A stretch of DNA of 64,000 nucleotides, taken from assembly GCA_964600985.1 (NCBI GenBank), contig CAZRJR010000001.1, positions 45,319-109,318 of the forward strand, given 5' to 3'. The notes below the pieces were generated by a model. The model made no database searches. It was not told the origin of the DNA and saw only the letters and a program-made list of their open reading frames with translations. Made by a program: the position numbers and the translations under genes. Positions 1 to 64,000 of the stretch are shown in pieces; the stretch's first letter is position 1, and each line of letters starts with the position of its first letter. The DNA is from an uncultured Candidatus Saccharibacteria bacterium. Its GTDB lineage: Bacteria > Patescibacteriota > Saccharimonadia > CAILAD01 > JADZBC01.

Positions 1-567
1 AGTACGCCTATCATAAATGGTGGCGATGGCCGCGGTCAGCACCCCACTCAGGCTATGCTGGACCTCTATACGATTCGTCGCGAATTGGGCGTGCTCGAAG
101 ACCTCCATGTAGTGATTGGCGGTGACTTAGCAAACGGCCGCACTGGCCGTTCGCTGGTCTATTTACTCTCTAAGTATTCTGGGGTGCGCTTCAGCTTTGT
201 AGCACCCGAGAGTTTAGAAATGAGCCAAGATATAAAGGATCACTTGGCCGAGCACAGCATTCCGTTCCGGGAAACGCAAGAACTCGATGAAGTGTTGGCT
301 GACGCCGACGTAGTGTACTGGACGCGCGTACAAAAGGAGCGCCTGGCTGAAGGGGTGGATTACGTTGCTGTTTCGAGCCACTACGAACTTGGCCGAGAAC
401 ACTTAGGGCAGATGAAGCAAAAGTCGATAATCATGCATTCCTTGCCCAGAGTAAACGAGATTAAGACAGAAGTAGACAGCGACCCACGAGCAGCTTATTT
501 TCGCCAAGCGGGCTATGGCTTGCCGGTACGCATGGCAATATTTGAGTGGTCGATTGGACTAAAGTAG
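1..567 (+). CDS. pyrB: aspartate carbamoyltransferase catalytic chain, C-terminal part (5' end lies outside window)
   Basis: Frame 1 is open from nt 1 (STPIINGGDGRGQHPTQAMLDLYTI...). It carries the HPTQ carbamoyl-phosphate motif and the HSLP-type motif (IMHSLPRVNEI) of the ATCase/OTCase fold. The 55..567 entry in the ORF track is the internal-Met remainder. Confidence 0.8.
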   Translation, partial: STPIINGGDGRGQHPTQAMLDLYTIRRELGVLEDLHVVIGGDLANGRTGRSLVYLLSKYSGVRFSFVAPESLEMSQDIKDHLAEHSIPFRETQELDEVLADADVVYWTRVQKERLAEGVDYVAVSSHYELGREHLGQMKQKSIIMHSLPRVNEIKTEVDSDPRAAYFRQAGYGLPVRMAIFEWSIGLK

Positions 568-571
568 CGCA

Positions 572-1351
572 CTAGTTCCGTCCGAGGCGCTTGTCTTCGA
601 TCCGATTGTGAAATCCTTGGCTCGATAATTGTACTAGATTCACTACCTTGTCAGATAAGAATATCTCCACCCCGCTCGCAAGTGGCTTGCTGTAGCCGTC
701 AAAAATAATTTGCAGTGGCCGCTCTGCCAGCGTGGCATTGTCACACATGACCGCAACTACACGATCGCCTGCGAGCACGTGTGGTCGTTGCAGGCTCGAG
801 TACTGAACCGATACATGTGGGTTGTTCGGCGTGACTACATAGGCGTTCTGAATGGTATTGTCTATGATCGGCCCACCGCTTGCGAGCGAGTAGGCAGTAG
901 AGCCCAGCGGTGTTGCAAAGATAATGCCATCACCCACGAAGCTACCGGGTGAGTCTCCGATTTGTAAACTAAACTTGGCCGCGCGGGCACCAAGGCGTTC
1001 GATCGAAATATCATTAAACGCATAGCCAATTATGCCCATGGTATCGCGGGCGGCAAGTAGGGGCGCGGTAATAGTAGAGTAGGAGTCCTCTTGGAGTGCC
1101 CTAATGAGCTTCTCGGTATCGCTAGGTTCAACTGCCTGCAGAAATCCAAGTGTGCCTGCCGATACCCCTACAAATGTTTCAACTGAATCTATGTGGTCGC
1201 GAATCGCCTTGAGCAGTGTACCATCGCCGCCAATGGCAAAAACAATGGGTTTACTTGGTGTATAGTCCAGGCGAGCAATCGCGTCGCGGAGCTGTTGCTC
1301 GACCTTTTGGGACTTGTCGGTTGGCTTGGTAATAAAGATCGGCTCGGCCAT
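572..1351 (-). CDS. nadK: NAD+ kinase
   Basis: 259 aa with the GGDGT motif (VFAIGGDGTLLKAIR) and the NAD-kinase C-terminal beta-sandwich pattern. Confidence 0.85.
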   Translation of the reverse strand: MAEPIFITKPTDKSQKVEQQLRDAIARLDYTPSKPIVFAIGGDGTLLKAIRDHIDSVETFVGVSAGTLGFLQAVEPSDTEKLIRALQEDSYSTITAPLLAARDTMGIIGYAFNDISIERLGARAAKFSLQIGDSPGSFVGDGIIFATPLGSTAYSLASGGPIIDNTIQNAYVVTPNNPHVSVQYSSLQRPHVLAGDRVVAVMCDNATLAERPLQIIFDGYSKPLASGVEIFLSDKVVNLVQLSSQGFHNRIEDKRLGRN

Positions 1352-1359
1352 AGTGCGGG

Positions 1360-1644
1360 CTACACCTTAAACATAATTATTATAGTAAAGGTCATTACTA
1401 GGCCACCTAGCAGTTTGCGAAAACTGCTATCGCCGTTGGTGATCTCTAGGTAGGCCCAGGTAAACAAAAAAGCCATACTCAAAACGCCGAAGCCGTGTTG
1501 TAATGTATTATTGATTGGTAGCATACTCATGAGCTTAGAGCTAATCCAGCCGATTATCGGTAGGTTGGGGGCTTGGGCTATCACAATATTACCGTCACTA
1601 TTACTGCAAAAGTCTTTGATTCTGTGGTTAAATCTTTTTGCCAT
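1360..1644 (-). CDS. small hypothetical membrane protein
   Basis: 94-aa ORF 9 nt downstream of nadK on the same strand, with two hydrophobic stretches. No recognisable motif. Confidence 0.3.
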   Translation of the reverse strand: MAKRFNHRIKDFCSNSDGNIVIAQAPNLPIIGWISSKLMSMLPINNTLQHGFGVLSMAFLFTWAYLEITNGDSSFRKLLGGLVMTFTIIIMFKV

Positions 1645-1733
1645 AGATTTAAGTATAGCAGCTTGAGTCGGGCCACACCGGCTAGATACTGTACCTACGC
1701 TAACAAATAGACATAGTGTCGGTGTAGCACAAC

Positions 1734-2093
1734 CTACCTGGCATCCTGGGCAATTTTACGAATTGCTTTGGCGCGAGACCTTATAACGTTCTTTATAAGC
1801 TCGTCCGACAAGGGATGTTCGAGAGTGAATTGAATAGTTCCTTTTGACGTGGTGAATCCGCTAAGCTGTGGATCCAGTTCGGCAATAGCCTCGGCACCAG
1901 GGAATATACTTAAGTGTTCTTTGAACGCTGCGTAAGCGATCAGGTACTTACCTGCTAGTTTGAATCCCGGCATACCATAGGTAATGCATTCTGTAGCCTC
2001 GGGTTCTGTTTGCTGGATTAGCTTGCGTACGCGTTGCAGTTCGGCGCGCTGTGGAGCTTTTAGCTTGTTGAGGTAATCTTCAACTTCTTTCAT
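1734..2093 (-). CDS. DUF1801 (YdhG-like) domain protein
   Basis: 119 aa. The pattern of the KYLIAYAAFKEHLSIFPG and GTIQF segments is recalled as the DUF1801 family. Assigned from memory. Confidence 0.5.
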   Translation of the reverse strand: MKEVEDYLNKLKAPQRAELQRVRKLIQQTEPEATECITYGMPGFKLAGKYLIAYAAFKEHLSIFPGAEAIAELDPQLSGFTTSKGTIQFTLEHPLSDELIKNVIRSRAKAIRKIAQDAR

Positions 2094-2217
2094 ATTTATA
2101 GTGTAGCAGAAGTTTCTTTACAATTCCTCAGCTAGTTCCTACCCGGCTTGTCAGACATAGTAATTACGCTTATCATGGCTGTAGTACGAAAAGCGTAAGG
2201 CTTTTGTTTAGAGAGGA

Positions 2218-4128
2218 GTGTCGGGAAATATGGCCAGACTACCTGTTCCTGGTAGCGATAAGGGTACCTGGGGTGAAGTACTTAATGAATTCTTATCCGT
2301 AGAACACAATGCCGACGGTACGCTGAAGCCGGGCGGTACGCTTGGTGCGTATGCTCCTAAAGCGAACCCTACTTTTACAGGTGTAGTAACGGTCCCCACT
2401 CCCACGAATGCCACTGATGCAGTTACTAAGGCGTATGCCGATAATCTGGTAGTAGGTGGCGCACCTGATGCTACAAGTAGTGCAAAAGGTCTCATTCAGC
2501 TTACTGGCGATCTCGGTGGTAGCGCGGCTAACCCTAGCGTGCCTGGCTTGGCGAGTAAAGTGCCTACCTCGCGCACAGTTAATGGCCACGCTCTCTCGGC
2601 AGACATTACGCTTAGTAAAGCAGATCTTGGCCTTGGTAGTGTAGACAACACGTCCGATGCCGGCAAGCCGGTCTCAGCCGCCACTGCCGCGGCATTGGAA
2701 GGCAAAGCAGACAAAAGTGCAGTGCCGGTAAACGTTAAGGATTATGGTGCTGTTGGGGATGGAGCTTCGAATGACACAAGTGCTTTTACAGCAGCTATAA
2801 CAGCGGCTGGCTCGACTCGTTCGATATTTGTCCCAGCCGGTACCTACAAGGTTGATCCAGACTCCATTGCTCTTAGTACGAATGCTGTGATTAAAGGTGA
2901 ATACTATGCTCGCACAATTATTATTTCATCTTCGGGTACCAAGGTGGGATCTGGTATTTCTATTCAAGGCCAAGGCGTCGAAGTGTCCAACCTTTATATT
3001 CGGGGCTACTATTCAGGCATTGAGAATTCTTACTCAAACACAAAGATCTATGACAATAAGTTGTCGTACAACGTCATAGGTATTGATTATGCCGCTAACT
3101 CTTACATAACTAAAGCTCGCGGAAACGAAATTACCTTTAATGATTTAGGCATCATAATCCGTACAAACGCACAGCCTTACCAGCTGCTTGTGACTGAGAA
3201 CACCATAGATAATAATAATGGCGTTGGGATTGCCGTATATGCGACTTCGGGTGGGTTAGTGATCGAGAATAACACCATAGAAGGAAACAGGAACTACTCG
3301 ACTAATGTAGGCTGCGGCATACTGATTAAAAGCTCTAATCTTTCGCGAATAAAGATTGATGGTAATTGGTTTGAGACCAATGGCAATCACGCCACTACTG
3401 CGGTAGATATTCTTATGCTAGCGCCCAACACCGAGCCTAGTACAGGAGCTGCATTACGCTCGGCCATTGTAGGTGTTTTACCTACAGGAGAGCAAGCAAA
3501 TTTTACAAGCGGCGGGTGTGCGTATGGTGCCGTGTCGATTACCAATAATGCCTTCATATTTACCAAGTACAATGTGGTGGTGGCTGGATATAAAACTTTG
3601 GTAGGTATTGCAGACAATAGCTTTAAGGGTGTACTAAATCTAAACAATAAGCATATTTTCCTGAATGTTCCCTCGGGCACTACCGGTATGGGTGGCGGCC
3701 GTGTTGTGATCAATGGCAATGGATACAAGAATTCTGACAATGCTGCGATTGACGCTCAGGTGTCCACTGGGATTGGCGACTCTATTGTATATGCCGACAG
3801 CGTGCTCAGCGGAGCAGGGGACATCTACATATATAACGACAACCCTGTAAATCAGATTATCCAAAAGTCCTCCACGTATACCATTACAGCTACAGACTCT
3901 ATCATTAGTGCTGACGCTACAAGTTCGCCATTTACCATTACACTCCCTAGTGCAGTTAATAATACTGGCAGGACCTATGTAGTGAAGCGTGTAAATGCTG
4001 GCGGGAATGATGTCACTCTCAGTGCTGCAGCCGCAGAGACGATAGACGGTGCTGCATCGGCAATGCTAACTGCTCAGTGGCAAACGGTAAAAGTTATATC
4101 AGATGGATCGAACTGGCTTACCGTGTAG
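2218..4128 (+). CDS. phage-tail-fibre-like surface protein with pectin-lyase-type right-handed beta-helix (paralog 1)
   Basis: 636 aa. The N-terminal ~100 aa is nearly identical in pattern to ORF 23695..25086 (LPxPGxDKGTWGEVLNExL...). It carries the phage tail-fibre repeat ANPTFTGVVTVPTPTNATDAVTKAYAD. The central region has the VKDYGAVGDGASNDTSAF motif typical of the pectate-lyase-3/tailspike beta-helix, followed by repetitive N/G-rich beta-helix coils (NNNGVGIAVYATSGGLVIENNTIEGN). Confidence 0.8.
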   Translation: MSGNMARLPVPGSDKGTWGEVLNEFLSVEHNADGTLKPGGTLGAYAPKANPTFTGVVTVPTPTNATDAVTKAYADNLVVGGAPDATSSAKGLIQLTGDLGGSAANPSVPGLASKVPTSRTVNGHALSADITLSKADLGLGSVDNTSDAGKPVSAATAAALEGKADKSAVPVNVKDYGAVGDGASNDTSAFTAAITAAGSTRSIFVPAGTYKVDPDSIALSTNAVIKGEYYARTIIISSSGTKVGSGISIQGQGVEVSNLYIRGYYSGIENSYSNTKIYDNKLSYNVIGIDYAANSYITKARGNEITFNDLGIIIRTNAQPYQLLVTENTIDNNNGVGIAVYATSGGLVIENNTIEGNRNYSTNVGCGILIKSSNLSRIKIDGNWFETNGNHATTAVDILMLAPNTEPSTGAALRSAIVGVLPTGEQANFTSGGCAYGAVSITNNAFIFTKYNVVVAGYKTLVGIADNSFKGVLNLNNKHIFLNVPSGTTGMGGGRVVINGNGYKNSDNAAIDAQVSTGIGDSIVYADSVLSGAGDIYIYNDNPVNQIIQKSSTYTITATDSIISADATSSPFTITLPSAVNNTGRTYVVKRVNAGGNDVTLSAAAAETIDGAASAMLTAQWQTVKVISDGSNWLTV

Positions 4129-4191
4129 CGGCATGCAGATTAGTTATGTGTGCAGCCGGAGAATATGGAGATCACTCCCTTGTCCACGTAT

Positions 4192-4602
4192 CTATAGCTC
4201 GGGAAGCAGTGCATACATTGCGCTTCCCGGGAGCCGCTTTCTGAAGCCAGACTTGGCCCGAGATATGTCATTACTCTGTGGCAGGTTGATCCATGGATCC
4301 ATCCAGTGGTTGCCGTGCCTTACAAGGTAGTGCCCTGCAGGATACTTTTTTGACCTGCGAATTAATACTATCGTTCCTTCTTTATAAATATGCCCCCGTA
4401 GCTTTTTGTTTATGTATCTTGATTGGTAGCGCAGCCCATTGTTGTTTAGTGCTCTGGCAAGGTCTTTCACCCAAAACCTGTTACTCTTGGCTTGCTTTGG
4501 GCCGAGTAAATCTTCGGCTCGCTTGTAGCTAGTGTTAAGAAGGAAGGCAAAACAGGCTATTCCGCAGCCGTATTCAAACTCTTGAGTTATGCTTTTTCTC
4601 AT
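4192..4602 (-). CDS. papain-like cysteine peptidase, C39-like (BtrH-like) domain protein
   Basis: 136 aa. EYGCGIACFAFLL is a candidate Cys-containing motif and GHYLVRHGNHW a downstream His, as in the standalone Peptidase_C39_2 family. Assigned from memory. Confidence 0.4.
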   Translation of the reverse strand: MRKSITQEFEYGCGIACFAFLLNTSYKRAEDLLGPKQAKSNRFWVKDLARALNNNGLRYQSRYINKKLRGHIYKEGTIVLIRRSKKYPAGHYLVRHGNHWMDPWINLPQSNDISRAKSGFRKRLPGSAMYALLPEL

Positions 4603-4794
4603 ACCAAGAGTGTAGATTTTCTAATTATATATGCAATCTAATAAATACGTTAGTTGATTTTAGAAGGCTTTCACCGAAAGAACTTTTGTGTGCAGTGTTG
4701 GGTGCAGTGGCGTCCGCCTAAAACTTTAAAAGACACTGAGCTTTACAAGCCCAAATGCTTATGTTACCGTTAAGAAATAAGCTGGGATATCAAG

Positions 4795-5301
4795 ATGGCT
4801 CAAGTCAAACCAAGACAACTCTCCGGAAAAAAATCCACGAAAAATAGCAAATTAATCAAACCAAATAAAATGAGCAAGAAGGGCTTAGTGCCTGTCATCG
4901 CGGTTGTTGTGCTTGTTGGTGGATTTGTGGTGTTAAAAACTTTTGCTTCAGGAACACCGAATCGAACATCCAGGTCAGTTAAGTTCAGTAAATCTTACAC
5001 AAGTGGAAAGTTCAAAAGTACTGACGGCAAAGTATGCGTCACAGCTCGCTTTAATAGCAAGTTCTTTCCAGGTATAAAGGATAAGTATTACTGGGCGGTT
5101 CAAGTTTGGGATAGGCAGGGGTTCTATGCTACCGTAGCAACTTCGAAAAAGTATCAGGCTAACGGTAATCGCGATCATGAATGTTATGATGGGCGTATCT
5201 ACAAGGGGAATACGTACCGAGTACAATTCTTAGACGGTGATCCAACATACAACTATACTATAAAGGGGAGTTACTACGCGTCTGGCTTCTATCGTAAGTA
5301 G
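4795..5301 (+). CDS. membrane-anchored hypothetical protein (Lys-rich N-terminus, one TM, Tyr/Cys-rich ectodomain)
   Basis: 168 aa with a KK-rich cytoplasmic head, the TM segment VPVIAVVVLVGGFVVL and a C-terminal Y/K-rich domain. Confidence 0.5.
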   Translation: MAQVKPRQLSGKKSTKNSKLIKPNKMSKKGLVPVIAVVVLVGGFVVLKTFASGTPNRTSRSVKFSKSYTSGKFKSTDGKVCVTARFNSKFFPGIKDKYYWAVQVWDRQGFYATVATSKKYQANGNRDHECYDGRIYKGNTYRVQFLDGDPTYNYTIKGSYYASGFYRK

Positions 5302-5343
5302 TTACTAGCATCTCTAAAGCTAGAAATATGCAGACTGTCAGCG

Positions 5344-6303
5344 CTAAAATTCTCCCGCAAAGCTAATTTCGGGTTCAAGGTGGTAACCTGTCTTAGCCAA
5401 TACTTCCTGTTGGATAGAGGCAATAGCATCCCGTATATCTTTAGCAGAGGCTTGCCCTAGATTGAGAATATAATTAGCATGTAATTCTGATATCATCGCG
5501 CCACCAAAGCACCTGCCCTTTAGGTTTGCCCTCTCGATGAGTCGGCCTGCACCAACTCCTTCAATCTTTTTAAAGACCGAACCGCATGACGGATAGTCTT
5601 CGAGCTGTGGCTGCTTAGACTTACGCCACGCTAAGTTTTCTGCAATACGGTGGTTTATTGTCGATCTGTTGCTCGGCTTAAGCTGGAAGCTAGCTTCGAG
5701 CACGACAATGTTGGCATGGTGTAAGATCGAATCATCATAACCGAACTTAAAGAAGGTTTTGTCGACCACCTTTGTATTATTGTCACTATCAAGAATAACG
5801 CTTGAGACAAATAATTCGCTAATAAAAGCTGTGCTCTTTCGGTCAGGTGACAAAAAGTGCAAGTTTTGTCGGAGTGCCCCACCTACACTGCTTGGAATGC
5901 CTACAAAGTGTTCGAGACCAGAAAGTGACTTGGCCTGAGAAGCTGTTATGAGCTTACTAATAGGGGTACCACTTTCACTTACAAGCTTGTGGCGTTCGAA
6001 GTGAAAAGCACGAGCTTGGTTAAGGATCACAATACCGCGAAAGCCCTTATCGCCAATTAGTATGTTGGCGCCTGTGCCCAGGATAAAGTAGGGAATTTTG
6101 CAACGTCTTGCATATAGGACGGCATCCTTGAGCTCATCTTGTGAGTGCACAGTTACAAACAGATCGGCCGGCCCACCAATTCTGTAGGTTGTATACGGTG
6201 CTAAAGAAATGTGCTTTTCTATCCTTCTAGGGTCTAGCATCCCATAATCATAGCAGCCAACGTGACTTCGGCAAAGGAGCTCTGATCTTGTATGTTGCAG
6301 CAC
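5344..6303 (-). CDS. murB: UDP-N-acetylenolpyruvoylglucosamine reductase
   Basis: 319 aa. The FAD-binding N-terminal motif YTTYRIGGPADLFV and GTGANILIGDKGFRGIVI match the MurB pattern. Confidence 0.85.
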   Translation of the reverse strand: MLQHTRSELLCRSHVGCYDYGMLDPRRIEKHISLAPYTTYRIGGPADLFVTVHSQDELKDAVLYARRCKIPYFILGTGANILIGDKGFRGIVILNQARAFHFERHKLVSESGTPISKLITASQAKSLSGLEHFVGIPSSVGGALRQNLHFLSPDRKSTAFISELFVSSVILDSDNNTKVVDKTFFKFGYDDSILHHANIVVLEASFQLKPSNRSTINHRIAENLAWRKSKQPQLEDYPSCGSVFKKIEGVGAGRLIERANLKGRCFGGAMISELHANYILNLGQASAKDIRDAIASIQQEVLAKTGYHLEPEISFAGEF

Positions 6304-6359
6304 GGAGCACCGTGCTATCTGATCACGCGGGCCTTCTTTTTGAATTTACACTGTAACTT

Positions 6360-6395
6360 AGACTCCCGTAAAGGAGTCTAGTCTTGGAGAGTGCC
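6360..6395. repeat. att-like repeat copy A (degenerate) of the tRNA-Lys 3'-flank element
   Basis: agactcccgtaaaggagtctagtcttggagagtgcc contains a perfect hairpin (agactcc-cgtaaa-ggagtct). It aligns to copies B and C with an internal deletion. Confidence 0.6.
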
Positions 6396-6535
6396 TGAAA
6401 GCCATCTGGAGGCAATGGTAGAGTTAATCGCAAATGAGTTATACAAAACGGAGTAACGAAAGACCGCCCGGTGAAGGACGATCTTGTCGTCCGCACCGAG
6501 CGGTGGAGTAACCAGGTAACTCCTGGCGAGCATCG

Positions 6536-7048
6536 CTACCAGACGAGGTAAGCGTCCCCATGAGGATCGAACGCGAGCCCTGACCCATCGATGGGCCGGA
6601 CTTCCACCTCGTAGCTGGGACGAGTCTCCTGGCTGACGAAGGGCTGCCTGAGCCACTTCTCGATACGGAGGCCGAGGTCGTTCGAGATGGCCTGCCTGCG
6701 CATCTCGTAGCCGTCTTCGCAGTCCGGGTCATCTTTGCGGACCAGCTCTGTCGCATCTCGATCGCCTGGCTGGACGTCGATCGCCCAGTCGTCGTGGTTG
6801 AAGTCCCACGGGTGCTGCCGGTGAACGCGGATCTTGACCTCGCCAGGGGTGATCTTGGTCTTGTCGACCTGACTCACGGCACGAGCAACCATCTTGGGCA
6901 GATCCAGAAGGAACCGCCGCGTGAGCTCGAAGCTGTAGGGGAAGCCCGACGTAGTGCATCCAGGGACTTGGCTGCGCCACTTCGCCTCATGGATCTGGTC
7001 TTCATCGGGCAGCCAGCTGGCTGCACAGAAAACATCAACTACGGGCAT
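6536..7048 (-). CDS. hypothetical protein on GC-rich insert
   Basis: 170-aa ORF in a visibly GC-rich block (~6400..7060) that lies between att-like repeat copies A and B. No motif recognised. Confidence 0.5.
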   Translation of the reverse strand: MPVVDVFCAASWLPDEDQIHEAKWRSQVPGCTTSGFPYSFELTRRFLLDLPKMVARAVSQVDKTKITPGEVKIRVHRQHPWDFNHDDWAIDVQPGDRDATELVRKDDPDCEDGYEMRRQAISNDLGLRIEKWLRQPFVSQETRPSYEVEVRPIDGSGLAFDPHGDAYLVW

Positions 7049-7180
7049 TGTAGCCCTCCTTGTTCAGGACGGGCTAGCCGTCATTGGTCATTCCTAACAC
7101 GAGAACTGGTAAATAGTAGTATAAATACATGAAAAAGTCAATGCATTTAAGCCCAAGCAAAAAGTAGTATTTAACTTATT

Positions 7181-7226
7181 AGACTCCCACAAAGGGGTCT
7201 TCAAGCATAAGGTCTATGGAGGGCCA
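7181..7226. repeat. att-like repeat copy B (46 bp)
   Basis: agactcccacaaaggggtcttcaagcataaggtctatggagggcca has 2 mismatches to copy C at 7998..8043. The final tggagggcca duplicates the reverse-complement 3' end of tRNA-Lys (acceptor + discriminator + CCA). Confidence 0.8.
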
Positions 7227-7257
7227 TCGTAGTGCCAGTAGCAACTGCTATAAGGAG

Positions 7258-7974
7258 CTAAGCAGCTGCGGCTAAAGTCACGCTACTAATGTCCCGCTCG
7301 AGAATAGCCTTACGATCAGAGCCAACATCTAAGCCGTAGGCGTTATAAAAAAATGCTTCTGCGTAATCTTCATTAGGCGCCTTACTGCCATATTTTGTTA
7401 CTGCAGTCTCGGACGATAGGGAAACGAAACCAACTCCCTCTGTACCGTATGCTCGTGCTTCTAACATATGACCCATTTCGTGCACGATAGTAATCTCTCC
7501 ATAGCTTAGGTCTGGGCTAACTTTTGAGGTCCAGTCGCCAGGATTAAGAAAGCCCATTTCGACGAGCAGGGCTTCTACATCGCCCACACTCATTGCGGCT
7601 TTTGATGCATCCATAATTATTGCGTTTTCATCTGCTAATGCCTCGCCGCCTGTATCAATTGCTCCATCAGCAAAGTAAATCTTAAGTCCAGGAAATGCTG
7701 CTTCAAGCTGACCACCGAATTGATCTTGCAGCCGATCTAGTGCCGCCTTAGCAGCAGAGGCAAGTGCTTCCATCTGCTCTATGTTGCCAAGCCCTATGAC
7801 CTCGATACCTCCCACGGAGGCCATGGCGTGCTGCTCTGACCCAAATTGTTGCAATATCGTTTCTATTCGGCTAGACTCCATCTCCTTTTCTTGAGGTATC
7901 ATCGCCTTTAACTCATCAGCCAGCTTTTGTGGCTTATCCGTAGCTTCCTCGGGGTTGTTCGAGAGGGTTTCCAT
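7258..7974 (-). CDS. HExxH zinc-metallopeptidase-like protein
   Basis: VHEMGHMLEARAYG carries an HExxH motif. The ORF track extends to 8061, but that start would overlap repeat copy C and the tRNA-Lys 3' end, so the internal Met at 7974 (METLSNN...) is preferred. Confidence 0.55.
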   Translation of the reverse strand: METLSNNPEEATDKPQKLADELKAMIPQEKEMESSRIETILQQFGSEQHAMASVGGIEVIGLGNIEQMEALASAAKAALDRLQDQFGGQLEAAFPGLKIYFADGAIDTGGEALADENAIIMDASKAAMSVGDVEALLVEMGFLNPGDWTSKVSPDLSYGEITIVHEMGHMLEARAYGTEGVGFVSLSSETAVTKYGSKAPNEDYAEAFFYNAYGLDVGSDRKAILERDISSVTLAAAA

Positions 7975-7997
7975 GGACTCATCATACCAACCAAAAA

Positions 7998-8043
7998 AGA
8001 CTCCCGCAAAGGGGTCTTCAATCATAAGGTCTATGGAGGGCCA
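7998..8043. repeat. att-like repeat copy C: tRNA-Lys 3' end plus downstream terminator hairpin (46 bp)
   Basis: agactcccgcaaaggggtcttcaatcataaggtctatggagggcca overlaps the last ~10 nt of tRNA-Lys. On the minus-strand transcript the hairpin is followed by a T6 tract. Confidence 0.8.
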
Positions 8044-8110
8044 GGTGGGATTCGAACCCACGACATGCTGCTTAAGAGGCAGCCGCTCTAACCAACTGAG
8101 CTACTGGCCC
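8034..8110 (-). tRNA. tRNA-Lys (anticodon CTT), CCA encoded
   Basis: The reverse complement reads GGGCCAGTAGCTCAGTTGGTTAGAGCGGCTGCCTCTTAAGCAGCATGTCGTGGGTTCGAATCCCACCTGGCCCTCCA. It folds as a cloverleaf with anticodon loop CTCTTAA and T-loop GTTCGAATC. Confidence 0.85.
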
Positions 8111-8134
8111 GCAATTGTGCGGACATATTGTGCA

Positions 8135-8211
8135 TGGTGCGCCCTGAGGGATTCGAACCCCCGGCCTTCTGATCCGAAGTCAGACGCTCTATCCAGCTGA
8201 GCTAAGGGCGC
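8135..8211 (-). tRNA. tRNA-Arg (anticodon TCG), CCA encoded
   Basis: The reverse complement reads GCGCCCTTAGCTCAGCTGGATAGAGCGTCTGACTTCGGATCAGAAGGCCGGGGGTTCGAATCCCTCAGGGCGCACCA. The anticodon loop is CTTCGGA and the D-loop has A20 (CTGGATAG), typical of Arg. Confidence 0.85.
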
Positions 8212-8307
8212 ATCTCTCATTTAGTGAGGCTCAAGAACCAGGTTATTTTAGCACAAAAATTCATCCACGGCTAGACCTGTTATATAGGAGTCACTACCAG
8301 TATAATA

Positions 8308-9603
8308 GTGCGAATGAAGCACTCCCTACACCATGCCAAGCTGAGTGGCGGCTCCGAGCTCCTACTCATAGATGTGCCAAACTCGCCGGCTCTATACTTT
8401 TCGTCTATTGTGCGCGCTGGATTGCGCTACGGTGAGCCCAAGCGCTCCGAGCTACCTCACTTGCTGGAGCATTTGGCATTTGAGGGCAATAAGGACTACC
8501 CCGACGGCCAAGACTTTGCCTTTGAGGTAGAGAAGCTCGGTGCGTACTCCAATGCCGAAACGAGTGAAACCGCAATTCGCTACTGGTTTGAGTCGAGCAT
8601 TAGCTCGCTCGATAATGTAATTAGTTTGGCCTGCTCACAGCTCAAGGAACCAACCTTTGCGCCCAAGGCTATTCGACAAGAAAAAGAGGTAGTTACCCAA
8701 GAGCTTCTGCGCTATAAGGAAGACGATGGTGAGCGAGCCTGGTTAGCTAACATGCGCCAATTCTTTGCGGATGGCTACCCAAGCATACGGCAGAGCATAG
8801 AGTCGTTGGATGCTATTCGGCGCAAAGACTTGGTGGACTTTTACAATGCCACCCATACTACGGGCAATACTAAGTTTCTGCTCGCGGGTGCGTTTAATGG
8901 CAATGCACAGCATACGGTTCGCCAGCTCGAGCAAAACCTAGCCGACTACCGCGCTGGCAAAGAACTCGACTGGGTGGCGCGCCCTCTTACTCCCAAACTC
9001 GAGCGGAGTAGTAGTTTAACCACTAAGCTTTCTGCCCAGGCGCACTTTCGTCTTACCTTCCACTTGCCAGAGTCACACTACGAGCTCCTGCCAGCGTTGA
9101 GGATATTCAATACTATCTTTAACGTAGGTAGTTTCTCGCGCTATCATCACTTGGCCCGTCGTCGTGGGCTTTCGTACCATCCATACTCTGGTTTTGGCAC
9201 AAACCCGGACTACACGGAGTTCTTCATGGCTGATCAAACGGAGCCGAGCAAAGCCCTGCCGCTCTTTGAATTAGGCGTGCGCGAGCTTAGTAAGATTATG
9301 CAAGGCGAATTTAGCGCGCGTGAGTTTGAGCGAGCCAGGGGTTACGTAACGGGCGATTTTGAATCGAGCTTTCAAAAGCCGAGTAACTTTGCAGGCTGGT
9401 ATGGACATGACTTTAGCGCTGGCCGCAAGCTAACTGACCCAACTGAGTACAAGGCTCGCTTGGAGGCTGTGCAGCCTGCCGATCTAGAGCAGCTGGCTAT
9501 ACTGTTTACATCTGGTAGATGGGTACTAAGCCTAGTGGGGCAGACCATGCGTGAGCAAGAAGATAAGTTCCGCATGGTGCTACGGAAGTATTTAGGGCGT
9601 TAA
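8308..9603 (+). CDS. M16-family (pitrilysin-like) zinc peptidase
   Basis: 431 aa. It carries the inverted zinc-binding motif HxxEH (LPHLLEHLAFEG) with a downstream Glu-rich segment, and its size is typical of M16B. Confidence 0.65.
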   Translation: MRMKHSLHHAKLSGGSELLLIDVPNSPALYFSSIVRAGLRYGEPKRSELPHLLEHLAFEGNKDYPDGQDFAFEVEKLGAYSNAETSETAIRYWFESSISSLDNVISLACSQLKEPTFAPKAIRQEKEVVTQELLRYKEDDGERAWLANMRQFFADGYPSIRQSIESLDAIRRKDLVDFYNATHTTGNTKFLLAGAFNGNAQHTVRQLEQNLADYRAGKELDWVARPLTPKLERSSSLTTKLSAQAHFRLTFHLPESHYELLPALRIFNTIFNVGSFSRYHHLARRRGLSYHPYSGFGTNPDYTEFFMADQTEPSKALPLFELGVRELSKIMQGEFSAREFERARGYVTGDFESSFQKPSNFAGWYGHDFSAGRKLTDPTEYKARLEAVQPADLEQLAILFTSGRWVLSLVGQTMREQEDKFRMVLRKYLGR

Positions 9604-9693
9604 TATCCTTAGACCCGGGCGTGTCTGAAGCGTCTAATGCGGAATTGTTGTCCACCCCTTGTCCTTTTCTTGAGAAGAAGTTAGAGTTAGGCT

Positions 9694-10077
9694 ATGGATC
9701 TAATTCAGCAAGGATATGAACAGAAGGGGGCGTGGGGTATCTCTACATCTATAGACTTGTACGGATGTGACGCTGAAAAAATCCGTAATGCCAAAGCTAT
9801 TGAAAATTTTGTGGTTGAGCTCTGTGATCTAATAAAAGTAACGCGGTTTGGTGAGTGTCAGGTTGTTCACTTCGGTGAAAAAGAAGAGATTGCTGGTTTC
9901 TCTATGACACAGCTTATTGAAACATCGCTTGTTTCTGCTCACTTTGCTAATCAAACAAATACAACTTACCTAGATGTTTTTTCTTGTAAATACTATAACC
10001 CGCAAATAGTTGCTGATTTCGCTAAAAAGTATTTTGAAGCCGAGAATTACGCCATGAATTATAATCTAAGAAAGTAG
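9694..10077 (+). CDS. S-adenosylmethionine-decarboxylase-fold (SpeH/SpeD class 1b-like) protein with substituted processing/catalytic residues
   Basis: 127 aa. It can be aligned by eye to B. subtilis SpeD (GCDxxKL near the N-terminus; IIETSLVSAHFANQ versus VIISESHLTIHSFPE). The Ser that becomes the pyruvoyl group (E-S-H) is Thr here, and the adjacent His and the FPE Glu are not conserved. Confidence 0.55.
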   Translation: MDLIQQGYEQKGAWGISTSIDLYGCDAEKIRNAKAIENFVVELCDLIKVTRFGECQVVHFGEKEEIAGFSMTQLIETSLVSAHFANQTNTTYLDVFSCKYYNPQIVADFAKKYFEAENYAMNYNLRK

Positions 10078-10083
10078 AATAGT

Positions 10084-11298
10084 ATGAATCCAGAAAGGCC
10101 ATCTTCCATTTCTAGCAAAGAAAAGGGCTCTACTGAGTCAGGGAGAGATATCCAGCCATCTGGGTTTGATTTTGAGGCATATCGGGTTTTGTTGGATCAA
10201 GGTGCCGTCGGTTCTCGTAAAATAGGCCTGATGGATCCAGATATGGCACAACAAGCTTTCCTAGACCAAAGGACTGTACTGGTTAACACTCAAGGAATGT
10301 CCGTACCGGCGATTGTGCCAATTGAATATGTGGAAGGGTGGGATCAGGAGCGAGCACGAAGGATTGCGCAGGAAAACGATAGCGAGGGCCAGGAAGTTTA
10401 CTACTTGGCGTTGTCGGGGGATATGATCGAACAATTTGTGCGGCAGCCCGAAGCACTCGCCGATCTGGCTTCGAAGGCGCGAGAAGGATTGAAGTTGTAC
10501 TTTGAGCATACATTGGCTCAAGACGATAAAGTGGTAGAAAACTTAGGAAGATTATTATCTGCAGCTGGTTTAAGCTGGCACGAATTACCGCTCATGGACT
10601 CCCAGGCACAGGAAGGGAGGGAGCAGGCCTCAATGTCCTTTTACGCTGCCCTAACTCATCACACTAGTGTCGAAACGACACCTCTGGAGCCAATTAGTAT
10701 TTACGAAAGATTTGAACAACTTGTTGCAGAAGGAAAATATGAAAAGTTTCCTGAGAACGGCCCAACTATTCTTGGCACACAAGACTTAGACCAACATCTT
10801 AGAGACCAGCTATGGGATTTATATGAACAAAGATTCCAAGATTTAGGAGAGAATCATCCTATTTCAATGGAGGATAATCGAGATTTCTTTGAACAACTCA
10901 TCGAAACACAAGGTACTACTTTGAGTGTGTACTTCAACGAAGGAAGGCCAGTTGCGTTTATGTTCTTTATGACTAGTCCGGAATCAATTTCTTGGATTAA
11001 TTCTGATTTTATAGAGGAGCATACAAGGGGTGAAGAGCGATTCTTGTTCTTTCCTGGTATCGTGGCACGAGCAGATGGCGTCGGGCATTATGCCGAGCCC
11101 GTTATACAGTTGCCGACTCACGTTATTTCTCAGACCAGCTTAGATTATAGAGTTTGTTTTGAGAGCACAAATCGATCAAGTGGCTATATTCCAAGACTTG
11201 TAGAGGATTATGTAAACGCAACAGCAGAGCTTAGTATCGACCCGCCTGCACCCATTGATACAACATATTATCGATGCTTAGAGGTGAAAGGGGCTTAA
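10084..11298 (+). CDS. hypothetical protein (possible acyltransferase-like C-terminal half)
   Basis: 404-aa ORF that starts 7 nt after the preceding gene. It is AT-rich like its neighbours. No confident motif. Confidence 0.5.
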   Translation: MNPERPSSISSKEKGSTESGRDIQPSGFDFEAYRVLLDQGAVGSRKIGLMDPDMAQQAFLDQRTVLVNTQGMSVPAIVPIEYVEGWDQERARRIAQENDSEGQEVYYLALSGDMIEQFVRQPEALADLASKAREGLKLYFEHTLAQDDKVVENLGRLLSAAGLSWHELPLMDSQAQEGREQASMSFYAALTHHTSVETTPLEPISIYERFEQLVAEGKYEKFPENGPTILGTQDLDQHLRDQLWDLYEQRFQDLGENHPISMEDNRDFFEQLIETQGTTLSVYFNEGRPVAFMFFMTSPESISWINSDFIEEHTRGEERFLFFPGIVARADGVGHYAEPVIQLPTHVISQTSLDYRVCFESTNRSSGYIPRLVEDYVNATAELSIDPPAPIDTTYYRCLEVKGA

Positions 11299-12242
11299 CG
11301 TACCCAGTTAACGGAGTATTTTTTCAGGAAAGCACTCGGTCTCAATAGTAACTTATGTTGCCTCAGGCCTTCTATACCCAGGTCTTGCTCGAGGTTAACA
11401 TGGGTTAGGCCGTGATCTGCCAGTAGTCCAAGTGCAGAGTAGAATAGATAATCAAATAGATAATTAAATTTATAACTGCACTTAATATGGTGAATTATCG
11501 CATAACCTTTATTCGGTAGTATAGTGGTAATTAAGAAGCCCTCTATTTTGTTGTTAATGTAGAGGCGTAAGACGTGGCAGCCTGCTCCATTCAGTGAAAT
11601 CAATCTTCGTTGCAATGCAATATTTTCAACCTCTTCAGGGTCGTTACCAAATTGATAGGCACTTTTCCAGTTTCTTAAGAGTGATATTAGCTCTTTGCCT
11701 TCTTGCCCGCCAGTCAGTTTAGTAAATGTTGTCTTGATGTTTTTTTCATAACTCTTTTTGAATGAGTTAATTTGATATCGAAGTCTTTTATATTCAGGAC
11801 CACCCAGGCTTAAAAAAGTTGGGATATGATATACGTAGTCCCAATTGTCCCTGTTTTCAGTAATAGATATAAAGTCCAAATCTATTTCGTGCATAAGACA
11901 TTCTGGCAGCATTGTTAGCATGTATGTAGATGGAGCGTTACCGATTAGCTTTTGTATGGTTTCGTTTGCTAAAGAACTTCCAAGTATACTGATGCTTGGC
12001 TCAAGCGGATTGTTGCTGAATATGTCCGTAAATTTAAAAATGACATTGTTGTTGAGCTGAGCAATCACTAAATCGTCATTTATGTTGAGCCACGTCATGA
12101 GATTTGCGAAACAGAAGTCTGCGTATGGATCAAATTTTTCGTAGAATTCTACATACCACTGACTGTCTGTGGTATCAATCGATCTGAAAGAAGGGAACAG
12201 AGGTAGGTTTCCGGGTAACATATATAGGCAAGCATAGCACAA
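11295..12242 (-). CDS. hypothetical protein, possibly tandem-GNAT aminoacyl-tRNA-dependent transferase-like (DUF2156/FemAB-like)
   Basis: 315-aa ORF convergent with, and overlapping by 4 nt, the preceding gene. The family assignment rests only on size and composition pattern and is held with low confidence. Confidence 0.4.
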   Translation of the reverse strand: MCYACLYMLPGNLPLFPSFRSIDTTDSQWYVEFYEKFDPYADFCFANLMTWLNINDDLVIAQLNNNVIFKFTDIFSNNPLEPSISILGSSLANETIQKLIGNAPSTYMLTMLPECLMHEIDLDFISITENRDNWDYVYHIPTFLSLGGPEYKRLRYQINSFKKSYEKNIKTTFTKLTGGQEGKELISLLRNWKSAYQFGNDPEEVENIALQRRLISLNGAGCHVLRLYINNKIEGFLITTILPNKGYAIIHHIKCSYKFNYLFDYLFYSALGLLADHGLTHVNLEQDLGIEGLRQHKLLLRPSAFLKKYSVNWVR

Positions 12243-12300
12243 CTCTACTCCTGTCGCTATTTAATAAGAAAAAGCTTAACTTCTTTGCTATACTTATGCT

Positions 12301-14580
12301 ATGTATATAGGCCAAGCACTCATATATGTGCCGATCGTCATCGGGGTATTTATTATTGCCTCTCTTACATATTTTCGTAGAGCAACGAACGGCCTTTTTA
12401 TGTTTTCAGTTTTTAGTCTTGTTATAGGCTGCTGGATTGGCGTACAGGGGTTAGCTCAACTCAATACATCGACAGCTAACAACTTAATGTTTATACGAGC
12501 TTCAAGCGCATTTTCTGTTTTGATTGGACTTACATTCTACTTATTTATCTTTTCTTATCTAAAGACTCCACGTAATAAAATACTAGATATTCTTATCTTC
12601 TCATCATCTTTAGTGTTTTTCGGACTAAATTGCACCGGTGTAATGATTCAAAAGGTCGAGGTTACTTCAGCAGGAATATCGGTAACAGAAGCCTCAAGCC
12701 TATACACCGCTCAGTTGATTTTTGTGGGCTTGTTGGTAATCGGGAGTCTTATAAAGCTCTTTCGCATGGCGCGCAAAGAAACTAAGGTAAATAGATTTAA
12801 GAATTACCTTATGATATTCGCTTTCGTTCAAGCGGTAGTTTTTTCTGTTGGGGCAACAATCTTTTTCCCTACTCTCGCTATCAGTCAATATGCAATCGTG
12901 GGGTCTATTTTCCTCATGGTCCTTATTATTGCGTATGCAATCATTAGACATAAGCTGTTTGATATTCGAGCTGTTGTTGCGAGAGCCCTCACTTATTTAC
13001 TTGTAATTGTCACAATATCCATTACCTATGGCTTACTGGCATTTGTACTTGTCGGTGGTTTAATCTTTAAAGACAGTCAGTTGAGCCTTGCACAGCAAGC
13101 CTTCTATGCCATTTTGGCCGTCATCTTGGCCTTTACCTTCCAGCCAATTCGCCGGTTCTTTGAGCGTGTGACCGACAAGATATTTTACCGTGACAAATAC
13201 GATCCGCAACAGCTTATAAATGCAGTGGGGCGTATACTCACAGCCGAGATTCGCCTAAATGTGCTAACAAAAGAAGTAACTAAGGTGATTGAGCAGCAAA
13301 TGCGCGTGGGTAAGGTGGACATCGTGGTGGTAAATGACAAGAATATATACTACCAAGCGCGGGTGTTGCGTGGCGATAGTAGCGAACTGGAGCTTAAGGA
13401 TCTGCAGGAGCTAGGCAAACCCATGCTGGTGGCAGACGATATGAGCACGGGCGATCGCAAAGATATTATGGACAAGTATGGCTTGCGGGTAAGTATAACC
13501 TTGCGTACCTCAGAGGAGTTCGTGGGCTACTTACTCCTGGGGGAAAAGCTCAGTGGCGATATATACAATGAGCAAGATCTAGCAGTGCTGCGAATTATTG
13601 CCAACGAGCTCGCAGTGGCGGTGCAAAACGCCAAGGCCTATACCGAAATTCAACAGTTCAACAAAACCCTGCAAGCCAAAGTGGTCTCAGCCACACGTAA
13701 GTTACGACGGGCTAATGAAGACCTCAAGGAGCTCGACCAGGCTAAGGATGAGTTTATATCGATGGCGTCGCACCAGCTGCGTACGCCGCTCACTACCGCT
13801 AAAGGCTACGTAAGCATGGTGCTCGAGGGTGACTTTGGTAAAATTGCCCCGGCTATGAAGGAGCCACTCACGCAGGCGCTCGACAGCGCGAACCGTATGG
13901 CTGGGTTGGTAAGTGATTTGCTCAACGTCAGTCGTATGGAGGCCGGCCGATTCTTTATAGATCCAACGGACGTGGATCTAAATACCGAAGTGCCAGCGGA
14001 GCTTAACCAGCTGCAGACCATGGCTGATTCTAAGAGTGTAAAGCTTATTTATCATAAGCCAGCTAAACCAGTACCAATGATGAAGCTGGATTTAGATAAA
14101 ACACGCCAGGTGATTATGAACCTAGCCGACAATGCTATTCACTACAGTGCACCACCAAACGGTGGCGGCAAGGTAGAGGTAAGCTTGGAGCTCGATGGCA
14201 AAGACATTGTGTTTAAGGTAGTGGATAATGGTATTGGTGTGCCAGAAGCTCAGCAGAAGAAATTGTTTAAAAAGTTCTTCCGGGCGGCGAATGCGCAAAA
14301 CACCCGCCCGGACGGAACCGGGCTAGGACTTTACTTAGTGAAGCGAGTGGTAGAGGATCAGGGTGGCGAATTAGTGTTTGAAAGTACTGAGGGTAAGGGC
14401 TCAACCTTCGGCTTTAGGATGCCCGTGCATAATAAAATTCACCCTAACTCTAAGGCAGCTCAAAAATTAGCTGGGAACGAGACGCAGCTGAGCCCAAGTA
14501 GTAAGGCTGAGCTACAGCCAGAACCAATGGAGGCTAAGTCGGCCAAAGTGTCGATTGCCACTAAGTCCAAGACTAAATAA
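12301..14580 (+). CDS. sensor histidine kinase with large N-terminal multi-TM sensor domain
   Basis: 759 aa with about 8 predicted TM helices at the N-terminus. It has a HisKA H-box (SHQLRTPLTTAKGY), an N-box (NLADNAIHYS) and a G-box (GTGLGLYLVKRVVEDQGGEL). No response regulator is adjacent. Confidence 0.85.
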   Translation: MYIGQALIYVPIVIGVFIIASLTYFRRATNGLFMFSVFSLVIGCWIGVQGLAQLNTSTANNLMFIRASSAFSVLIGLTFYLFIFSYLKTPRNKILDILIFSSSLVFFGLNCTGVMIQKVEVTSAGISVTEASSLYTAQLIFVGLLVIGSLIKLFRMARKETKVNRFKNYLMIFAFVQAVVFSVGATIFFPTLAISQYAIVGSIFLMVLIIAYAIIRHKLFDIRAVVARALTYLLVIVTISITYGLLAFVLVGGLIFKDSQLSLAQQAFYAILAVILAFTFQPIRRFFERVTDKIFYRDKYDPQQLINAVGRILTAEIRLNVLTKEVTKVIEQQMRVGKVDIVVVNDKNIYYQARVLRGDSSELELKDLQELGKPMLVADDMSTGDRKDIMDKYGLRVSITLRTSEEFVGYLLLGEKLSGDIYNEQDLAVLRIIANELAVAVQNAKAYTEIQQFNKTLQAKVVSATRKLRRANEDLKELDQAKDEFISMASHQLRTPLTTAKGYVSMVLEGDFGKIAPAMKEPLTQALDSANRMAGLVSDLLNVSRMEAGRFFIDPTDVDLNTEVPAELNQLQTMADSKSVKLIYHKPAKPVPMMKLDLDKTRQVIMNLADNAIHYSAPPNGGGKVEVSLELDGKDIVFKVVDNGIGVPEAQQKKLFKKFFRAANAQNTRPDGTGLGLYLVKRVVEDQGGELVFESTEGKGSTFGFRMPVHNKIHPNSKAAQKLAGNETQLSPSSKAELQPEPMEAKSAKVSIATKSKTK

Positions 14581-14598
14581 CTCTATGACCAGTGTGCA

Positions 14599-14820
14599 TT
14601 GTGCTTACGCAGCACTGGCGTTAAACTAGAACCAAATACGGAGGGTGTTATGCTGGCTTACTTTGTAGTCTCATTTGTAGTTTGCCTCGGTGTATCGAGC
14701 GCGATCATGTTGGCGGCGGATCGTAAACAGCACGTGGCAGCTACTGCCTCTTGGCTGGGCGTGGTAGTATTTTCGTTACTTGTAGCAGCTGCGCTGTCAC
14801 TTCTCAATATTGGTCGCTAA
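14599..14820 (+). CDS. small hypothetical membrane protein
   Basis: 73 aa with two hydrophobic helices, immediately downstream of the kinase. Confidence 0.3.
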   Translation: MCLRSTGVKLEPNTEGVMLAYFVVSFVVCLGVSSAIMLAADRKQHVAATASWLGVVVFSLLVAAALSLLNIGR

Positions 14821-14863
14821 GGGGTAATGGCCAGCTTGGTGTGAAAGTGCTAGACTAAGGGTT

Positions 14864-16042
14864 ATGAATAAACTCATTTCGGTTCGAAATGTAAACGTAC
14901 ATGGCAAGCGCGTGTTCTTGCGGGTGGATTTTAACGTGCCCATGGAAGGCGCCAAGATTACTGACGATCGCCGCATCGATGCTGCGGTACCTACCATAGA
15001 ATATTTGCTCGACCAGGGTGCGAGCATAATTATAGCGAGCCACTTGGGTAGGCCAGATGGCAAAGTGGTACCAGAGCTTAGTCTGGAGCCGATTGCTGCT
15101 AAGCTCGCCGAGGTGCTAGACAGAAAGGTAGAGTTTGTAGCCGAAGCAGTCGGGCCTAGCGTGCACGAGCAGGCTAGTAAACTCAAACCCGGGCAAATAC
15201 TTATGCTCGAGAACCTACGTTTTTACCCCGACGAAGAAGCTAACGGCATGGAGTTTGCTCGTGAATTAGCAAGTCTCGCCGACGTGTATGTAGATGATGC
15301 TTTTGCTTGTGTGCACAGGGCCCACGCCTCGATTGTAGGCGTGGCGGCCTTACTGCCACATGCGGCTGGGTTCTTGGTCGAAGAAGAATTCCATACATTA
15401 CATGGTTTGCTCGAGAAGCCCGAACACCCGTTCGTGGCAATCATTGGTGGGGCTAAGGTAGCTGATAAGTTTGAACTTTTAGACAACCTTCTTGGTTTGG
15501 TTGATAGTATTGTGATTGGTGGTGCGATGGCCAATACGTTTTTAATCGCGCAAGGCTATGGAGTGGGTAAGAGTGTAGCCGAACCAGAGCTCAAAGACAA
15601 AGTGACTACATTTATTACTAAGGCTGCTAAGCACGAGGTAGAGTTGGTATTACCAACCGACGTAGTGGTTAGCAAATCGCTTGACAGTAAAGAGGCCAAA
15701 ACGGTGACTGTGGACGATATTGAGGGCGATGATATGGCGCTTGATTTGGGGCCAAAGACTACGGAGGCAATTAAGAAAGTTATAGCGTCGAGCAAAACGG
15801 TGTTTTGGAATGGGCCACTTGGCTATACGGAAAACGAAGCCTTTGTTGCTAGTTCGAGCGCTGTGGCTGAAGCCATTATTACTTCTGGAACCCACTCAAT
15901 CATTGGTGGTGGGGACACATCTGGGTTCTTGGATCAATACAGTAAGCCCGATAAGTTTGGGTTTATTTCTACCGGCGGTGGGGCTAGCTTGGAGCTCTTG
16001 GCCGGCAAAGAACTACCTGGGATTGCAGCACTCCAGAAGTAA
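14864..16042 (+). CDS. pgk: phosphoglycerate kinase
   Basis: 392 aa with RVDFNVP and the hinge/GGGA motifs typical of Pgk. Confidence 0.9.
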   Translation: MNKLISVRNVNVHGKRVFLRVDFNVPMEGAKITDDRRIDAAVPTIEYLLDQGASIIIASHLGRPDGKVVPELSLEPIAAKLAEVLDRKVEFVAEAVGPSVHEQASKLKPGQILMLENLRFYPDEEANGMEFARELASLADVYVDDAFACVHRAHASIVGVAALLPHAAGFLVEEEFHTLHGLLEKPEHPFVAIIGGAKVADKFELLDNLLGLVDSIVIGGAMANTFLIAQGYGVGKSVAEPELKDKVTTFITKAAKHEVELVLPTDVVVSKSLDSKEAKTVTVDDIEGDDMALDLGPKTTEAIKKVIASSKTVFWNGPLGYTENEAFVASSSAVAEAIITSGTHSIIGGGDTSGFLDQYSKPDKFGFISTGGGASLELLAGKELPGIAALQK

Positions 16043-16360
16043 TCCATCTTCATCTTGTAGCTAATCCCGACTTTGGAGTTGGAGATATTATGCTCATCAT
16101 CCCGAGCCTTCTTCGTCACCCTACCCTCCGTGTCATTCCGGCGTAGGCCGGAATCCAGTCCTTAAATAATCTTTACTTTTGAAGATACCAAAAGTAAACA
16201 AAAGTATTTCCGACCTACTGGTTCGCATACGAGGTGCGTTCGTTCGTCTATACCCCAGAATGTCGTGCCCACTGCAAGTTTGAGTACTCTCGTGGCTCAC
16301 TCCGTCTGGATTATAGACTCCTCACTACCTGATGCCCCACGGTCAAGGCGGGGCAGGTGG

Positions 16361-17722
16361 CTACGGTAGTGCGTAAGTATTACGAATGCGGTGTAGCGCA
16401 AAGATATTACCCAGTGACTGATCGCTACCCGGCACGGTGCTAACCGCAGTGCTAAAGCCAGCTTGCTGGGCTGCGGTAATCGACACCGTATTGTATGAGC
16501 CATACGGGTAGGCAAGTGTAGTAATGCTCAGTCCAAGCTCTTGTTCGAGGCGCTGTTTCGAAGTGGTAATTTGATATACTTGATCGCCGGCGCTGAGCCC
16601 GGCGAGCGCCAGGTGGTCTATCGTGTGGGCACCAATCTCGATTAGTTCGCTGGCCACTAGGCCGCGCACCTCGTCCCAATTCATGTATGAGTCTCCGCAG
16701 GCCAAGCCGGGTGTGCGCTCTATGCCAATGCAGTACTTACTCTTCTCGCCACCGATAATAAGGTAGTAGGTGGCGCGCATTTGGTACTTTTGCAGGATGC
16801 TGAGCGCGCGCAGTTGGTCGCTATAACCATCGTCAAATGTTATCACTAATGGCTTGGGCGGCAGGGTGCAGGTTTTACGTAAGCCGCATGCTACCTGGGC
16901 CATGGTAATGGTGGTGTAACCACGCTTTTGTATAATCTGGAGTTGAGACTCGAAGTCGGTCGGCGTTTTATGATACATAACGATCGGGATAAACGTAGTG
17001 TCATGCACAGGTGCAGCAGCTTGGGCGGCTCCGGCATGCTTTGCTTGCTTGGCTTTTGCCTCAGCGAGCTCTGCAATTTTCTGATCCACGAAGGCATTGT
17101 CGGCGCCTAGTTTGCTTTGGAGTGCAGTAAGTCGCCATATAGCCTCGACCGGTTGAGCTGTAGCGAAGAGCCAATTAATGTGGTCAAGTTCATCGCTGGC
17201 GTTATAAAGCCCAGCAATAATAATGCCGTGTGCTACCTGTTCATCGGCAATGCTATGCTCAGTTAGGCTTGCCTGCTTGTAGTCCTCATAGAGGGTACTC
17301 ACGGCACTAGTGGTTTGTGCAGTACCGGGCTGAAGCACGAAAAAGTTGTGGTGCCAGCGGTGTAATCCAAATGCAATAAGCGCTGTAAGACTCGTAGCTA
17401 ATACAATGCCCCTAAAAACTGCAGTGCTAAAATATTTGCGAGGCTCCTTAGTAGATAATTGTAGAGTAGTCTCTGGTTCGGTCTGAGGTATAACGTGCTC
17501 TATGGGTTCGCCCGAGCGCACGCTTTGGGCTTCCGCCAGCTCAACTGGTGGAGTAGTAGTGATCTCTTGAGTATTCGTGAGATCTGCTTGGACCAACTCC
17601 TGGGTGTTAGGATTAACCTCTGATGGTATAGCCTCGATTTCTAAACGAGGTTTTGCGCGGTATACGGCCTTTTTGCGCGCTTTGGTTTTGCGTGATGAAT
17701 GAGTTCTTTTCGATTTTGCCAT
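16361..17722 (-). CDS. polysaccharide deacetylase (NodB-type) with basic N-terminus and TM anchor
   Basis: NodB motif 1 is TFDDGYSDQ and there is a His motif IGAHTIDH. The N-terminus is KR-rich and a TM helix (VFRGIVLATSLTALIAFGL) follows. Confidence 0.8.
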   Translation of the reverse strand: MAKSKRTHSSRKTKARKKAVYRAKPRLEIEAIPSEVNPNTQELVQADLTNTQEITTTPPVELAEAQSVRSGEPIEHVIPQTEPETTLQLSTKEPRKYFSTAVFRGIVLATSLTALIAFGLHRWHHNFFVLQPGTAQTTSAVSTLYEDYKQASLTEHSIADEQVAHGIIIAGLYNASDELDHINWLFATAQPVEAIWRLTALQSKLGADNAFVDQKIAELAEAKAKQAKHAGAAQAAAPVHDTTFIPIVMYHKTPTDFESQLQIIQKRGYTTITMAQVACGLRKTCTLPPKPLVITFDDGYSDQLRALSILQKYQMRATYYLIIGGEKSKYCIGIERTPGLACGDSYMNWDEVRGLVASELIEIGAHTIDHLALAGLSAGDQVYQITTSKQRLEQELGLSITTLAYPYGSYNTVSITAAQQAGFSTAVSTVPGSDQSLGNIFALHRIRNTYALP

Positions 17723-17791
17723 AGCCAGGGGTTAATGCATGTAACTTATATAGTTTAGCAAACTATTGCCCGGGCGCGTAGGCTACAGACG

Positions 17792-18694
17792 TTATTGCGG
17801 CTTGCCGTATATATAGCCAAAGCTTGTGGCTGGCACCCAACGCTGGCTGACTCGGTTCCAGCCAGCAAAGTTCATTTCGCTAATGAGCACGCTATTGCCT
17901 TCTATACGCTCCACGTAGGCGACGTGACCGTACCAGCCAGCCGGTGTCCAGGCAATTGCACCTGGCACAGGGATATTGCCTGTTAGCCAACCTTCGGCCT
18001 TGGCGTGCGCCATCCAGTCGCGGGCATTGCCCCAGCGGGCTCCGGTAGGTCGTCGGCTAGCTACGTAGTAGGTGCATTGGCCGTAGGCGTAGCCACCGGT
18101 TGCGTAGTATTGAAGTTGCGCCGGTGGTGATGATTTGGAACGAAATGCAGGTAGAGCGGCTGTATCCACTGTGGTTGTAGTAGTGCTGGTTGGCTCGGAC
18201 TTGGTTGGTATGTCCTCCGGTTTGGTTTCGGCCGAGGTTCTGGCGGCATCTTCCTTGGCCTGAGTTGGGCTTGAGTTAGTTGCTAGTTTGGATGATTCAG
18301 GAGGGTTAGCTTTGGCCGGTTCCTGCTCACCACCTACCATAGCTACAATGCCTGTGGGTACCGTGGCAACTTCTTGCCCTACATTTGCAACGGCGCTAGC
18401 CATGGCTAAGTCTCGCGCTACCACGTGACTCTGAGCTTGCTCCAGTACGGCAACTACCCGGGCGTTAAAGCTGTTGCTGGCCGCATTGGCGCGCTGGCTG
18501 AATTGAGTGGCGGTAGCAATCACTTCCTTGCCAAACATGGGCAAGCCCCGTTCGCCATAGTTATAAACTAAGCTGCTTGCTCGTAATACTATAGCACTGG
18601 CGCTCGCTACTAGTGCTAATAGTAAGGCAGACTTGAGCGCATGCTTGCGCTGGCGAGCCTTGGCGCGCGCTGCATCCCTCTGCTGTAAGTGCAT
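17792..18694 (-). CDS. CHAP-domain peptidoglycan hydrolase (membrane-anchored)
   Basis: The C-terminus carries CHAP motifs (GQCTYYVASRR ... GHVAYVE) and an N-terminal TM helix is present. ORF 49736..50908 is a paralog. Confidence 0.8.
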   Translation of the reverse strand: MHLQQRDAARAKARQRKHALKSALLLALVASASAIVLRASSLVYNYGERGLPMFGKEVIATATQFSQRANAASNSFNARVVAVLEQAQSHVVARDLAMASAVANVGQEVATVPTGIVAMVGGEQEPAKANPPESSKLATNSSPTQAKEDAARTSAETKPEDIPTKSEPTSTTTTTVDTAALPAFRSKSSPPAQLQYYATGGYAYGQCTYYVASRRPTGARWGNARDWMAHAKAEGWLTGNIPVPGAIAWTPAGWYGHVAYVERIEGNSVLISEMNFAGWNRVSQRWVPATSFGYIYGKPQ

Positions 18695-18784
18695 GGTATA
18701 AGTATTGATAGCGTTTTCTCCGATAGATCATCGTACCTTATCTGGCAAGCTGATTTCAAGCATAACTACGAACAAAATTCGGTA

Positions 18785-20482
18785 CTATTTTGTGGTGTTT
18801 GGGGTGGTATTCTCGAGCTTACCACTGAGGTCAATGAATTTGTACGGTTGCCACATGTTGTCTATGTAGTGGTTGTCGGGCAGCAGTGGCAAGTTGGTGC
18901 CAAAGTAGGTATTAAACACAGTGCGGAAGGAATTAACCGGTGATATAGTTGGGTAAATAACGCCGGATGGAGCGCCGGGCAAGTAGTAGGCGTTGAGTAT
19001 GCCGGTCTTTTGTTGCAATTCGCTACTAGTAGCTTTGTTCCAGTTAAAGCCCTTAGTGTTGCCATCAAAGCGCTTGGGGTATGGACCTTCGTCAGCCTGC
19101 AGGATAATAATTGGCTGCTTGTTGGGGTTACTGGTTAGCTGGTTAATGAGCTGAGTGACTTGATCATTGGTATACTTCATTTGTTCTATGTAGAGTTGCT
19201 TCTCACTCATAGCTTTACCACGCTGAGCTGGCGCGCCGTTGGCATTGAATACATACGGTGGGTGCGGTAGTAATATGTGAGCAAAGACCATCTTGGGGCC
19301 AGGCGACGGAGCGACGGTACTACGCAGCTGGGCAAGTTCGTATAGGGCACTTTGGGCATGCAGGCTCTGTGCTGGAATGGTGCGTGTGCTAAAAAGTGTA
19401 ACACCACCAAGTTTGTACGTGGCGCCCATATTAACTTGCAAGATACTGCGGCGTAGCAGAATCGACTGGAAGTCGGACACACTAAAGTTATGTCCGAACA
19501 ATGTGACGCCCCGAAACGAGTGTAGGCTAGTGTTGGCACCTGGATTAGAGCGGGTAGGGTCCCACCACGAACCGAGTTGTGTGTAGCTATAGCCTTGCGA
19601 CTTGGCGAAACTCGCCGCACCGTTAGCAAGGATCATACGCTGTGTGAGTTTGGTGGAACTAACGCTGACCTGATCTTTGGCGCTAAGCGTGGGTAAGTAT
19701 TGACCATTGAGTGACGATGCAACCGACTGCACAGTGTACGGGTAGTTAGAGTGGGCGTCGGTAAGTTGAAAACCTTTGGAACTCAGAAAGTTTATAAAGT
19801 CATCGTTGCTAAATCCGTATTGGGTCCGTAGCGTTTCTTGGCTGGCATAACGATCAAGGATAATGTAGTACATATCTGGCTTCTTAGCTGGGGCAGTGCT
19901 GGCCTTGGCACTGGCAAGCGGCGAGCTAATAGGCAGTGCATCGATGCGATAGTTCATTATATGGTAGTGGGCGATTGTGTAACACGTGTAGGCAAGGCTG
20001 GCGCCCATGAACACCGCCACCAGCCTTACCGGGGGCTGCCAGCTTTTAGTCGAACGGCGCATGACGTTGGTAAGCAACACAGCAAATACAATGCAGTACA
20101 GTATGATTATTCTGCTGGTGTGGAAGACTGGATTGCCCAAACCAATGGCCGAGAGCACATCGGTAATGTTGTCCTGGAGTGGTATAAAGGTAAGGATTAT
20201 GAGGAGTAGAGCGCTCGCAAGCAAACTAGCTTTGTACACGTGTCGTAGCAACAACCAGCTAAGGCCGAATAGAAGCACTGCTAGACCAAGGTTACATAAA
20301 AGTGGAACCGCCAGCTGACTAAAGTGCAGTTGACTTTGGTTTACGGCGAACATGGAGACAACGGGCCAAGCCGCGCAGAATATGAGCAAGGCAGCAGCTG
20401 GTAGGTTGCGTAGCAATGCAGATTTAGATAGTTTGCGCGGAGCAGTAAGTGGTTTTTTACTCGGCGGCTGTCGGTGTTTCAC
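18785..20482 (-). CDS. membrane protein with extracellular sulfatase-like (alkaline-phosphatase superfamily, LtaS/MdoB-like) domain
   Basis: 565 aa with about 5 N-terminal TM helices followed by a ~370-aa soluble domain (MYYIILDRYASQETL...). The architecture resembles LtaS/phosphoglycerol transferases. Family assigned with moderate uncertainty. Confidence 0.45.
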   Translation of the reverse strand: MKHRQPPSKKPLTAPRKLSKSALLRNLPAAALLIFCAAWPVVSMFAVNQSQLHFSQLAVPLLCNLGLAVLLFGLSWLLLRHVYKASLLASALLLIILTFIPLQDNITDVLSAIGLGNPVFHTSRIIILYCIVFAVLLTNVMRRSTKSWQPPVRLVAVFMGASLAYTCYTIAHYHIMNYRIDALPISSPLASAKASTAPAKKPDMYYIILDRYASQETLRTQYGFSNDDFINFLSSKGFQLTDAHSNYPYTVQSVASSLNGQYLPTLSAKDQVSVSSTKLTQRMILANGAASFAKSQGYSYTQLGSWWDPTRSNPGANTSLHSFRGVTLFGHNFSVSDFQSILLRRSILQVNMGATYKLGGVTLFSTRTIPAQSLHAQSALYELAQLRSTVAPSPGPKMVFAHILLPHPPYVFNANGAPAQRGKAMSEKQLYIEQMKYTNDQVTQLINQLTSNPNKQPIIILQADEGPYPKRFDGNTKGFNWNKATSSELQQKTGILNAYYLPGAPSGVIYPTISPVNSFRTVFNTYFGTNLPLLPDNHYIDNMWQPYKFIDLSGKLENTTPNTTK

Positions 20483-21891
20483 GCTCGACTCTTCATGAGG
20501 TACATAGTGCGCTTAGAGCCTTTGATCGGCGTGGTCTCAATTATAGTAAAGAAGCGCTTAAACGCAGTTTCAAAGCCTGCTGCATCATAGTCGCCAAACA
20601 CATCCTCGCGACTCATGAGTAAGCGCTTAACCATACTATCTTGTTTGGGTACAAATTCGATAATAAGGTATTTACCAAGGCTGCGAAAGTATTCTGCTAC
20701 GTGCCCAAAGGGTACGTTATTACCAATGGTCAGGTGGTGGATCAGTGCAAGCGCCATGAGAGTATCGGCTGGTCCACGCTGGGCAAGCGAACTACGCTCT
20801 TGGCCCGCCCAGCCAATGCCCGAGCTAGGGTTGGTAAGGTCTACGAGCAGGGGTAGGAGCTTGGTGTTGCTTTCTGACTTGGCATGGAGATAGTTGTGCT
20901 CTATGGCGATAGGGTCGTCGTCAAAGCAGAGCGTGGTTCGATTCCGGGCACTTGCTAGGCGACTAAACACACCGCTATTGCCGCCCAAGTCCCATACTTG
21001 CTTAGCGCGAGTGCGCTCCAGGTAGCGTTCAACAATTGCCTTTTTGTCATTAAAGCTGGCTTTGGTGTAGCTGTGCTTGTCGTAGTAGTCCCCCCAAGTA
21101 GTTTGCTCGCCCTTAGGCTGCCATTTAAGTGAGTTTATGGCGCTCTCTAGACTATGAATGAGGGCGAGCATGCCCTGACGAGACAACTTGGCGGCACTTG
21201 GCTTGTTGTTCGGCGTATTGTTGCCGGCATGCTTAGCCTGCGAGCGAGCATGCAGGTGAATGTGCAGGGCTGTACTTGGCTTAATCCGACTACTGGCTCC
21301 AAGTAGCTTACTGGCTAAATCAAGCGGGACTCCGTCGATATACACGCGCAGGAGTTGGCTGAGCCGAACATCACGCTGTGCCATAAGGGCAAGTGGTGCC
21401 AGGAAGTGCTGGCAGAATTGCTTATATGCCACCCAGGGTTTGCCCTCTTGGTAGGCTTCGAATGACAGCGTGTCAATCATGGTCGGTAGGCCATCGATGA
21501 ACTGAATGTTGTAAGCACTGGCATCCTTGAGGCTCATGCCATGTTCGAGTGCAACTTTTTGTATGTTCAAGGTTGCAAGTGCGGCGTCCTTAAGCTGGCT
21601 AAAGCTCCATTCGTATGGGTAGGAAATAAACTCAACCAAGCTGGGTTTAATGATTTTGTAGACTACCCCACTGTCCTGGGGTGAGGCTGGCTGCTGGTTT
21701 GCATCCATTTCTTTGTGAGCAACGAGGAGCTTGGCTTCGGTGAGCTTATGGTAGAGTCCCGAACTCATCAGGAGTTCATAATCTGCTCTGCACACTTGAT
21801 TGATTTGCCGGTACACCGCGCCGTTATGACTAAACACAAACCCACTTGGGTCGCGAAACGAAGCTGGGTTGGTGTGGATTGCTTCGGTCAT
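20479..21891 (-). CDS. two-domain protein with C-terminal class I SAM-dependent methyltransferase fold
   Basis: 470 aa. Motif I is VWDLGGNSGVFS in the C-terminal half. The N-terminal ~280 aa (SFRDPSGFVF...) is of unknown function. Confidence 0.55.
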   Translation of the reverse strand: MTEAIHTNPASFRDPSGFVFSHNGAVYRQINQVCRADYELLMSSGLYHKLTEAKLLVAHKEMDANQQPASPQDSGVVYKIIKPSLVEFISYPYEWSFSQLKDAALATLNIQKVALEHGMSLKDASAYNIQFIDGLPTMIDTLSFEAYQEGKPWVAYKQFCQHFLAPLALMAQRDVRLSQLLRVYIDGVPLDLASKLLGASSRIKPSTALHIHLHARSQAKHAGNNTPNNKPSAAKLSRQGMLALIHSLESAINSLKWQPKGEQTTWGDYYDKHSYTKASFNDKKAIVERYLERTRAKQVWDLGGNSGVFSRLASARNRTTLCFDDDPIAIEHNYLHAKSESNTKLLPLLVDLTNPSSGIGWAGQERSSLAQRGPADTLMALALIHHLTIGNNVPFGHVAEYFRSLGKYLIIEFVPKQDSMVKRLLMSREDVFGDYDAAGFETAFKRFFTIIETTPIKGSKRTMYLMKSRA

Positions 21892-21893
21892 AC

Positions 21894-22169
21894 CTACGAG
21901 CTTTTTTGGACTGATTGCTTAGTTTCTTTAGTGGGTGATTCTGGGCCGGCTTTAGCTTTTTTGTGAAAGATTCCGCCGAAGAATGCACTGATTTGCTTCC
22001 AGAAAACTTTTACAAGGTACGATACGGTGGCCAAGGCGGCGATTACGATCTGTACAATACTCGATCCCATACCCGGGTCGAGGTAAGCGTGGGCTGGTTT
22101 TGGCACAACTTGCCACAGGATTAAACTTAGTATAAAAAGGTGCGACGCAAAGACTAAAATTCGTTTCAT
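21894..22169 (-). CDS. small hypothetical membrane protein
   Basis: MKRILVFASHLFILSLILWQV... is the internal Met of ORF 21894..22205. It has two hydrophobic segments and abuts the gene downstream. Confidence 0.35.
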   Translation of the reverse strand: MKRILVFASHLFILSLILWQVVPKPAHAYLDPGMGSSIVQIVIAALATVSYLVKVFWKQISAFFGGIFHKKAKAGPESPTKETKQSVQKSS

Positions 22170-22291
22170 AGTGATTCCATTTAGGTTTTTATAATTATGG
22201 ACCAAGTCGCGATTGACTTACGAGGAGGGAGAAATAGCAAATTCCTTCTTACTATTGTAGACCACTCCAGCTGAAGATCAACTTAACTGGG

Positions 22292-23689
22292 CTACGAAGG
22301 GGGCGTATAGCGGGGGCCATCGCCAACCGAGAAGATCCGCGGACTATCGCCATCGGGGAGATTGATGAGAGTTACATGGCGCCCATTCTCATACCCGCCA
22401 GCGTGGAGAAGTGCGGGGTGATAGATGGCGCCACTCTCAAAGTCATATTCGCCATCCGGCGTGTTTGGTGGGGGGCAGTTACCTACTCGAATAGCGAATT
22501 TAGATCCAGAAACGGCTTCTTGAGTTAAGTTTGAGCCGTAGAGGCCAACTGGACCATTGACGCCGCGATAGCACCACATCCACACATCGTCTCTAAGTAG
22601 GCTGAGTGTTGCAGCTACGCTCCCTACATTATTGCCGTCGTTCCAGCCCGCACCGTAGCCAAATATCTCATCGATTTGCCAGGCGGAACCATTCCACCAC
22701 ACATGGTTATGGCGTGTATCGTGCGACAGTGAGGGAATGGTTGAACTATCGTTAGCCCCTGAGCCTGTCGCTATGAAGTGAAAGTGCCCATCCTTATCTA
22801 CACACCTGCCACCCGCCGTGGCTCCACCGATACTAACTCCACCTACTTTAATCGCGGCTGCGCCAACGCCAGCTACACCATCGAGCGTAGTACGGTAGGT
22901 AAATGGTGCGGTAACTGCTTCACCCAATACATTCTCCCAGGTACTACCCTTGTCGTGGCTGCGCACATAAAAGTATTCGGACATGGTGGAAGGTGTGCTG
23001 GTCGACATACGCCATACATATACACAGTGCAATGTGTCTTGGAGATCTACGAACGAATGAAGTAAATAGGCGCGGTCAGGAATATCGTCAGTGTCGGCTG
23101 CGTTATCCACGCCTAGATTTGGCGTAGTCATAATTTCGCCCGTGCCCACACAGGGCTGCCAAGTATCTCCAGGATTTGGTCCGAGTCGCCACATAGTCTG
23201 GTCGCGACCAACCGGGTTGGCAGTATCTGACTGATCCTGGTGCCATATGAGCGTGCCATCCGAGAACACCTCGTAAGCCTGGTAGGTAGTATAATTAGCG
23301 CCCGAGGTAAGCCAGTTAGCTGGGTTTGGTGCTTGGGCCCAGCTGGATATGTTATGCGGGCTCGTTGATTTTATGTACTTCATGGGTTGCTGGTGGCCGT
23401 TTCCGGATATGTGTATGTAGCCCTGGGCATCTACTGCTAAAGCTGCCGCGAAGTGTGAGTCCGAAACTTCAATTGGCCCAAAGGTAGCCGAGGCGGTTCC
23501 TGGCGTAGCTACATTGGTTACGTCTACGGTTGTCCACGAGGTACTGGTGCGCGGCCGTTGACAAACCAATAGCCGCCAGTCAACAGTAGTAACCAGGCAG
23601 TACTCGTAGTTGGCGGTGCGCCAAACGGTCGGCCAAGCCGAGGCAGTACCGTTGCGAGCGTTGCCGAGGGCTGTTGCGTAGCCAGCCAT
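22292..23689 (-). CDS. BNR/Asp-box repeat beta-propeller protein (sialidase-like glycosidase fold)
   Basis: 465 aa. SHDKGSTW is a canonical Asp-box (SxDxGxTW). The Trp/Gly/Asp-rich repetitive composition fits a propeller. It starts 5 nt after the stop of the fibre-like gene upstream. Confidence 0.6.
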   Translation of the reverse strand: MAGYATALGNARNGTASAWPTVWRTANYEYCLVTTVDWRLLVCQRPRTSTSWTTVDVTNVATPGTASATFGPIEVSDSHFAAALAVDAQGYIHISGNGHQQPMKYIKSTSPHNISSWAQAPNPANWLTSGANYTTYQAYEVFSDGTLIWHQDQSDTANPVGRDQTMWRLGPNPGDTWQPCVGTGEIMTTPNLGVDNAADTDDIPDRAYLLHSFVDLQDTLHCVYVWRMSTSTPSTMSEYFYVRSHDKGSTWENVLGEAVTAPFTYRTTLDGVAGVGAAAIKVGGVSIGGATAGGRCVDKDGHFHFIATGSGANDSSTIPSLSHDTRHNHVWWNGSAWQIDEIFGYGAGWNDGNNVGSVAATLSLLRDDVWMWCYRGVNGPVGLYGSNLTQEAVSGSKFAIRVGNCPPPNTPDGEYDFESGAIYHPALLHAGGYENGRHVTLINLPDGDSPRIFSVGDGPRYTPPS

Positions 23690-23694
23690 GTGGC

Positions 23695-25086
23695 CTACGC
23701 CCTATGAAGCTTTACTACTGCCGAATTGAGTACCATGTCTATCTGTGCGCCAGTCGTAGAGAAGGTGGTATAGGCACGAATAGTGTGAGTTCCCGATTGA
23801 TCAATGCTCGATGTTGCCGAGCCGACCGATGTAGTACCGGTGACCGCCCATCCAGCAGTTGAACCGTTGGAGAGGTGGAAGATGCCCGAACTTGATTGTG
23901 TGCTAAGGCTCGAACCGATTACTATTTCGATAGCAGCACGCCATTTGCGTCGATCGGCATTGGCGGCTACACTCGTCATGGTATCAGTCATAACAAGCGT
24001 GTCGGCAATGTAGAGTCGAAAACCAAGATCTATGGCAGAACCCGAATCATTGTTAAATGTACCGGCTAAGGTGAGTTCAATTACATCACCAGTTTGTAGC
24101 TTTCCACTCGCGACTGAGTATGAGTACAGGTCACCATTAGAGGTGACAGTGCTTGGTGTGGCGCTGGAATCGAGTACATGGGTACCGCTCGAATCTACAT
24201 ACGACTTGGTGGTAACGTCGTTTGCATCCACGGGTGTAGCGGCCGATAGTATGGTGAAACGACCAGTTGCCGAGGAGCTCATAAACGCCGAGCCGTTAGC
24301 TGTGGTTATGCCTAGTCCTGGTGTTCCAAATGCGTTACCAAGCCCTGCGTAGTAGCCTGTGGGTACATCGGTAGGGTAGGCTAGTACCGAGCCTGCTCCA
24401 ACTGTAACCACTCCATTACCACTGGGGTCTACAGTGAGGTTACCCGTCATGGTGCCGCCAGACTTTTGAAGACTCGACGTGAACTCAGACTCATTCACAC
24501 TAATGGTAGATATACCAGTAACTGGTGCAGATATGTCTATGCCGGCACCCGCTACGAGCTCTGGCGCACCGAGCTGCGAGTTTACATATTGCTTGGTGGT
24601 GGCGTCGGTGGCATTAACTGGTTCGGGTACGGTAACTGTGCCGGTAAAGGTGGGGCTTGCTAGGGGGGCTTTGCTGGCTAGATCACTGGTAAGGTTGGCT
24701 ATCTTGGACTGAGCAATCGCCGCACTACTGTTTACGTTGGCATCCACAATTGCATTGGCTGCTATTTGCGGACTGTCCGCAGTGCCGGCTAAGTCGCCTG
24801 CCAATTGAATCTTGCCCTTCGAGGAGGTAGTGGCATCGGCCACTCCCGAGGAAACAAGCCCATCGGCGTAGGCTTTGGTAACGGCCTGATTGGCACTGGT
24901 GGGTGTAGGTACAGTTACACTACCGGTAAAAGTAGGGTTGGCAAGCGGCGCATAGCTAGCCAGCGTACCACCCGACTTAAGCGTACCGTCGCTATTATGC
25001 TCTACGCCAAGGTACTCATTAAGGACTTCTCCCCAAGTGCCTTTGTCGCCTCCTGGCTGCGGTAACCGTGCCAACTCCACCTCCAT
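23695..25086 (-). CDS. phage-tail-fibre-like surface protein (paralog 2)
   Basis: 463 aa. Its N-terminus (LARLPQPGGDKGTWGEVLNEYLGVEHNSDGTLKSGGTLASYAP) matches ORF 2218..4128. It has three tail-fibre repeats of the form (A/S)NPTFTG.VTVP.P...A.TK.Y(A/V)(D/N), with Ser/Thr/Gly-rich beta-strand regions after them. Confidence 0.75.
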   Translation of the reverse strand: MEVELARLPQPGGDKGTWGEVLNEYLGVEHNSDGTLKSGGTLASYAPLANPTFTGSVTVPTPTSANQAVTKAYADGLVSSGVADATTSSKGKIQLAGDLAGTADSPQIAANAIVDANVNSSAAIAQSKIANLTSDLASKAPLASPTFTGTVTVPEPVNATDATTKQYVNSQLGAPELVAGAGIDISAPVTGISTISVNESEFTSSLQKSGGTMTGNLTVDPSGNGVVTVGAGSVLAYPTDVPTGYYAGLGNAFGTPGLGITTANGSAFMSSSATGRFTILSAATPVDANDVTTKSYVDSSGTHVLDSSATPSTVTSNGDLYSYSVASGKLQTGDVIELTLAGTFNNDSGSAIDLGFRLYIADTLVMTDTMTSVAANADRRKWRAAIEIVIGSSLSTQSSSGIFHLSNGSTAGWAVTGTTSVGSATSSIDQSGTHTIRAYTTFSTTGAQIDMVLNSAVVKLHRA

Positions 25087-25210
25087 TTACCAAACGTGTA
25101 TTACGCTTATGATATCATGTTGCTTTCTACTAAGGAAGCCTGGCATTAACCTGTTACTTTTGTACTGTTTTTGTTATGCTTAAGCTAATTCAAGTAATAC
25201 GCAGGAGTAG

Positions 25211-25555
25211 GTGGAGAGAATGAAGCGGGTAGGGCAGATTCTAGGAATATTGGTTGCTAGTTTGGTGCTATGCTCCTGGTGTGCAGTGCCAACTGCAGCG
25301 CGGGCCGACAATAGCTATTCGTGTGGCACCTATAGCGCGGGCGATTACCAAGCTGGCTCGTGCGATGCGGGTGTTGTGGACCAGGTGACCCAGCCAATTA
25401 CGAACTTTATAAACAACACACTACCGGCAACTGGTACCACCATTCCGGTATTTATAGGTGCAGCCGTAGTCACACTCGGCGGGCTTGGGGTGTATCTGGT
25501 TCTCAAAAGGCGTCGTAAGAATTCTGAGCAGGAAAACGTTTCAATTGAGGGTTAG
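25211..25555 (+). CDS. small LPXTG cell-wall-anchored surface protein (sortase substrate)
   Basis: 114 aa. It has an N-terminal signal peptide and the C-terminal sorting signal LPATG, followed by a hydrophobic segment and the KRRRK tail. Confidence 0.7.
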   Translation: MERMKRVGQILGILVASLVLCSWCAVPTAARADNSYSCGTYSAGDYQAGSCDAGVVDQVTQPITNFINNTLPATGTTIPVFIGAAVVTLGGLGVYLVLKRRRKNSEQENVSIEG

Positions 25556-25616
25556 CAACTTAGAGGGTGGGTCATATGGGGTTGAGCCGAAACAGCTTAC
25601 TGTGTGAGATGGTGGC

Positions 25617-26145
25617 CTAGTTATGGATATTAGTAAAGCCTAGTTTGTTCTCTAGATAGACAACTGTTGGGAGATTAAGGAGATGGAACTTCACGCCAAA
25701 AGACGATAGTTTATATCCAATCTCTGGGTTAACTCCACGATCCACAGAGACTAGGTTAAAAGATTTGTCCTCGTACTTCTTCAAAAAAGTCTCGATACTA
25801 TCAAATAGTACTAACTCAACATGCTCTAGACCTTCTTTAACCTCTCTTCCAGGATTTGGGGCTGGTAATTCAATCGTATCTATTCTCCATTTCTCATGGT
25901 AAATGGGAGAATCCAGTCGAAATGTAGCAATGGGTCTGCCGTTAATTATTAACCTCTCCCAGCAACTCAGCTACAAGGGCCAGATCGGCCTTCTTCTGTT
26001 CATAGTTCTTCATAGAATGTGTCCTGTAGCATATATGATCCATCTGAACAAAGTCGGCCATATCAAAGCCTTCGGCCTCTATTTCGGCGGTAATATCCTT
26101 CAGGAATACTTTGTAATCACCAACAATCTTTTTGAGTTCATTCAT
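25617..26145 (-). pseudogene. VOC/YecM-like protein interrupted by a +1 frameshift near 25942
   Basis: The 67-aa ORF 25942..26145 ends with a TAA stop. The adjacent +1 frame continues without a start codon for ~108 aa (GRPIATFRLDSPIYHEKWRIDTIELPAPN...FTNIHN) down to a TAG at ~25617, so together the two pieces make a ~175-aa protein. Confidence 0.5.
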
Positions 26146-26333
26146 ACTTTAATCCTAACACAAAAGACTCCTCTCAAAGTCTTTTGTTGGCAATTACTAC
26201 ATTGGTGATCCTAATGACTGAAATCTCGAACTTCAAGGACAGTTTGAGGATCTTAACTGCGAAACCCTAGAAACGACAAAGCCGACTGACGCGCGAGGCG
26301 CCAATCGGCAATGCCAGTTCGGTACTCCGATGT

Positions 26334-26825
26334 TCAGTACGACCAGTAGTCGCCGTAGTCGGAGAACGGGTCGTCGTAGTCGTAGCGACGGTGGCCGACG
26401 TCGACGAGGCTGAAGGCGAAGTCGCCTTCGTCATCAGACTCCATCTCGCGAGCGGAGGCCTCATCGTCTCGACACCACCAGCAGAGCTTCTCGCCACCAC
26501 AGGTGATGTACCAGGTCTCGGCGTCCTCATCGAACACCAGGTGATGCAGGCGCTCGTCCTCGAGGACCTGCATCCGGAAGAGGCGCCGACCGAGCTCGTC
26601 GTGGGTGCGGTAGTCGTCGACGTGGATGCCGAGATCGAAACGCACGGTGACCAGGGCCTTCTTGCCGGGGGTGAACGAGACACCGGGGCCGTTGAACGGG
26701 CCGTAGGGTCCTGGGATCGGCAGCACATCGACGAGTGTGCGGTCGAGGATCTGGAGGGTGACGTTGACCTGGCGCTCAGCGGCGAGCAGCAGGTCTTTCG
26801 AGGTGCCCTCGTACTCGATGGACAT
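26334..26825 (-). CDS. hypothetical acidic protein on high-GC insert
   Basis: It starts at the internal Met (MSIEYEG...) of ORF 26334..26915. Over a sampled 60 nt the minus frame shows the canonical high-GC codon pattern (GC3 ~85% > GC1 > GC2 ~40%), whereas the antisense ORF 26391..26894 does not. Two Cys pairs are present (CGG...CWWC). Confidence 0.45.
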   Translation of the reverse strand: MSIEYEGTSKDLLLAAERQVNVTLQILDRTLVDVLPIPGPYGPFNGPGVSFTPGKKALVTVRFDLGIHVDDYRTHDELGRRLFRMQVLEDERLHHLVFDEDAETWYITCGGEKLCWWCRDDEASAREMESDDEGDFAFSLVDVGHRRYDYDDPFSDYGDYWSY

Positions 26826-26946
26826 GTTTTCCAGGAGGCACATGGCCGTCCCTTTCATGATCGTCTTGGATGGGTGCGAACTGACAGAACTTAACGTTCG
26901 TCGTAATAATAGCATAAAAATAATAAATTGTCAAGACTGGTGATCC

Positions 26947-26965
26947 CGCGGGGAATACTAGATGT
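26947..26965. repeat. 19-bp direct duplicate of the tRNA-Glu 3' end (att-like)
   Basis: tggtgatcccgcggggaat matches 27103..27121 exactly (reverse complement: T-arm 3' half + acceptor + CCA of tRNA-Glu). Confidence 0.9.
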
Positions 26966-27102
26966 ATAACCATCGTCATTCGTTAAGCCCAAAAGCAAGC
27001 TTTCGGCTTTGTCTCACTCCTCGATTATCGAACCCCTTCGGTGCTCAGTCGCCAACGCAACTACCATACAAAAAGCCCGAGCATAGGCTCAGGCACTTTG
27101 TA

Positions 27103-27177
27103 TGGTGATCCCGCGGGGAATCGAACCCCGATTGCCAGGATGAAAACCTGGTGTCCTAACCGTTAGACGACGGGACC
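27103..27177 (-). tRNA. tRNA-Glu (anticodon TTC), CCA encoded
   Basis: The reverse complement reads GGTCCCGTCGTCTAACGGTTAGGACACCAGGTTTTCATCCTGGCAATCGGGGTTCGATTCCCCGCGGGATCACCA. It is closely similar in architecture to E. coli tRNA-Glu, and the anticodon loop is TTTTCAT. Confidence 0.85.
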
Positions 27178-27624
27178 TCGTCCAAGCATGAACTTTAGCT
27201 TCTCGTCTCGCAGTATGCAAGCCTGTCAGCTGCCGTCATGCTTCTCCACTCGATTTTGTAAACAGCTTCTAGCGTCGCTTCGGTTCACAAAATCGGTTAA
27301 GGTCTAAAACAGACAAATTAACCATGTAATAGTAGCATTTTAGTACCTAAGTTTCAAGGTGGCAGGCGCCCATAAAACGAAAGAACCCCACGGATTCTAT
27401 CCGTAGGGTATGTATGGTGTCCGCCTGGGGCGAGACCCGGGTGTGAACGATGTGTTCTGCCCGGGTCTCGCCCGACCCGCTCTCCGTGGTGTGGAGAACG
27501 TGGGGCTCCCCCTGTCCGGTGGAGGGAGGACCGCTTGGCGTGCGCCAAGCCGGGGGAGCCCCGAAGGTGGCCGGTCGCAACTGGGGCGGGCAGCCAGCGC
27601 GACCGGCCGATCTTGGCGGCTTGT

Positions 27625-28107
27625 TCAGCCGCCGTCGACCGGTTGGCCGACGCTCACCTCATTGGTCGAGGTGTCCACCACCTTGCACTTCACACCCTTG
27701 GTGTACGGGGTGGCGTGCTTGGCGTCCGGCGGCAGGATCTGGGCCTGTCGGCACGTTGTGACGACCGTGTGGCCATCCGTGGTCTTCACCACCTTCCCGT
27801 GGGTAACCATCACGTGGTCGCATCTGTTGCCATCCGCGAAGGTCGCGTCGAGGTTCAGGCTGTGCGCCTTCATGTAGGCGCGGTAGCCAGCCTTGATGGC
27901 ATCCTGCTGCCCCTGGCACTTGCCGGCGTTGTAGCCGTGGTTGAAGCCATCCTCGTAGCGGTGGGTGTGATACTGGGAGGCCCAGTAACACATTCCGGCG
28001 ATGATCGCCAAGCTGATCACAAGGATCGGCACGGCGGGGATGTAGGGGCGACTGCCAGTCACCCCATCGGTGCCCTTGCGGGCGGTGTCTGGTGTGGGGG
28101 AGGCCAT
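27625..28107 (-). CDS. hypothetical membrane-anchored/secreted protein on high-GC insert
   Basis: 160 aa with an N-terminal TM/signal segment (IPAVPILVISLAIIAGMCYWA) and an extracytoplasmic domain with 4 Cys. Its composition is more protein-like than the low-complexity Ala/Gly/Arg-rich antisense ORFs. Confidence 0.4.
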   Translation of the reverse strand: MASPTPDTARKGTDGVTGSRPYIPAVPILVISLAIIAGMCYWASQYHTHRYEDGFNHGYNAGKCQGQQDAIKAGYRAYMKAHSLNLDATFADGNRCDHVMVTHGKVVKTTDGHTVVTTCRQAQILPPDAKHATPYTKGVKCKVVDTSTNEVSVGQPVDGG

Positions 28108-29101
28108 GCCGCCCCTCCTTTCTGAGGTGCGTTCGTGATCCGGTTGATCACGAAAAGTGAAGCTATAATATCAGAAAGATAGCATTAAGTCAATACTCTT
28201 ATGGGGCTTAGAACAGAGAAACCCGCTTGAGTCTCTCGGATGTCCTTTGTGGGACGGTAGAGAAACCCAGGCGGGTGGTTGGGTGTGGTGCGTCGACTAG
28301 CTCTGGATCACCTGCCAGCCCTGCAGATGGCGGTAGAACATCACTGCGATCATGAAGAGCACAACCACAATGACGACACACAGGAGTTTGCACAGGAGCT
28401 CCCGATCTCCCGCCTTGACTGCCGTGTCCTGACGATCGTGCAGGTATGGCTGGGTGTAGGGCGCGTAGGGCCAGTATTTACGCATATCACCTTCTTTCAG
28501 AGGGTTGGCGCTGCCATCATGGCGATAACAGCGATGATGAACAGGATGGCGCAAGCACGCAACAGCGGTAGTAGAAGACATCGCCGACGTGGCCAGGTAA
28601 CGCTGGGTTGAACGGCTTGGCCAGGCCCTACGTAATGCACCCGCGGATGATCCGTGGTGTAGTGGCGCTGCATCACAGGGTCACGCTTCGTGCGCAAACT
28701 GCTAGCAAGAACCCCACCAGGATCACCAGGACCAGAAGGCCCCGACTGCCGATCGTCATCGCGCCGTCGCCATGACGATGATCAATCCCGCGATGATGAG
28801 TAGCAGCAAGACCCGACGAAGTGACCTTGAAGTGTTAGACGAACTCGTCTGACACTCGTTCTGCCACCATGGCTTCGGAATGCCGTACCTCGGTTCGCCA
28901 AGGCGACCGTCTTCACCATCACTTCCTTCCACTACATTACCTCCTGATTGTCGGTATGTTTTTTGGTTATTTCCAGGTGCTAAACAGCGTGGCTCAACTA
29001 TATTCTTGCAAAAAGGAAAAATCAATATATTTTCTCGATTGGTGTTTGTGCCGGATTAGCCTATAATAAAGCGTAAGAACTAAGATTAACCTGGGCGGCG
29101 G

Positions 29102-29920
29102 ATGAGTAATAGGGCTACATTGGTAGTGGCGAACTGGAAGATGCACCTGCGGGTGACGGAGAGCTTGGCGCTTGTGGAGCGCCTAGGTAAGCAAGTGGAG
29201 ACTAAGGCTAACACCGAGGTGGTGTTGTGTCCGCCAGTGAGTGCTGCAGGTACGATAAAGCTTTATATGGAGGCGCACGAGCTAGAATTCAGCCTGGGCG
29301 TACAGAATGTAAACGAGCGTGACGAAGGCGCATATACCGGCGAAGTATCTGCTGCTATGGTGCGGGGTTTAGCCAAATACGCCATTTGTGGTCATTCCGA
29401 GCGGCGTATATACAGTCGTGAAACAAGTAAACAGGTCGCAGCCAAAGTAGCGGCCTGTGTGCGCAATGGTATTCGACCAATTCTGTGTGTGGGCGAGAAT
29501 TTAACCGAGCGCGAGGCACGGCACGGTAAACGACGCGTGTTGGACCAGCTACGGGTGGGGTTGAGTCTAGTGCCGCGGAGTGAGGCTGGTGGGCTAGTAG
29601 TAGCTTACGAACCAGTCTGGGCCATTAGCACCACGAAGCATACTCGACACGCCAACCCTGACGACATTGCGCCTATGCTACAAGCTATTCGCCACGAGCT
29701 CGAGGAGATCTATGGCGAGGAGGTAGGCGCCCAAATTCGAGTGCTCTACGGGGGGAGTGTGGACAGCCATAATGCCGGTGCATACCTGGGTCTCGATGAT
29801 TGCCATGGGTTACTAGTAGGAAATGCAAGCCTAAATTGGGCAGAGTTTAGCGCTATAGTACGCACGGCCCAAGATCGCGACCGTGGACAGCCTCGACACC
29901 AAGCAGTTGGCGCCGTATAA
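29102..29920 (+). CDS. tpiA: triosephosphate isomerase
   Basis: Contains VANWKMH, CGHSERR and AYEPVWAI motifs. The C-terminal ~20 aa may be over-extended. Confidence 0.85.
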   Translation: MSNRATLVVANWKMHLRVTESLALVERLGKQVETKANTEVVLCPPVSAAGTIKLYMEAHELEFSLGVQNVNERDEGAYTGEVSAAMVRGLAKYAICGHSERRIYSRETSKQVAAKVAACVRNGIRPILCVGENLTEREARHGKRRVLDQLRVGLSLVPRSEAGGLVVAYEPVWAISTTKHTRHANPDDIAPMLQAIRHELEEIYGEEVGAQIRVLYGGSVDSHNAGAYLGLDDCHGLLVGNASLNWAEFSAIVRTAQDRDRGQPRHQAVGAV

Positions 29921-29965
29921 TACGGGGCAATAAACTAAGATTAGTAGTATCAGCAGGAGAAACAC

Positions 29966-30487
29966 ATGACCACACTAAGTTATGGCGAAAAAGCCCCCGA
30001 GGTAGTGAATGTAGTAATCGAAATCCAGCGTGGCGGACGCAATAAGTATGAGTACGACAAAGCAAGCGGACAGTTGGTGCTCGACCGAGTCAATGCTACT
30101 ATGCTGGGCTACCCGGCCGACTACGGCTATGTTCCTGGCACGCTCTGCGAAGATGGTGACCCAATTGATGCGCTGGTGGTGATCGACGAGTCTGTACCGC
30201 ATGGCGTAGTGGTGCCATGTCGGCCTGTAGGTGTGCTCTACATGGTGGATGGTGGCGAGAGCGACGAAAAGCTCATATGCGTGGCCGCCGATGACATTAC
30301 CAAGGACCATGTGCAATCGGTTGAGGACTTGGACGCCAACTTTAAACAGATTGTAGAGCACTACTATGCTCACTATAAGGACTGGAAGAAGGACTGGAAG
30401 GGTGCAGAAGTCAGCTTTAACGGTTGGGGTGACGCGAGTGAGGCTAGAAAGGCCATTGCTGATTCGATAGAGCGCGCTAAAGTTTAG
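29966..30487 (+). CDS. ppa: inorganic pyrophosphatase
   Basis: 173 aa. DGDPIDALV and the Asp-rich metal-binding motifs match family I PPase. Confidence 0.9.
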   Translation: MTTLSYGEKAPEVVNVVIEIQRGGRNKYEYDKASGQLVLDRVNATMLGYPADYGYVPGTLCEDGDPIDALVVIDESVPHGVVVPCRPVGVLYMVDGGESDEKLICVAADDITKDHVQSVEDLDANFKQIVEHYYAHYKDWKKDWKGAEVSFNGWGDASEARKAIADSIERAKV

Positions 30488-30559
30488 ACTGAAACCTTAC
30501 TCCTGGCCTCATAAAACTTCGACCTGGATACTGTAAAGCACAAGCTCTATAATAGTATT

Positions 30560-30862
30560 ATGTCAGCACATCGCTTATTCAGGAGAAATAAAAAAAGAGC
30601 TTTGAAATCCGGAAAGTCTGAATTTGATCGACTTGTCTACTTTGCAATCATAATCGGACCTTTACTCACACTTCCACAGATTTACACTATATGGGTCAAG
30701 GGCGAGAAGGGTGTCTCGGTTATTACATGGGGAGCATACTTGGTCGCGTCCGCGATATGGCTTATGTATGGACTGAAACACCGCGACAAGCCGATAATTG
30801 TGACGGAAGTAGTGTGGATAATCTTGGAGCTCTTCATTATAGCTGGTCTTCTAAGATTCTAG
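30560..30862 (+). CDS. SemiSWEET/PQ-loop family small transporter
   Basis: 100 aa with three TM helices. A PQ motif sits in TM1 (LLTLPQIYTIW). Confidence 0.55.
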   Translation: MSAHRLFRRNKKRALKSGKSEFDRLVYFAIIIGPLLTLPQIYTIWVKGEKGVSVITWGAYLVASAIWLMYGLKHRDKPIIVTEVVWIILELFIIAGLLRF

Positions 30863-31088
30863 AATTGCCTCGTTGCTTTGAGGCTGTAACAGGTTAGAAG
30901 TTACGAAATTTGATTGACAGACGAACACATTTTTAATACACTAAAGCCAATATAAAAAGCCAAATGCCAAAGCTATTCTCCCGGCAATTACAGAAGACCT
31001 AGTAAGGGAGCAAAAACAAAAGCCTATTCACTAACGAAAGAGGCTTATTATTTTACCTAGTTACAGACGTTACGGACGCAATCAGCCA

Positions 31089-32300
31089 ATGGGGCTAAAG
31101 GGGGCACGATCTCCGCTCCAGCGCTTACTAACACGGGCCAAGGCCTACATAACTCCGCGCAAGCTTATGGCGGGCGGAGCTGTTTTGGCGTTGGCGCTGC
31201 TCACTAATGCCTACGCGCAGAACAAACTTACCCTTAATAGCAAAGCCTACGCTGATGGTCAACACCTAGTAAGCGTGTATGTAGACGGCAACAAGCGTGT
31301 GGTCGCTACCTCGGCTAGTACAGTGGGGGCGGCTCTCGAGCAAATTAAAGTAGATTTGGGTAAGGGCGATGTGGTGGAGCCGGTGCTGACTACGGTGGTG
31401 GATCAGCCAATGTTTAACGTGAACATATATCGTGCTATGCCTGCTACTATATTCGATGATGGTAAGAGGGTGCAGGTACTGACTGGGTACCAGTCCCCGC
31501 GCCAGATTGTAACAGCTGCTGGACTAACTACTTACCCCGAAGACCTAGTGCAGATGGACCGTGTAGACGACTTTGCACTTGGCGACACGGTAGGCCGACA
31601 GATTACCATAACTCGGGCTAAGCCGGTACAGGTGATCCTGGCAGGTCAGGTGTATAACTTCCGTACTCAAAAAGCTACGGTGGGTGAGCTGTTCACCGAA
31701 AAAGGCCTGCAGGTAAGCGCCAGCGATGTAGTAAACACCGGCCTCAGCGAGCCACTTAGTTCGGGCCAGCGCATAGTTGTAAATCGCCTAAGCCAGAGCA
31801 TTGCGCAGTCCAAAGAGCCAATCCCAGCCGGTGTAAGTTATGAGTATGACGCGAACCAGCCAGTAGGCTATACAGCGGTAAAGCAAGCTGGTAAGGACGG
31901 TACCAAGATTGTGAGCTACCTGGTAAACCTTACGAATGGCGCCGAGACGAGCAGAAGCAGGTTGGACGAGAAGGTGCTCGAGCCTGCTGTAGCGCGTGTG
32001 ATAGTCAAAGGGAGTAAAACTGACGCTATTGGTGATAATGCAACTCTGTTATATAAGTTGAGGATGTGTGAGGCGGGGGGTGATTACAGTAAAAATACAG
32101 GCAATGGTTTTTATGGTGCATATCAATTCATGGACAGTACGTGGGATAAGTATGGTACGGGTTACGCTCTTGCATCCGACGCACCCCCTGCTATTCAGGA
32201 TTCTATAGCTCTTCGAAATGCTCGCGCTAGTGCTGGAGGATTTTGGTCTCAACATCCGGGGTGCTCAAAGATCCTTGGACTGCCGAAGTTTCCTTATTAG
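31089..32300 (+). CDS. RpfB-like protein (DUF348 repeats + G5 domain + Rpf/transglycosylase-like domain)
   Basis: It has a signal/TM segment, then repeated ~50-aa DUF348-like units and a G5-like segment (GKDGTKIVSYLVNLTNG). The C-terminus is RMCEAGGDYSKNTGNGFYGAYQFMDSTW, the Rpf transglycosylase signature (CESGGxW...GLYQFxxxTW). Confidence 0.7.
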   Translation: MGLKGARSPLQRLLTRAKAYITPRKLMAGGAVLALALLTNAYAQNKLTLNSKAYADGQHLVSVYVDGNKRVVATSASTVGAALEQIKVDLGKGDVVEPVLTTVVDQPMFNVNIYRAMPATIFDDGKRVQVLTGYQSPRQIVTAAGLTTYPEDLVQMDRVDDFALGDTVGRQITITRAKPVQVILAGQVYNFRTQKATVGELFTEKGLQVSASDVVNTGLSEPLSSGQRIVVNRLSQSIAQSKEPIPAGVSYEYDANQPVGYTAVKQAGKDGTKIVSYLVNLTNGAETSRSRLDEKVLEPAVARVIVKGSKTDAIGDNATLLYKLRMCEAGGDYSKNTGNGFYGAYQFMDSTWDKYGTGYALASDAPPAIQDSIALRNARASAGGFWSQHPGCSKILGLPKFPY

Positions 32301-32312
32301 GTATAGTTTTAA

Positions 32313-33131
32313 ATGGACTTATCGGATCGTAAAAATCTTAAATTAGCACTTAAGCTATCGGGTTTGGAAGCCAAAAAGTCGTACGGGCAAAATTTTTTGA
32401 TCGACCGAGACGCTTTGGCACGAATTGTAGGCGCAGCTCAGCTGCAGCCGACCGATACTGTGCTTGAAATCGGTCCAGGACTTGGCGTGCTTACCGATGA
32501 ACTCGTAAAACGGGCTGGGCGCGTAGTAGCAGTCGAGGCTGATGCCGAGCTGGCAGAACTGCTAGTGCGCAGAATGCCCAACAATGCTGAGATTGTGCAG
32601 GCTGATGCGCTCACCTATGACCTTAGTGTATTGCCGGCGGGGTACAAAGTGGTTGCAAACCTGCCATACTACATAACCTCGGCTCTCCTGCGCTCACTCC
32701 TGGAAGCAAACAACAAACCCACGAGCATTACAGTGTTAGTACAAAAGGAAGTCGCAGAGCGCATAATTGCCAAGCCGGGCAATATGTCGATATTAGCTTG
32801 CAGCGTGCAGTACTATGGCACACCAAGCTTGGTAGATATAGTTCCTGCCAGCAGCTTCTACCCTGCACCTAAGGTTGACTCAGCTATTTTGCACATTGAC
32901 CTCCATACCGAGCCGGCTTTCGCGGCTGATCCTAAATTGCTCTTTCGATTAATTAAGGCTGGCTTTGGCGAAAAGCGCAAAATGCTCCGTAATTCGTTGG
33001 CCGGCGGGCTGGCAATAACGTCCGCCGAGGCAGTAACGCTGATTGATCAAGCGGGCCTCAGGGAGACTGCCCGGGCGCAAGAGCTTGCTATGACCGATTG
33101 GCAGCGCTTGTATCATGCGCTCTATGTGTAG
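32313..33131 (+). CDS. rsmA: 16S rRNA (adenine1518/1519-N6)-dimethyltransferase
   Basis: Contains SYGQNFLID, LEIGPGLGVLT and NLPYYITS motifs. Confidence 0.9.
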   Translation: MDLSDRKNLKLALKLSGLEAKKSYGQNFLIDRDALARIVGAAQLQPTDTVLEIGPGLGVLTDELVKRAGRVVAVEADAELAELLVRRMPNNAEIVQADALTYDLSVLPAGYKVVANLPYYITSALLRSLLEANNKPTSITVLVQKEVAERIIAKPGNMSILACSVQYYGTPSLVDIVPASSFYPAPKVDSAILHIDLHTEPAFAADPKLLFRLIKAGFGEKRKMLRNSLAGGLAITSAEAVTLIDQAGLRETARAQELAMTDWQRLYHALYV

Positions 33132-33185
33132 TTCGATCTAGAGACTAACCTGAGCCGTGCTTAGGGCTTATGCTACAATAAGCAT

Positions 33186-35210
33186 ATGCGCTTTACTCGT
33201 TCTAAATCTCGTTTTCGTCGCCTGCGCGGACTTATGCTTATGCTGTTTGGATTGGCGCTCGTTAGCTTCGGCGCCCATAAGCTCTACGCTCAGAGTGATT
33301 TTGCAATCGACACCACGGTGACTTACCAAGTAGAAAGTACCGGTAGCACCAAGGTGATAGAGCAATACTCGGTGGCCGGGGCAGCTAGCAACAAGTACCT
33401 CGATAGCATTACGCTGTCTACGCCGGTCGATGATGCCAAGAACGTTAGCGCGGCCTATGCAGATGGTACAGCTATCCCGACCACTGTAGCTACCAAGAGC
33501 TCGGACCAGCAGGGCTACACATATAACTATGTCGAAGTTACGCTAAAGTTTCCACGCAAGAACGTTGGCGCTACGCCTTGGCAGTTTAGCCTAAGTTATG
33601 ACACACTCAAGCTGGTTGACACCAAGGGCACGGCACATACAGTATATGTGCCGGCTATTGCCGCCAGCGCTCAGCAAGACGCTAATTATACCGTGTATGT
33701 AACGGTTCCTAAGGACTTTGCTATGCCACACAGTTCGGGTGTAGTGCCTACCTCCGAAGGTATCACCAACGGTCGCGCTAAGTACAGTTTTACCCAGCAA
33801 GACCTGGCCAAGCAAGCGATCGCACTTACCTTCGGCGATCAAACAGTGTATAACGTGAATTTTAATTTCCCGTTGCGCAATGACGGCGCCGTAGCGCGTA
33901 CTATGACGGTTACGTTGCCGCCCGATACATCGAGCCAAAAGGTGTACATAAACTCACTCGATCCTAAGCCGAAAGCAACCCGACTCGATAGCGACGGCAA
34001 TATATTAGCCGACTTTACGGTACCTGCCCGCACCACTATTACGGTCAAAACTAATATTTCCGCAGTCGTAAAGTACTTAGAATACGACCTTTCGGCTGGC
34101 GGTGCCAAGGGCGACATCCCGGCTGATTTGGTAAAGACATATACAGCTCACACCCGTTATTGGCAGACTCTCGATCCAGATATAGTAATCAAAGCCAAGC
34201 AGGCAGCTGCTGACATACCTAAGGTCGCCGACCAGATCAAGGCCATCCAGAAGACGGTGGTGGATACCTTGTCATATAACGATAAGAAGATCAAGTACAA
34301 TGTGCGCCAGGGTGCCGCCAAGGCATTGCAGAACCCGACCAACGCGGTGTGCTTGGAGTATTCAGATCTCATGATTGCTTTGCTGCGTGCCCAAGGAATT
34401 CCGGCTCGTATGCCGGTTGGATATGCCTATACCGGGGATTTAAAGGCCTCGAAGGCCGTATCGGATTCGCTGCATTCTTGGGTAGAGGCATACATTCCTA
34501 ATGTGGGCTGGATAAACGTCGATCCTACATGGGGCGAAAAGTATGATAATTTCGGCAAGAGCGACTTGGATCACTTGGCCTTCGCGTTGTGGGGTGCGAG
34601 CGATAGTAGTCCGGCAGCTGTCATGGTAGGCACGGCTGACACCGGCTACCAGTACGAAGCTACGACTATTAGTTATGCGGGCGAATTACCTAAGCCAAAG
34701 TTAACTAATGCCGTGGTCGGTACACGCTGGGTGATTTTGCCCTACGTAAGCGTGGTACAGTACAAAGTTAGTGGCCCTGCAGGAGTAGCTGGCGACAATT
34801 ACGAACTCGTGGTAAGCGGCGCGCTCAACAAAACAATTGAGTTAGGTTCGCTAGCACCTAGCCAGCAAGTGGCGGGCTATATGCCACTAGTGGGCGCCGG
34901 TTACTTGGGCGCCGTAAACTTAGCGTTCAAGCAAACTGGTGATGTGCCCTCGGCACTAAGTAGTGCTAGTGCTCAGTCGAACTACTTGCCGCTGATAGGG
35001 ATAATTGCGCTTGTGATTGTGATCTGCTTGCTGCTGCTGTTAAAATGGATACTTAAACGCCGCAAGGCTCGCGCCAACGCCGCTTTGTGGAAGGGTGGTA
35101 AGCCCGAAGAGCGAGAGCAAGCGGCAGAACGTAGTACCGAAGAAATACTCAAGGACATATCTGTCCGCACCAAGAAGATTCAAAATGACTCCGACCAATC
35201 AGCCAAGTAA
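33186..35210 (+). CDS. transglutaminase-like cysteine protease domain protein, N-terminal signal, C-terminal TM anchor
   Basis: 674 aa. The transglutaminase core has Cys (NAVCLEYSDLMIALLRAQGIPAR), a downstream His (SLHSWVEAY) and an Asp (NVDPTWG). A C-terminal TM segment (LIGIIALVIVICLLLLL) and a KRRK tail follow. Confidence 0.7.
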   Translation: MRFTRSKSRFRRLRGLMLMLFGLALVSFGAHKLYAQSDFAIDTTVTYQVESTGSTKVIEQYSVAGAASNKYLDSITLSTPVDDAKNVSAAYADGTAIPTTVATKSSDQQGYTYNYVEVTLKFPRKNVGATPWQFSLSYDTLKLVDTKGTAHTVYVPAIAASAQQDANYTVYVTVPKDFAMPHSSGVVPTSEGITNGRAKYSFTQQDLAKQAIALTFGDQTVYNVNFNFPLRNDGAVARTMTVTLPPDTSSQKVYINSLDPKPKATRLDSDGNILADFTVPARTTITVKTNISAVVKYLEYDLSAGGAKGDIPADLVKTYTAHTRYWQTLDPDIVIKAKQAAADIPKVADQIKAIQKTVVDTLSYNDKKIKYNVRQGAAKALQNPTNAVCLEYSDLMIALLRAQGIPARMPVGYAYTGDLKASKAVSDSLHSWVEAYIPNVGWINVDPTWGEKYDNFGKSDLDHLAFALWGASDSSPAAVMVGTADTGYQYEATTISYAGELPKPKLTNAVVGTRWVILPYVSVVQYKVSGPAGVAGDNYELVVSGALNKTIELGSLAPSQQVAGYMPLVGAGYLGAVNLAFKQTGDVPSALSSASAQSNYLPLIGIIALVIVICLLLLLKWILKRRKARANAALWKGGKPEEREQAAERSTEEILKDISVRTKKIQNDSDQSAK

Positions 35211-36666
35211 GTTTTATGTAACCACGCCGATTTACTACATTAATGATCGGCCGCATGTTGGTCATGCTTATTCTACGATTGCGGCCGATGTACTGGCTCG
35301 TCATTGGCGTACCAAGCTGGGGGTGGAGAATGTAAGGTTCTCGACGGGCACTGACGAAAACTCCAAAAAAACAATCGAGGCCGCTGAGCAAGCTGGTAAA
35401 GACGTTGGTGCATACACTGACGATATGTCGCGGCTATGGCGCTCTACTTGGGACGAGCTCGGCATTAGTTATGACGACTTTGTGCGTACGAGCGAGGGTA
35501 GGCACCAGGTAAGTGTAGAGAGTTTAATAACCAAGATTTACGATGCAGGCGACATAAGCAAGGGAAACTACGAAGGTCCATATTGCTTCCGCTGCGAGGC
35601 CTTTTATAAGCCAGAAGAATTAGTGGATGGTGATTGCCCGATTCACAAAAAGCCAGTTGAAATTGTTAGCGAAGCCAACTATTTCTTTGATCTGCCCAAG
35701 TACGGTGAGCGGGTTAAACAGGCAATTAGCAGCGGAGAACTTGAGGTTCTACCATTGTCGCGCCGCAACGAGGTGCTGGCGTTTATAGATCGTGGATTGG
35801 AGAAGATTTCGATCTCGCGCGCCAATCAAGAAATTGGCCTGGAGCTGCCGTTTGATCGAACGCAAAAAACATACGTCTGGGTAGAGGCACTCATAAACTA
35901 CTTAACCGTCGCCGGCTACCCCGATATCACCTACTCACAGTGGTGGAGTAATTTGACCCATATTGTTGGTAAGGACATCATTAAATTCCACTGCATTATA
36001 TGGCCGGCTATGCTCTTGAGTGCCGGCTTAGAGCTACCAAAACGAGTTTTTGCCCACGGTTTCTTTACTATCGATGGCGAGAAGATCTCTAAGAGCTTGG
36101 GCAATACGATCGATCCAATCAAGGTAAGAGATGAGTATGGCAATGATGCGCTGCGCTACTTTTTGCTTCGCGAAATTCCGTTTGGTGCCGATGGCGATTA
36201 CTCCAATGAGCGATTCAATACGGTGTATGAGACTGAGCTTGCCAACGATCTAGGCAACCTTGTGCAGCGTGTGGCGGTGATGACAGCTAAATACTGTGAC
36301 GGAAGGTTTGTGGCTCAGGCTGTTAGCAGACCTCAGACTGTCAATGAAAAAATCGAAGAACTTAAGTTTGATGATGCGCTACGTGAAATATTTGCAGTTG
36401 TTAAAGAACAGAACCAGAATATCGAAGAAGCCAAACCTTGGCAGCTAGCTAAGACCGACCCACAAGCAACTCAGAAGTTGCTGAATGGCATTATTGTCGA
36501 ATTACTGTGGGTTGCCCGTTTACTTAAACCATTCTTGCCAGATACGGCAAAGAAAATTCAAGACACCTTTGCTGACGGCAAAGTCGATTCAGAGGTTGGT
36601 ATTCTGTTCCCACGGGTTGAAGTGGGCGGTTCTACACAATCGAGTGGCGGAGACAATAATGAATAG
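35185..36666 (+). CDS. metG: methionyl-tRNA synthetase (short form)
   Basis: The HIGH motif is PHVGHAYSTI, the KMSKS motif is KISKSLGN, and a CxxC/CxxH knuckle is present (CFRCE...GDCPIH). The internal Met at 35185 is preferred over the ORF-track start at 35095, which would overlap the upstream gene. Confidence 0.9.
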   Translation: MTPTNQPSKFYVTTPIYYINDRPHVGHAYSTIAADVLARHWRTKLGVENVRFSTGTDENSKKTIEAAEQAGKDVGAYTDDMSRLWRSTWDELGISYDDFVRTSEGRHQVSVESLITKIYDAGDISKGNYEGPYCFRCEAFYKPEELVDGDCPIHKKPVEIVSEANYFFDLPKYGERVKQAISSGELEVLPLSRRNEVLAFIDRGLEKISISRANQEIGLELPFDRTQKTYVWVEALINYLTVAGYPDITYSQWWSNLTHIVGKDIIKFHCIIWPAMLLSAGLELPKRVFAHGFFTIDGEKISKSLGNTIDPIKVRDEYGNDALRYFLLREIPFGADGDYSNERFNTVYETELANDLGNLVQRVAVMTAKYCDGRFVAQAVSRPQTVNEKIEELKFDDALREIFAVVKEQNQNIEEAKPWQLAKTDPQATQKLLNGIIVELLWVARLLKPFLPDTAKKIQDTFADGKVDSEVGILFPRVEVGGSTQSSGGDNNE

Positions 36667-37108
36667 TAATGACGATGTACGACATACGCAAGAACAGAGA
36701 GTAGACGACTTGATTCGCCCGCTTTTATATGGCGTAATGGCTACCGTCTCACCCCAAGGCAAGCCACAGTCAGCTGTGGTTGCTTTTTCTCAAACCGATC
36801 AATTAGAGCTCATTGTGGCTACAGGTAGTGATACACGCAAGTTTATTAATCTGAGTGCAAACCCATCCGTTGCTATGACAATTGGTTGGGATGATTGGGT
36901 TACGGTACAGTATGAGGGGATAGGGCAAATTCTCAAGGACGAAGAAGCAGAGCGGGCCAAGGCAATTCATATTGCCAAACACCCTGGTTCTGCTGAGCAT
37001 GCCAATAAGCCTACAGAGCGCTACATACACATCAAGCCAAGCTGGATTCGCTACTCGGATTTGTCAAAACATCCTGCAGAGGTGTTTGAGTTACGCTATG
37101 CTGATTGA
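36659..37108 (+). CDS. pyridoxamine-5'-phosphate-oxidase-like FMN-binding split-barrel protein
   Basis: ~149 aa from the internal Met (MNSNDD...). The pattern (SAVVAFSQTDQLELIVATGSDTRKFINL) is typical of the PNPOx-like/general-stress-26 family. The ATG overlaps the metG stop. Confidence 0.5.
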   Translation: MNSNDDVRHTQEQRVDDLIRPLLYGVMATVSPQGKPQSAVVAFSQTDQLELIVATGSDTRKFINLSANPSVAMTIGWDDWVTVQYEGIGQILKDEEAERAKAIHIAKHPGSAEHANKPTERYIHIKPSWIRYSDLSKHPAEVFELRYAD

Positions 37109-37883
37109 TACCCACGCCCATATTCACTTCGACGACTATAAAGATGACTTGCCTGCTGTACTAGCAAACGCCAAGGCCAACGGTGTGGAGCGAATTATTT
37201 GTGTGGGTACCAATGAGTTAGACTCGCACAGAGCACTCGATTTTGTAACTGACGAGCTGGTGTCTAAACAGGCTAAGGGTGTCGCGCTTGCGGCGACTGT
37301 GGGGCTGCACCCTCATGAAGCTCATAAAGGTCAGTCAGCGCTGGAAGCCATTGCCTTCTTACTTAACGTGGGTCAGCCCGTAGCGATTGGGGAGTGCGGC
37401 TTAGATTACTACCGCAATCTTTCTACTAAAGAACAACAACATACTGCACTGGAGTTTCAAATCAGATTGGCACTTGAACATAACTTGCCACTAGTGTTTC
37501 ATGTGCGAGAAGCTTGGGATGACTTCTTTGCAATGGTGCAAAAGTATCCCGATCTGCGTGGCGTAATTCATAGCTTTACCGGTGGCCCACACGAGGTAGA
37601 GCGCGCTATGCAGCACAATCTTTATTTTGGGCTAAATGGGATCATGACATTTACTAAGGATACTCAGCAGCTCGAAGCTGCTAAGCTCATCCCATTGGAT
37701 CGCTTACTGCTCGAAACCGACTCTCCATACCTGTCGCCAGCCCCACTACGGGGCAAGCGCAATGAACCGGCCAATGTAGCGGTGATCGCACGATTCTTAG
37801 CAGATTTGCGGGGCGAAGATTTCGCAGATCAAGTTGAGGCTACAGGCAAAAATGCGCAAAAGTTATTTGGCGGCACAGCATGA
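37098..37883 (+). CDS. tatD: TatD-family metal-dependent DNase/hydrolase
   Basis: The LIDTHAHIHF HxH motif lies at the N-terminus, taken from the internal Met MLIDTHAH. Further His/Glu/Asp ligands are present (GECGLDY, FHVREA, HSFTG, LETDSPY). Confidence 0.85.
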   Translation: MLIDTHAHIHFDDYKDDLPAVLANAKANGVERIICVGTNELDSHRALDFVTDELVSKQAKGVALAATVGLHPHEAHKGQSALEAIAFLLNVGQPVAIGECGLDYYRNLSTKEQQHTALEFQIRLALEHNLPLVFHVREAWDDFFAMVQKYPDLRGVIHSFTGGPHEVERAMQHNLYFGLNGIMTFTKDTQQLEAAKLIPLDRLLLETDSPYLSPAPLRGKRNEPANVAVIARFLADLRGEDFADQVEATGKNAQKLFGGTA

Positions 37884-38443
37884 GGCCGGATCATGGTGGG
37901 TTGCCAGAAGAACCGAAAGATCCTCGTCGGAAGGACCTTGGGCCGGCGACTATGGAGCAAAAAGATGAGGTTCGAAATTTGGCAAGGTCTATTTTAAATA
38001 GGGTGCGACCGAAGGGCGCAGAGGTACCTGCGAGAGAGCATATTAGGGCTACCTTGCCAGACGGCCGAATGATGCATATAAAGTTTGTAAACCAACCAGT
38101 GGCGAGTGAGCCGGTATGGAGCTGCATGATCGTAAGCCGCTTAGATGGCAAAACAACCCAAGCAGTAGAGTATGAAATTATCTATGATCGCGACGAAAAC
38201 TTTCCCTTTATTCAGCATGTAGATATTACCAGCGTTGAAGACACTATAGGGTTTCTAGATGGTAAAGAGGATGATGTGATTGCATGGGGCGAGAGATTGA
38301 AGGAAGAGAAAGCCGAGCGTTATGCTAAGGATGACATGCTTATGAACCCCACGGTCAGTGCGGTCGAAGCAAGAAGTTTGGCGCATGACATCGACACCAT
38401 GACCCACTTATCTGACGACCAGATATTCTATTCTCGGCTATAA
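37880..38443 (+). CDS. hypothetical protein
   Basis: 187-aa ORF that overlaps the tatD stop by 4 nt. No motif recognised. Confidence 0.45.
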   Translation: MRPDHGGLPEEPKDPRRKDLGPATMEQKDEVRNLARSILNRVRPKGAEVPAREHIRATLPDGRMMHIKFVNQPVASEPVWSCMIVSRLDGKTTQAVEYEIIYDRDENFPFIQHVDITSVEDTIGFLDGKEDDVIAWGERLKEEKAERYAKDDMLMNPTVSAVEARSLAHDIDTMTHLSDDQIFYSRL

Positions 38444-38462
38444 TCTGCTAGAATAATGCGCT

Positions 38463-39644
38463 ATGAAGGCTCGGAACCGAATATATCTAGATTACGCTGC
38501 TGCTACTCCCCTCGATAGTAGGGTGGCAGAGGTAATGGCTGAGGCTCAGCAAGTGTATGCTAATCCTAGTACTCTCTATACTGAGGGGCGGGTAGCAAGG
38601 GTGGCTTACCAGGATGCTAAGAAGCGAATTGCTATGGTGCTTGGTGTGCGTGCCGGTGAGATCATGCTCACCTCGGGCGCTACAGAATCGGATAACTTAG
38701 CAATTCTCGGTGCAGTGCGGCCACATTTGGCACAAAATGCCCACATAGTAACTATCCCGACTGAGCACAAATCCGTGCTCGAGCCGATTGCTCAATTAGA
38801 ACACGAGGGCGCGAGTGTGAGTATGGCGCGCGTTGACCACAATGGGGTAGTAGACCTGGTAGATTTAGAACGAGCAATAGGGGAGTCGACCGTGTTGGTC
38901 TCGATTGCAGTCGCTTCGAGCGAGATTGGCACCATTCAGCCCATGGCAAAAATTGGTCAGTTGATCACAAAGATTAAGAAAAATAGGGTAGAGCGGGGGA
39001 TTACTACTCCCCTACTTCTCCACTCGGATGCTTCGGCAGCGGCCGGCCTACTCCCCCTCTCCCCCGCTCGCCTTTCCGCCGACCTTCTCACGCTTAACCC
39101 TTCTAAGTTTTATGGCCCGCGTTCGGTTGGCATTTTGCATGTAAAGTCGGGGACTCAACTCTCGCCCATTATATATGGCGGCGGCCAGCAGGGCGGTTTG
39201 CGCCCAGGGCGTGAAGATGTGGCGAGTGCTCTGGGCGCTGCTATGGCGTTCGAACTTTCCGAGCAGGCACGACAGATTGAGGCTGCTCGGCTGGCACTCC
39301 TGCGCGATGAACTCCTGCGCGGTTTAGCACAGGCGCTACCCAGCCATCTACTAAACGGTCACCCTACTCGGCGCTTAGCCAATCATGTAAGCATTTGCCT
39401 ACCAGGCCTAAACGGTGAAGATATACAAGCACGCTTAGACGCCCGAGGATTTGCTGTAGCTACAGGTGCTGCCTGTGAAGCCACGAGTGACGCGCCGAGC
39501 ACCGCTATACTAGCTTTGGGTCGAAGCCAGACCGAAGCTCAAGGGTCGCTACGCATTACCTTGGGGCGTGATACGACAGCTGAGCATATTGCAAGTTTTA
39601 TTGATGCTTTAAAGCAAGTAGTGCAGGATCTTGCTACACTATAA
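38463..39644 (+). CDS. cysteine desulfurase (class V aminotransferase, IscS/NifS-like)
   Basis: The N-terminus has YLDYAAATPLD, and a PLP-lysine region and the conserved GGGQQGGLRPG loop are present. Confidence 0.8.
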   Translation: MKARNRIYLDYAAATPLDSRVAEVMAEAQQVYANPSTLYTEGRVARVAYQDAKKRIAMVLGVRAGEIMLTSGATESDNLAILGAVRPHLAQNAHIVTIPTEHKSVLEPIAQLEHEGASVSMARVDHNGVVDLVDLERAIGESTVLVSIAVASSEIGTIQPMAKIGQLITKIKKNRVERGITTPLLLHSDASAAAGLLPLSPARLSADLLTLNPSKFYGPRSVGILHVKSGTQLSPIIYGGGQQGGLRPGREDVASALGAAMAFELSEQARQIEAARLALLRDELLRGLAQALPSHLLNGHPTRRLANHVSICLPGLNGEDIQARLDARGFAVATGAACEATSDAPSTAILALGRSQTEAQGSLRITLGRDTTAEHIASFIDALKQVVQDLATL

Positions 39645-39646
39645 CT

Positions 39647-40237
39647 ATGCATAAATTCCTTATCAGTTTGGGAGTAGTATGTGGTGGATTGGCTATTGTG
39701 GCTGGTCTGGCATTCTTTGGCTTGGGCTTTTACCTTTCACCCCAAGACAAGCTTGAAAAAGCGGACGCCATTGTAGTGGTGTCGGGGGGGCAAACGACCA
39801 CTCGGGCGGAGTACGGCATAAAGCTCTACAAAGCTGGCTATGCGCCAACCATTGTTTTTAGCGGTGGTGCGATTGATGATGGACCGTCGAATGCGGCAGC
39901 AATGCGCCAGCAAGCTCTTGAGGCTGGTCTGAGTGACGACAACATCCTACGCGACGACGACTCACAGAATACCTACGAAAACGCAGTAAATTCTAAGCGA
40001 CTATTGGATAGCATTGGGGCCAAAAAGATCATACTCGTAACCTCTCCCTACCACCAGCGCCGCACCGACCAAACGTTTCGAAAGGTACTAGGGCCGAACT
40101 ACAAAGTAATTGGCTCGTCGGCCGTGGATAGTCGCTGGAGCAAGTCGGCTTGGTGGGAGACTGGCTTTGGCTTTAATATATCTATGAGTGAGCTGTATAA
40201 GCTCCTCTACATTGGGCTAACCGGTAGTTACCAATGA
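39647..40237 (+). CDS. DUF218 (YdcF/ElyC-like) domain protein
   Basis: 196 aa with an N-terminal TM segment. VVSGGQTTTRAEYGIKLYKAGYAPTIVFSGG is the characteristic DUF218 core. Confidence 0.6.
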   Translation: MHKFLISLGVVCGGLAIVAGLAFFGLGFYLSPQDKLEKADAIVVVSGGQTTTRAEYGIKLYKAGYAPTIVFSGGAIDDGPSNAAAMRQQALEAGLSDDNILRDDDSQNTYENAVNSKRLLDSIGAKKIILVTSPYHQRRTDQTFRKVLGPNYKVIGSSAVDSRWSKSAWWETGFGFNISMSELYKLLYIGLTGSYQ

Positions 40238-41391
40238 GCGAACGTGTTTTTGTAGGTCTGTCTGGCGGGGTGGATAGCTCGGTGGCTGCTGCGTTGTTGC
40301 AGCAGCAAGGCTACGACGTGGTGGGTGTGTTCATGAAAAACTGGAGTCGTGACATCGGTGCTAACCACTGCCCGTGGCGAGAGGACCTAGCCAGTGCACG
40401 AAGTGTGGCTGCGCATCTTGGCATTGAACTACGGGTGTATGACTTTGAGCAGCAATACTTTGATAGCGTTGCTAAATACATGATCGAAACATACCAGAAG
40501 GGACTCACGCCGAACCCAGATGTAATGTGCAATGCCGAAATAAAGTTCAAAGTGTTTGCCGAACGGTGTTTTAGCGAAGGGGCAGATTATATTGCTACCG
40601 GCCACTACGCCAGGGTCGGTCGCTGTGCGGAGCACTCTGCTGTGTCGCAGCCTCAAGTGCTCGCTCGGCTCGGGGACACCACACCTCTGCTGCGCGCTTC
40701 AACTGCTCCGCGTATAGCATCTCTGCACAGCAACCTTCAACACATCTGCTTAAAGCGAGCAGCGGATGCCAATAAAGATCAAACGTATTTTTTGTATCGA
40801 GCGCCGGCAGAGAATTTAGCTCGCACCCTTTTTCCACTCGGTGAACTGCCTAAGCCAAGGGTGCGTGAGTTGGCACATGAGCTTGGCCTGCCTACGGCAA
40901 ATCGGCCTGACTCTCAAGGCTTATGTTTTGTAGGTAACATCCCTTTGCGTTCGTTCCTGGGTGAATTTATACCTCCTAAGCAAGGAGATATCATCGATCA
41001 AGATGGTAAAGTGATTGGGCGGCACGATGGCGCTTTCTTCTACACTATTGGCCAACGACACGGGTTGGGCGTAGGGGGTGGGAAGCCATACTTCGTATAT
41101 CGTATAGACGTCGTCAAAAACGAGCTACATGTTACGACCGATCCCGAAGCGCTCGAAATGAACACAAGAGAATTTACTATAGGTGACTGCGTGTGGTTGA
41201 CTCAGCCAAAAGAGGATGAGATGTATAATGTGCAGGTGCGTTACCGCACGCCGGCCAAGCCTGGTCGGCTAACAAAGCAGGGGCACAACTGGCGCGTAGT
41301 ACTCGAAAATCTGGAGCGGGCGATCACGCCTGGCCAATCAGCAGTTATATATGACGACGACGTGGTTGTGGGTGGTGGAATCATAGCGTAA
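40234..41391 (+). CDS. mnmA: tRNA-specific 2-thiouridylase
   Basis: PP-loop SGGVDSSVAA and catalytic Cys residues are present. The C-terminal beta-barrel ends ...VIYDDDVVVGGGII. Confidence 0.85.
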   Translation: MSERVFVGLSGGVDSSVAAALLQQQGYDVVGVFMKNWSRDIGANHCPWREDLASARSVAAHLGIELRVYDFEQQYFDSVAKYMIETYQKGLTPNPDVMCNAEIKFKVFAERCFSEGADYIATGHYARVGRCAEHSAVSQPQVLARLGDTTPLLRASTAPRIASLHSNLQHICLKRAADANKDQTYFLYRAPAENLARTLFPLGELPKPRVRELAHELGLPTANRPDSQGLCFVGNIPLRSFLGEFIPPKQGDIIDQDGKVIGRHDGAFFYTIGQRHGLGVGGGKPYFVYRIDVVKNELHVTTDPEALEMNTREFTIGDCVWLTQPKEDEMYNVQVRYRTPAKPGRLTKQGHNWRVVLENLERAITPGQSAVIYDDDVVVGGGIIA

Positions 41392-41407
41392 GTGGTATAA
41401 TTCGCCC

Positions 41408-42160
41408 ATGGAACCAGACGTAAATCAGCCCTCAACTCCCCCTTCAGCTCCTGCTCCAGGACAGTCATTTCAGCCATCGGCGCCCAATCCTTCAGCCAAA
41501 AAACCTAAAAGGGCGGGTGGGCCAAGCACATACCATGTGTCATGGCCGGTAGTGTTTGTGGTACTCATACTAATAATTATGTCTCTCGGTGGCTGGGGTT
41601 ATCTTCGCTACGCTCGCTTGCAAAGCCAGCTTAGCTATAAGGTCGAAGCCTTAAACAACAAGCAAAAGGAGCTCGACCAAACTAAGGCTGATTTAGCAAC
41701 CGCAAGCAAGGTGGTTAATCAAGTTACCGGTGCCTCGGCTACTGTTACTATATCTGAGTGGGGGGTTACGTTTACACCGGGTGCTGATTTAGTGCGCTTC
41801 ACATATGTTATGAACAAAGGCCAGGTTGTACCTTCTACTACCAGCCTCATGGAACTCGCCTGGACTAAGGCCACCGCCCAGACTGCAGTTGGGGACTACT
41901 TGTGTTCGCCTGCCGACTATCCACTTGGGTACATGGCGCGAGGTAAGGCGACCGACAAAGTGCCCGTGGCTGGCAATATTCTGTTTAAAGACTACGCCGA
42001 CACAAAGAGTAACAAAGACGTGATTCAAGTCGGTGAATATTACTATGTAGTTATCGGTCCACAAAGTTCCTGCTCGACCGACAAATCGGTGAGCGATCTC
42101 GTAACCAAGCAAACGGCCGCTCTCAAGGCTGCCTTGCAAACCATGGTATTAGCTCGGTAG
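41408..42160 (+). CDS. hypothetical membrane-anchored protein (Pro-rich N-terminus, single TM, ectodomain)
   Basis: 250 aa with the TM segment VVFVVLILIIMSLGGWGYL. Confidence 0.45.
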   Translation: MEPDVNQPSTPPSAPAPGQSFQPSAPNPSAKKPKRAGGPSTYHVSWPVVFVVLILIIMSLGGWGYLRYARLQSQLSYKVEALNNKQKELDQTKADLATASKVVNQVTGASATVTISEWGVTFTPGADLVRFTYVMNKGQVVPSTTSLMELAWTKATAQTAVGDYLCSPADYPLGYMARGKATDKVPVAGNILFKDYADTKSNKDVIQVGEYYYVVIGPQSSCSTDKSVSDLVTKQTAALKAALQTMVLAR

Positions 42161-42200
42161 CTCTCGCCGCCACGACAGGTTATATAGTATAATATCGGCT

Positions 42201-44078
42201 ATGAATGTAGCTGAAATCCGCCATAAATATTTCGAATTCTTTGAGTCCAAAGGCCACAAGCTCATTCCGCGGGCCAACCTTGTGCCGCAGAATGACCCAA
42301 CAACGCTCTTTACCGGCTCTGGCATGCAGCCACTTTTGCCGTATTTATTGGGTGAGCCCCACCCAGCTGGAACGCGTGTCGTTGACTCACAGGCATGCTT
42401 TCGTGCTGAAGATGTCGAAGAGGTGGGCGACAACCGCCACACTACATTTTTTGAGATGCTCGGCAATTGGAGCTTCGGTGCCTACTTTAAAACGGAGCAA
42501 ATCAACTACTTCTTTGAGTTTTTGACCGAGGTAGTGGGCTTGGATCCGAATAAACTCTATGTGACTACGTTTATTGGTGATGAATCAAATGGTATAGGCA
42601 AAGACAGCGAGGCGGCAGAATTGTGGCAAAAGCTATTTGCCAGCAAGGGAGTCATGGCCGAAGTAGCCGAGATCGGCTCGGAAAGCGCTGGGTATAATCG
42701 AGGCATTAATCCTGGTGAGCGAATATTTTACTATGATGCCAAGAAGAACTGGTGGAGTAGGGCGGGCGAGCCTGCTAATATGCCAGCCGGTGAGCCGGGC
42801 GGGCCAGATAGTGAGGTGTTCTATGATTTTGGTACACCACATGATACAACCTTTGGCGAGCATTGCCACCCTAACTGTGATTGCGGCCGCTATATGGAGA
42901 TCGGTAATTCGGTATTTATGCAATATGTGAAGCGAGCCGATGGCGGATTCGATGAGCTAAGTCAGCGCAATGTGGACTTTGGTGGCGGACTTGAGCGTAT
43001 AGCAGCAGCTGCCGAAGGTAGTGGCGATATGTTCCGTATTAGTGTGCTCTGGCCGATCATTGAGCACTTGGAGCGGCTCTCCGGTAAAAGTTACGCCGAC
43101 CAGCCGCTACCGATGCGGATTATTGCAGATCACTTGCGAGCTTCGGTATTTCTGGCGGCCGATGGGGTAGTGCCAAGCAATACCAAGCAGGGTTATGTGA
43201 TGCGCCGCGTGCTGCGCCGAGCTATCCGCCAGGGCTTAGTGTTGGGACTGAGCGACGACTTTCTGGGCGACATTACGCACGTAATCGCAGGGCTATACAA
43301 GCATGATTTTCCGGAGATTGCAGAGCGTGAAGGCGATATTGTTCGTACACTGATGCAGGAAGAAAAACAATTCCGTCACACCCTAGAGCGCGGCTTGCGT
43401 GAGTTCGAGAAGCTTACGGCTGAGTCCAAGAATCTAAGTGGCAAAATAATCTTTGAGCTTTCTGACACCTATGGTTTTCCGAGTGAGCTAAGTGTAGAAG
43501 AAGCCGAGGTGCGTAACATTCCCCTGGACACCAATTGGCAGGACGAGTTTGCTAAGCTAATGGCCGAGCAAAAGGAGCGAAGTCGCACCGCAACAGCCGG
43601 ACAATTTAAAGGCGGTTTGGCCGAGCATAACGAAACAACTACTAAATATCACACAGCTACACACCTTATGTACCGAGCACTCCGAAATGTGTTGGGGGAT
43701 CATGTGGTGCAGCGCGGTAGCAACATTACCAACGAGCGTTTACGCTTCGACTTTAGTCACCACGCCAAAATGACACCAGAGGAGATTAAGGCCGTTGAAG
43801 ATATAGTGAACGATGCGATTGCTAAAGACTACCCTGTGTCGTGGGAAGAGATGCCGACCAAAAGGGCATTCGAGTTGGGTGCGCTGGGTGCCTTTGGTGA
43901 CAAGTATGGTGATAGTGTAAAGGTCTACACAGTGGGCAATAAGGATGGTGACTGGTATAGCAAGGAAATCTGCGGCGGACCACATGTAGAGCACACCGGC
44001 GAGATTGGTAAGTTTAAGATTACCAAAGAAGAATCATCCTCGGCCGGCGTGCGTCGTATTAAAGCAGTTATAGAATAA
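42201..44078 (+). CDS. alaS: alanyl-tRNA synthetase, truncated form (catalytic + editing domains, no C-Ala domain)
   Basis: The N-terminus has class II AlaRS motifs (FTGSGMQPL, FEMLGNWSFGAYFK). The editing domain has HTATHLM...H. At 625 aa it is much shorter than the ~870 aa canonical form. Confidence 0.85.
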   Translation: MNVAEIRHKYFEFFESKGHKLIPRANLVPQNDPTTLFTGSGMQPLLPYLLGEPHPAGTRVVDSQACFRAEDVEEVGDNRHTTFFEMLGNWSFGAYFKTEQINYFFEFLTEVVGLDPNKLYVTTFIGDESNGIGKDSEAAELWQKLFASKGVMAEVAEIGSESAGYNRGINPGERIFYYDAKKNWWSRAGEPANMPAGEPGGPDSEVFYDFGTPHDTTFGEHCHPNCDCGRYMEIGNSVFMQYVKRADGGFDELSQRNVDFGGGLERIAAAAEGSGDMFRISVLWPIIEHLERLSGKSYADQPLPMRIIADHLRASVFLAADGVVPSNTKQGYVMRRVLRRAIRQGLVLGLSDDFLGDITHVIAGLYKHDFPEIAEREGDIVRTLMQEEKQFRHTLERGLREFEKLTAESKNLSGKIIFELSDTYGFPSELSVEEAEVRNIPLDTNWQDEFAKLMAEQKERSRTATAGQFKGGLAEHNETTTKYHTATHLMYRALRNVLGDHVVQRGSNITNERLRFDFSHHAKMTPEEIKAVEDIVNDAIAKDYPVSWEEMPTKRAFELGALGAFGDKYGDSVKVYTVGNKDGDWYSKEICGGPHVEHTGEIGKFKITKEESSSAGVRRIKAVIE

Positions 44079-44145
44079 TTTACAAAAGCAAACGCCCTCC
44101 CCGAAGGGAGCGCATTCGCTCCTCCGAAGAGGGGTGGTCCGGACT

Positions 44146-44913
44146 TTACGATCGGGATGCTTCGATATCTCGAAACATATTCAACTGGTCGATGTAGGCC
44201 TTGCGGCTTTGCATCGAGTAGTGTAGCGCGATGGTCAGGCAGAAGGTTGCAATGATCGCACCTGCTACTCCCAGACAGAGCCAGCCAAGGATGATCGACA
44301 GACCCTGGAAGCCGAACTTAACCTTCCCAGCCGTCACAGATCCCCGGGGTTCGATATTGAGCCGCTTGGAGATAACGCCAACCTTGCCGCCAGTTGTGGC
44401 CAGCAGAACTTCGTGGAAAGCCGTTCCTGTCGTGACCACAACGAGTGGCGCTACCCACCAACCATACATGGCAATCAGTTCGCAGACCAGCGCGATGGCA
44501 ATTGAGACCACCAGGAGCTTGTCTGCCAGCGGGTCAATTGCTTTACCATAGCGGCTTTCAGTACAAAGACCTCGAGCAAGTTCGCCGTCGATGCCATCAC
44601 TGATTATCAGTACGCCCGCGCCAAGGATCCAACCAGCTCGCTCCCAGAAGTTCGTACTGGCAACAAGCCCCCAGACGACGATCCAGAAGGTCCCCAGCCG
44701 GATGGTTGTGATGCTATTGGCGAAGTTGCGTACTAGCCAGGGGCGAGTATCGGGGTATTCTTGCCCTTCTACTCTGTCTGCGAAAAGAGGACGCGTGTCT
44801 GGCCAGTGCATGCAGATCCAGAATTCTAGCGGGTGCAAGAGCCACCGGAAGAACTCTTGAGACATCTTCGAGGCACGCTCAGAGAAGTCTGTTAGCTTTT
44901 GCTGAACGTTCAT
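44146..44913 (-). CDS. CDP-alcohol phosphatidyltransferase
   Basis: Signature DGIDGELARGLCTESRYGKAIDPLADKL (D-G-x2-A-R...G-x3-D-x3-D), with multiple TM helices. Confidence 0.75.
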   Translation of the reverse strand: MNVQQKLTDFSERASKMSQEFFRWLLHPLEFWICMHWPDTRPLFADRVEGQEYPDTRPWLVRNFANSITTIRLGTFWIVVWGLVASTNFWERAGWILGAGVLIISDGIDGELARGLCTESRYGKAIDPLADKLLVVSIAIALVCELIAMYGWWVAPLVVVTTGTAFHEVLLATTGGKVGVISKRLNIEPRGSVTAGKVKFGFQGLSIILGWLCLGVAGAIIATFCLTIALHYSMQSRKAYIDQLNMFRDIEASRS

Positions 44914-45045
44914 GACTCCTCCTAAGAGCTCGGGTAATGGGTACAGAAAGAACGTGGATATACCTTACAACAGATTAGGGCAATTCTCAAGCTCTAGCGT
45001 AACGACCAGCTAAGCGTTACAATTATGAGGTAATACAAAGGCAGT

Positions 45046-46314
45046 ATGGCGTTTAAGATTTCTAAAATCACCAAGAAGCTCAACAAAAGGCCCAAGAACC
45101 AATATTTGGTGGCACTTGACATTGGTACCGAGTACGTAAAGGCGTTAATTGGTGAGGTAAAGGGCGGCAAAGTAGAAATAATTGGCGTGGGTCGCCAGCG
45201 TCAACGACTCACTGACATGGCGAATGGTGCGGTTACTGACATTGCTGGCGTGGTAGAGAACTGCGACGCAGCACTCAAGCGTGCCGAAGAAATGGCCGGG
45301 GTGGTGGCTAAAGATGCGGTAGTCGGTATAGCGGGCGAGCTAGTAAAAGGTGGCTCTACCACGGTAAGTTACCGCCGAGCACGACCCAATATGCAGATCG
45401 ACGAAACCGAGCTACGCGATATAATCGAGCGAATTCAGAAGGATGCCTTCGAGAAAGTGCGCAAAGAACTAACCTGGGAAACCGGCCAAAAGGAGCTGGA
45501 CGTAAAGCTGGTAAACGCCGCGGTGGTAGACGTATATATAGATGGCTATAGGGTTACAAACCCGGTCGGATTCCAGGGGCGCGACGTGACTATTCAGATC
45601 TTTAACGCTTTTGCCCCCATGGTGCATTTAGGCGCTTTGCAGTCCGTAGCACGCGACTTAGACCTAAACCTCATTAACGTAGCTGCTGAGCCATTTGCGG
45701 TTGCTAAGTCGGTAGGCGCCGATGACTCTACGGAATTTAGCGCGATATTTATAGATATGGGTGGTGGCACGAGTGACATTGCAGTGGTGAATAACGGCGG
45801 CGTGGAAGGCACTAAGATGTTTGCCATAGCGGGCCGTAGTTTTACTAAGCGAATTGCGAATTCGCTGGGTTTGAGCTTCGAAGACGCCGAGAAGCTGAAG
45901 CTTGATTATTCGGCTGGCAAGTTGAGTGAAGCTAAGACCAAGCAAGTGGCCAAGGCGCTCGAGGGTGATATAGAGGTTTGGTTGAGTGGTGTAGAGCTAT
46001 CGCTCGCGGAGTTTGACCAGCTGGACCACTTGCCTGCCCGCATACTGTTGTGTGGCGGCGCGAGTGCTTTGCCCGAAATCAAAAAAGCCCTTAGCTCAGC
46101 TGAGTGGCAAAAGAAATTACCGTTTGCCCGCAAACCAACCATAGACTTTGTGAGCCCCAGCGAAGTGAGTCGTGTGGTCGATACTACCGCCAAGCTTGTA
46201 AATCAGCAGGACATTACGCCTATGGGGCTAGCGAATCTGGGCCTTGATATTGTAGGTAGTGAGAACTTAAGCGAGAATATCATTCAACGCTTGAGCCGTA
46301 CGCTGAGTTTGTGA
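45046..46314 (+). CDS. actin-fold ATPase, FtsA-like (PilM-like not excluded)
   Basis: 422 aa. The N-terminal LVALDIGTEYVKALIGEV has a phosphate-1-like motif, and a second one is IFIDMGGGTSDIAVV. No ftsZ gene follows. Confidence 0.6.
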   Translation: MAFKISKITKKLNKRPKNQYLVALDIGTEYVKALIGEVKGGKVEIIGVGRQRQRLTDMANGAVTDIAGVVENCDAALKRAEEMAGVVAKDAVVGIAGELVKGGSTTVSYRRARPNMQIDETELRDIIERIQKDAFEKVRKELTWETGQKELDVKLVNAAVVDVYIDGYRVTNPVGFQGRDVTIQIFNAFAPMVHLGALQSVARDLDLNLINVAAEPFAVAKSVGADDSTEFSAIFIDMGGGTSDIAVVNNGGVEGTKMFAIAGRSFTKRIANSLGLSFEDAEKLKLDYSAGKLSEAKTKQVAKALEGDIEVWLSGVELSLAEFDQLDHLPARILLCGGASALPEIKKALSSAEWQKKLPFARKPTIDFVSPSEVSRVVDTTAKLVNQQDITPMGLANLGLDIVGSENLSENIIQRLSRTLSL

Positions 46315-46366
46315 CCCTTGTTACAAACCATAACGTTTTAGCAACTTTTGCGCTATAATAGCTCTT

Positions 46367-48025
46367 ATGGATAATGCCGAAGTTATATACCTTGAAGTAG
46401 ATGCCGAGATTACCGAGGCGATAGATAAACTTAAGGCTGCAAAGGGTGACAGCGTAAAGCTAGTTGTGCCTGCGCGCTCAAGCTTGCTACAAAGTAGCGT
46501 AAATCTAAAACTGCTCAAAAAGTCCGCCAAGGACCATGGCAAAGAGCTGGCATTGGTCACGGGCGATAAGACCGCTACGTACTTGGCGGCAGGGGCTGGC
46601 TTGGCAGTGGCCAAGACGGTAAAGGCAGAGCCCAGAGTGCCAGAAGCAGTGCGTGAAGAAGCTGAGCCAGATATTGTAGAGCCCGAGGAATCAGCCGGAA
46701 AGGGTGGTGAGAGTAAATCAGGTAGTAAGTCTTCATCGAGCTCTGGTGGGGGCAAGAGCAGTAAAGCCAAGTCCGACGAGACGGTCGAAGAAGCAATTGT
46801 GTCCAAGCGTATGGTGGGCGAAGAGGATCTGGAGCCCAACGAGTCGGCTGTGAGTAAAAAGAAGGCCAAGGTGCCTAACTACAGCGCTTTCCAGAAGAAG
46901 TTGCTGGTAGCTGCTGGGGTAGTGGCCGCAATTGTGGTGGCGATTATACTGTTTATAACACTCCCAACTGCCAAGCTAATTGTGCTGGCTAAGGCCGATA
47001 AGCTGCCGATTAACTCTAACTTTGTGGTCGACGCTACGGCTACGCAGAACGACCCACAGGCACTTACCTACGCAGGACAAAAGCTCACTCTACAAAAGGA
47101 CCTTACGCAGAACTTTACTGCAACTGGCAAGAAGGATGTGGGCACGAAGGCTACTGGCACGGTTGCTATATCTAACTGTTCAAATTCAGACGACTTTACG
47201 ATTGCGGCGGGCACAGTACTTAGTTCAAGTGGTAAGAACTTTACGCTGAACTCGGCAGTTGCGGTGCCGGGCGCTAAGTTCTCAGGTGGAAACTGTTCGA
47301 AAGCAGGCGTAGCAAATGGCGCGATTACTGCGAGTGCCAATGGTGATAGTTATAATCTTGGCGGAGTTACCTTCTCGATTGCAGGTTATGATCCTAAGGT
47401 GAGCGCTAAAGGTTCCACATCTGGTGGTGCATCCAAAACTGTTACAGTGGTAACGCAGGCCGATATAGACGCGGCGACTCAGCAGGCAGTGGAAGCAGCG
47501 GCCAGCAAATCGCGCGATGAGTTGTTTGCTAAGGCAGGTAAGGACGGTGTGTTGTTCGAGGATACCCTGGCTACCAAGCAAGACTCCGTTACCTCGAGTG
47601 CGCCTGTTGGTAGCGAGGCTAGCAATGGCACGGTCACGGTTAAGGTAACTTACTCGGTCTACGAGACTACCAAGGAGACTATGAACTCACTCTTAAACAC
47701 TTTGGCCAAAGATGGATTGCCCAAGGGCGATCAGCAGCTGTATCAAAACGGTATCGACGACGCGGTCTATACCTTCGTAAAGAATGTGAGTGATACCCGC
47801 GTGCAAATGAATGTGGCCACCAGCGCCTACTATGGTCAGCGAATTGATACGGCGCAAATAGCCAAACAAACTGCCGGCAAGTCAAAAAAGGATGTGACTG
47901 CAATAGTGCAAAAGGATAACCCTAGTGTCGTCTCTACCGAGGTGAATAGTAATCCTTCGCTAATGCCTAGTATGCCTATGCTCAGTAGTCACATACACGT
48001 TATCATCAAGGTGAGTACGCAATAG
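46367..48025 (+). CDS. hypothetical bitopic membrane protein (acidic/Lys-rich cytoplasmic head, TM, large Ser/Thr/Gly-rich ectodomain)
   Basis: 552 aa with a TM segment near residue 190 (LLVAAGVVAAIVVAIILFITL). It lies directly downstream of the ftsA-like gene. Confidence 0.5.
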   Translation: MDNAEVIYLEVDAEITEAIDKLKAAKGDSVKLVVPARSSLLQSSVNLKLLKKSAKDHGKELALVTGDKTATYLAAGAGLAVAKTVKAEPRVPEAVREEAEPDIVEPEESAGKGGESKSGSKSSSSSGGGKSSKAKSDETVEEAIVSKRMVGEEDLEPNESAVSKKKAKVPNYSAFQKKLLVAAGVVAAIVVAIILFITLPTAKLIVLAKADKLPINSNFVVDATATQNDPQALTYAGQKLTLQKDLTQNFTATGKKDVGTKATGTVAISNCSNSDDFTIAAGTVLSSSGKNFTLNSAVAVPGAKFSGGNCSKAGVANGAITASANGDSYNLGGVTFSIAGYDPKVSAKGSTSGGASKTVTVVTQADIDAATQQAVEAAASKSRDELFAKAGKDGVLFEDTLATKQDSVTSSAPVGSEASNGTVTVKVTYSVYETTKETMNSLLNTLAKDGLPKGDQQLYQNGIDDAVYTFVKNVSDTRVQMNVATSAYYGQRIDTAQIAKQTAGKSKKDVTAIVQKDNPSVVSTEVNSNPSLMPSMPMLSSHIHVIIKVSTQ

Positions 48026-48444
48026 TGGGATTGCGTTCAGGGCAGTCCGTAGTTGCATTTGACTTTGGCAGTAAACGAATCGGTGTGGCTCTGGCTGAGT
48101 ATGGTTCTAGTCAGCCCCGACCGCTTACCACTCTCGATGCTACAATGAATCTATGGGCCCAGGTGGGCCATATACTGCGACAGCATAGCCCTGTAATTGT
48201 TGTGGTGGGATGGCCGCGTGGTCTGGATGGCCAGCGTACTGCGCAAACTCATGCTGCCGAAAATTTTGCCAAAGAACTCGAAGCCCGCTATAGTGTCGAG
48301 GTAGCCTTGCAAGACGAAGCACTGAGTAGCGAGGAAGCGCAGGGTAGACTGGACCCTAGGCTCGCAATTCGCAAGCAACGCCAGCTCGTTGATGCGATTG
48401 CTGCACAAGTTATATTGGAGGATTATTTGCGTGAGCATGCTTAA
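48025..48444 (+). CDS. ruvX: putative pre-16S rRNA nuclease / Holliday-junction-resolvase-like
   Basis: 139 aa with the N-terminal VVAFDFGSKRIGVALAE RNase-H-fold motif of the YqgF family. Confidence 0.8.
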   Translation: MGLRSGQSVVAFDFGSKRIGVALAEYGSSQPRPLTTLDATMNLWAQVGHILRQHSPVIVVVGWPRGLDGQRTAQTHAAENFAKELEARYSVEVALQDEALSSEEAQGRLDPRLAIRKQRQLVDAIAAQVILEDYLREHA

Positions 48445-49444
48445 GAAGATTATTTTAGCCAGCATAGGTATCGTGGGTATTGCTTTTGTAATCCTTGCAT
48501 CTCTTTGGGTGTTTGGCGTGTATGTACCGCAAAACAGCCAGGCTTCCAAGTCGGTGATCATCGAAATTTCCCCTGGTTCATCCATCAGCTCCATTGCCGA
48601 GACGCTTCATCGTAACAACATAATTAGCTCGGCGTTTATATTTAGTCTCTATGCTCGCACCAGCGGCAAGGGCGATAGACTTATTCCTGGCACTTACCAG
48701 TTTAAGGGTAGTATGAATATACCTCAGATTGTTGATTACTTAGCTAGTGGCCGAGTGGCTGCTCGCAAGATTACTGTGCCGGAAGGCTATACGGTGAACC
48801 AAATCGCCAGGCTATGGCAGGGTGCAGGATTTGGGAGTAGCGATGAGTTTATAGCTGCCGCGAGTAAGACGTACACTTACTCATTCCTGCCAGCTCCGGG
48901 AGGAAGCTACAGATACCAGGTAGAGGGCTATTTATTTCCGCTCACCTATAGTGTAAGTGTGAACGCTACTGCCGAGAGCTTCGTGCGCCAAATGTTGGCG
49001 GCTTTTGAGGCTCAAGCACTACCGACCATTACGCAGGGGCTGAGTTCGGGTGGTCAGCTCAAAACGGTGCAAGACGTAGTCACGCTGGCTTCCATCGTAG
49101 AGCACGAAGCGAATGACGTTGATAACCGCGGTAAGGTTGCCGGTGTGTTCCTGAACCGCTTAAGCCGTGGTATGGCCCTCGAGAGTGACGTAACGGTTGT
49201 ATACGCCACAGGCAATACGAACTTAACTGCCACTGATCTGTTGAGCCCATCTTTGTATAACACCCGATTGCGCAAAGGTCTGCCGCCAGGACCAATTTGT
49301 AATCCGAGTTTAGAAGCGATTCAGGCCGTGTTAAACCCGACTAAAACAGACTATATTTTCTTCCTGGCGGGCAAGGATGGCCAGGTATACTATGGTAAAA
49401 CTCTCCAGGAACATAACCAAAACATCGCTCGCTACCTAAAATAG
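48437..49444 (+). CDS. mltG: endolytic murein transglycosylase (YceG-like)
   Basis: An N-terminal TM segment is followed by the YceG-like domain with the Glu-containing segment LASIVEHEAN. The start is taken at MLKKIIL, overlapping the ruvX stop. Confidence 0.75.
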   Translation: MLKKIILASIGIVGIAFVILASLWVFGVYVPQNSQASKSVIIEISPGSSISSIAETLHRNNIISSAFIFSLYARTSGKGDRLIPGTYQFKGSMNIPQIVDYLASGRVAARKITVPEGYTVNQIARLWQGAGFGSSDEFIAAASKTYTYSFLPAPGGSYRYQVEGYLFPLTYSVSVNATAESFVRQMLAAFEAQALPTITQGLSSGGQLKTVQDVVTLASIVEHEANDVDNRGKVAGVFLNRLSRGMALESDVTVVYATGNTNLTATDLLSPSLYNTRLRKGLPPGPICNPSLEAIQAVLNPTKTDYIFFLAGKDGQVYYGKTLQEHNQNIARYLK

Positions 49445-49735
49445 GCATTTTATGCTTTATTTAAAGATAAAACGATGGGTTGACCGCTCGATTAGGCCGT
49501 GATAGACTTATCTACGTAACTCTACCAAGCATATCCAGTTCTTATGATGTGCAGCGGTAGATGAGCCTGCACCAGTTTGTCAGACAAGGAGTTTTAACGA
49601 AACAAAGGTCGAACCCTCTTGTCCTGGAATCAACTAGGAGAAAGACAAGCCGCAGTATGAACGCAGTTCTTTTTAGTTCAAACGCGTTAGAGGAGATGCT
49701 TTATTAGTAGAAAAGCACTTGGCCTCACCCTTAGA

Positions 49736-50908
49736 GTGCGTCACGAGTCATTCGTTGGCGTGGGAGGTAGCCATACTTTTTCGAAAATAAAAAACTCGCA
49801 CATTGCGGCTCAAACGGGCTCAGATGTGCAAAATAAAACTCGATTCTCTCAGGCTCAAACTGGCCTAACTCAAAAAATCCAACTCGATGCCCTTAAGCGT
49901 AAGGGAGGTGAGCACAAAGCAGGCTTTGCTCGTTTTGGTGTTCATGTTGCTGTCCTCGCAATGGTAGGCGTGTTTGTAGTGGCTGGCAGGTATACTCCAA
50001 GCTTTGCCCAAATGGGCGGGAGCGGGGCTGCGGTGCCTACAGCTGATCAGACTTCTGAGCTTGCTGCTGGCGCTGTAGTAGCCTCAGCTACCAATAGTGT
50101 AATTAAGGCTGATGTAGCCGAAATAGCCAACACTGCTAGCTCGCAAGTATATCTTGCTACAGCCGGTGATGGCTTCTTGGCTAAAAAGCAGCCTATACAG
50201 GTGTCCGCCCAAACGCACGATGTAGCCACCTACGCGGTTAAGAACGGCGATACGCTCTGGAGTATCTCGTCTCAGTTCAACATTACCACCGACACGATTA
50301 AGTGGGCCAACGACCTTAATGACGACAGTATTCTTAAGCCTGGCTCACAGCTTACCATTTTGCCCGTTAATGGCATTCTCTATGAGGCTAAGGGCGGTGA
50401 AGACTTGGGAGTACTCGCTACTAAATACCAGGCGAATGCGAGCATTATAGATAGCTTTAACGACCTTCAGGGTGCTGCACCAGTAGCTGGGACGAAGCTT
50501 ATTATTCCGGATGGGGTAATGCCGCAAGTAGCGAGTGTGGGCGCACCAACCGTGGCGAGACCTGCTGCGGTAGCGGCTGCTGCGTCTCCTGTGTTCTCTT
50601 ATCGTGGGAGCGGCAGTGGTTATACACCTGGCCAGTGCACGTGGTATGTGGCCTCACGACGTGCCATTCCTGGTAATTGGGGCAACGCCATTAGTTGGTA
50701 CTACAATGCTCAAGCAAGCGGCTATGCCGTGGGCGTTATACCTCGTGCTGGAGCAGTTGGCTGGGAACGCGGCATTAACCACGTAGTGTACGTAGAATCA
50801 GTTAACGGCGACGGTTCGGTCAATATTTCGGAAATGAACTTTAACTACCAAGCTGGGGTTCTTCACCGCCGCACTATGCCAGCTAGTGCCTTTCTCTACA
50901 TTTACTAA
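49736..50908 (+). CDS. LysM (x2) + CHAP peptidoglycan hydrolase, membrane-anchored
   Basis: It has a TM segment, two LysM-like repeats (YAVKNGDTLWSISSQFNITTDTIKWAN; YEAKGGEDLGVLATKY...) and a C-terminal CHAP domain (GQCTWYVASRR...HVVYVESV). It is paralogous to 17792..18694. Confidence 0.8.
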   Translation: MRHESFVGVGGSHTFSKIKNSHIAAQTGSDVQNKTRFSQAQTGLTQKIQLDALKRKGGEHKAGFARFGVHVAVLAMVGVFVVAGRYTPSFAQMGGSGAAVPTADQTSELAAGAVVASATNSVIKADVAEIANTASSQVYLATAGDGFLAKKQPIQVSAQTHDVATYAVKNGDTLWSISSQFNITTDTIKWANDLNDDSILKPGSQLTILPVNGILYEAKGGEDLGVLATKYQANASIIDSFNDLQGAAPVAGTKLIIPDGVMPQVASVGAPTVARPAAVAAAASPVFSYRGSGSGYTPGQCTWYVASRRAIPGNWGNAISWYYNAQASGYAVGVIPRAGAVGWERGINHVVYVESVNGDGSVNISEMNFNYQAGVLHRRTMPASAFLYIY

Positions 50909-50980
50909 ACATTCTTAATTTGCATTACAAACCCGCTTGGACACACGACCAAGCGGGTTTGTATAAGGTACAATGTATAA

Positions 50981-53128
50981 GTGACTATTCTCGATGATCT
51001 TAACGAAGCCCAACGCACTGCGGCCATTACGATTGATGGCCCAGTACTTATGTTGGCCGGAGCTGGGAGCGGTAAAACCAAGACGTTAACCCATCGTATA
51101 GCCTACTTGTTGCTCGAAAAGCGTGTGCAGGCAACGCAGATTTTGGCCGTGACCTTTACTAATAAAGCCGCTAGCGAAATGCGCGAACGTATTAGTACGC
51201 TCATGGGAGTGCGTGCTGACTCATGGAGTTTTTTGCCCTTTTTAGGTACCTTTCATGGTATCGCTAATAGAATATTGCGCCGCGAAGCTGAGTACATCGG
51301 CTACCCACCCAACTTTCTAATATACGACACCTCGGACAGCCAAGCCGTGATTAAGCGCATATTGCGAGATCGTCACCTGGACGAAAAAATGTACTCACCA
51401 GGTCTGATGCTCAATCTCATTTCATCAGCCAAGAACGAACTTCTCACTCCTGCCCAGTATAAAGACCTTGCGGCCGGCAAGATGCAAGAAATGGCGGCCG
51501 AAATCTATCCCGCATATCAGCGCGCACTCAAGGAAGCTGGTGCTATGGACTTTGACGATATGATCATGCAGTTTGTGCGCTTGCTGCGGGAGAATCCCGA
51601 GGTGCTGCAAAAGTACCAGAATCAATTCCGCTATATTATGGTCGATGAATACCAGGATACAAACCATGCTCAATACCAGCTCATTCGCATGTTGGCTGCG
51701 GCTCACCACAACATTTGCGTAGTTGGCGATGATTGGCAGAGTATTTATTCATGGCGGGGGGCTAATTACGAGAATATATTGAACTTCGAAAAGGACTATC
51801 CTGAGGTGCAGGTGGTTAAGCTGGAACAAAATTACCGTTCCACCCAGACTATCTTGGATGCCGCTCATAGTGTTATTACCAAGAACACATCTCGCAGTGA
51901 AAAGAAACTATGGACTGATTTGGGGGCGGGTAGTAAGATCATCTGCGAAACCGTCGGCGATGAGCAGCAAGAAGGCAGGTTTGTGGTGGAGGCCGTTACT
52001 CAGCTGCGCAATCAAGACCCTAGCTTGAGTCTCAGCGATTTTGCAGTACTGTATCGCACTAATGCTCAGTCACGTACGCTCGAAGAATCGTTCCTGCGCT
52101 ATAATATGCCTTACCAAATTATCGGTGGCGTGCGGTTCTACGAGCGGAAGGAAATTAAGGATATGCTGTCCTACCTGCGCTATATATATCAGCCAAGCGA
52201 CCTAGTGAGTTTGGCACGAATTATTAATCTGCCACCACGTGGCTTGGGCGAAAGTAGCTTAAGCAAGTTCTTTGCCTACGTGCGCGAACAAGGCGTGAGC
52301 GCTCTGGAGGCCATGACTGAGCCTAGTCAGATTCCTGGACTTACACCTCGAGCCGCTCGCAGCTTTGAGCAGTTCGCAACATTGGTTACGAGTTTGCGTG
52401 CCGACGTAGAGCGCCTCAATCTCGGGGGCCTTGTGGAGGTGGTATTACGCCGGAGTGGCTATCAAGACTGGCTGAGCGACGGTAGCGCGATTGCTGAAGA
52501 CCGGCTCGAGAACTTACAGGAGTTCATTGGCGTAGCTAAGTCGTACGACCATGTGGGCCTCGAGGACTTCTTGACCGAAATTGCCCTGATCGCCGACGTA
52601 GACCAGTACAAAAAGGGTGTAGAATCAGTCACACTCATGACGCTCCATGCCGCTAAGGGTCTGGAGTTTAATACGGTATTCATGGTGGGGATGGAGGAGG
52701 GAGTTTTTCCACACTCACGTACGTTCTTCGAGCCCATGGAGCTCGAAGAAGAGCGCCGCCTTTGCTATGTGGGTATGACGCGAGCCAAGCAGCGGCTGTA
52801 TATGGTGAGTGCGATGAGTCGCATGCTATATGGTACGAGTCAGCACAATGCTCCATCGCGGTTCTTGAGTGATATTCCAAGTGATTTAGTAACTATCCGC
52901 CAGCCAGCTCAGTTTGAATCCATGCCCTCGGTTTTCTCGAGCTTTATGGGCTCTACTCCCACAACTCAGCGCAGTGAATTCGACGCCAAGCAGGGCGATA
53001 AAGTCGTGCACCCAAAGTTTGGCGCAGGGGTAGTGGTAAGTCGTGATGGTCATGAGGTAGTAGTTCAATTTAACTCAGTTGGAAGCAAAACCTTGAATTT
53101 AGAATACGCTCCGCTCAGACGGGCTTAG
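50981..53128 (+). CDS. uvrD: UvrD/PcrA-family ATP-dependent DNA helicase
   Basis: Walker A is AGAGSGKT. Helicase motifs are present (DEYQDTN; VGDDWQSIYSWRGA; TLHAAKGLEF; YVGMTRAK). Confidence 0.9.
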   Translation: MTILDDLNEAQRTAAITIDGPVLMLAGAGSGKTKTLTHRIAYLLLEKRVQATQILAVTFTNKAASEMRERISTLMGVRADSWSFLPFLGTFHGIANRILRREAEYIGYPPNFLIYDTSDSQAVIKRILRDRHLDEKMYSPGLMLNLISSAKNELLTPAQYKDLAAGKMQEMAAEIYPAYQRALKEAGAMDFDDMIMQFVRLLRENPEVLQKYQNQFRYIMVDEYQDTNHAQYQLIRMLAAAHHNICVVGDDWQSIYSWRGANYENILNFEKDYPEVQVVKLEQNYRSTQTILDAAHSVITKNTSRSEKKLWTDLGAGSKIICETVGDEQQEGRFVVEAVTQLRNQDPSLSLSDFAVLYRTNAQSRTLEESFLRYNMPYQIIGGVRFYERKEIKDMLSYLRYIYQPSDLVSLARIINLPPRGLGESSLSKFFAYVREQGVSALEAMTEPSQIPGLTPRAARSFEQFATLVTSLRADVERLNLGGLVEVVLRRSGYQDWLSDGSAIAEDRLENLQEFIGVAKSYDHVGLEDFLTEIALIADVDQYKKGVESVTLMTLHAAKGLEFNTVFMVGMEEGVFPHSRTFFEPMELEEERRLCYVGMTRAKQRLYMVSAMSRMLYGTSQHNAPSRFLSDIPSDLVTIRQPAQFESMPSVFSSFMGSTPTTQRSEFDAKQGDKVVHPKFGAGVVVSRDGHEVVVQFNSVGSKTLNLEYAPLRRA

Positions 53129-53182
53129 AGGCTGCCTGTATCGCCTTGTAGCAATACAACTGTAGTGGTATAATGTCAATAT

Positions 53183-54466
53183 ATGTTTACAGATAATGTT
53201 ACAATTCGAGTCGTTGCCGGCAAAGGCGGTAATGGCAAAATGAGCTTCCGTTCGCGTCACGGCCAAGCCAAGGGCGGCCCCGATGGTGGTGATGGAGGTA
53301 ATGGTGGCGACGTAGTACTGCGCGCAGATAGTAATAACTCCACGCTGTCGAAGTTCCGATCGGCGCGCTTGTGGCAGGCTGACCCAGGTGTGGATGGCGG
53401 CTCCAATGACCGCAGGGGGCGGAATGCCGAAGCTCTCGTACTCACCGTACTACCCGGCACTAGTGTGTATCACGAGGGCGTCTTAATTGCCGACTTAGTA
53501 CACGATGGCGATGAGGCAGTCGTGGCACGAGGTGGCCGCGGCGGCTATGGCAATGCTCACTTTACATCCTCTACCCGCCAAGCTCCCAAAATATCCGAAC
53601 TCGGCGAACCAGGCGAAGAAAAGGACTTGCAGCTCGAGCTTAAATTGGTTGCCGACGTGGGCCTAGTGGGCTTACCTAACGCCGGTAAATCAACGTTACT
53701 GAGCGTAATCTCAAATGCTCGTCCACAAATCGCGGACTATCCCTTTACTACCCTAGTGCCCAATCTTGGCGTGGTGGACATGGATGGTAAGACATTCTTG
53801 GTCGCTGACATACCGGGCTTGATCAAAGGTGCAGCCGAGGGCAAAGGCTTGGGCGATGAATTCTTGCGTCACGTAGAGCGCACAAAGGTGCTGATCCATA
53901 TGATTGACGCAACAGCAAGCGATGTAGTGCAGGCTTACACTACTATCCAGCATGAGCTTCAGAATTACCGCATTAATCTGGCTGAATTGCCGCAGGTTTT
54001 GGTGCTTAATAAAGCTGATGGCTTGAGCCAAGAGGAACTCGATGCTAAGCGGCAGCTGCTAGCACAGGCAGCCGGACTAAAACCAGTCGATGTCATGGTG
54101 ATTTCGGCAGTTGCCAAGCAAGGGCTTGATGTGCTTCTGCGCAAAGTTATGCGCTTGCAGGAACAAATGGCGGAGCGCGAAGTGGCAGAACAGGCCCTCG
54201 AGCAAAAGTCTGAGTCAGCTATGCCGGTAATTCGCTTGCAAGATTCGAGTGACTTTTGGCAGGTACACAAGGTGGACGATACTACATTCGAGGTTCGTGG
54301 CACGGCACTCGAGGGTTTTGCAAAGCGCAGTAATTTGAATCAGTGGCAATCACGTGAGCGCTTGCTCGACATATTTAAGAAGCGCGGTGTATTGCGCGAG
54401 GTGCGGCGCCAGGGTGGTGGCGAAGGCGCTACTCTACGTATCGCTGGTAAGGAGCTGCAGTGGTAA
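53183..54466 (+). CDS. obg: GTPase Obg
   Basis: The Gly-rich Obg fold N-domain is present (GGNGKMSFRS...GGPDGGDGGNGGDV). The GTPase G1 motif is GLPNAGKST, with G3/G4 motifs and a C-terminal extension. Confidence 0.9.
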   Translation: MFTDNVTIRVVAGKGGNGKMSFRSRHGQAKGGPDGGDGGNGGDVVLRADSNNSTLSKFRSARLWQADPGVDGGSNDRRGRNAEALVLTVLPGTSVYHEGVLIADLVHDGDEAVVARGGRGGYGNAHFTSSTRQAPKISELGEPGEEKDLQLELKLVADVGLVGLPNAGKSTLLSVISNARPQIADYPFTTLVPNLGVVDMDGKTFLVADIPGLIKGAAEGKGLGDEFLRHVERTKVLIHMIDATASDVVQAYTTIQHELQNYRINLAELPQVLVLNKADGLSQEELDAKRQLLAQAAGLKPVDVMVISAVAKQGLDVLLRKVMRLQEQMAEREVAEQALEQKSESAMPVIRLQDSSDFWQVHKVDDTTFEVRGTALEGFAKRSNLNQWQSRERLLDIFKKRGVLREVRRQGGGEGATLRIAGKELQW

Positions 54467-55041
54467 GAATTAGCTACGAGGTGGCTGACACACTCATAGT
54501 AGCCGATACACAGCCAGATTTGTTTTCGCCAAAAGGTCTCGATATGGGCTCGCAACTACTTCTTGAAAGTGTAGCTAAACTAGGGGATTATAACAGCGCG
54601 CTGGATTGGGGTTGTGGCTGGGGGGCAATCGCGCTATGGCTGGCCAAGCACCAGCCGAAGAGCCACGTGGTGGCGCTTGATAGCGATATAGCGGCTGTTA
54701 CTACTACTCAATCAAATGCCCTGGCGGAAGGAATTGAGAACATCCAGGTTGTTGCCAGCCACGGCTATAGTGAAGTTAAGAATTCCAACCTTGATCTTAT
54801 TTGCTCAAATCCACCCACTCATCGCGGTCGCGAGGTGGTAGATAGTATGATTGCCGGATCGTTTGACCGACTTAAGCCCGGCGGAAAGCTCATTCTGGTA
54901 GTCGAAGCTCGCATTAAGCCTTGGGTGGCGCGCGAGATGACCAAAGTATTTGGTGGCTACAAGATTCTCAAGCGGGGCCCCAAGAACGTAGTGTTAATGT
55001 CATCCAAGCCAGACGGTTCTACTGGCACAGATATGCTATAA
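54460..55041 (+). CDS. class I SAM-dependent methyltransferase, RsmC/RlmG-like small-domain type
   Basis: Motif I is LDWGCGWGAIALWLA. LICSNPPTH is an NPPxH-type motif for N-methylation of nucleic acids. Confidence 0.65.
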   Translation: MVRISYEVADTLIVADTQPDLFSPKGLDMGSQLLLESVAKLGDYNSALDWGCGWGAIALWLAKHQPKSHVVALDSDIAAVTTTQSNALAEGIENIQVVASHGYSEVKNSNLDLICSNPPTHRGREVVDSMIAGSFDRLKPGGKLILVVEARIKPWVAREMTKVFGGYKILKRGPKNVVLMSSKPDGSTGTDML

Positions 55042-55294
55042 TTCTCTTATGGTAAATGTAAAAAAAGCCGACGAGTTTTTTAAAAAAGAAATTGATACAG
55101 CCGAGATCGAGACGAGCGCTCACTACACCTACCGTGATGGCTTTCGGTTGGGGTTAGGCTTTTTTGTAGGCTTCTTGTTGGGATCGGTAATTCTCACGGT
55201 TCTCGTGATGGTGCTAAGTAGCGTATTGCGCTGACGGCTACATGTTCGCTGGTTGATTTTTTGCTCGTTTTAGCGCACAATTGTTGCTTGGTGC

Positions 55295-55370
<76 letters not shown>

Positions 55371-55398
55371 GGGATTATACTAACGCGGAGGAACTTTC

Positions 55399-55833
55399 GT
55401 GGAAGAACGAATCAAGCAGTCGAGTCAAAAAGCTCGAGAAAAAGCAAGAGCATCCAGGCAAAAAGCTCGCGCCGTTGCTAAGAATCAAGCGAGTGGCTTT
55501 GCTACATTTATTCGCGAACAAGGCGTGGTAGGGCTGGCAGTCGGCTTTATTCTTGGTGCTGCAGTAGCTAAGGTAGTTACCTCGCTCGTAAACGACATTA
55601 TTAACCCCTTACTTGGCGGACTACTCGGTCAAGCAGGTGGGCTCAAGACTGCCACCCTCAAGGTTGGTTCGGCTACGGTGGCCTGGGGCAACTTTGTAGC
55701 TACACTCATCGACTTCACGATTATTGCTGCCATAGTTTACTTTGGGATTAAGATCCTGCGCTTAGACAGGATAGATGTAAAGGCCGAAAAACAACTGGCC
55801 AAGGTTGGTACCATCGAGGCCAAGCTTCCATAA
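55399..55833 (+). CDS. mscL: large-conductance mechanosensitive channel
   Basis: FATFIREQGVVGLAVGFILGAAVAKVVTSLVNDIINPLLG closely follows the MscL TM1 consensus. There is an extended basic N-terminus. Confidence 0.8.
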   Translation: MEERIKQSSQKAREKARASRQKARAVAKNQASGFATFIREQGVVGLAVGFILGAAVAKVVTSLVNDIINPLLGGLLGQAGGLKTATLKVGSATVAWGNFVATLIDFTIIAAIVYFGIKILRLDRIDVKAEKQLAKVGTIEAKLP

Positions 55834-55864
55834 CGAGGTTTGTGTTAAAATAGCTTCAATACGT

Positions 55865-57139
55865 ATGAAGCAAGCTGCAAAAAAAATTATTACCCGCCGG
55901 CTCACTCGCAAGCTAAAGCTGCTCCTTAGTACACACAAGCCAACGGTTGTAATGGTAACCGGAACAGTTGGCAAAACCAGTACTAAGGTCGCAATCGCAC
56001 AGGTGCTCGAGGCTGCTGGGCGCAAGGTGGGCTATACTGAAGACAGTTACAACAGCGACATTGGTTTGCCACTGAGTGTATTTGGGCTCAAGGTACCAGA
56101 CAGATTGGGCGATGTACGGGCGTGGCGTGGTATATTCAGAGAAATAGACAAGCAAATCGCGCAATTTAACTATGACACACTGGTGCTAGAAGTCGCCGAA
56201 GACGACCTTGAGCTTATGCTGCCGTTCGTGGAGCTTATTAAGCCAACCCTAGGTGTGGTTACGGGGGTTTCTTTAGCACACACTGCTCGCATGGGGGGGC
56301 TAGATAAGATCCTTGCTGATCTCAAGAAACTAACCAAACCGGTACCTAAACTCATTTGCAATGCGGACTTTGCTGAGCTACGCGCGGGATTTAAGCCAGT
56401 TGCCACATATGGTACCACTGCAAAGGCCGATGCTATGGTAGAGAGTGCCAAGCGAGCTACCGATGGCAAACTCACTGCGGAATTAAGACTATTTGGCTCT
56501 ACAGAGGTGGTTAAAACTCAGCTAGTCGGCCGCCATAGTGTGTCAGTACTCTTAGCTGCTAGTGTAGTAGCCCATGAGTTAGGGGTGGAGACGAAAGTAA
56601 TCGTGTCTGCCCTCGCTAAAATCACTGCAGTAAAAGGCCGCATGAACTTGCTGCCGGCCGTGAATGAGGCACAGTTAATCGATGATAGCTACAATGCAGC
56701 TAGCCCAGTTGGAGTGTTTGCTGCGCTCGATACCCTTAGTGAATTTAAAGGCCGCAAAATTGCAGTATTGGGCAATATGAATGAGCTTGGCACCAAGAGC
56801 GAGCAGGCACATCGTGAGGTCGGTGCTTACGCTGCAAACATTGCCGATATGGTAGTGGTAATCGGCCCTGATGCCGAAAAGTATCTCGCGTCTGCTGCAA
56901 TTGATGCTGGCATGGATAAGTCGGCGGTTAAGGTGTTCCATACACCCTACGAGGCCGGGCACTACTTGAAAAAGAAGGTTACTAAGGGTGATGTGGTATT
57001 GGTAAAGGGATCGCAGAACAAAGTTTTTTCGGAAGAAGTCAGCCGCATATTGCTCGATCCTAAACTCGATCCAGCTGATGTGCTGGTGCGTCAGTCAGAC
57101 TTTTGGAAGCGTAAAAAGAAAAAGGCGTTTGCACAATAG
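55865..57139 (+). CDS. murF: Mur ligase family protein, MurF-like (short N-terminus)
   Basis: The P-loop VMVTGTVGKTSTK is followed by NSDIGLPLSVF, which resembles the MurF NNxIGVPLT motif. The start is taken at the internal Met MKQAAKK to avoid overlapping mscL. Confidence 0.55.
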   Translation: MKQAAKKIITRRLTRKLKLLLSTHKPTVVMVTGTVGKTSTKVAIAQVLEAAGRKVGYTEDSYNSDIGLPLSVFGLKVPDRLGDVRAWRGIFREIDKQIAQFNYDTLVLEVAEDDLELMLPFVELIKPTLGVVTGVSLAHTARMGGLDKILADLKKLTKPVPKLICNADFAELRAGFKPVATYGTTAKADAMVESAKRATDGKLTAELRLFGSTEVVKTQLVGRHSVSVLLAASVVAHELGVETKVIVSALAKITAVKGRMNLLPAVNEAQLIDDSYNAASPVGVFAALDTLSEFKGRKIAVLGNMNELGTKSEQAHREVGAYAANIADMVVVIGPDAEKYLASAAIDAGMDKSAVKVFHTPYEAGHYLKKKVTKGDVVLVKGSQNKVFSEEVSRILLDPKLDPADVLVRQSDFWKRKKKKAFAQ

Positions 57140-57904
57140 ATGAGCGCTCAATCAGTTGACCCACTTTTAAACAAGAAGGTTATTAAGCTAGGTTTTCAGG
57201 CTTCGAATGAAGAACTGGAGCGCGTAAAAAAAGCCACTGAGATTGAGCGCGAATGGTGGTCTGAAAGAGAAGCGTATAGTAGTTTTTCTGCCATTGAAGA
57301 GGACGTAGGCCGGGGTCATATGACCAAGGTCGAGGGCGCCACGAATTATCTTCCGGCAATGAGATTCAGGAATCCAAAGCTCAAGATACAGTATCCACCA
57401 TACTTAGAAGGTTTAACCAAGGCGCTATTGGATGAACTGACGCAAGAATGGCGAACGCGTATGGATGCCGAGGATCAGCCTAAAGATGTACGACTTGCCG
57501 TAGCTAACCTAACAATTACCCAGGCTTATCAAAAAGAACTTGCCAAAAGTGGAAAGTTGGCCATTTTAGGCAATCCACATGTTCGTGGCGTGGCGTTTGA
57601 TATCGATGCTAGTGCATATTATTTTGGCGATACGCCAGTTAATGATCGACAAAATCTTAAGAGTGAATACGACAAGCGCTTCACTGACGCTCAGGCAGCT
57701 TCGTATGTTCCGCCGTTTAGGAATTTTGATGAACACCTCACACGACGACCTTTGGAGATATTTGGGGAAGTTCTACAACAAGCCAAAATAGACGGAAAGC
57801 TTAACTTTGTTCTTGAATATCCTGGAACTAATAATGCAAGCTACCATATTTGTCGTAATCCAAACTATAAGCCTAAACTTGACAGTATGGCTCGCGGAGA
57901 CTAA
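57140..57904 (+). CDS. hypothetical protein
   Basis: 254-aa ORF that immediately follows the murF-like stop, with no motif recognised. A terminator follows it. Confidence 0.5.
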   Translation: MSAQSVDPLLNKKVIKLGFQASNEELERVKKATEIEREWWSEREAYSSFSAIEEDVGRGHMTKVEGATNYLPAMRFRNPKLKIQYPPYLEGLTKALLDELTQEWRTRMDAEDQPKDVRLAVANLTITQAYQKELAKSGKLAILGNPHVRGVAFDIDASAYYFGDTPVNDRQNLKSEYDKRFTDAQAASYVPPFRNFDEHLTRRPLEIFGEVLQQAKIDGKLNFVLEYPGTNNASYHICRNPNYKPKLDSMARGD

Positions 57905-57997
57905 ACTAGCCCCATGAAATCACAACAACTCAACCTGCTGGGTCTCTTGCTTCGCTCGCCACGGTAGGTTTGTTGTATACCATATAAAAGATCTCCA

Positions 57998-58017
57998 GAC
58001 CGCCGCGAGGCGGCTTT
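57998..58017 (+). terminator. Rho-independent terminator candidate
   Basis: A ccgcc-gcga-ggcgg GC hairpin is followed by TTTTT, ~90 nt after the stop at 57904. Confidence 0.5.
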
Positions 58018-58263
58018 TTGGTTCGCCCGATTGCTTCCCAATATCGGTCTGGAAATCACATTTGCAGACCGAAGCAGGAAACAACCACGAGCTTGGAGGC
58101 TCACATGTGTAATGACGATCGCTCTAAGGCTCGCCGTGACCACAACGGCGCAAGCGACGAGGACGGAGTGGTCTACCCGCAGGCCGAGAGCTGCCCGCAC
58201 TACGGCACACCTTCTCGGGCTCTGCCGCCTGATCACCGCAACTACCCCGCCTGATCGGCCCTG

Positions 58264-58295
58264 CCAGCTGGGGTAAGTGGCAAGTGCCACTTACC
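58264..58295 (+). promoter_or_regulatory. perfect 14-bp-stem hairpin in leuS leader
   Basis: In ctggggtaagtggc-aagt-gccacttaccccag the 14-bp arms are exact reverse complements. A T-rich tract follows (cacctcacttttact), 50 nt upstream of the leuS ATG. Confidence 0.4.
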
Positions 58296-58344
58296 CCAGC
58301 ACCTCACTTTTACTATTAACCAATAAGTAGGCTACAATACAGGT

Positions 58345-61300
58345 ATGAGTAATCAATCCCCCAAATACAATCCGCAAGACATCGAACCCAAATGGCAAAA
58401 GATTTGGGATGAAACTGGTGTGTACACCGCTAACTTAGAGAGTGATAAGCCCAAGTACATTGCCATGAGTATGTTTAACTACCCTAGTGGTGCCGGCATT
58501 CACATTGGCCACGCTATGAACTACACCATAAGTGATGTAAAGGCGCGCTTTAAGCGCCAACAGGGATTCGAAAGCTATCATCCGGTTGGCTGGGATGCCT
58601 TTGGTTTACCGGCCGAAAACTATGCCATTAAGGCAGGTGTGAGTCCACAAGAGAGCATGGCTACCATCATCCCGAGCTATCATAAACAATACAAGGCCAT
58701 GGGTTGGAGCAATGACTGGGAGAAGGAAATATCTACCCACTTACCCGAATACTACAAGTGGACTCAATGGATATTTAGCCAAATGTACAAGCACGGCTTG
58801 GCGTACCAAGACAAGCGGATGCAGTGGTGGTGCAACAAGTGTCAGACTGTGCTTGCCAACGAGCAAGTGATAGACGGCAAATGCTGGCGGCACGACGGCG
58901 CAGATGATCCTATGGTAGAAAAAAAGGAAGTAAAGCAGTGGTTCTTTAAGATTACCGAGTATGCCGATGAGCTCTTAGAAGCAACTGATGATCTTGATTG
59001 GACTGAGAGTGTGAAGACAGCACAAAAGAATTGGATCGGCCGGAGCGTGGGAGCAGAAGTTAAGTTTGCAGTGGAAGGCAGCGAAAAATCTATTACAGTC
59101 TTTACTACCCGAGCCGATACACTCTTTGGTGCTACATTCCTAGTACTTGCTCCTGAGCATGAGTTGGTAAATAAACTTACCACTCCAGAGCAAAAGGAGG
59201 AAGTTGAGGCGTATATTGCGGCTGCCGCTCTTAAGACCGAGGTTGATCGCCAAGCAGCCAAGCAAAAAACGGGTGTATTCACTGGGGCGTACGCAATTAA
59301 TCCAGTAAATGGTGAGAAGGTGCCAATCTGGATAGCGGACTACGTGCTAACTGGTTACGGTACAGGTGCAATTATGGCGGTGCCAGCGCATGACGAACGA
59401 GACAATGAATTTGCAAAGAGGTTCAATCTGCCAATAGCTCCAGTTATTAAGCCGGTGACCGGCGTTCCTCAGGAGAACCCCGAGTACCGGAAGAGTATTG
59501 TTGCAATCGTATACAATCCGCGAACAGAAAAGTACCTTTCGATTAATTGGGGCAAAGATGGTGGCAATATATTCATCGGTGGCGGTCAAGAAGAGGGTGA
59601 AGATATTGTGACAACTGCCTTGCGCGAGATTCGTGAAGAAACAGGTTATCAGAATGTCAAACATACTGCTACTACGCCAACAGACATTGAGCACCACTAC
59701 TTTGCACATAGTAAGAGGGTAGCTAGAAGGATTGATTGTTCTGGATTACTATTTGAGCTAGAAGATGATCAACAATTTCAACAATCACTTGAGGCTGATG
59801 AACAGGGTAAATTTACAATTGATTGGCTAACAAAAGACGAAGTACTAAAGAGTGTTAAAGATGAACTACATAGAACATGCTTTGAACAGCTTGTATTAGA
59901 ACAAGTTTTTACAGCAGAAGGCCTGCTTATTAACTCAGGGGCATATAACGGCATGACTACGAGTGAAGCGCGTGATAGGATAATTACCGATTTGGCAGGC
60001 AAGATTGGTGATGAGGCTGTTGACGTTGAGTACACTACTAATAGCGAGCCGGTCTTTATACAGAAAGTTTCAGGAAGTGCCGTAAAGAAAGATCAGCCCT
60101 TTGTAGAACGTGAAGCTATTACGGCAATCGTAAAGCATTGGAAAGAAGATAAATATATTGGCCTAAAGTGGAAGCAAGTTGATTGGGAGACGTTGATTAC
60201 AGGTGGAGTTGAGGATGGCCAAACTCCAGAGGAAGCTGCTATCGCTGAGATTCGTGAAGAAACAGGTTACTTACACCCAGTTCTTAAGCAGGATTTCGGC
60301 ACAATGCATGCTAAGTTCTTCCATGTTCCAAAGAACGAGAACAGACACGCACACTTCTCTTGCTTGTACTTTGAATTGGCCGATGGGGTGAGAGAGGAGA
60401 TTGCTGAAGAAGAACAGCAGAATCATGAAGTTGTATGGTTGAGTGCTGAAGAAATGACAAGTTTTAAGCTACCAGCTTCGCACCGGTATATGTGGGATCA
60501 ACTTAGAGGGAATTCTTCTGGCTTAGCTGCGGAAAAAGTTAATTACAAAATGCGTGATTGGTCAGTATCACGTCAGCGCTACTGGGGTGCGCCGATACCG
60601 ATTGTGAATTGTGAAAAGTGCGGAACAGTATTGGTCCCAGAGGACGAGTTACCAGTAGAGTTGCCAGAGCTTACCGACTTCGTGCCAAGTGGTGATGGCC
60701 GCAGTGCCTTGGCCCGTGCTACTGATTGGCTCAACACTACCTGCCCTGATTGTGGTGGGCCGGCTGAGCGAGAGACGGATACCTTAGACACGTACATTTG
60801 TTCTAGTTGGTATATGTTCCGCTACTTTGATCCGCGCAATCAGCAAGAGATCTTTGAATCCAACGTAGTTAACAAGTGGATGCCGATCGATTTTTATAAT
60901 GGTGGCGATCATGCTACTGCCCATATGCTTTATGCACGGTTTGTAACCCGATTCTTTAGCAAGATTGGTTTGGTGAACAGCCCGGAGCCCTTTAAGCAGT
61001 TCCTATTTAACGGGAAGGTGCGGGCCAGTGATGGTAGCGCGTTTTCGAAGTCTAAGGGCAACGGCATAGATCCACTCGATGTAATTAATAATGGCTATGG
61101 CGCTGACGCTTTGCGCATGTACTTGATGTTCGCGGCTCCATTAGAGATTGACGCTCGTTGGGATCCGCAAGGGGTGCCGGGTACATTCCGGTTCCTCTCG
61201 CGGTTGTGGAACTTGGTTAGTGAATACCAAGCTGCGCCACAGAGTGAGTTGAGCGAAGCAGCGGGCCGGACAGTACTTAGTCCCATGCATGCTATGGTCA

Positions 61301-61743
61301 AAAAAGCTTCGCAAGATATCGAAGAAAACCACTATAATACTGCCATTGCGGCGATTATGGCTGGGCTCAATGACTTGTATAAGCAAAGGAGCACGCTAGT
61401 GCGAGGCAAGGTGTGGCAGCAAGCGCTCGAGATGATCGTGGCTACTGTAGCGCCATTTGCGCCACACATTGCGGATGAGTTGTGGCAGCAGCTCGGTCAC
61501 AGCAGCAGCGTGCACAAGGACACTTGGCCGAAGTGGGATGAGGCATACCTTGTGAGTGACGTTATCACGATCGTGGTGCAAGTAAATGGTAAGCTACGTG
61601 GTGAGTTCAGTGTATCTACCGATAGTACAAAGGAGGACTTGGAAGTAGAAGCGCGCCGCTTGGCCGAAGAAAAGGGGTGGATAAAAGATGAGGTTAAACG
61701 AGTCGTGGTCGTGCCGGGGAGGCTGGTTAACATAGTAGTTTAG
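58345..61743 (+). CDS. leuS: leucyl-tRNA synthetase carrying two in-frame Nudix-box-containing insertions
   Basis: 1132 aa. The HIGH region is YPSGAGIHIGHAMNY, the CP1 editing region has TTRADTLFGAT and VPAHDERDNEFAKRF, and NSGAYNG, MRDWSVSRQRYWGAPIP and the KMSKS-like FSKSKGNG are present, with the C-terminal domain. Two extra segments carry Nudix boxes (see findings). Confidence 0.9.
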   Translation: MSNQSPKYNPQDIEPKWQKIWDETGVYTANLESDKPKYIAMSMFNYPSGAGIHIGHAMNYTISDVKARFKRQQGFESYHPVGWDAFGLPAENYAIKAGVSPQESMATIIPSYHKQYKAMGWSNDWEKEISTHLPEYYKWTQWIFSQMYKHGLAYQDKRMQWWCNKCQTVLANEQVIDGKCWRHDGADDPMVEKKEVKQWFFKITEYADELLEATDDLDWTESVKTAQKNWIGRSVGAEVKFAVEGSEKSITVFTTRADTLFGATFLVLAPEHELVNKLTTPEQKEEVEAYIAAAALKTEVDRQAAKQKTGVFTGAYAINPVNGEKVPIWIADYVLTGYGTGAIMAVPAHDERDNEFAKRFNLPIAPVIKPVTGVPQENPEYRKSIVAIVYNPRTEKYLSINWGKDGGNIFIGGGQEEGEDIVTTALREIREETGYQNVKHTATTPTDIEHHYFAHSKRVARRIDCSGLLFELEDDQQFQQSLEADEQGKFTIDWLTKDEVLKSVKDELHRTCFEQLVLEQVFTAEGLLINSGAYNGMTTSEARDRIITDLAGKIGDEAVDVEYTTNSEPVFIQKVSGSAVKKDQPFVEREAITAIVKHWKEDKYIGLKWKQVDWETLITGGVEDGQTPEEAAIAEIREETGYLHPVLKQDFGTMHAKFFHVPKNENRHAHFSCLYFELADGVREEIAEEEQQNHEVVWLSAEEMTSFKLPASHRYMWDQLRGNSSGLAAEKVNYKMRDWSVSRQRYWGAPIPIVNCEKCGTVLVPEDELPVELPELTDFVPSGDGRSALARATDWLNTTCPDCGGPAERETDTLDTYICSSWYMFRYFDPRNQQEIFESNVVNKWMPIDFYNGGDHATAHMLYARFVTRFFSKIGLVNSPEPFKQFLFNGKVRASDGSAFSKSKGNGIDPLDVINNGYGADALRMYLMFAAPLEIDARWDPQGVPGTFRFLSRLWNLVSEYQAAPQSELSEAAGRTVLSPMHAMVKKASQDIEENHYNTAIAAIMAGLNDLYKQRSTLVRGKVWQQALEMIVATVAPFAPHIADELWQQLGHSSSVHKDTWPKWDEAYLVSDVITIVVQVNGKLRGEFSVSTDSTKEDLEVEARRLAEEKGWIKDEVKRVVVVPGRLVNIVV

Positions 61744-61767
61744 TCCCTCTCATGCCAAAAAGCCTTC

Positions 61768-61795
61768 GACTCCGCCCCGGAAGTGGGGCGGAGTC
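61768..61795. terminator. bidirectional Rho-independent terminator
   Basis: gactccgcccc-ggaagt-ggggcggagtc is an 11-bp perfect stem. The flanking aaaaag on the plus strand gives a T-tract for the minus-strand gene, and gttgttgt follows on the plus side, weaker for leuS. Confidence 0.7.
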
Positions 61796-61812
61796 GTTGT
61801 TGTACGAGCTGC

Positions 61813-62172
61813 TCAGGCCTGTGCTTGCACCTTGTACTCGCGTTCCTGGGGGTTCTGAGCGTGGAACTCCACAGCCTTCTCGAACAGCAAGATCTCGGTC
61901 TCGGAATCGCGTGCCAGGAATGCGTTGAGCCAGTCCTTCCAGCTTGCTTCGAACTCCCTTGGCAACGGGTAGGTGTGGTCGATGAACGAGAAAGAAGCCT
62001 TGATCTGCGTGGAGAGCGCGGTGTCCTCCACCTCTTCGAGAGACTGCTTGCCGCACATCAGGTGGCAGATCCTGTTCAGTTCTCTGATATCGGTCCACGC
62101 CACCCAACCGGTTGAGGGGCTAGTGAGGAAGCCCAGGGCTTCTGCGAATGTTCCTTGCAACTGCTTGGCCAT
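61813..62172 (-). CDS. hypothetical protein on GC-rich insert between leuS and yceD
   Basis: 119 aa from the internal Met (MAKQLQGTFAEALGF...). The ORF-track start at 62313 lies in AT-rich intergenic sequence. The gene is visibly more GC-rich than its flanks. Confidence 0.5.
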   Translation of the reverse strand: MAKQLQGTFAEALGFLTSPSTGWVAWTDIRELNRICHLMCGKQSLEEVEDTALSTQIKASFSFIDHTYPLPREFEASWKDWLNAFLARDSETEILLFEKAVEFHAQNPQEREYKVQAQA

Positions 62173-62248
62173 TCCTGGCCTCCTTTGGTCCACAGGTTCA
62201 TTAGGTAGAACGAGAGTATTATACAATTCATTGGTCGGTTGAGCAATA

Positions 62249-62689
62249 ATGAGGCATTGCAAAGAATGCGAAAAAATGCTACAATTCGTAGCGAAGAATA
62301 TGCTAATAAACATTCTGGATCTAAGCCGAAAGCCCGAGGGAACTCAAGATACTCGAGCCATTCACATTGACACTTTAGAAGACGTAGACTTGGCAAAGCC
62401 CTTTGAGGCCCAGGTAGAAGTTATGGTAATAACGCCACAGCACTTTTCGGTGCACACACGAGCTAGCCTGGTGGTAAACCGCACGTGTGATCGTTGCCTT
62501 AAACCCTACGAGTACCCACTGAGCCTGGACTTTACCCAAGAGTTTGCCGACGACAGCGATGACGCCGACTGGCCTATAGTAAACAACCAGATCGATGTGC
62601 TTGAGCCGATTCGCCAAGAAGTCTTACTAAACATTCCAATGAAAAGCTTGTGTTCACCAGATTGCAAAGGCATTCTTGAGCCACACTAA
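62249..62689 (+). CDS. yceD: YceD/DUF177 family protein (23S rRNA accumulation protein)
   Basis: 146 aa with paired Cys motifs (CDRCLKPYEY ... CSPDCKG), positioned immediately upstream of rpmF, which is the conserved yceD-rpmF arrangement. Confidence 0.65.
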   Translation: MRHCKECEKMLQFVAKNMLINILDLSRKPEGTQDTRAIHIDTLEDVDLAKPFEAQVEVMVITPQHFSVHTRASLVVNRTCDRCLKPYEYPLSLDFTQEFADDSDDADWPIVNNQIDVLEPIRQEVLLNIPMKSLCSPDCKGILEPH

Positions 62690-62716
62690 CTAATACCAAC
62701 AGGAAATAGGAACCTT

Positions 62717-62884
62717 ATGCCAGTACCAAAAAAACGCACCTCCAAAGCTACTAAGGGTCAGCGTCGTAGTCACGACAGCCTTAAGTCAACTCAGCTTGTA
62801 GTCGAAAAAACTTCGGGCACTAGCCTACCGCGACGATTGCACAAAGCTGCAGCACTGGGTATAGCACGAATTAAGAAAGTTTAG
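62717..62884 (+). CDS. rpmF: 50S ribosomal protein L32
   Basis: MPVPKKRTSKATKGQRRSHDSLK... is the canonical L32 N-terminus. At 55 aa it falls below the ORF-track length cutoff. Confidence 0.85.
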   Translation: MPVPKKRTSKATKGQRRSHDSLKSTQLVVEKTSGTSLPRRLHKAAALGIARIKKV

Positions 62885-62892
62885 GCCATAGT

Positions 62893-63366
62893 ATGGCTTC
62901 GAATCGTCACCTCGGCCGGATCGTAGCGCTCCAAAGCTTGTATGAAAACGATTTTCGCAGCGATATAGCTGAGCTTGCTACAGACCTCGACGAGATAATT
63001 AAGCGAAACTTAAGCGTCTATGGCGAGAGTATAGAAGACACGAGTTTTGTATCCGACTTGGTTAAAGGTACGATCGAGCACCAAGAGCAGGAAGACGCCA
63101 TGATCGTGCCGGCAGCTCCGGAGTGGCCGATTGACCAGATTGCTAAAGTAGACCGAGCGATTCTGCGCATGGCCCTGTACGAACTAGCCATTAAGCGCGA
63201 CGTACCGCCCAAGGTGGTGATTAACGAGGCAGTTGAGTTGGCTAAGTCGTTTGGTGGGGACAATTCCAGTAAGTTTATAAACGGTGTGCTAGGTACTATT
63301 TATCGACAGAGTGATTTTTATGAACCAGAAGAAGACAAACAAGCCCAAGCTAAAAAGTCAGCGTAA
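62893..63366 (+). CDS. nusB: transcription antitermination factor NusB
   Basis: 157 aa. RHLGRIVALQSLYENDF and the two all-helical subdomains match the NusB pattern. Confidence 0.85.
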   Translation: MASNRHLGRIVALQSLYENDFRSDIAELATDLDEIIKRNLSVYGESIEDTSFVSDLVKGTIEHQEQEDAMIVPAAPEWPIDQIAKVDRAILRMALYELAIKRDVPPKVVINEAVELAKSFGGDNSSKFINGVLGTIYRQSDFYEPEEDKQAQAKKSA

Positions 63367-63826
63367 GGGCGATTCGCGCGCCAAGGCAATACCGGAGTAT
63401 ACTGCTGGTGGCATAACGTTTCGTAGGACTAAAAGTGGTGCTATAGAGTTTTTGCTTATGCAAGACCACCGTTCGCGTTGGACAATTCCTAAAGGTCACG
63501 TAGAGTCGGGCGAGACGCTCGAACAAACTGCCTTGCGCGAGATGCAAGAAGAAGCCGGCCTTACTAAACTCAAAATTGTAGATCGCCTAGACAAAGTGCA
63601 TTTCTTTTACCGTCGCGAGGGTAAGCTGATATTTATGACGACCTTTATATTCCTTATGGAAGCACTCGACCCTGATGAGCCCTTGGTGTTAGAGGACATT
63701 CAATGGGTCCAGGACCTTAAATGGTTCCCGGCTGACCAAGCACGTGCTTTAATAGAGTATAAGGGCACTAAGCTACTACTCGATATGAGCGTGCAGAAGC
63801 TAAGAGAAATGGGGCTAGAGGTATAA
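63320..63826 (+). CDS. Nudix hydrolase
   Basis: The Nudix box [23 protein letters not shown] fits Gx5Ex7REUxEExGU. The exact start is unclear because any ATG start would overlap the nusB 3' end; a GTG/TTG start is possible. Confidence 0.7.
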
Positions 63827-63837
63827 CATGTTTGAGC

Positions 63838-64000
63838 AAAAGAAAATCGAAGACATACTAGGTATAGTATTTAGCTCCCCGGAGCTCATAAAGCGCGCCT
63901 TCGTGCACCGTAGCTATATAAATGAGCACCCTAAAGCCGGGCTAGAGCACAATGAGCGCTTGGAGTTCTTGGGTGACGCTGTGTTGGAGCTTGTAGTTAC
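63838..64000 (+). CDS. rnc: ribonuclease III, N-terminal part (3' end outside window)
   Basis: [15 protein letters not shown] is the RNase III signature motif. The frame remains open to the window end. Confidence 0.8.

What the first reader, a model, noticed from the sequence alone, without database searches (positions are those of the whole stretch)
16361..25086. 8.7-kb co-directional envelope/host-interaction locus headed by a tail-fibre-like gene
Seven consecutive minus-strand genes run with short gaps or overlaps (5, 86, 2, -4, 90 and 69 nt). In transcription order they are: the fibre-like protein (25086..23695); a BNR/Asp-box beta-propeller with the Asp-box SHDKGSTW, a sialidase-like fold (23689..22292); a small membrane protein; a 470-aa protein with a C-terminal SAM-methyltransferase fold; a 5-TM plus extracellular sulfatase-like (LtaS/MdoB-like) membrane protein; a membrane-anchored CHAP peptidoglycan peptidase; and a membrane-anchored NodB polysaccharide deacetylase. 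A receptor-binding fibre, a glycan-cleaving propeller, a CHAP lysin and a deacetylase together resemble a phage virion-associated cell-wall-penetration toolkit, but here the genes are embedded among genes that look cell-intrinsic (LtaS-like, methyltransferase, all with TM anchors). An LPXTG protein gene is divergently transcribed from the locus head (25211..25555). This could be a dedicated system for attaching to and remodelling a partner cell's wall, or an unusual envelope polymer biosynthesis/decoration locus. I cannot tell which from sequence alone.
Basis: inference. Interest (0 to 1): 0.75.

Follow-up and report, generated by a model that had tools for sequence, protein, structure and literature searches.

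The report
Three unrelated gene sets, one phage-like
The seven-gene run is real but is a patchwork of three independently inherited gene sets in a variable slot of a Saccharibacteria genome; the most interesting set is a conserved phage-type tail-fibre plus glycan-cleaving propeller pair that sits outside any prophage.

Summary
All seven minus-strand ORFs, their gaps and their domain calls are confirmed. They do not behave as one system.

In four related Saccharibacteria the order kinase–pgk–[variable]–tRNA-Glu–tpiA is conserved. The pgk→tRNA-Glu slot there holds nothing, only the NodB gene, or only the CHAP gene. Here it holds 11 kb.

- **Module A (fibre + BNR_4 propeller).** The two genes are adjacent in all four known occurrences, and elsewhere none of the other five genes is next to them. 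Neither protein has an export signal. The fibre starts with a conserved head, MARLPxPGxDxGxWGxxLN. In viral contigs this head opens tail proteins, in three of them encoded directly after the tape measure. A paralogue at 2230..4128 shares the head and carries a tailspike-like β-helix.
- **Module B (small YLDPGxGS membrane protein + 470-aa methyltransferase + sulfatase-type membrane protein).** This cassette occurs across bacteria with 30–69% GC. None of 80 loci carries modules A or C.
- **Module C (CHAP, NodB).** These look like resident wall enzymes.

Best reading: a mosaic. The phage-derived receptor-binding pair is kept under selection, possibly for binding a partner's surface glycans. Its export route and its target are unknown.

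The parts
23695..25074 (-). Module A, gene 1: phage-type tail-fibre-like protein. The ORF is open from 25086; the likely start is TTG 25074. It has the head MARLPQPGGDKGTWGEVLNEYLGVEHNSDGTLK, then DUF5907 and two NPTFTG-type repeats, then a C-terminal all-beta domain ending KLHRA.
   Evidence: Pfam DUF5907. The head motif sits at residue ~3 in 87 of the 120 best homologues. The head also opens tail proteins in viral contigs. There is no TM helix or signal peptide. SD and TTG start. The AF2 model is poor overall; only residues ~320-463 are beta-rich with pLDDT 60-78.
22292..23689 (-). Module A, gene 2: BNR_4 (GH145/PL42-type) beta-propeller, 5 nt downstream of the fibre gene, with no export signal.
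   Evidence: Pfam BNR_4 80.9 bits. PDB matches to GH145 chains 5MVH, 5MUM, 4IRT and 5MUK. H79 and H99 align with BT3686 H90 and H110 and are invariant in the 4 homologues. The gene follows a fibre gene in 4 of 4 occurrences. It matches a Klebsiella phage MY01 tail spike at E 1e-9.
25211..25555 (+). Small LPATG sortase substrate, divergent from the fibre gene. The mature part is about 45 aa with two Cys.
   Evidence: LPXTG models pass their cut-offs. A 58%-identical homologue is also divergent from the fibre gene in L086. In L001 the divergent upstream gene is instead an unrelated 53-aa two-helix peptide; L087 also has a 53-aa gene at that position, whose sequence was not read.
21894..22205 (-). 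Module B, gene 1: small membrane protein with a signal-like helix, the motif AYLDPGMGS, a TM helix and a basic tail. The probable start is near 22169.
   Evidence: Hydropathy. Homologues lie directly upstream of the methyltransferase in 58 of 76 loci. The motif (A)Y[LI]DPG[ST]GS is present in 62 of 77 loci. No Pfam or NCBIfam family matches.
20479..21891 (-). Module B, gene 2: cytoplasmic two-domain protein. It has an unassigned alpha/beta N-domain (residues 1 to about 230) and a class I SAM methyltransferase domain.
   Evidence: More than 8000 homologues at 55-65% identity, with source names from several phyla. AF2 pLDDT 81. The WbdD methyltransferase domain, MePCE and BCDIN3D are among the top structural neighbours. 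The N-domain has no Pfam or PDB sequence match.
18785..20482 (-). Module B, gene 3: membrane protein with 4-5 TM helices and an extracytoplasmic sulfatase/alkaline-phosphatase-superfamily domain (LtaS/EptA-like architecture). It overlaps the methyltransferase gene by 4 nt.
   Evidence: Pfam Sulfatase. TM helices. A homologue lies directly downstream of the methyltransferase in 26 of 45 loci long enough to judge, often as two copies. Conserved D210, H402, H407 and D464; ILQADEGP replaces the consensus ADHG. No NCBIfam or PDB sequence match.
17792..18694 (-). Module C: membrane-anchored CHAP peptidoglycan hydrolase.
   Evidence: Pfam CHAP; partial PcsB-model match of 73.9 bits against a cut-off of 450. 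A 57%-identical orthologue is alone at the same slot in L006. A second CHAP+LysM gene lies at 49736..50908.
16361..17722 (-). Module C: membrane-anchored NodB-type polysaccharide deacetylase.
   Evidence: Pfam Polysacc_deac_1. Orthologues sit at the same slot in L007 (52% identity) and L005 (81% identity over the C-terminal 143 aa, at the contig end).
27103..27177 (-). tRNA-Glu(UUC). Its 3' end faces the variable slot. It is conserved at this position in L004, L006 and L007.
26938..26956 (.). Exact 19-nt duplicate of the tRNA-Glu 3' end (TGGTGATCCCGCGGGGAAT), 146 nt beyond the tRNA. It resembles an att-type scar.
   Evidence: 0.01 matches expected by chance. L004 has a similar partial duplicate.
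2230..4128 (+). Paralogue of the fibre outside the finding. It has the same head and DUF5907 (72% identity over the first 104 aa), then a pectate-lyase-like right-handed beta-helix, i.e. tailspike-like.
14864..16042 (+). pgk, the left anchor of the conserved synteny. tpiA (29102..29920, +) is the right anchor, 13 kb away.

Best explanation
The 8.7-kb run is a mosaic of three functionally independent gene sets. They are packed head to tail in a variable chromosomal slot between pgk and the 3' end of tRNA-Glu in a Saccharimonadales (Saccharibacteria) genome.

**Module A (25074..22292, probably with the divergent LPATG gene).** This is a phage-derived receptor-binding pair.
- The fibre's N-terminal head is the same module that opens tail-fibre and tailspike proteins in phage structural operons.
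- Behind the head come fibrous DUF5907/NPTFTG repeats and a beta-sandwich tip.
- The second gene encodes a BNR_4 propeller that keeps the two histidines of the PL42-type (lyase) pocket.
- Inferred: the fibre binds a cell-surface glycan and the propeller cuts it, as a phage fibre/depolymerase pair does. The pair is kept by selection as one member of a small family of such proteins in these genomes; a second member lies at 2230..4128. The most likely target is the envelope of a partner or host cell.
- How proteins without export signals reach the surface is not known.

**Module B (22205..18785).** This is a self-contained cassette found across many bacteria. It encodes a small YLDPGxGS membrane protein, a cytoplasmic methyltransferase with an extra N-domain, and an LtaS/EptA-like membrane enzyme.
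- Inferred: it adds or modifies a phospho-substituent on an envelope lipid or polymer of the cell itself.

**Module C (18694..16361).** This consists of a CHAP hydrolase and a NodB deacetylase, both membrane-anchored. They are long-standing residents of the slot.
- Inferred: they act on the cell's own peptidoglycan.

Co-directionality and short gaps reflect gene packing in a small genome, not a common function.
For: **Synteny.** HK-pgk-[variable]-tRNA-Glu-...-tpiA-ppa-G5/Rpf-ksgA-transglutaminase is conserved in L004 and L007, and in L006 as far as its contig reaches (pgk 71-75% identical); L005 ends inside the slot.
- The pgk to tRNA-Glu slot is about 0.7 kb and empty in L004.
- It holds only NodB in L007 (and NodB in L005, whose contig ends there) and only CHAP in L006.
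- Window 18.7-26.15 kb has no counterpart in L006.

**Module A.**
- The propeller subfamily has 4 clusters in the 5.8-billion-protein search. Each is encoded directly after a DUF5907 fibre gene.
- In L001 the pair lies between ABC1 and tatC, without modules B or C.
- The head motif is present in 87 of 120 homologues, which carry many different C-termini.
- 26 viral contigs encode proteins that start with the head.
- In L221 and L226 the preceding gene is a PHROG-confirmed tape measure. L216 has the same layout, with an 810-aa gene in that place that was not annotated. In L205 and L210 the gene lies among portal, head and adaptor genes.
- The head matches Streptomyces phages at 62-65% identity (E down to 1e-7). 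The repeat matches minor tail proteins of Gordonia phages. In total 168 of 180 matching phage records come from phages of Actinobacteria.
- The propeller matches a phage tail spike and viral contigs L232 and L234.
- No phage hallmark genes flank either fibre-type gene: the unassigned flanking ORFs have no PHROG match, and the other neighbours have housekeeping Pfam assignments.
- All four pairs have intact ORFs at 52-70% identity.

**Module B.**
- The small protein lies directly upstream of the methyltransferase in 58 of 76 loci.
- The sulfatase-type gene lies directly downstream in 26 of 45 loci.
- Locus GC ranges from 30 to 69%.
- None of the 80 loci has CHAP, NodB, BNR_4 or a fibre gene.
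- The closest relative, L203, is the same three genes at another locus.

**Composition.** Codon usage of all seven genes is native (GC3 0.46-0.57).
Against: - Only four syntenic relatives were available, so 'ancestral resident' versus 'insertion' cannot be polarised with certainty.
- Fibre genes do sit beside glycan-active genes repeatedly in relatives: NodB in L168, a GDSL esterase in L172 and a ConA-like protein in L170. A looser functional link between fibres and wall enzymes is therefore not excluded.
- Nothing here shows that the fibre or the propeller is expressed, exported or surface-exposed.
- The lack of a signal peptide fits a cytoplasmic or virion role at least as well as an adhesin role.
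- The fibre model is too poor to confirm a fibre fold.
- The biochemical activities of modules A and B are inferred from family resemblance only.
Confidence: 0.7

Rival explanations
1. Single dedicated system. All seven genes form one operon whose products together attach to a partner cell and breach or remodel its wall.
For: - The seven genes are co-directional with gaps of -4 to 90 nt.
- Five of the seven products are membrane or extracytoplasmic proteins.
- Fibre genes neighbour NodB, GDSL or lectin-like genes in other Saccharimonadales.
- Phage virions often carry both depolymerases and lysins (established knowledge).
Against: - The modules are never found together elsewhere.
- CHAP alone (L006) or NodB alone (L007) occupies the same slot in relatives that lack a fibre gene there.
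- The three-gene cassette is spread over bacteria with 30-69% GC, most of which are unlikely to be epibionts.
- The methyltransferase is cytoplasmic.
Confidence: 0.08
2. Decaying prophage or integrative island at tRNA-Glu. The fibre, the propeller, CHAP (as an endolysin) and perhaps NodB are what remains of an element that integrated at the tRNA 3' end. Relatives have kept different leftovers.
For: - The slot abuts the 3' end of tRNA-Glu, and a 19-nt copy of that end lies 146 nt away.
- Slot content varies between relatives.
- The fibre and propeller are phage-type proteins.
- CHAP matches PHROG 28649 over 230 residues.
- Foreign GC-rich ORFs flank the tRNA.
Against: - No PHROG match was found for the unassigned ORFs around the slot, and no integrase, terminase, capsid or tape-measure assignment appeared among the ORFs scanned with Pfam or PHROGs.
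- The seven genes have native codon usage.
- The fibre-propeller pair is intact and conserved at a different locus, next to tatAC, in relatives.
- A paralogue sits among housekeeping genes 20 kb away.
- The repeat pair delimits only 146 nt, and a similar duplicate exists in L004, whose slot is empty.
Confidence: 0.12
3. Intracellular phage-interference or virion-hijack function. The fibre-type proteins stay in the cytoplasm. There they use their virion-attachment head to join or block the tails of an infecting phage. This would act as a decoy or poison, or would re-target progeny, as satellites do with helper virions.
For: - There are no export signals on the fibre, the propeller or the propeller's wider subfamily.
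- The head module is the part that, in phages, is encoded right after the tape measure, a position consistent with tail attachment.
- Several paralogues share one head but carry different tips.
Against: - This is purely inferential.
- No satellite hallmark genes are nearby.
- PADLOC was not run, so no match to a known defence system was looked for.
- The tips are glycan-binding or glycan-cleaving modules, which would have no role inside the cell.
Confidence: 0.07

Closest known systems
Tail fibre, tailspike and minor tail proteins of tailed phages, especially phages of Actinobacteria (Gordonia, Streptomyces, Arthrobacter and Microbacterium phages)
   Same: - The N-terminal head MARLPxPGxDxGxWGxxLN, DUF5907 and NPTFTG-type repeats are shared.
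- The design is modular: one head with swappable tips.
- There is no signal peptide.
- In viral contigs the head-bearing gene follows the tape measure or lies among portal, head and adaptor genes.
   Different: - Here the genes lie among housekeeping genes of a cellular genome, with no other phage gene within the 64-kb window.
- At least two copies occur per genome.
- The genes are conserved as intact ORFs in several Saccharimonadales.
BNR_4 family (PF15892): GH145 alpha-L-rhamnosidase BT3686 and PL42 L-Rha-alpha-1,4-GlcA lyase FoRham1; BNR_4-like C-terminal part of the Klebsiella phage MY01 tail spike
   Same: - The Pfam match is well above its threshold, and the Asp-box is present.
- The two histidines of the anterior, lyase-type pocket are conserved (H79, H99).
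- A phage tail spike carries a related domain.
   Different: - Identity to the solved GH145 chains is limited to two short stretches (E about 1e-9).
- The NCBIfam rhamnosidase equivalog scores 55 bits against a cut-off of 700.
- There is no signal peptide, whereas the characterised enzymes are secreted.
- The substrate is unknown.
LtaS / EptA / OpgB (MdoB) membrane-anchored alkaline-phosphatase-superfamily transferases
   Same: - The architecture matches: an N-terminal bundle of 4-5 TM helices followed by an outward-facing sulfatase-type domain.
- The Pfam Sulfatase match passes its cut-off, and metal-site-like D/H residues are conserved.
   Different: - No NCBIfam or PDB sequence match to any characterised member.
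- DHG is replaced by DEG in this protein.
- The gene is tightly linked to a cytoplasmic methyltransferase and a YLDPGxGS small protein, which is not a known feature of those enzymes (my knowledge).
WbdD, the bifunctional kinase-methyltransferase that caps the E. coli O9a O-antigen with methyl phosphate
   Same: - Like WbdD, it is a two-domain cytoplasmic enzyme encoded beside envelope genes.
   Different: - The domain order is reversed.
- The N-domain could not be shown to be a kinase; only a D-x4-N ... D-x-L-S-F motif pattern suggests it, and that is my inference.
- There is no coiled-coil tail.
PcsB-type CHAP hydrolases and PgdA/PgaB-type NodB deacetylases of Gram-positive cell walls
   Same: The catalytic domains are present with an N-terminal membrane anchor.
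   Different: Scores are far below the equivalog cut-offs (73.9 against 450; 73.3 against 321.9), so only the superfamily is assigned.
tRNA-linked genomic islands
   Same: The region is variable, abuts the 3' end of a tRNA gene, and has a short direct repeat of that end.
   Different: There is no integrase, the composition is native, and the repeat pair spans only 146 nt.

Membership tests
Phage tail fibre / receptor-binding protein | N-terminal module shared with virion tail proteins | tested here: met
   The head motif opens proteins encoded after a PHROG-confirmed tape measure (L221, L226; same layout in L216, where the preceding gene was not annotated) or among portal/head/adaptor genes (L205, L210).
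Phage tail fibre / receptor-binding protein | Fibrous repeat region | tested here: met
   DUF5907 scores 38.5 bits against a cut-off of 27. There are two PLA(N/S)PTFTG(S/T)VTVP repeats. Weak matches to tail-fibre PHROGs.
Phage tail fibre / receptor-binding protein | Encoded within a phage structural gene cluster or prophage | tested here: not met
   The neighbours are pgk, tpiA, wall enzymes and housekeeping genes. The unassigned flanking ORFs have no PHROG match.
Phage tail fibre / receptor-binding protein | Trimeric fibre fold with a distal binding domain | tested here: inconclusive
   The AF2 monomer model has mean pLDDT 49.9. Only residues ~320-463 form a moderately confident beta-sandwich. 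No multimer prediction is available.
BNR_4 / GH145 / PL42 propellers | Pfam BNR_4 above the gathering score, with an Asp-box | tested here: met
   80.9 bits against 27.3; SHDKGSTW.
BNR_4 / GH145 / PL42 propellers | Anterior-pocket histidine pair (FoRham1 H85/H105 = BT3686 H90/H110) | tested here: met
   H79 and H99 align to H90 and H110 of 5MUK and are invariant in the 4 homologues. The arginine neutraliser was not checked.
BNR_4 / GH145 / PL42 propellers | GH145 posterior catalytic His48, rhamnosidase equivalog | tested here: not met
   The NCBIfam equivalog scores 55 bits against a cut-off of 700. The alignments do not reach the His48 region.
LtaS/EptA/OpgB-type transferases | N-terminal multi-TM region plus extracytoplasmic sulfatase-type domain | tested here: met
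   4 strong TM helices at residues 29-137; Pfam Sulfatase over residues 229-483.
LtaS/EptA/OpgB-type transferases | Sequence membership in a characterised subfamily and an intact metal/nucleophile site | tested here: inconclusive
   No NCBIfam or PDB sequence hit. D210, H402, H407 and D464 are conserved, but DHG is DEG here. The nucleophile was not identified.
WbdD-like kinase-methyltransferase | Class I SAM methyltransferase domain | tested here: met
   [not shown]
WbdD-like kinase-methyltransferase | Protein-kinase-like domain, in the order methyltransferase then kinase then coiled coil | tested here: not met
   The methyltransferase domain is C-terminal. The N-domain has no Pfam or PDB sequence match even as a profile. 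A kinase-like motif is my inference only.
Sortase substrate (LPXTG) | Signal peptide, LPXTG, hydrophobic helix, basic tail | tested here: met
   LPATG at residues 71-75, helix at 80-98, then KRRRK; TIGR01167 22.7 bits against 15.9.
tRNA-integrated island / prophage | Integrase and flanking att repeats that delimit the element | tested here: not met
   No integrase was found. The only tRNA-derived repeat pair spans 146 nt.
Single operon / one functional system | Gene order conserved in relatives | tested here: not met
Single operon / one functional system | One transcript | not testable with these tools
   Consensus scans are at chance level. RNA data are needed.

The most novel reading that the evidence does not exclude
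Saccharimonadales epibionts keep a small chromosomal repertoire of phage-type receptor-binding proteins. These share one virion-attachment-type head and carry swappable glycan-binding or glycan-cleaving tips: a beta-sandwich followed by a BNR_4 lyase-like propeller, a pectate-lyase beta-helix, a GDSL esterase, or a ConA-like lectin. The modules are related to those in tail proteins of phages that infect Actinobacteria, the phylum these epibionts live on. The cell would use them, rather than a virus, to recognise and locally digest the host's envelope. Export or mounting would occur by an unknown route. The recurrent adjacency to tatAC and to a tiny LPXTG-anchored peptide may be clues to that route.
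Probability: 0.25. Interest if true: 0.8.

Novelty: new variant of a known kind. Interest (0 to 1): 0.45.

Why it matters
How ultrasmall Saccharibacteria recognise and hold on to particular actinobacterial hosts is largely open. The papers retrieved here implicate type IV pili and mention no fibre-type proteins.

A conserved family of phage receptor-binding-type genes lies outside any prophage. Its modules are shared with actinobacteriophage tail proteins. This gives a concrete, testable candidate for host recognition or, alternatively, for interaction with phages.

Separately, the work isolates a very widespread, uncharacterised three-gene envelope cassette. Its methyltransferase has more than 8000 homologues that stay about 57% identical, with source names from several phyla. 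That cassette deserves a function.

For the scan itself, the result is a caution. In small, gene-dense genomes, co-directional tight packing is not evidence of a common system.

Tried and rejected
- An exact look-up of the fibre product P0001 found no contig. The propeller product was used instead.
- Single-protein scans of viral contigs with the fibre and the propeller found nothing. Alignments were needed. One alignment was too diverse to use.
- The first viral scan, with the whole fibre alignment, recovered only repeat-region relatives without the head. That would have suggested wrongly that the head is absent from viruses.
- The fibre AF2 model was too poor (pLDDT 49.9) to justify a fold search.
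- I asked whether the 465-aa protein after the fibre in L172 is a hidden propeller. It is not. It is another head-bearing protein.
- I asked whether the longer (~650 aa) propeller relatives are fibre-propeller fusions. They are not. They carry an internal insertion of about 200 aa and the same N-terminus.
- The conserved N-terminus of the propeller as a docking peptide is rejected, because it is conserved across the whole subfamily as part of the fold.
- The GC-rich ORF 26334..26915 had no match in the phage or plasmid collections.
- Cluster look-up gave no organism names.
- Literature searches for DUF5907 and for tail fibres in Saccharibacteria returned nothing relevant.
- Promoter and terminator scans are uninformative.

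Full report
**1.

The seven minus-strand ORFs are at the stated coordinates, and the stated spacings follow from those coordinates.

Pfam and NCBIfam confirm these calls:
- DUF5907 in the first gene.
- BNR_4 in the second, with the Asp-box SHDKGSTW.
- A Sulfatase domain in the fifth.
- CHAP in the sixth.
- Polysacc_deac_1 in the seventh.
- An LPXTG anchor in the divergent gene 25211..25555.

A hydropathy scan shows the following:
- One N-terminal helix in CHAP and one in NodB.
- Four strong helices in the sulfatase-type protein.
- A signal-like helix plus one TM helix in the small protein.
- No candidate export or anchor segment in the fibre, the propeller or the methyltransferase.

The fibre probably starts at TTG 25074, preceded by GGAGG. 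That gives MARLP..., the N-terminus of its homologues and of the public 459-aa gene call.

**2. The organism and the neighbourhood**

The few source names given for homologues are Candidatus Saccharimonadales. The closest pgk loci are Saccharibacteria and Patescibacteria MAGs.

The rest of the window is housekeeping. It encodes OTCase, NAD kinase, MurB, a histidine kinase, pgk, tpiA, pyrophosphatase, a G5/Rpf protein, KsgA, aminoacyl-tRNA synthetases, FtsA, UvrD and a second CHAP+LysM protein.

pgk (14864..16042) and tpiA (29102..29920) are normally neighbours (my knowledge). Here they are 13 kb apart.

**3. The seven genes sit in a variable slot**

In L004 and L007 the order HK–pgk–[x]–tRNA-Glu–small GC-rich ORFs–tpiA–ppa–G5/Rpf–ksgA–transglutaminase is conserved. 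L006 shows it as far as its contig reaches. L005 ends inside the slot.

The content of the pgk→tRNA-Glu slot differs:

| Genome | Slot content |
|---|---|
| L004 | about 0.7 kb, no gene |
| L007 | only the NodB gene (52% identity) |
| L005 | NodB (81% identity; contig ends there) |
| L006 | only the CHAP gene (57% identity) |
| Window | NodB, CHAP, the five other genes, the LPATG gene and a GC-rich ORF |

DNA and translated comparisons place the block without counterpart in L006 at about 18.7–26.15 kb.

The slot faces the 3' end of tRNA-Glu. An exact 19-nt copy of that end lies 146 nt away. A similar partial copy exists in L004. No integrase was found.

The seven genes have native codon usage (GC3 0.46–0.57; core genes 0.40–0.59). 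Two flanking ORFs (26334..26915 and 27625..28107) have GC3 0.82–0.86.

**4. Module A: fibre plus propeller**

*The pair is always together.*
- The word-indexed search found only four clusters of the propeller subfamily.
- The exhaustive HMMER search of 1.84 billion representatives found 442 relatives at E≤1e-3 and only 15 at E≤1e-30.
- In every one of the four occurrences the propeller gene lies 2–7 nt downstream of a DUF5907 fibre gene: window/L084, L001/L002, L086 and L087.
- In L001 the pair lies between ABC1 and tatC/tatA, with none of the other five genes.
- In L086 a 58%-identical LPATG peptide gene is again divergent from the fibre gene.

*The fibre has a conserved head.*
- The fibre's first ~35 residues are a sharply conserved head, M[AST]RLPxPGxDxGxWGxxLNxFLxVEHNxDGTLK.
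- It sits at the extreme N-terminus of 87 of the 120 best homologues. These are 256–807 aa long.
- Their C-termini include pectate-lyase β-helix, GDSL esterase, Peptidase_S74, Collar and phage-tail-repeat domains.

*The window holds a second member.*
- The paralogue at 2230..4128 is 72% identical over the first 104 residues and unrelated afterwards.
- Its remainder is a pectate-lyase-like β-helix with tailspike and minor-tail PHROG matches.
- L168 and L172 also carry two head-bearing genes each.

**5. The head and the propeller are phage-virion modules**

A scan of IMG/VR with the head alone found 26 viral contigs (GC 0.34–0.69) whose proteins start with it.
- In L221 the order is major head, major tail, tape measure (812 aa; PHROG 991, E 1e-52), then the head-bearing protein (tail-spike PHROG 2234).
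- L226 shows a tape measure followed by the head-bearing protein in the same way. L216 has the same layout, but its 810-aa upstream gene was not annotated.
- L205 (GC 0.63) has portal and major head genes, then the head-bearing protein, then a head–tail adaptor.
- L210 has portal and major head genes, then the head-bearing gene, then a virion structural protein.

Among cultured phages:
- The head matches Streptomyces phages at 62–65% identity (E down to 1e-7).
- The DUF5907 piece matches minor tail proteins of Gordonia phages. These matches are individually weak (E about 0.01) and come largely from closely related phages.
- In total 168 of 180 matching records are from phages of Actinobacteria (156 Gordonia, 6 Streptomyces, 5 Corynebacterium, 1 Rhodococcus).
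- The paralogue's segments match Gordonia, Arthrobacter, Microbacterium and Streptomyces phage proteins.
- In Streptomyces phage GiJojo the head-bearing gene lies in a tRNA array, not in the tail cluster. The module is therefore not exclusively structural.

The propeller has phage relatives too:
- It matches the C-terminal part of the 1335-aa tail spike of Klebsiella phage MY01 (24% identity, E 1e-9).
- It matches PHROG 23037.
- It has relatives in viral contigs. In L232 the relative lies next to genes that look like head genes. In L234 it lies downstream of a 1216-aa gene that looks like a tape measure.
- None of the six propeller relatives read in full has a signal peptide.

By contrast, none of the unassigned ORFs around the two window genes has a PHROG match.

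**6. What the propeller may do**

BNR_4 contains GH145 (BT3686) and PL42 (FoRham1). Both act on Rha-α1,4-GlcA. In FoRham1 the anterior pocket uses His85 as base/acid, with His105 beside it. These correspond to BT3686 His90 and His110 (PMC8377490).

The phmmer alignment to 5MUK puts window His79 and His99 on those positions. Both are invariant in the four homologues and nearly so in more distant ones.

The rhamnosidase equivalog model is far below threshold.

I therefore predict a glycan-cleaving enzyme, possibly a lyase acting at a uronic acid, with unknown substrate. This is an inference.

**7. Module B: a widespread three-gene cassette**

- The methyltransferase has more than 8000 homologues at 55–65% identity. 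Source names include Omnitrophota, Bacteroidota, Anaerolineae, Luteimonas and Acetivibrio.
- In 80 metagenome loci (GC 30–69%), a homologue of the small protein lies directly upstream on the same strand in 58 of 76 loci with room to judge.
- A sulfatase-type gene lies directly downstream in 26 of 45 such loci, often in two copies.
- The small ORF carries (A)Y[LI]DPG[ST]GS, a TM helix and a W·K[IV]K tail in 62 of 77 loci.
- None of the 80 loci has a CHAP, NodB, BNR_4 or fibre gene.
- The closest relative (65% identity; L203) is the same three genes, flanked by TrmB regulators.

Structural neighbours of the methyltransferase domain include three enzymes that methylate phosphate groups: WbdD, MePCE and BCDIN3D. 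The scores barely exceed those of many other methyltransferases.

The N-domain (residues 1–230) has invariant K122, N128 and D140, and near-invariant D123, in a D-x4-N…D pattern that reminds me of kinase-like folds. No search supports this.

The sulfatase-type protein keeps D210, H402, H407 and D464, but has DEG where relatives have DHG.

My inference is that the cassette installs or modifies a phospho-substituent on an envelope lipid or polymer of the cell that carries it.

**8. Module C**

CHAP and NodB are membrane-anchored. They have orthologues at the same slot in relatives and match only superfamily-level models. A second CHAP enzyme is encoded elsewhere in the window.

They are most simply enzymes that act on the cell's own wall.

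**9. Synthesis and uncertainty**

The run is a mosaic, and I hold this with good confidence. The functional reading of module A is less certain.
- For an adhesin/depolymerase role: intact conservation, multiple paralogues with glycan-active tips, and kinship with tail proteins of phages that infect the host phylum.
- Against it: the absence of any export signal. That fits a phage-relic or an intracellular phage-interference role equally well.

Two recurrent neighbours are unexplained.
- tatA/tatC lies next to fibre genes in L001, L003, L170 and L172, in different orientations. The head is not a twin-arginine signal.
- The tiny LPATG peptide lies next to the fibre gene in the window and in L086.

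Fibre genes also neighbour NodB (L168), a GDSL esterase (L172) and a ConA-like protein (L170).

**10. Verdict**

- The single-system interpretation is not supported as a whole.
- Every component belongs to a known kind.
- What is unusual is the chromosomal, prophage-free, multi-copy retention of phage receptor-binding modules in an epibiont lineage, together with the uncharacterised but very widespread cassette B.

Noticed in passing
window 2230..4128 (+): This is a second head-bearing, DUF5907-containing protein with a pectate-lyase-like beta-helix (tailspike-like). It is 72% identical to the fibre over the first 104 aa and lies among OTCase, NAD kinase, DUF1801 and MurB genes.
   Followed up: yes
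window 26334..26915 (-) and 27625..28107 (-): Two ORFs flanking tRNA-Glu have GC3 0.82-0.86, against 0.40-0.59 for core genes. They have no Pfam or PHROG family and no match in the phage or plasmid collections. The second has one TM helix and has homologues at the same place in L004 and L007. They look like foreign, high-GC genes, possibly of actinobacterial origin.
   Followed up: partly
window 26938..26956 and 27103..27121: There is an exact 19-nt duplicate of the 3' end of tRNA-Glu, 146 nt downstream of the tRNA. L004 has a similar partial duplicate although its slot is empty.
   Followed up: partly
L001 12489-13707; L003 8446-9697; L170 5733-7044; L172 4162-5405: tatA/tatC lie next to head-bearing fibre genes in four Saccharimonadales contigs, in convergent, co-directional and divergent arrangements. 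The head has no twin-arginine signal. This is unexplained.
   Followed up: partly
L168 8001-12673: In another Saccharimonadales genome (GCA_039916945.1) two head-bearing DUF5907 genes flank a 518-aa polysaccharide deacetylase gene. In L172 a fibre gene is followed by a second head-bearing gene and a GDSL esterase. In L170 it is followed by a ConA-like lectin/glucanase-fold protein.
   Followed up: partly
window 21894..22205 (-); L088-L167 upstream of the methyltransferase: This is a small-protein family with the motif (A)Y[LI]DPG[ST]GS followed by a TM helix and a W.K[IV]K tail, present in 62 of 77 loci. It matches no Pfam or NCBIfam family.
   Followed up: partly
window 20479..21891 (-): The 470-aa methyltransferase stays about 57% identical across relatives whose source names span several phyla and whose loci range from 30 to 69% GC. 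Its sulfatase-type partner is only 25-35% identical. Such strong constraint suggests a universal substrate or partner.
   Followed up: partly
window 18785..20482 (-), residues 462-466: The usual DHG metal motif of the sulfatase-type domain reads DEG here (ILQADEGP). The same is true of both tandem copies in L150. Other relatives have ADHG or GDHG.
   Followed up: no
window 14864..16042 and 29102..29920: pgk and tpiA are separated by 13 kb here and by 2.5-4.9 kb in relatives. tRNA-Glu is always between them.
   Followed up: yes
window 49736..50908 (+): This is a second CHAP peptidoglycan hydrolase, carrying a LysM domain, in a housekeeping context.
   Followed up: no
L231 (Streptomyces phage GiJojo PP725410.1) 5956-7398: The phage gene that carries the head motif (gp34, annotated hypothetical) lies inside a large tRNA array and is followed by a peptidase gene. 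It is not in the tail gene cluster.
   Followed up: no
P0246, P0247, P0250, P0254; L232 17-1987: Several propeller relatives of about 650 aa, one of them on a viral contig, carry an internal insertion of about 200 aa with a '(L)TGWAS' motif that looks like a carbohydrate-binding module. All lack signal peptides.
   Followed up: no

Follow-up and report, generated by a model that had tools for sequence, protein, structure and literature searches.

The window, i.e. the whole stretch of 64 kb that was analysed, carries on its minus strand a tRNA-Glu(UUC) gene with encoded CCA (27103..27177), which was called by ARAGORN and scored 62.5 bits as an Rfam tRNA. The last 19 nt of the gene, reaching from A58 of the T-loop to CCA (27103..27121), are repeated exactly (19/19) at 26938..26956. 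Both copies lie on the minus strand, i.e. in direct orientation, the displaced one downstream of the intact gene. An earlier note on this DNA had recognised the exact duplication of the tRNA 3′ end, but had placed the distal copy at 26947..26965 and the copies about 137 bp apart; the measured gap is 146 bp (26957..27102), with 165 nt from start to start. The 19-mer TGGTGATCCCGCGGGGAAT occurs exactly twice, even with three mismatches allowed, and was matched in none of 100 shuffles, confirming that the repeat did not plausibly arise by chance. The block of identity begins at ATT of the T-loop, a canonical crossover sublocation, and ends at CCA. As a T-loop-to-CCA fragment in direct orientation downstream of an intact tRNA gene, the repeat is shaped like a T-loop-type integrase att scar, in agreement with the att-type character proposed for it. 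According to what Williams reportedly described in 2002, the T-loop is one preferred integrase crossover sublocation in tRNA genes. The displaced copy was also considered as a retroelement primer-binding site, its complement being a TGG-starting 19-mer, and this was rejected, as there is no reverse transcriptase and any att duplicate would be oriented in the same way. No duplicates were found of the tRNA-Arg and tRNA-Ala genes in the window.

The tRNA-Glu gene is predicted to be driven by promoter P2 (27329..27357, minus strand; TTGAAA-17-TACTAT with TG). P2 is kept in the relatives, with about 20 nt between it and the start of the tRNA. In the window, an insert of 137 nt (27178..27314, minus strand) with a 13-nt inverted repeat (27251-63 / 27283-95) lies between P2 and the tRNA; it is missing from L082 and L084-L088. 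The 146 nt between the two 19-mer copies (26957..27102, minus strand) form a non-coding trailer, which contains the intrinsic terminator of tRNA-Glu (27075..27094, minus strand), two hairpins, GGGGTTCGAT, GATAATC and a variable part; GGGGTTCGAT, at 27027..27036, corresponds to the 5′ strand of the tRNA T-stem plus the T-loop. Homologous trailers follow tRNA-Glu in the Saccharibacteria contigs L092, L003 and L095. In the distant genome L092, tRNA, terminator, trailer and displaced copy are arranged at the identical 165-nt spacing, the copy matching at 18/19 positions and being followed directly by a terminator, without ORF1. In L003 the spacing is 188 and the displaced copy matches the tRNA variant of that genome, ATTCTCCTTGG; in L095 the spacing is 159 and the copy is decayed, while L099 carries an array of units. 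The displaced copy in other Saccharibacteria tracks each genome's own tRNA-Glu variant. Since the same architecture occurs in other Saccharibacteria, it is conserved or recurrent and not the stump of one lost element, and the earlier view that the element is largely gone could not be upheld. ARAGORN with relaxed settings and Rfam revealed no hidden tRNA, tmRNA, T-box, SRP RNA or 6S RNA in the trailer, and RNAalifold on a MAFFT alignment of the trailers was uninformative. Folding compared with shuffles gave z = -0.2 for the window and -0.6 for L092, the z-scores being weak in two of the four sequences.

Directly distal to the displaced copy lies a module of 724 bp (26214..26937), the distal edge of which is weakly supported. 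The displaced copy adjoins the -35 box of promoter P1 (26906..26934, minus strand; TTGACA-17-TATTAT, extended TG) with a gap of 3 nt, and an AT-rich 5′ UTR follows. The ORF 26334..26915 does begin AT-rich, as had been noted, but this stretch, from which an insert boundary had been read, consists of a sigma-70-like promoter and the 5′ UTR. ORF1 (26334..26843, minus strand) encodes 169 aa, or 163 aa from 26825; the true start is probably at 26843, as in the 169-aa product on the public protein record, or at 26825. The product is cytoplasmic and acidic (pI 4.4, with an acidic tail), and GC1/2/3 values over 26334..26825 are 0.66/0.38/0.86. With these values and its motif LVFD..W..CGG...CWWC(R/K)D, ORF1 fits the acidic, GC3-biased Cys-bearing protein that had been announced for the left block. 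ORF1 is an orphan encountered in no other strain and belongs to a rare family, of which three distant homologues (P0130, P0132 and P0133) were found among 1.84 billion representatives; WD40-repeat matches in the same set were rejected as repeat artefacts. All three homologues lie in 50-54% GC contexts, and GC3 is 0.86 in those distant homologues whose backbones have 53-54% GC; no tRNA association was found for the homologues. AlphaFold modelling of ORF1 gave a pLDDT of 34, too poor for a fold search. The unit ends in a GC-rich intrinsic terminator (26281..26309, minus strand), and the GC block ends at about 26277.

A candidate decayed third tRNA-3′ fragment, weakly supported and the putative distal edge of the ORF1 module, is located at 26203..26231 (minus strand) and consists of TGGTGATCC, 14 nt and TCGAAC; it is followed by a terminator-like hairpin (26161..26188) just before yecM. 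The 9-mer TGGTGATCC occurs four times in the window, always within 26203..28728 (chance expectation 0.40), three times in tRNA orientation and once inverted at 28720. Alignment of the region with the tRNA and trailer scored 18 against 16.5 +/- 2.3 for shuffles, which is not significant; the third att copy suggested earlier is thus statistically weak by alignment, and its 9-mer lies at 26203..26211, not at 26205..26213. None of the contigs recovered via YecM homologues showed tRNA-Glu synteny, and an exact-protein look-up of the yecM fragment for an empty site returned the same strain only. None of the close relatives obtained extends over this side of the tRNA, and no empty site was recovered among them. 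Of the whole locus, the 724-bp ORF1 module alone has the look of a strain-specific insertion.

On the other side, 5′ of tRNA-Glu, ORF2 (27625..28107, minus strand; 160 aa) is preceded by promoter P3 (28165..28193, minus strand; TTGACT-17-TATTAT, TG) and has GC1/2/3 values of 0.58/0.48/0.86. It is predicted to possess one N-terminal TM helix as an anchor and an extracytoplasmic domain with four conserved Cys, which supports the membrane-anchored secreted protein assigned to 27625..28107. AlphaFold of the ORF2 family reached a pLDDT of 50, too poor for a fold search. The 3′ region of ORF2 (27410..27625, minus strand) is up to 77% GC and forms five hairpins, the first of which contains the stop codon; it is better conserved than the CDS, with compensatory changes, and matched no Rfam family. 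The unit is closed by a terminator (27385..27409, minus strand) that is invariant in relatives. A further att-like copy downstream of ORF2 (27411..27430) was discarded, the ACCATACA match not being conserved in L082 or L084. Upstream of ORF2, where the earlier note had thought further small membrane ORFs possible, lie four small TM ORFs on the minus strand: a 62-aa tail-anchored membrane protein (28297..28485; GC3 0.78), conserved in relatives and with a conserved terminator region at about 28205..28290, and three further ORFs of 58 aa (28497..28673), 28 aa (28673..28759) and 58 aa (28756..28932, GTG start), which show only 25-46% nt identity to their counterparts. The small-ORF operon is preceded by promoter P4 (28997..29025, minus strand; TTGATT-17-TATAGT), divergent from the TPI gene on the plus strand (29102..29920).

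All relatives recovered (L082-L088) share the right block in synteny, with a GC3 of 0.86-0.87 there. The earlier note had regarded it as foreign DNA and had named the same blocks with matching composition in all relatives, together with uniform read support, as observations that would count against this; by this measure, the block is not a recent import. It is old, since relatives with no more than 66-70% identity in TPI have it in the same place and with the same GC richness, and as it lies 5′ of the tRNA, a 3′-end att cannot have delivered it. ORF2 matched only at the syntenic locus of related genomes, where alleles of 94% and 50% identity occupy the same position. Compared with L082, the window is 93-98% identical over 28100..27423, 66-70% in TPI (DNA) and 25-46% in the small ORFs; between L082 and L084 the mosaic pattern is reversed. 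The flanking terminators, the promoter and the tRNA are invariant among relatives. As the ORF2 module is 93-98% identical where TPI reaches 66-70%, it moves between lineages.

GC content is 63.3% at 26277..26853, 64.4% at 27357..28168 and 55-62% at 28200..28900, against a window mean of 49.7%, so that GC-rich blocks do flank the tRNA on both sides. GC3 is 0.77-0.86 in ORF1, ORF2, the 62-aa ORF and ORF 6536, whereas backbone genes range from 0.44 to 0.59; in composition, the flanks are foreign, as had been stated. Non-coding 3′ DNA is also GC-rich, with 70-77% at 27450..27650. In a scan of the 64 kb, three ORFs longer than 100 aa proved GC3-rich in this way, none of them more than about 1.1 kb away from tRNA-Glu or tRNA-Lys; one further ORF, of 53 aa (53505..53666), was flagged as well. 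In total, four promoter/terminator-delimited units with near-consensus promoters are present on the minus strand.

That tRNA genes here do attract such DNA is indicated by a second array at tRNA-Lys (6358..8110, minus strand; tRNA-Lys at 8034..8110). A direct repeat of 46 nt (96% identity; 7998..8043 and 7181..7226) comprises the last 10 nt of the tRNA and the terminator, starting 10 nt before the tRNA 3′ end and running 36 nt past it, and thus differs in geometry from the repeat at tRNA-Glu. Together with a partial third copy (6358..6379), the two copies bound two modules on the minus strand, one with an ORF of 238 aa (7258..7974; HEMGH motif, backbone-like overall GC of 48%) and one with the GC3-rich ORF 6536 (6536..7048; 170 aa), which has its own promoter.

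A scan of the cassette ORFs and of the likely genes of 150 aa or longer in the 64 kb, apart from the large ORF 58345..61743 and from ORFs overlapping these genes, gave no hit to an integrase, resolvase, transposase or other recombinase. Phage, plasmid and IMG/VR collections were searched with DNA, protein and att sequences and yielded no match; both the 19-mer and the tRNA-Lys 21-mer were absent from IMG/VR, and no free element or attP was found there. Searches of all cassette proteins against Pfam, PHROGs, PADLOC, NCBIfam and PDB sequences returned nothing meaningful.

Taken together, the repeats, module anatomy, composition, synteny, mosaic identity pattern and tRNA-Lys array are best explained, with a probability of roughly one half, by a hotspot that is anchored at the tRNA and made up of tiny cassettes with promoters of their own, which stem from a high-GC gene pool. 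The locus would then be a variable region of the small Saccharibacteria (TM7) chromosome, anchored at the tRNA and built of very small self-contained transcription units on the tRNA strand; each of these would combine a near-consensus sigma-70 promoter and a terminator with a single GC3-rich orphan gene or a small operon. The displaced T-loop-to-CCA copy would be the kind of footprint that site-specific recombination in the T-loop classically leaves, here presumably through a recombinase acting in trans. The copy is part of a conserved trailer, about 165 nt in length, which also follows tRNA-Glu in other Saccharibacteria and might be a miniature integrase-less att-flanked (CIME-like) element or a secondary attachment site that was retained. 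The modules lying 5′ of tRNA-Glu would be long-term residents of the clade, swapped between lineages as whole GC-rich units, most likely through homologous recombination after DNA uptake, with the invariant terminators, promoters and tRNA as anchors. The high-GC gene pool itself would be separate from the chromosome. Against the hotspot count the lack of a recombinase among the scanned likely genes, of a free element or attP in the collections searched and of an empty site among the close relatives recovered, the weak distal boundary of the ORF1 module, and the distant ORF1 homologues without tRNA association. In addition, conservation of the trailer and its tracking of its own tRNA could be explained by a functional RNA or DNA element without integration, and a GC3 of 0.86 in ORF2 alleles of 50% identity fits selection as well as gene flow.

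The last two points lead to a second explanation, in which the GC3-rich genes are native, of long standing and shaped by selection, e.g. for expression from very strong promoters or for mRNA structure, and the duplicated 3′ end is not a recombination scar but part of a conserved, structured and functional trailer that is transcribed together with tRNA-Glu or co-evolves with it. It would account for the constant GC3 in the ORF2 alleles of 50% protein identity and in the distant ORF1 homologues, for trailer hairpins of the same position with different sequences, for the motif GTTCGATAATC and for a displaced copy that tracks its own tRNA and stays perfect or near-perfect though the trailer has diverged; the near-consensus promoters and the lack of a recombinase among the scanned likely genes are likewise in line with it. 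We nevertheless consider it rather unlikely: GC richness extends into the non-coding 3′ regions, the ORF2 module is far more alike between lineages than TPI, ORF1 is known from this strain only, the trailers of the window and of L092 fold no more stably than shuffled sequences, no Rfam family matches the trailer, and tRNA-Lys shows an analogous repeat of different geometry.

The earlier note itself had proposed that integrative elements targeting tRNA-Glu had imported DNA of an actinobacterial-like high-GC donor, plausibly the host, and were then mostly deleted. In favour of this, the organism belongs to the Saccharibacteria, known epibionts of Actinobacteria, the tRNA has an att-type repeat, and the composition is donor-like (GC 63-64%, GC3 0.86 versus about 0.5) and resembles that of Actinobacteria. 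The closest homologues were, however, not found in Actinobacteria, their phages or plasmids: ORF1, ORF2 and ORF 6536 had no actinobacterial, actinophage or plasmid homologue, ORF 6536 having been searched against phage, plasmid and viral collections only and ORF1 and ORF2 more widely. The few homologues of ORF1 come from moderate-GC contexts and ORF2 turned up only at its syntenic locus, which speaks against an actinobacterial donor; moreover, the right block, situated 5′ of the tRNA, is shared in synteny and GC richness by the relatives, and the spacer is conserved in other genomes rather than a random stump. We found no evidence for a recent arrival of GC-rich DNA from an actinobacterial host, and the proposal appears decidedly improbable. 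The idea of gene capture by an epibiont from its host, to which composition by itself would point, is tempered accordingly by the lack of support from homology.

Assemblies made independently from single runs contain every one of the junctions. Single contigs from two runs, 100% and 99.97% identical to the window, comprise part of the tRNA, ORF2, TPI and PPase (L001) or part of the tRNA, the displaced copy, ORF1, yecM, an LPXTG gene and the start of the next gene (L090 and L089), so that each GC block is joined to far-side backbone genes within single independent contigs. All short-read (Logan) contigs break inside tRNA-Glu, which marks the tRNA as a repeat node in assembly graphs. Although such breaks could favour an artefact in which the repeated tRNA served to fuse high-GC contigs from a co-occurring organism to the Saccharibacteria backbone, we regard a chimeric assembly as very unlikely, given the continuity of the GC blocks with backbone genes in these three contigs, the same synteny in relatives from other projects, and the single orientation of all modules behind AT-rich promoters and between terminators.

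The tRNA-anchored hotspot shares features with several known systems. As in tDNA-integrated islands and prophages, i.e. tyrosine-integrase islands as defined for the Islander database (PMC4383910), an intact tRNA and a displaced 3′ fragment in direct orientation mark the insertion site, the adjacent DNA is compositionally atypical, and the repeat at tRNA-Lys fits the ‘3′-end’ sublocation. Unlike in these islands, no integrase was found next to either att, a conserved non-coding trailer of 146 bp separates tRNA and fragment, the cargo ORF1 lies beyond the fragment, and the modules are below 1 kb with one gene each. In the window, L092, L003 and L095, direct att copies flank a short segment without recombination genes. 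CIMEs and decayed att-flanked islets of this kind were reportedly described for streptococcal ICEs by Pavlovic in 2004 and Bellanger in 2011. Such arrangements are able to persist, and further elements can accrete at them as secondary attachment sites. Described CIMEs are about 10 times larger than the present element, the mobilisation of which is hypothetical, and we know of no cognate ICE or integrase for Saccharibacteria. Tycheposons seed islands by tRNA genes in the streamlined genomes of Prochlorococcus, where successive integrations push older ones outward and scatter partial tRNAs; they are kilobases long and carry integrase and replication modules (bioRxiv 10.1101/2020.12.28.424599). 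The present locus is likewise tRNA-adjacent, with partial tRNAs in a streamlined genome without classical mobile elements, but the hallmark integrase and replication genes were not found in the window and the variable DNA lies partly 5′ of the tRNA. Integron cassettes resemble the modules as single-gene units in one orientation at a fixed chromosomal site that are swapped between lineages. Unlike in integrons, no IntI, attI or attC was found, each module comes with its own promoter and terminator, and tRNA fragments or conserved terminators mark the boundaries; module 3′ ends are ordinary terminators, and the multi-hairpin region of ORF2 is not common to the other modules.

Saccharibacteria have tiny genomes with few recognisable mobile elements and live as obligate epibionts on other bacteria. 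Little is understood of the ways in which their accessory and surface genes are renewed, and the locus shows a concrete route, in which tRNA genes and invariant promoter/terminator blocks would anchor the insertion and exchange of one-gene modules. Less probably, and in our opinion a long shot, the modules are undescribed mobile units of Saccharibacteria, i.e. integrase-less, sub-kilobase, single-gene cassettes with their own consensus promoter and terminator that are swapped between distant lineages at tRNA-anchored sites. If so, an actinobacteria-like GC3 of about 0.86 in 50%-GC genomes would imply a separate high-GC replicon or gene pool, either an extrachromosomal element or a continual uptake of host-associated DNA, feeding the surface and accessory proteome, and the tRNA-Glu trailer and the structured 3′ region of ORF2 would be cis-acting sites. 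The persistence of such a GC3 in a 50%-GC genome is in itself an anomaly, which might reflect selection on composition or an unsampled high-GC gene pool. GC3-rich ORFs were also observed at other Saccharibacteria loci (L007 and L098), where they encode unrelated proteins and lie in GC-richer genomes.

The earlier note had described an exact duplication of the 3' end of a tRNA-Glu gene, and such a repeat was found. The tRNA-Glu(UUC) gene, recognized by ARAGORN and Rfam, lies on the minus strand at 27103..27177 and encodes its CCA. The window contains exactly two copies of the 19-mer TGGTGATCCCGCGGGGAAT, also when three mismatches are allowed, and none would be expected by chance. The distal copy is located at 26938..26956, however, nine bases to the left of the position first given, and the gap between the copies, although short as described, is 146 bp (start-to-start 165) and not about 137 bp. 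On the tRNA strand the displaced copy begins with the ATT of the T-loop and ends with CCA. GC-rich blocks on both flanks of the gene were also confirmed, with a GC content of 63.3% in 26277..26853, 64.4% in 27357..28168 and 55-62% in 28200..28900, compared with 49.7% for the whole window. The acidic protein gene of the left block (ORF1, 26334..26843, minus strand) showed a GC content of 0.66/0.38/0.86 at codon positions 1/2/3 and the membrane protein gene of the right-hand block (ORF2, 27625..28107, minus strand) one of 0.58/0.48/0.86, with a GC3 of 0.44-0.59 in backbone genes. This pattern indicates that the minus-strand frames are coding. The foreign-type composition also reaches into non-coding 3' regions, with up to 77% GC. 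The observation therefore held after correction of coordinates, while its interpretation was upheld only in part. We would now read tRNA-Glu as the anchor of a hotspot for miniature self-promoted cassettes, comprising an att-type trailer that is old and conserved, ORF1 as a single strain-specific module, and further modules, among them ORF2, that are resident and exchanged by recombination; we give this reading an approximately even chance (about 0.5). The GC-rich blocks are very unlikely to be chimeric, a possibility raised in the earlier note, since their junctions were reproduced in independent single-run Logan assemblies, where contigs L001 (27141..30261) and L090 (24904..27157) match the window exactly and L089, from a separate run, shows one mismatch in 2,985 nt. 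Every short-read contig ends inside tRNA-Glu, as is expected where a sequence is common to co-occurring strains.

In the region 29025..26160, four transcription units lie on the minus strand, all of which have a sigma-70-like promoter and an intrinsic terminator of their own. The first, with promoter P4 (29025..28997), carries three very small TM ORFs and the gene of a 62-aa tail-anchored protein; in the second, with P3 (28193..28165), a GC-rich region of 230 nt with multiple hairpins lies between ORF2 and the terminator (27409..27385); the third, with P2 (27357..27329), contains tRNA-Glu and its terminator (27094..27075). The fourth, with P1 (26934..26906), contains ORF1 and a terminator (26309..26281) and lies 3' of the trailer and the displaced 19-mer, the CCA of which is separated from the -35 box of P1 by 3 nt. 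The AT-rich stretches between the GC blocks are promoters and 5' UTRs. An ORF 26334..26915 had been described as GC-rich only past its first ~90 nt; its start is indeed AT-rich, but those ~90 nt are non-coding and belong to the promoter and 5' UTR. The ORF1 product is acidic (pI 4.4) and cytoplasmic. The ORF2 product is extracytoplasmic and membrane-anchored with four conserved cysteines, in agreement with the membrane-anchored secreted protein proposed at 27625..28107. A 137-nt insert (27178..27314), which carries a 13-nt inverted repeat (27251-63 / 27283-95), separates the tRNA-Glu promoter from the tRNA, so that the 5' leader is unusually long; the insert is missing in all relatives, where the leader measures 2-20 nt. 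The GC-rich ORF2 3' region (27385..27625, minus strand, ~230 nt) forms five hairpins and a terminator, with the stop codon within the first hairpin (MFE -162 kcal/mol, z = -9.7). It is more conserved than the ORF2 CDS, showed compensatory changes in 8 of 82 pairs across three sequences only, and had no match in Rfam. This region may act as an sRNA derived from the 3' UTR, as a stability element or as an anchor for recombination.

Homologues of the ORF2 product were detected at 94% (P0003) and 50% (P0007) identity. The contigs of both homologue types, from several unrelated runs, all carried TPI, the small TM ORFs, the 62-aa ORF, ORF2 and tRNA-Glu, and in these contigs the GC3 of ORF2 was 0.86-0.87 throughout, compared with 0.60-0.64 for TPI. 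Relatives thus carry a syntenic block of matching composition, and by the refuting condition given in the earlier note the right-hand block is old and not a recent import. As this block lies 5' of tRNA-Glu, an att site at the 3' end is also unable to explain its presence. In a three-way alignment of the window with contigs L082 and L084, window and L082 were 66-70% identical in TPI, 25-46% in the small ORFs and 93-98% in the ORF2 unit (about 28100..27423), whereas the corresponding values for L082 and L084 were 77-80%, 84-88% and 51-69%. The exchanged tract is coextensive with the GC-rich block, and its borders are invariant in all three genomes, consisting upstream of a terminator and downstream of a terminator, the tRNA promoter and the tRNA. 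Mosaic identities and invariant borders together indicate that the ORF2 unit has passed from one lineage to another; homologous recombination on the conserved flanks is the simplest route. The small TM ORFs (28497..28950), upstream of the 62-aa gene, have the same low nucleotide identity to both L082 and L084, themselves closely alike there, and are a second sub-module of the block, replaced independently.

The stretch between the two 19-mer copies had been regarded as the site of an element largely gone. A scan of JGI metagenomes, which yielded ten loci for the 19-mer, speaks against this, since the stretch (26957..27102) proved to be a conserved trailer that also occurs in contigs L092, L003, L095 and L099 of other Saccharibacteria. 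In L092 (1..230), a terminator and a spacer come after the tRNA 3' end, and the second copy (18/19) then lies at the window's spacing of 165 nt; past the second copy, a terminator and ordinary genes were found, and no GC-rich block. The same layout was observed in L003 (6846..7160), a Candidatus Saccharimonas MAG, with a spacing of 188 nt and a second copy (ATTCTCCTTGG...) that fits the tRNA variant of its own genome and not that of the window. L095 carries a decayed copy at a spacing of 159 nt, and L099 (2500..2900) a tandem array of trailer units, all of which have a terminator of their own, with no intact tRNA within 560 nt. The trailers have in common a terminator, two hairpins whose positions are fixed although their stems are unrelated in sequence, the motif GTTCGATAATC, a variable stretch and the displaced T-loop-to-CCA copy. 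The motif of the window, GGGGTTCGAT (27027..27036), is identical to the T-stem 5' strand and T-loop of tRNA-Glu, so that the trailer may be read as a 27-nt tRNA 3' fragment with an interruption of about 70 nt in its T-loop. It probably represents either a family of miniature att-flanked elements or a retained secondary attachment site. A functional RNA is less likely than both; folding support for the trailer was weak (z = -0.2 to -4.5), and neither an Rfam nor a tRNA-like model gave a fit.

ORF1 was seen in this strain alone. When 1.84 billion representatives were searched in full with HMMER, three genuine distant homologues (31-32% identity) emerged, which have an acidic tail and the motif LVFD..W..CGG...C.WC(R/K)D in common with ORF1. 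They are located in L113 (6001..6537), L114 (1365..2042) and L112 (5001..5450), contigs of 50-54% GC, and none of the three is near a tRNA. Two of the genes are GC3-rich islands (0.86, 0.76) behind consensus TTGACA-17-TATAAT promoters. More GC-rich islands and an IS1595 transposase were also observed close by in L113. The proximal edge of the ORF1 module is sharp and coincides with the displaced 19-mer; cues to the distal edge are a GC drop at ~26277, the terminator, and the 9-mer TGGTGATCC at 26203..26211, followed 14 nt on by TCGAAC. This 9-mer has four copies in the window, all within 2.5 kb, where 0.4 would be expected. A third, degenerate att copy, as had been suggested, is thus possible at 26203..26211 but not established, since the alignment of the region to tRNA and trailer was not significant. 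A circular form of the module would join 26214 to 26937 through GGATCACCA. The fourth copy of the 9-mer, inverted, lies at 28720..28728 inside a 28-aa TM ORF and is possibly due to chance, as it encodes hydrophobic residues.

A parallel minus-strand array (6358..8110) was found at tRNA-Lys (8034..8110). A 46-nt direct repeat of 96% identity (7998..8043 and 7181..7226), made up of the final 10 nt of tRNA-Lys and its terminator, recurs in part at 6358..6379 as a third copy. The repeats enclose two modules, one encoding a 238-aa acidic HEMGH protein (7258..7974; overall GC 48%, backbone-like) and one consisting of a promoter and a GC3-rich (0.77) orphan ORF, ORF 6536 (6536..7048). The long ORFs (>100 aa) with the high-GC3 pattern in the 64 kb are ORF 6536, ORF1 and ORF2, all within ~1.1 kb of tRNA-Glu or tRNA-Lys; the scan also picked one shorter ORF of 53 aa (53505..53666). 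Duplicated ends were not found for tRNA-Arg and tRNA-Ala.

An actinobacterial or host donor had been proposed for the GC-rich DNA. Its composition is foreign, but no homologue of ORF1 or ORF2 was detected in Actinobacteria, actinophages, plasmids or IMG/VR. ORF 6536 had no match in phage, plasmid and viral collections, and none of the three gave a hit in Pfam, PHROGs, PADLOC, NCBIfam or PDB. The GC-rich composition is retained in alleles that have diverged to 50% protein identity; high GC3 could be kept either by selection on composition or by continual resupply of modules from an unsampled high-GC pool. A regenerated tRNA with a displaced fragment is the footprint of tDNA islands (PMC4383910), which the intact tRNA-Glu and its displaced fragment resemble. 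Tycheposons, tRNA-seeded islands with scattered partial tRNAs in streamlined genomes (bioRxiv 10.1101/2020.12.28.424599), are likewise similar to the tRNA-adjacent variable DNA and partial tRNAs of the window. Unlike tDNA islands, the units seen here are one gene long, have their own promoters and lack an integrase; the defining integrase was not found in the window among likely genes of at least 150 aa other than the ORF at 58345..61743. Formally, the unit of tRNA, trailer and copy comes closest to CIME-like remnants. Given one-gene self-promoted units and no integrase, the locus cannot be assigned to any described element family, but in its working it resembles a tDNA integration/recombination hotspot.

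Housekeeping genes of the window include TPI, inorganic pyrophosphatase, PGK, MetRS, AlaRS, MurB, UvrD, Obg and NusB. The best TPI matches in GTDB (one genome per species) were Saccharimonadota/Saccharibacteria MAGs at only 47%, and YecM homologues were found at ~60-70%, some named from Candidatus Saccharimonadia, which places the chromosome in the Saccharibacteria (TM7), with no close relative sequenced. The guess that the organism is an episymbiont is reasonable. A frameshift near 25940 breaks the yecM gene (25617..26145, minus strand), leaving an N-terminal ORF of 67 aa and, in a different frame, the C-terminal part. The 67-aa call was identical in assemblies from two sequencing runs, and yecM is probably a real pseudogene adjoining the hotspot. 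On the tRNA-distal side, a cell-surface and cell-wall gene cluster (16361..25555) encodes a polysaccharide deacetylase, a CHAP peptidase, a sulfatase-like protein, a BNR protein, a DUF5907 fibre-like protein of 463 aa and a small LPXTG protein. Another DUF5907/pectate-lyase-like protein is encoded at 2218..4128; it and the cluster plausibly represent host-interaction genes.

Follow-up and report, generated by a model that had tools for sequence, protein, structure and literature searches.

Small orphan genes in the variable slots of reduced genomes are short, carry their own signals, belong to a narrow clade, and evolve fast. The composition of orphan genes is usually AT-rich or like that of the host. 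The locus described here is like them in the first four respects. It also shares features with horizontally acquired islets, in that it is small, has an atypical GC3, and is missing from relatives farther away, and with leader-peptide and T-box attenuators, in which a small open reading frame (ORF) and then a strong hairpin lie directly ahead of an aminoacyl-tRNA synthetase gene. We analyzed a window of 64,000 nt from an uncultured Candidatus Saccharibacteria bacterium in which two GC-rich patches flank leuS. We consider it likely that each of these patches is a complete small protein gene in its own right, that both genes were already present in the ancestor of a narrow clade, and that they have been inherited vertically since then, rather than being products of recent transfer. 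We read them as old, clade-restricted, and vertical because they occupy the same positions in close relatives, have saturated synonymous sites, and are absent farther out.

To place the patches in their compositional context, we compared them with the whole 64-kb window, which is 49.7% GC (for 200-bp windows, the standard deviation is 5.5%, the 95th percentile is 58%, and the 99th percentile is 63.5%). The upstream patch reaches 64.0% GC over 58100-58299, at about the 99th percentile, and 58030-58300 is 60.1% GC. The 440-nt spacer that contains it (57905-58344) is 55.5% GC, which tops the window's spacers longer than about 150 nt; the other spacers are mostly 35 to 52% GC. The downstream patch (61745-62175) is 58.2% GC, with 200-bp values of 57 to 60% (about the 95th percentile), and is real yet unremarkable, since 39 runs in the window reach at least 57% GC. 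The preliminary description had stated that both patches are more GC-rich than their surroundings, and the GC profile agrees (64% and 57 to 60%). The source of the upstream GC richness is coding sequence rich in Pro, Ala, Gly, Arg, and Asp, together with GC-rich stems. In the downstream patch, the source is third-position bias in a single 119-aa gene, which we call p119. Its GC3 is 0.775, compared with 0.528 ± 0.081 for window ORFs of at least 150 aa, while GC1 (0.54) and GC2 (0.41) are ordinary, so the deviation is restricted to third codon positions. Three more small ORFs of the window without Pfam matches (6536..7048, 26334..26915, and 27625..28107) have a GC3 of 0.77 to 0.86.

The upstream unit follows a DUF5715/C39-like gene (57140..57904), which ends at an intrinsic-terminator-like hairpin with a T-run on the plus strand (58000..58020; GCCGC-GAG-GCGGC and then TTTTTGG). 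L087, one of the close relatives, carries the identical GGCGGCTTTTT at the terminator of this gene. An inverted repeat, TCGGTCTGGAAAT / ATTTGCAGACCGA, gives a 5′ hairpin on the plus strand at 58044..58072, before the small ORF, and the conserved block GAAGCAGGAAACAACC comes next. The hairpin is kept in three of four species, with a U-A pair changed to C-G in L087, and 91% of the cells in its columns pair, compared with 17 to 52% after sliding of the partner columns. At this position, L084 forms another local hairpin. A Shine-Dalgarno sequence, GGAGG (58095..58099, plus strand), lies 5 nt ahead of the ATG of a 49-aa ORF (58105..58254, plus strand; product MCNDDRSKARRDHNGASDEDGVVYPQAESCPHYGTPSRALPPDHRNYPA); L084, L091, and L087 have purine-rich counterparts of it and keep the ATG. 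We sought a promoter for this ORF, and none could be pinned down.

The small ORF was identified by its orthologues, codon pattern, and ribosome-binding site, and its exact product is found as a called gene in NCBI/Logan records. The orthologues are 47 aa (L084), 44 aa (L091), and 43 aa (L087) long, and the one in L091 was called independently by the JGI gene caller. An alignment of the window with L084, L091, and L087 covers the ORF, both hairpins of the unit, and the leuS promoter, and the comparison of this unit rests on these four species, the only carriers. The conserved core across species is YPQAESCP(H/Q)YGT. Within the 11 codons of PQAESCPHYGT, all seven variable sites are third positions, and six of the seven are synonymous; the indels in the ORF (5 + 1 nt) preserve the frame, and dN/dS is about 0.35, indicating purifying selection. 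With its codon periodicity and frame-keeping indels across species, the small ORF is protein coding. No family match to it or to the other ORFs of the upstream patch was found in Pfam, NCBIfam, PHROGs, or PADLOC. A 129-aa minus-strand ORF (57901..58290) was discarded; it runs across the upstream terminator, its composition is junk-like, and it does not appear among the called genes.

These data bear on whether the patches might be nothing but ordinary compositional fluctuation containing chance ORFs. Long ORFs do arise by chance in GC-rich DNA, 57901-58290 contains several that overlap, and the downstream patch reaches only about the 95th percentile of a window with 39 comparable runs. However, both ORFs are conserved across species with codon-position-specific substitution, their ribosome-binding sites and promoter and terminator elements are conserved as well, and the fold prediction for p119 is confident. 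The conservation data already refute a chance origin of the ORFs, and we regard this explanation as extremely improbable.

Between the small ORF and the leuS promoter lies an inverted repeat with perfect 16-nt arms, which gives a 3′ stem-loop on the plus strand (58267..58300). The preliminary description had reported a perfect 14-bp-stem hairpin at 58264..58295; the hairpin exists, but its extent and arm length are those given here. Across the four species, 13 pairs of the stem are 100% paired and 3 pairs are changed on both sides, although the three compensatory pairs may represent a single event since L091 and L087 are closely related. G·U pairs in the stem are tolerated only in sense-strand RNA. 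A T-run begins 8 nt past the stem in the window; L091 and L087 lack one. The stem-loop is probably a terminator or an insulator ahead of the leuS promoter; the terminator label is uncertain because there is no adjoining U-tract. In either role, it would end or insulate the small-ORF transcript just before that promoter. The upstream unit would then read, in order, DUF5715/C39-like terminator, 5′ hairpin, GGAGG, 49-aa ORF, stem-loop, and leuS promoter.

leuS itself (58345..61743, plus strand) encodes a leucyl-tRNA synthetase of 1132 aa with two inserted NUDIX domains, as assigned by Pfam matches and homologues. Its predicted promoter (TTTACT, 18 nt, TACAAT; 58309..58338, plus strand) ends 6 nt before the leuS ATG and is nearly identical in L084. 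The −10 box, TACAAT (58333-58338), is located 3′ of the stem-loop. We found that a strict −10 motif ends 7 to 9 nt before the leuS ATG in 32 of 67 Saccharibacteria loci and almost nowhere else. Because the −10 box lies 6 nt from the ATG and this arrangement recurs in Saccharibacteria, leuS is probably leaderless, and the GC-rich patch probably lies upstream of its promoter. According to this model, leuS would be transcribed as a leaderless mRNA from the promoter that follows 58267-58300. The preliminary description had taken the upstream patch for the leuS leader segment, and the position of the predicted −10 box downstream of the patch speaks against that.

A cis-regulatory leader of leuS would be either a T-box or riboswitch RNA or a leader-peptide attenuator, in which ribosomes translating the 49-aa ORF would decide whether the 58267-58300 hairpin forms and hence whether transcription reads through into leuS. 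The patch directly precedes an aminoacyl-tRNA synthetase gene, the region folds far better than shuffled sequences (z = −4.7), and structural selection acts on the sense-strand form of the hairpin. In an anti-terminator-like alternative, the 5′ arm of this stem-loop can also pair (82% over 11 nt) with the final codons of the ORF (58243-58253), but by our reading of the alignment this pairing is just loosely kept in the other species. An Rfam search returned no family match at the gathering threshold or at E ≤ 10, only miRNA-like hairpin noise with E values of about 1. Furthermore, the 43- to 49-aa ORFs of the four species contain 0 or 1 Leu codon and therefore cannot sense Leu-tRNA, and their core is conserved at the amino acid level with changes at third positions only, which is unexpected in a mere leader peptide. 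With leuS having its own −10 box downstream of the hairpin, in a layout that is general in Saccharibacteria without the patch, we judge a leader function to be unlikely.

The downstream unit consists of p119 (61813..62172, minus strand), which is supported by same-slot orthologues, its dN/dS, and an AlphaFold2 model, and which is monocistronic in the window. A Shine-Dalgarno sequence, AGGAGG (62179..62184, minus strand), lies 6 nt ahead of its ATG. The −10 box of its predicted promoter, TATAAT (62218..62223, minus strand), lies in the divergent p119/yceD spacer; its plus-strand sequence, TTATACAA, is invariant in four species, and our promoter scan missed it because of a weak −35. Convergent leuS and p119 have in common a putative bidirectional terminator hairpin (61767..61796, both strands), which scores terminator-like on both strands and is flanked by AAGGCTTTTT on the minus strand and TTGTTGTACG on the plus strand. 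Its core, CCGCCCC...GGGGCGG, is kept in L084, L091, and L087. The ORF and a bidirectional terminator bounding it had been described earlier with an 11-bp stem; the ORF and the hairpin are present, with a stem of 12 to 13 bp. On the other side lies yceD (DUF177; 62300..62689, plus strand; Pfam YceD, E = 4.4e-17). Its start is probably at 62300 and not at 62249; the orthologues begin MKNMPISILDL. A promoter-like TTGCAA, 17 nt, TACAAT before yceD (62257-62285, plus strand) was found by promoter scan and alignment. From these signals, we infer that transcription of p119 would begin at a TATAAT promoter of its own and run away from yceD, that translation would use AGGAGG, and that the transcript would end at the hairpin that would also terminate leuS. 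An antisense ORF (61783..62115) is not conserved and is a by-product of GC3 richness.

To determine the age of the two units, we examined relatives. Both patches are found at matching positions in the closest relatives, L084, L087, and L091, and p119 orthologues occupy the same slot in L084, L086, L087, L090, L091, and L092. The L084 orthologue is 44% identical to p119 (E = 6e-34), and four further proteins (P0128 to P0131) are 42 to 46% identical, all encoded between leuS and yceD-rpmF-nusB. Identity of p119 is 41 to 46% where that of LeuRS is 87 to 93%. When the window is compared with L084, dS is >2.8 (saturated) for leuS and for the Nudix gene, with proteins 91 to 93% identical, and p119 has a dN of 0.56 and a dS of 1.2 (dN/dS, about 0.47). 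Both units are missing from L085, the relative next in closeness, and from the more distant 80 species-representative Saccharibacteria loci, none of which has a p119 homologue. The spacer before leuS in 75 related loci is typically a few tens of nucleotides (maximum, 345 nt). Thus, the implication of the preliminary description that the patches are additional relative to most Saccharibacteria holds (spacers of 75 loci; p119 homologues in 0 of 80). A full HMMER scan of 1.84 billion representatives found no p119 homologue outside the leuS-yceD slot; weak matches (P0132 to P0134) were artifacts of Cna_B and FG-GAP repeat proteins. In a word-index protein search of 5.8 billion clusters, p119 and the small ORF each matched only themselves, in a search not sensitive enough to recover P0125, a true p119 orthologue. 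A metagenome scan with YceD gave one locus, which was irrelevant.

The preliminary description had proposed that high-GC DNA was gained repeatedly at intergenic hairpin or terminator sites, here as well as at tRNA-Lys and tRNA-Glu, a view under which the patches would be recent foreign insertions at preexisting sites. Consistently with this, the GC3 of p119 is 3 standard deviations above that of the window's genes, three other small Pfam-less ORFs of the window are similarly GC3 rich, both units are missing from the 80 other Saccharibacteria species and L085, and the leuS-rpmF slot is filled by unrelated orphan genes in other lineages. However, orthologues sit at the same position in at least five diverged lineages with saturated synonymous sites, and p119 homologues are confined to the leuS-yceD slot in protein searches. 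tblastn against phages and plasmids and a scan of viral contigs gave no match, and the window contains no direct repeats, inverted terminal repeats, target-site duplications, or second copies. The hairpins are part of the gene cassettes with which they covary, which speaks against insertion at preexisting hairpins. Presence of the patches in all relatives, which the preliminary description took as evidence against acquisition, holds for close relatives but not for distant ones. A MITE or insertion sequence origin was also rejected because the patches resemble nothing else in the window and are not bordered by terminal repeats or target duplications. Recent acquisition is already largely refuted, and we consider it very unlikely. 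An ancient transfer into the ancestor of the clade may have occurred.

p119 is a new family limited to one Saccharibacteria clade. p119 and its relatives (seven family members) had no match in Pfam or PADLOC, and p119 had none in NCBIfam or PHROGs. With a six-sequence alignment, AlphaFold2 gave an all-helical model (pLDDT, 87; pTM, 0.80), and fold searches with it returned generic helical matches only, nothing informative; a single-sequence model (pLDDT, 45) was discarded. The product is thus predicted to be a soluble, all-helical, fast-evolving protein of 119 aa. It has a conserved Trp/Phe-rich motif, P-x-P-x-E-Y...W-x-D-W-L-x-A-F. In L090, p119 is duplicated in tandem, and the adjoining gene there is a paralogue, not a toxin. 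A 103-aa neighbor in L087 was not established as a homologue (hhalign probability, 1.4%). Given the small helical fold without an enzyme-like match, the Trp/Phe motif, the rapid divergence, and the L090 duplication, our low-confidence guess is that p119 binds a partner as an adaptor with an immunity-like or regulatory role rather than acting as an enzyme.

One of the observations that count against the account of two vertically inherited genes concerns codon composition. GC3 of p119 is about 0.78 to 0.80 in three lineages despite saturated divergence, and that account leaves this persistence unaccounted for. We also considered that p119 and the ORFs at 6536..7048, 26334..26915, and 27625..28107 form a clade-specific class whose codons are held off equilibrium, with the small ORF and its hairpin modulating leuS read-through, an idea that we find doubtful. 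Such a class might owe its GC3 to biased gene conversion in accessory slots that recombine, to selection acting on properties of the mRNA, or to alleles replaced repeatedly from a GC-rich pool not yet sampled (for example, the actinobacterial host or its phages). If it exists, the class would mark a host-interaction gene set of these epibionts. Because elevated GC3 persists across saturated divergence, it is by itself a poor indicator of recent transfer here. What looked like a sign of such transfer turns out to be two conserved, previously unannotated small-protein families in one Saccharibacteria clade, of which the 43- to 49-aa family is easily overlooked by annotation. They provide two concrete candidates for lineage-specific functions in ultrasmall epibiotic bacteria, and the comparison also documents a hypervariable slot adjoining leuS and the general leaderless leuS layout. 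No major concept is altered by these results.

Compared with known systems, the locus differs from leader-peptide and T-box attenuators in having no Rfam match, no enrichment of Leu codons, a promoter 3′ of the hairpin, and a conserved peptide. Of the features of horizontally acquired islets, we found the deviating composition; empty sites in close relatives, a donor, a mobility gene, and boundary repeats were not found. Unlike such islets, the units lack tRNA or repeat boundaries and occupy the same locus in all close relatives found. The p119 family is like immunity, antitoxin-type, and anti-defense small proteins in its size (about 110 to 125 aa), helical fold, rapid divergence, and duplication in L090. 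In contrast to these proteins, p119 has no cognate toxin gene adjoining it in the window, and it has no PADLOC, Pfam, or PHROG match and no fold match to known immunity proteins; the likeness is a resemblance only. The leuS-side slot holds unrelated small genes in other lineages, as do the variable slots in which orphan genes lie, and unlike typical orphan genes, p119 holds its GC3 at about 0.8 in three lineages.

The genes around the two patches run in the order Mur ligase, DUF5715/C39-like gene, leuS, a minus-strand gene for a 119-amino-acid (aa) protein (p119), yceD, rpmF, nusB, and a Nudix gene, and the relatives of the leuS product all come from Saccharibacteria (TM7) metagenome-assembled genomes. 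The preliminary description had noted GC-rich patches on both sides of leuS, and we found that these are real. The whole window is 49.7% GC; its 200-bp windows have a standard deviation of 5.5%, a 95th percentile of 58%, and a 99th percentile of 63.5%. The upstream patch peaks at 64% (58100-58299), against that 99th percentile, and averages 60% across 58030-58300; the 440-nt spacer that holds it has the highest GC content among the window's long spacers. The downstream patch, at 57 to 60%, is near the 95th percentile and is unexceptional alone (39 runs in the window reach at least 57%). The compositional anomaly of p119 is sharper than raw GC implies: its third-position GC (GC3) is 0.775 versus 0.528 ± 0.081 for window genes, with normal GC1 and GC2.

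The downstream patch is a single gene, p119. Its open reading frame (ORF; 61813..62172, minus strand) has AGGAGG 6 nt upstream of the ATG and a predicted minus-strand -10 box, TATAAT (62218-62223), in the spacer common to it and the divergent yceD; the plus-strand sequence of this region, TTATACAA, is unchanged in four species. A hairpin common to p119 and the convergent leuS (61767-61796) has a 12- to 13-bp stem that is terminator-like on either strand, and its core is conserved in relatives. This hairpin and the one upstream of leuS (58267-58300, 16-nt arms) had both been described before; both exist, but with coordinates and stem lengths slightly different from those first assigned.

We found no match to p119 in family libraries, and a word-index protein search returned only the query itself. 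We reached orthologues via the closest LeuRS relatives, whose contigs we then fetched. One of these (P0006, with 87% identity across the N-terminal portion, half of the protein) maps to L084, the closest relative, where a 124-aa minus-strand gene between leuS and yceD encodes a protein 44% identical to p119 (E 6e-34). An exhaustive HMMER scan added four small p119-like proteins with 42 to 46% identity; three weaker matches were discarded as repeat-protein artefacts. All family members with enough context (L087, L091, and L092) occupy the slot between leuS and yceD-rpmF-nusB, and that of L086 adjoins leuS. Two overlapping tandem paralogues, of 149 and 116 aa, are found in L090 (192-991). L087 (7670-8336) has an extra same-strand gene of 103 aa ahead of its family member, with an uncertain relationship to p119.

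LeuRS (N-terminal 400 aa), NusB, and the Nudix protein of the window share 91 to 93% identity with those of L084, and their genes have reached saturation at synonymous sites (dS either > 2.8 or beyond estimation). For p119 we obtained a dN of 0.56, a dS of about 1.2, and a dN/dS of about 0.47, compared with ratios of about 0.19 (yceD) and 0.015 (leuS). These ratios and the saturated neighbors show that p119 is a genuine coding gene, fast-evolving and older than a deep split. An AlphaFold2 model from a six-sequence alignment was all-helical and confident (pLDDT 87, pTM 0.80); a single-sequence run was useless. Foldseek searches with the model against the PDB and viral models gave nothing below E 0.4, and sequence and profile searches of the PDB were empty. 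Its invariant residues concentrate in G-T-x-x-E-A...F-L and P-x-P-x-E-Y...W-x-D-W-L-x-A-F, and we infer that they resemble a putative binding surface more than a catalytic site.

The GC3 of p119 orthologues is 0.775 to 0.80 in the window, L084, and L086, with T at only ~8% of third positions; it is 0.68 in L087 and 0.54 to 0.56 in L091 and L090, equal to the host-gene level. Were the bias a residue of transfer, decay toward 0.52 in a rough two-state model, with synonymous divergence saturated, would need an ancestral GC3 above 1. The bias therefore seems instead to be upheld in some lineages, as a persistent anomaly of codon composition. Three more small minus-strand ORFs carry the same codon signature (GC3 0.77 to 0.86) and have no Pfam match: 6536..7048 (170 aa), 26334..26915 (193 aa), and 27625..28107 (160 aa). 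They are situated near tRNA-Lys/Arg and tRNA-Glu.

The upstream patch holds a 49-aa plus-strand ORF (58105..58254), with a Shine-Dalgarno sequence, GGAGG (58095-58099), preceding its ATG at 58105. Its product exactly matches a called gene in public records, and the L091 orthologue was called as a gene independently. Orthologues of 47 aa (L084), 44 aa (L091), and 43 aa (L087) have the common core YPQAESCP(H/Q)YGT (peptide core, YPQAESCPHYGTPS). The 11-codon core varies at seven sites, every one of them a third position, for which we calculate a chance of ~(1/3)^7, and six of the seven are synonymous. The indels that separate the window from L084 (5 + 1 nt) leave the ORF in frame, and dN/dS is about 0.35. 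Together, these coding signatures indicate that the upstream patch, too, is a small protein gene.

Two hairpins flank this ORF on the plus strand. In the 3' hairpin (58267-58300), whose arms are perfect, 13/13 tested pairs form in 4/4 species, with three pairs changed on both sides. Its G.U wobble pairs occur on the sense strand only, which points to an RNA structure oriented like the small ORF and leuS. It may be a terminator or insulator, a label given with reservations because an adjacent U-tract is absent. The hairpin 5' of the ribosome-binding site (58044-58072) persists in three of the four species and shows a single compensatory change. In L084, the small ORF is preceded by at least 330 nt (1-330) of 53 to 54% GC in which stops interrupt each of the six frames. 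In the window, this position is taken by the 3' end of DUF5715; the L084 stretch may be a degraded gene or extended non-coding DNA.

The -10 box of leuS, TACAAT (58333-58338), stops 6 nt short of the ATG. We surveyed the 60-nt region preceding leuS in related loci (L003-L085) and found that -10-like boxes cluster 7 to 9 nt 5' of the ATG across 67 Saccharibacteria loci; the strict motif TA[TC]A[AC]T is present there in 32/67, and other offsets are essentially empty. The box, often TGTTATAAT, ends 6 to 9 nt from the ATG in most Saccharibacteria, and the spacer ahead of leuS in relatives is typically a few tens of nucleotides. Given the box position and short spacers, the leuS mRNA very probably lacks a leader across the whole phylum. 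Since the -10 box lies 3' of the patch, what had been taken for a leuS leader precedes the leuS promoter and holds a separate small gene. The patch matches no Rfam family. No more than one Leu codon occurs in the small ORF, which is evidence against an attenuator that senses Leu.

LeuRS itself (58345..61743) carries two NUDIX domains (Pfam PF00293, two stretches; REETGY boxes near aa 440 and 650), both present as insertions between the editing domain and the RDWxVSRQRYWG segment. LeuRS of L084 has one such insert (960 aa); many Saccharibacteria enzymes have one (~960 aa), some none (~810 aa), and a few two (L003, L004, and L085). Literature searches found no description of this architecture. 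The called yceD ORF starts at 62249, and ATG 62300 is probably the true start: orthologues begin MKNMPISILDL, and the window has GCG in place of their first ATG. A plus-strand promoter-like site, TTGCAA-17 nt-TACAAT (62257-62285), would leave a very short or absent 5' untranslated region.

The preliminary description had proposed repeated acquisition of high-GC DNA at hairpin or terminator sites. We looked for repeats, additional copies, and homologues of the patches beyond the slot, including in phages, plasmids, and viral contigs, and found none; recent, repeated acquisition is therefore not supported. The genes also predate a deep split, and no target-site logic was found. The idea of lineage-specific extra DNA did hold, as both units were either gained here or lost from other Saccharibacteria. 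The p119 family is absent from 80 species-representative loci and from L085, the next-closest relative, in which the order is DUF2000, leuS, rpmF, nusB. Both units became fixed ahead of the diversification of the clade, and their source may have been an ancient transfer. We conclude that the patches represent two new clade-restricted small-protein families, each a complete predicted expression unit.

In L003-L082, YceD was not detected in the leuS-to-nusB interval, and leuS and rpmF lie ~260 nt to 4 kb apart. The ORFs between them are mostly minus-strand orphans, mutually unrelated save a few close pairs; several carry an N-terminal membrane helix. Because unrelated orphans fill the slot elsewhere whereas p119 keeps the same position in its clade, the slot is hypervariable phylum-wide yet stable inside the p119 clade.
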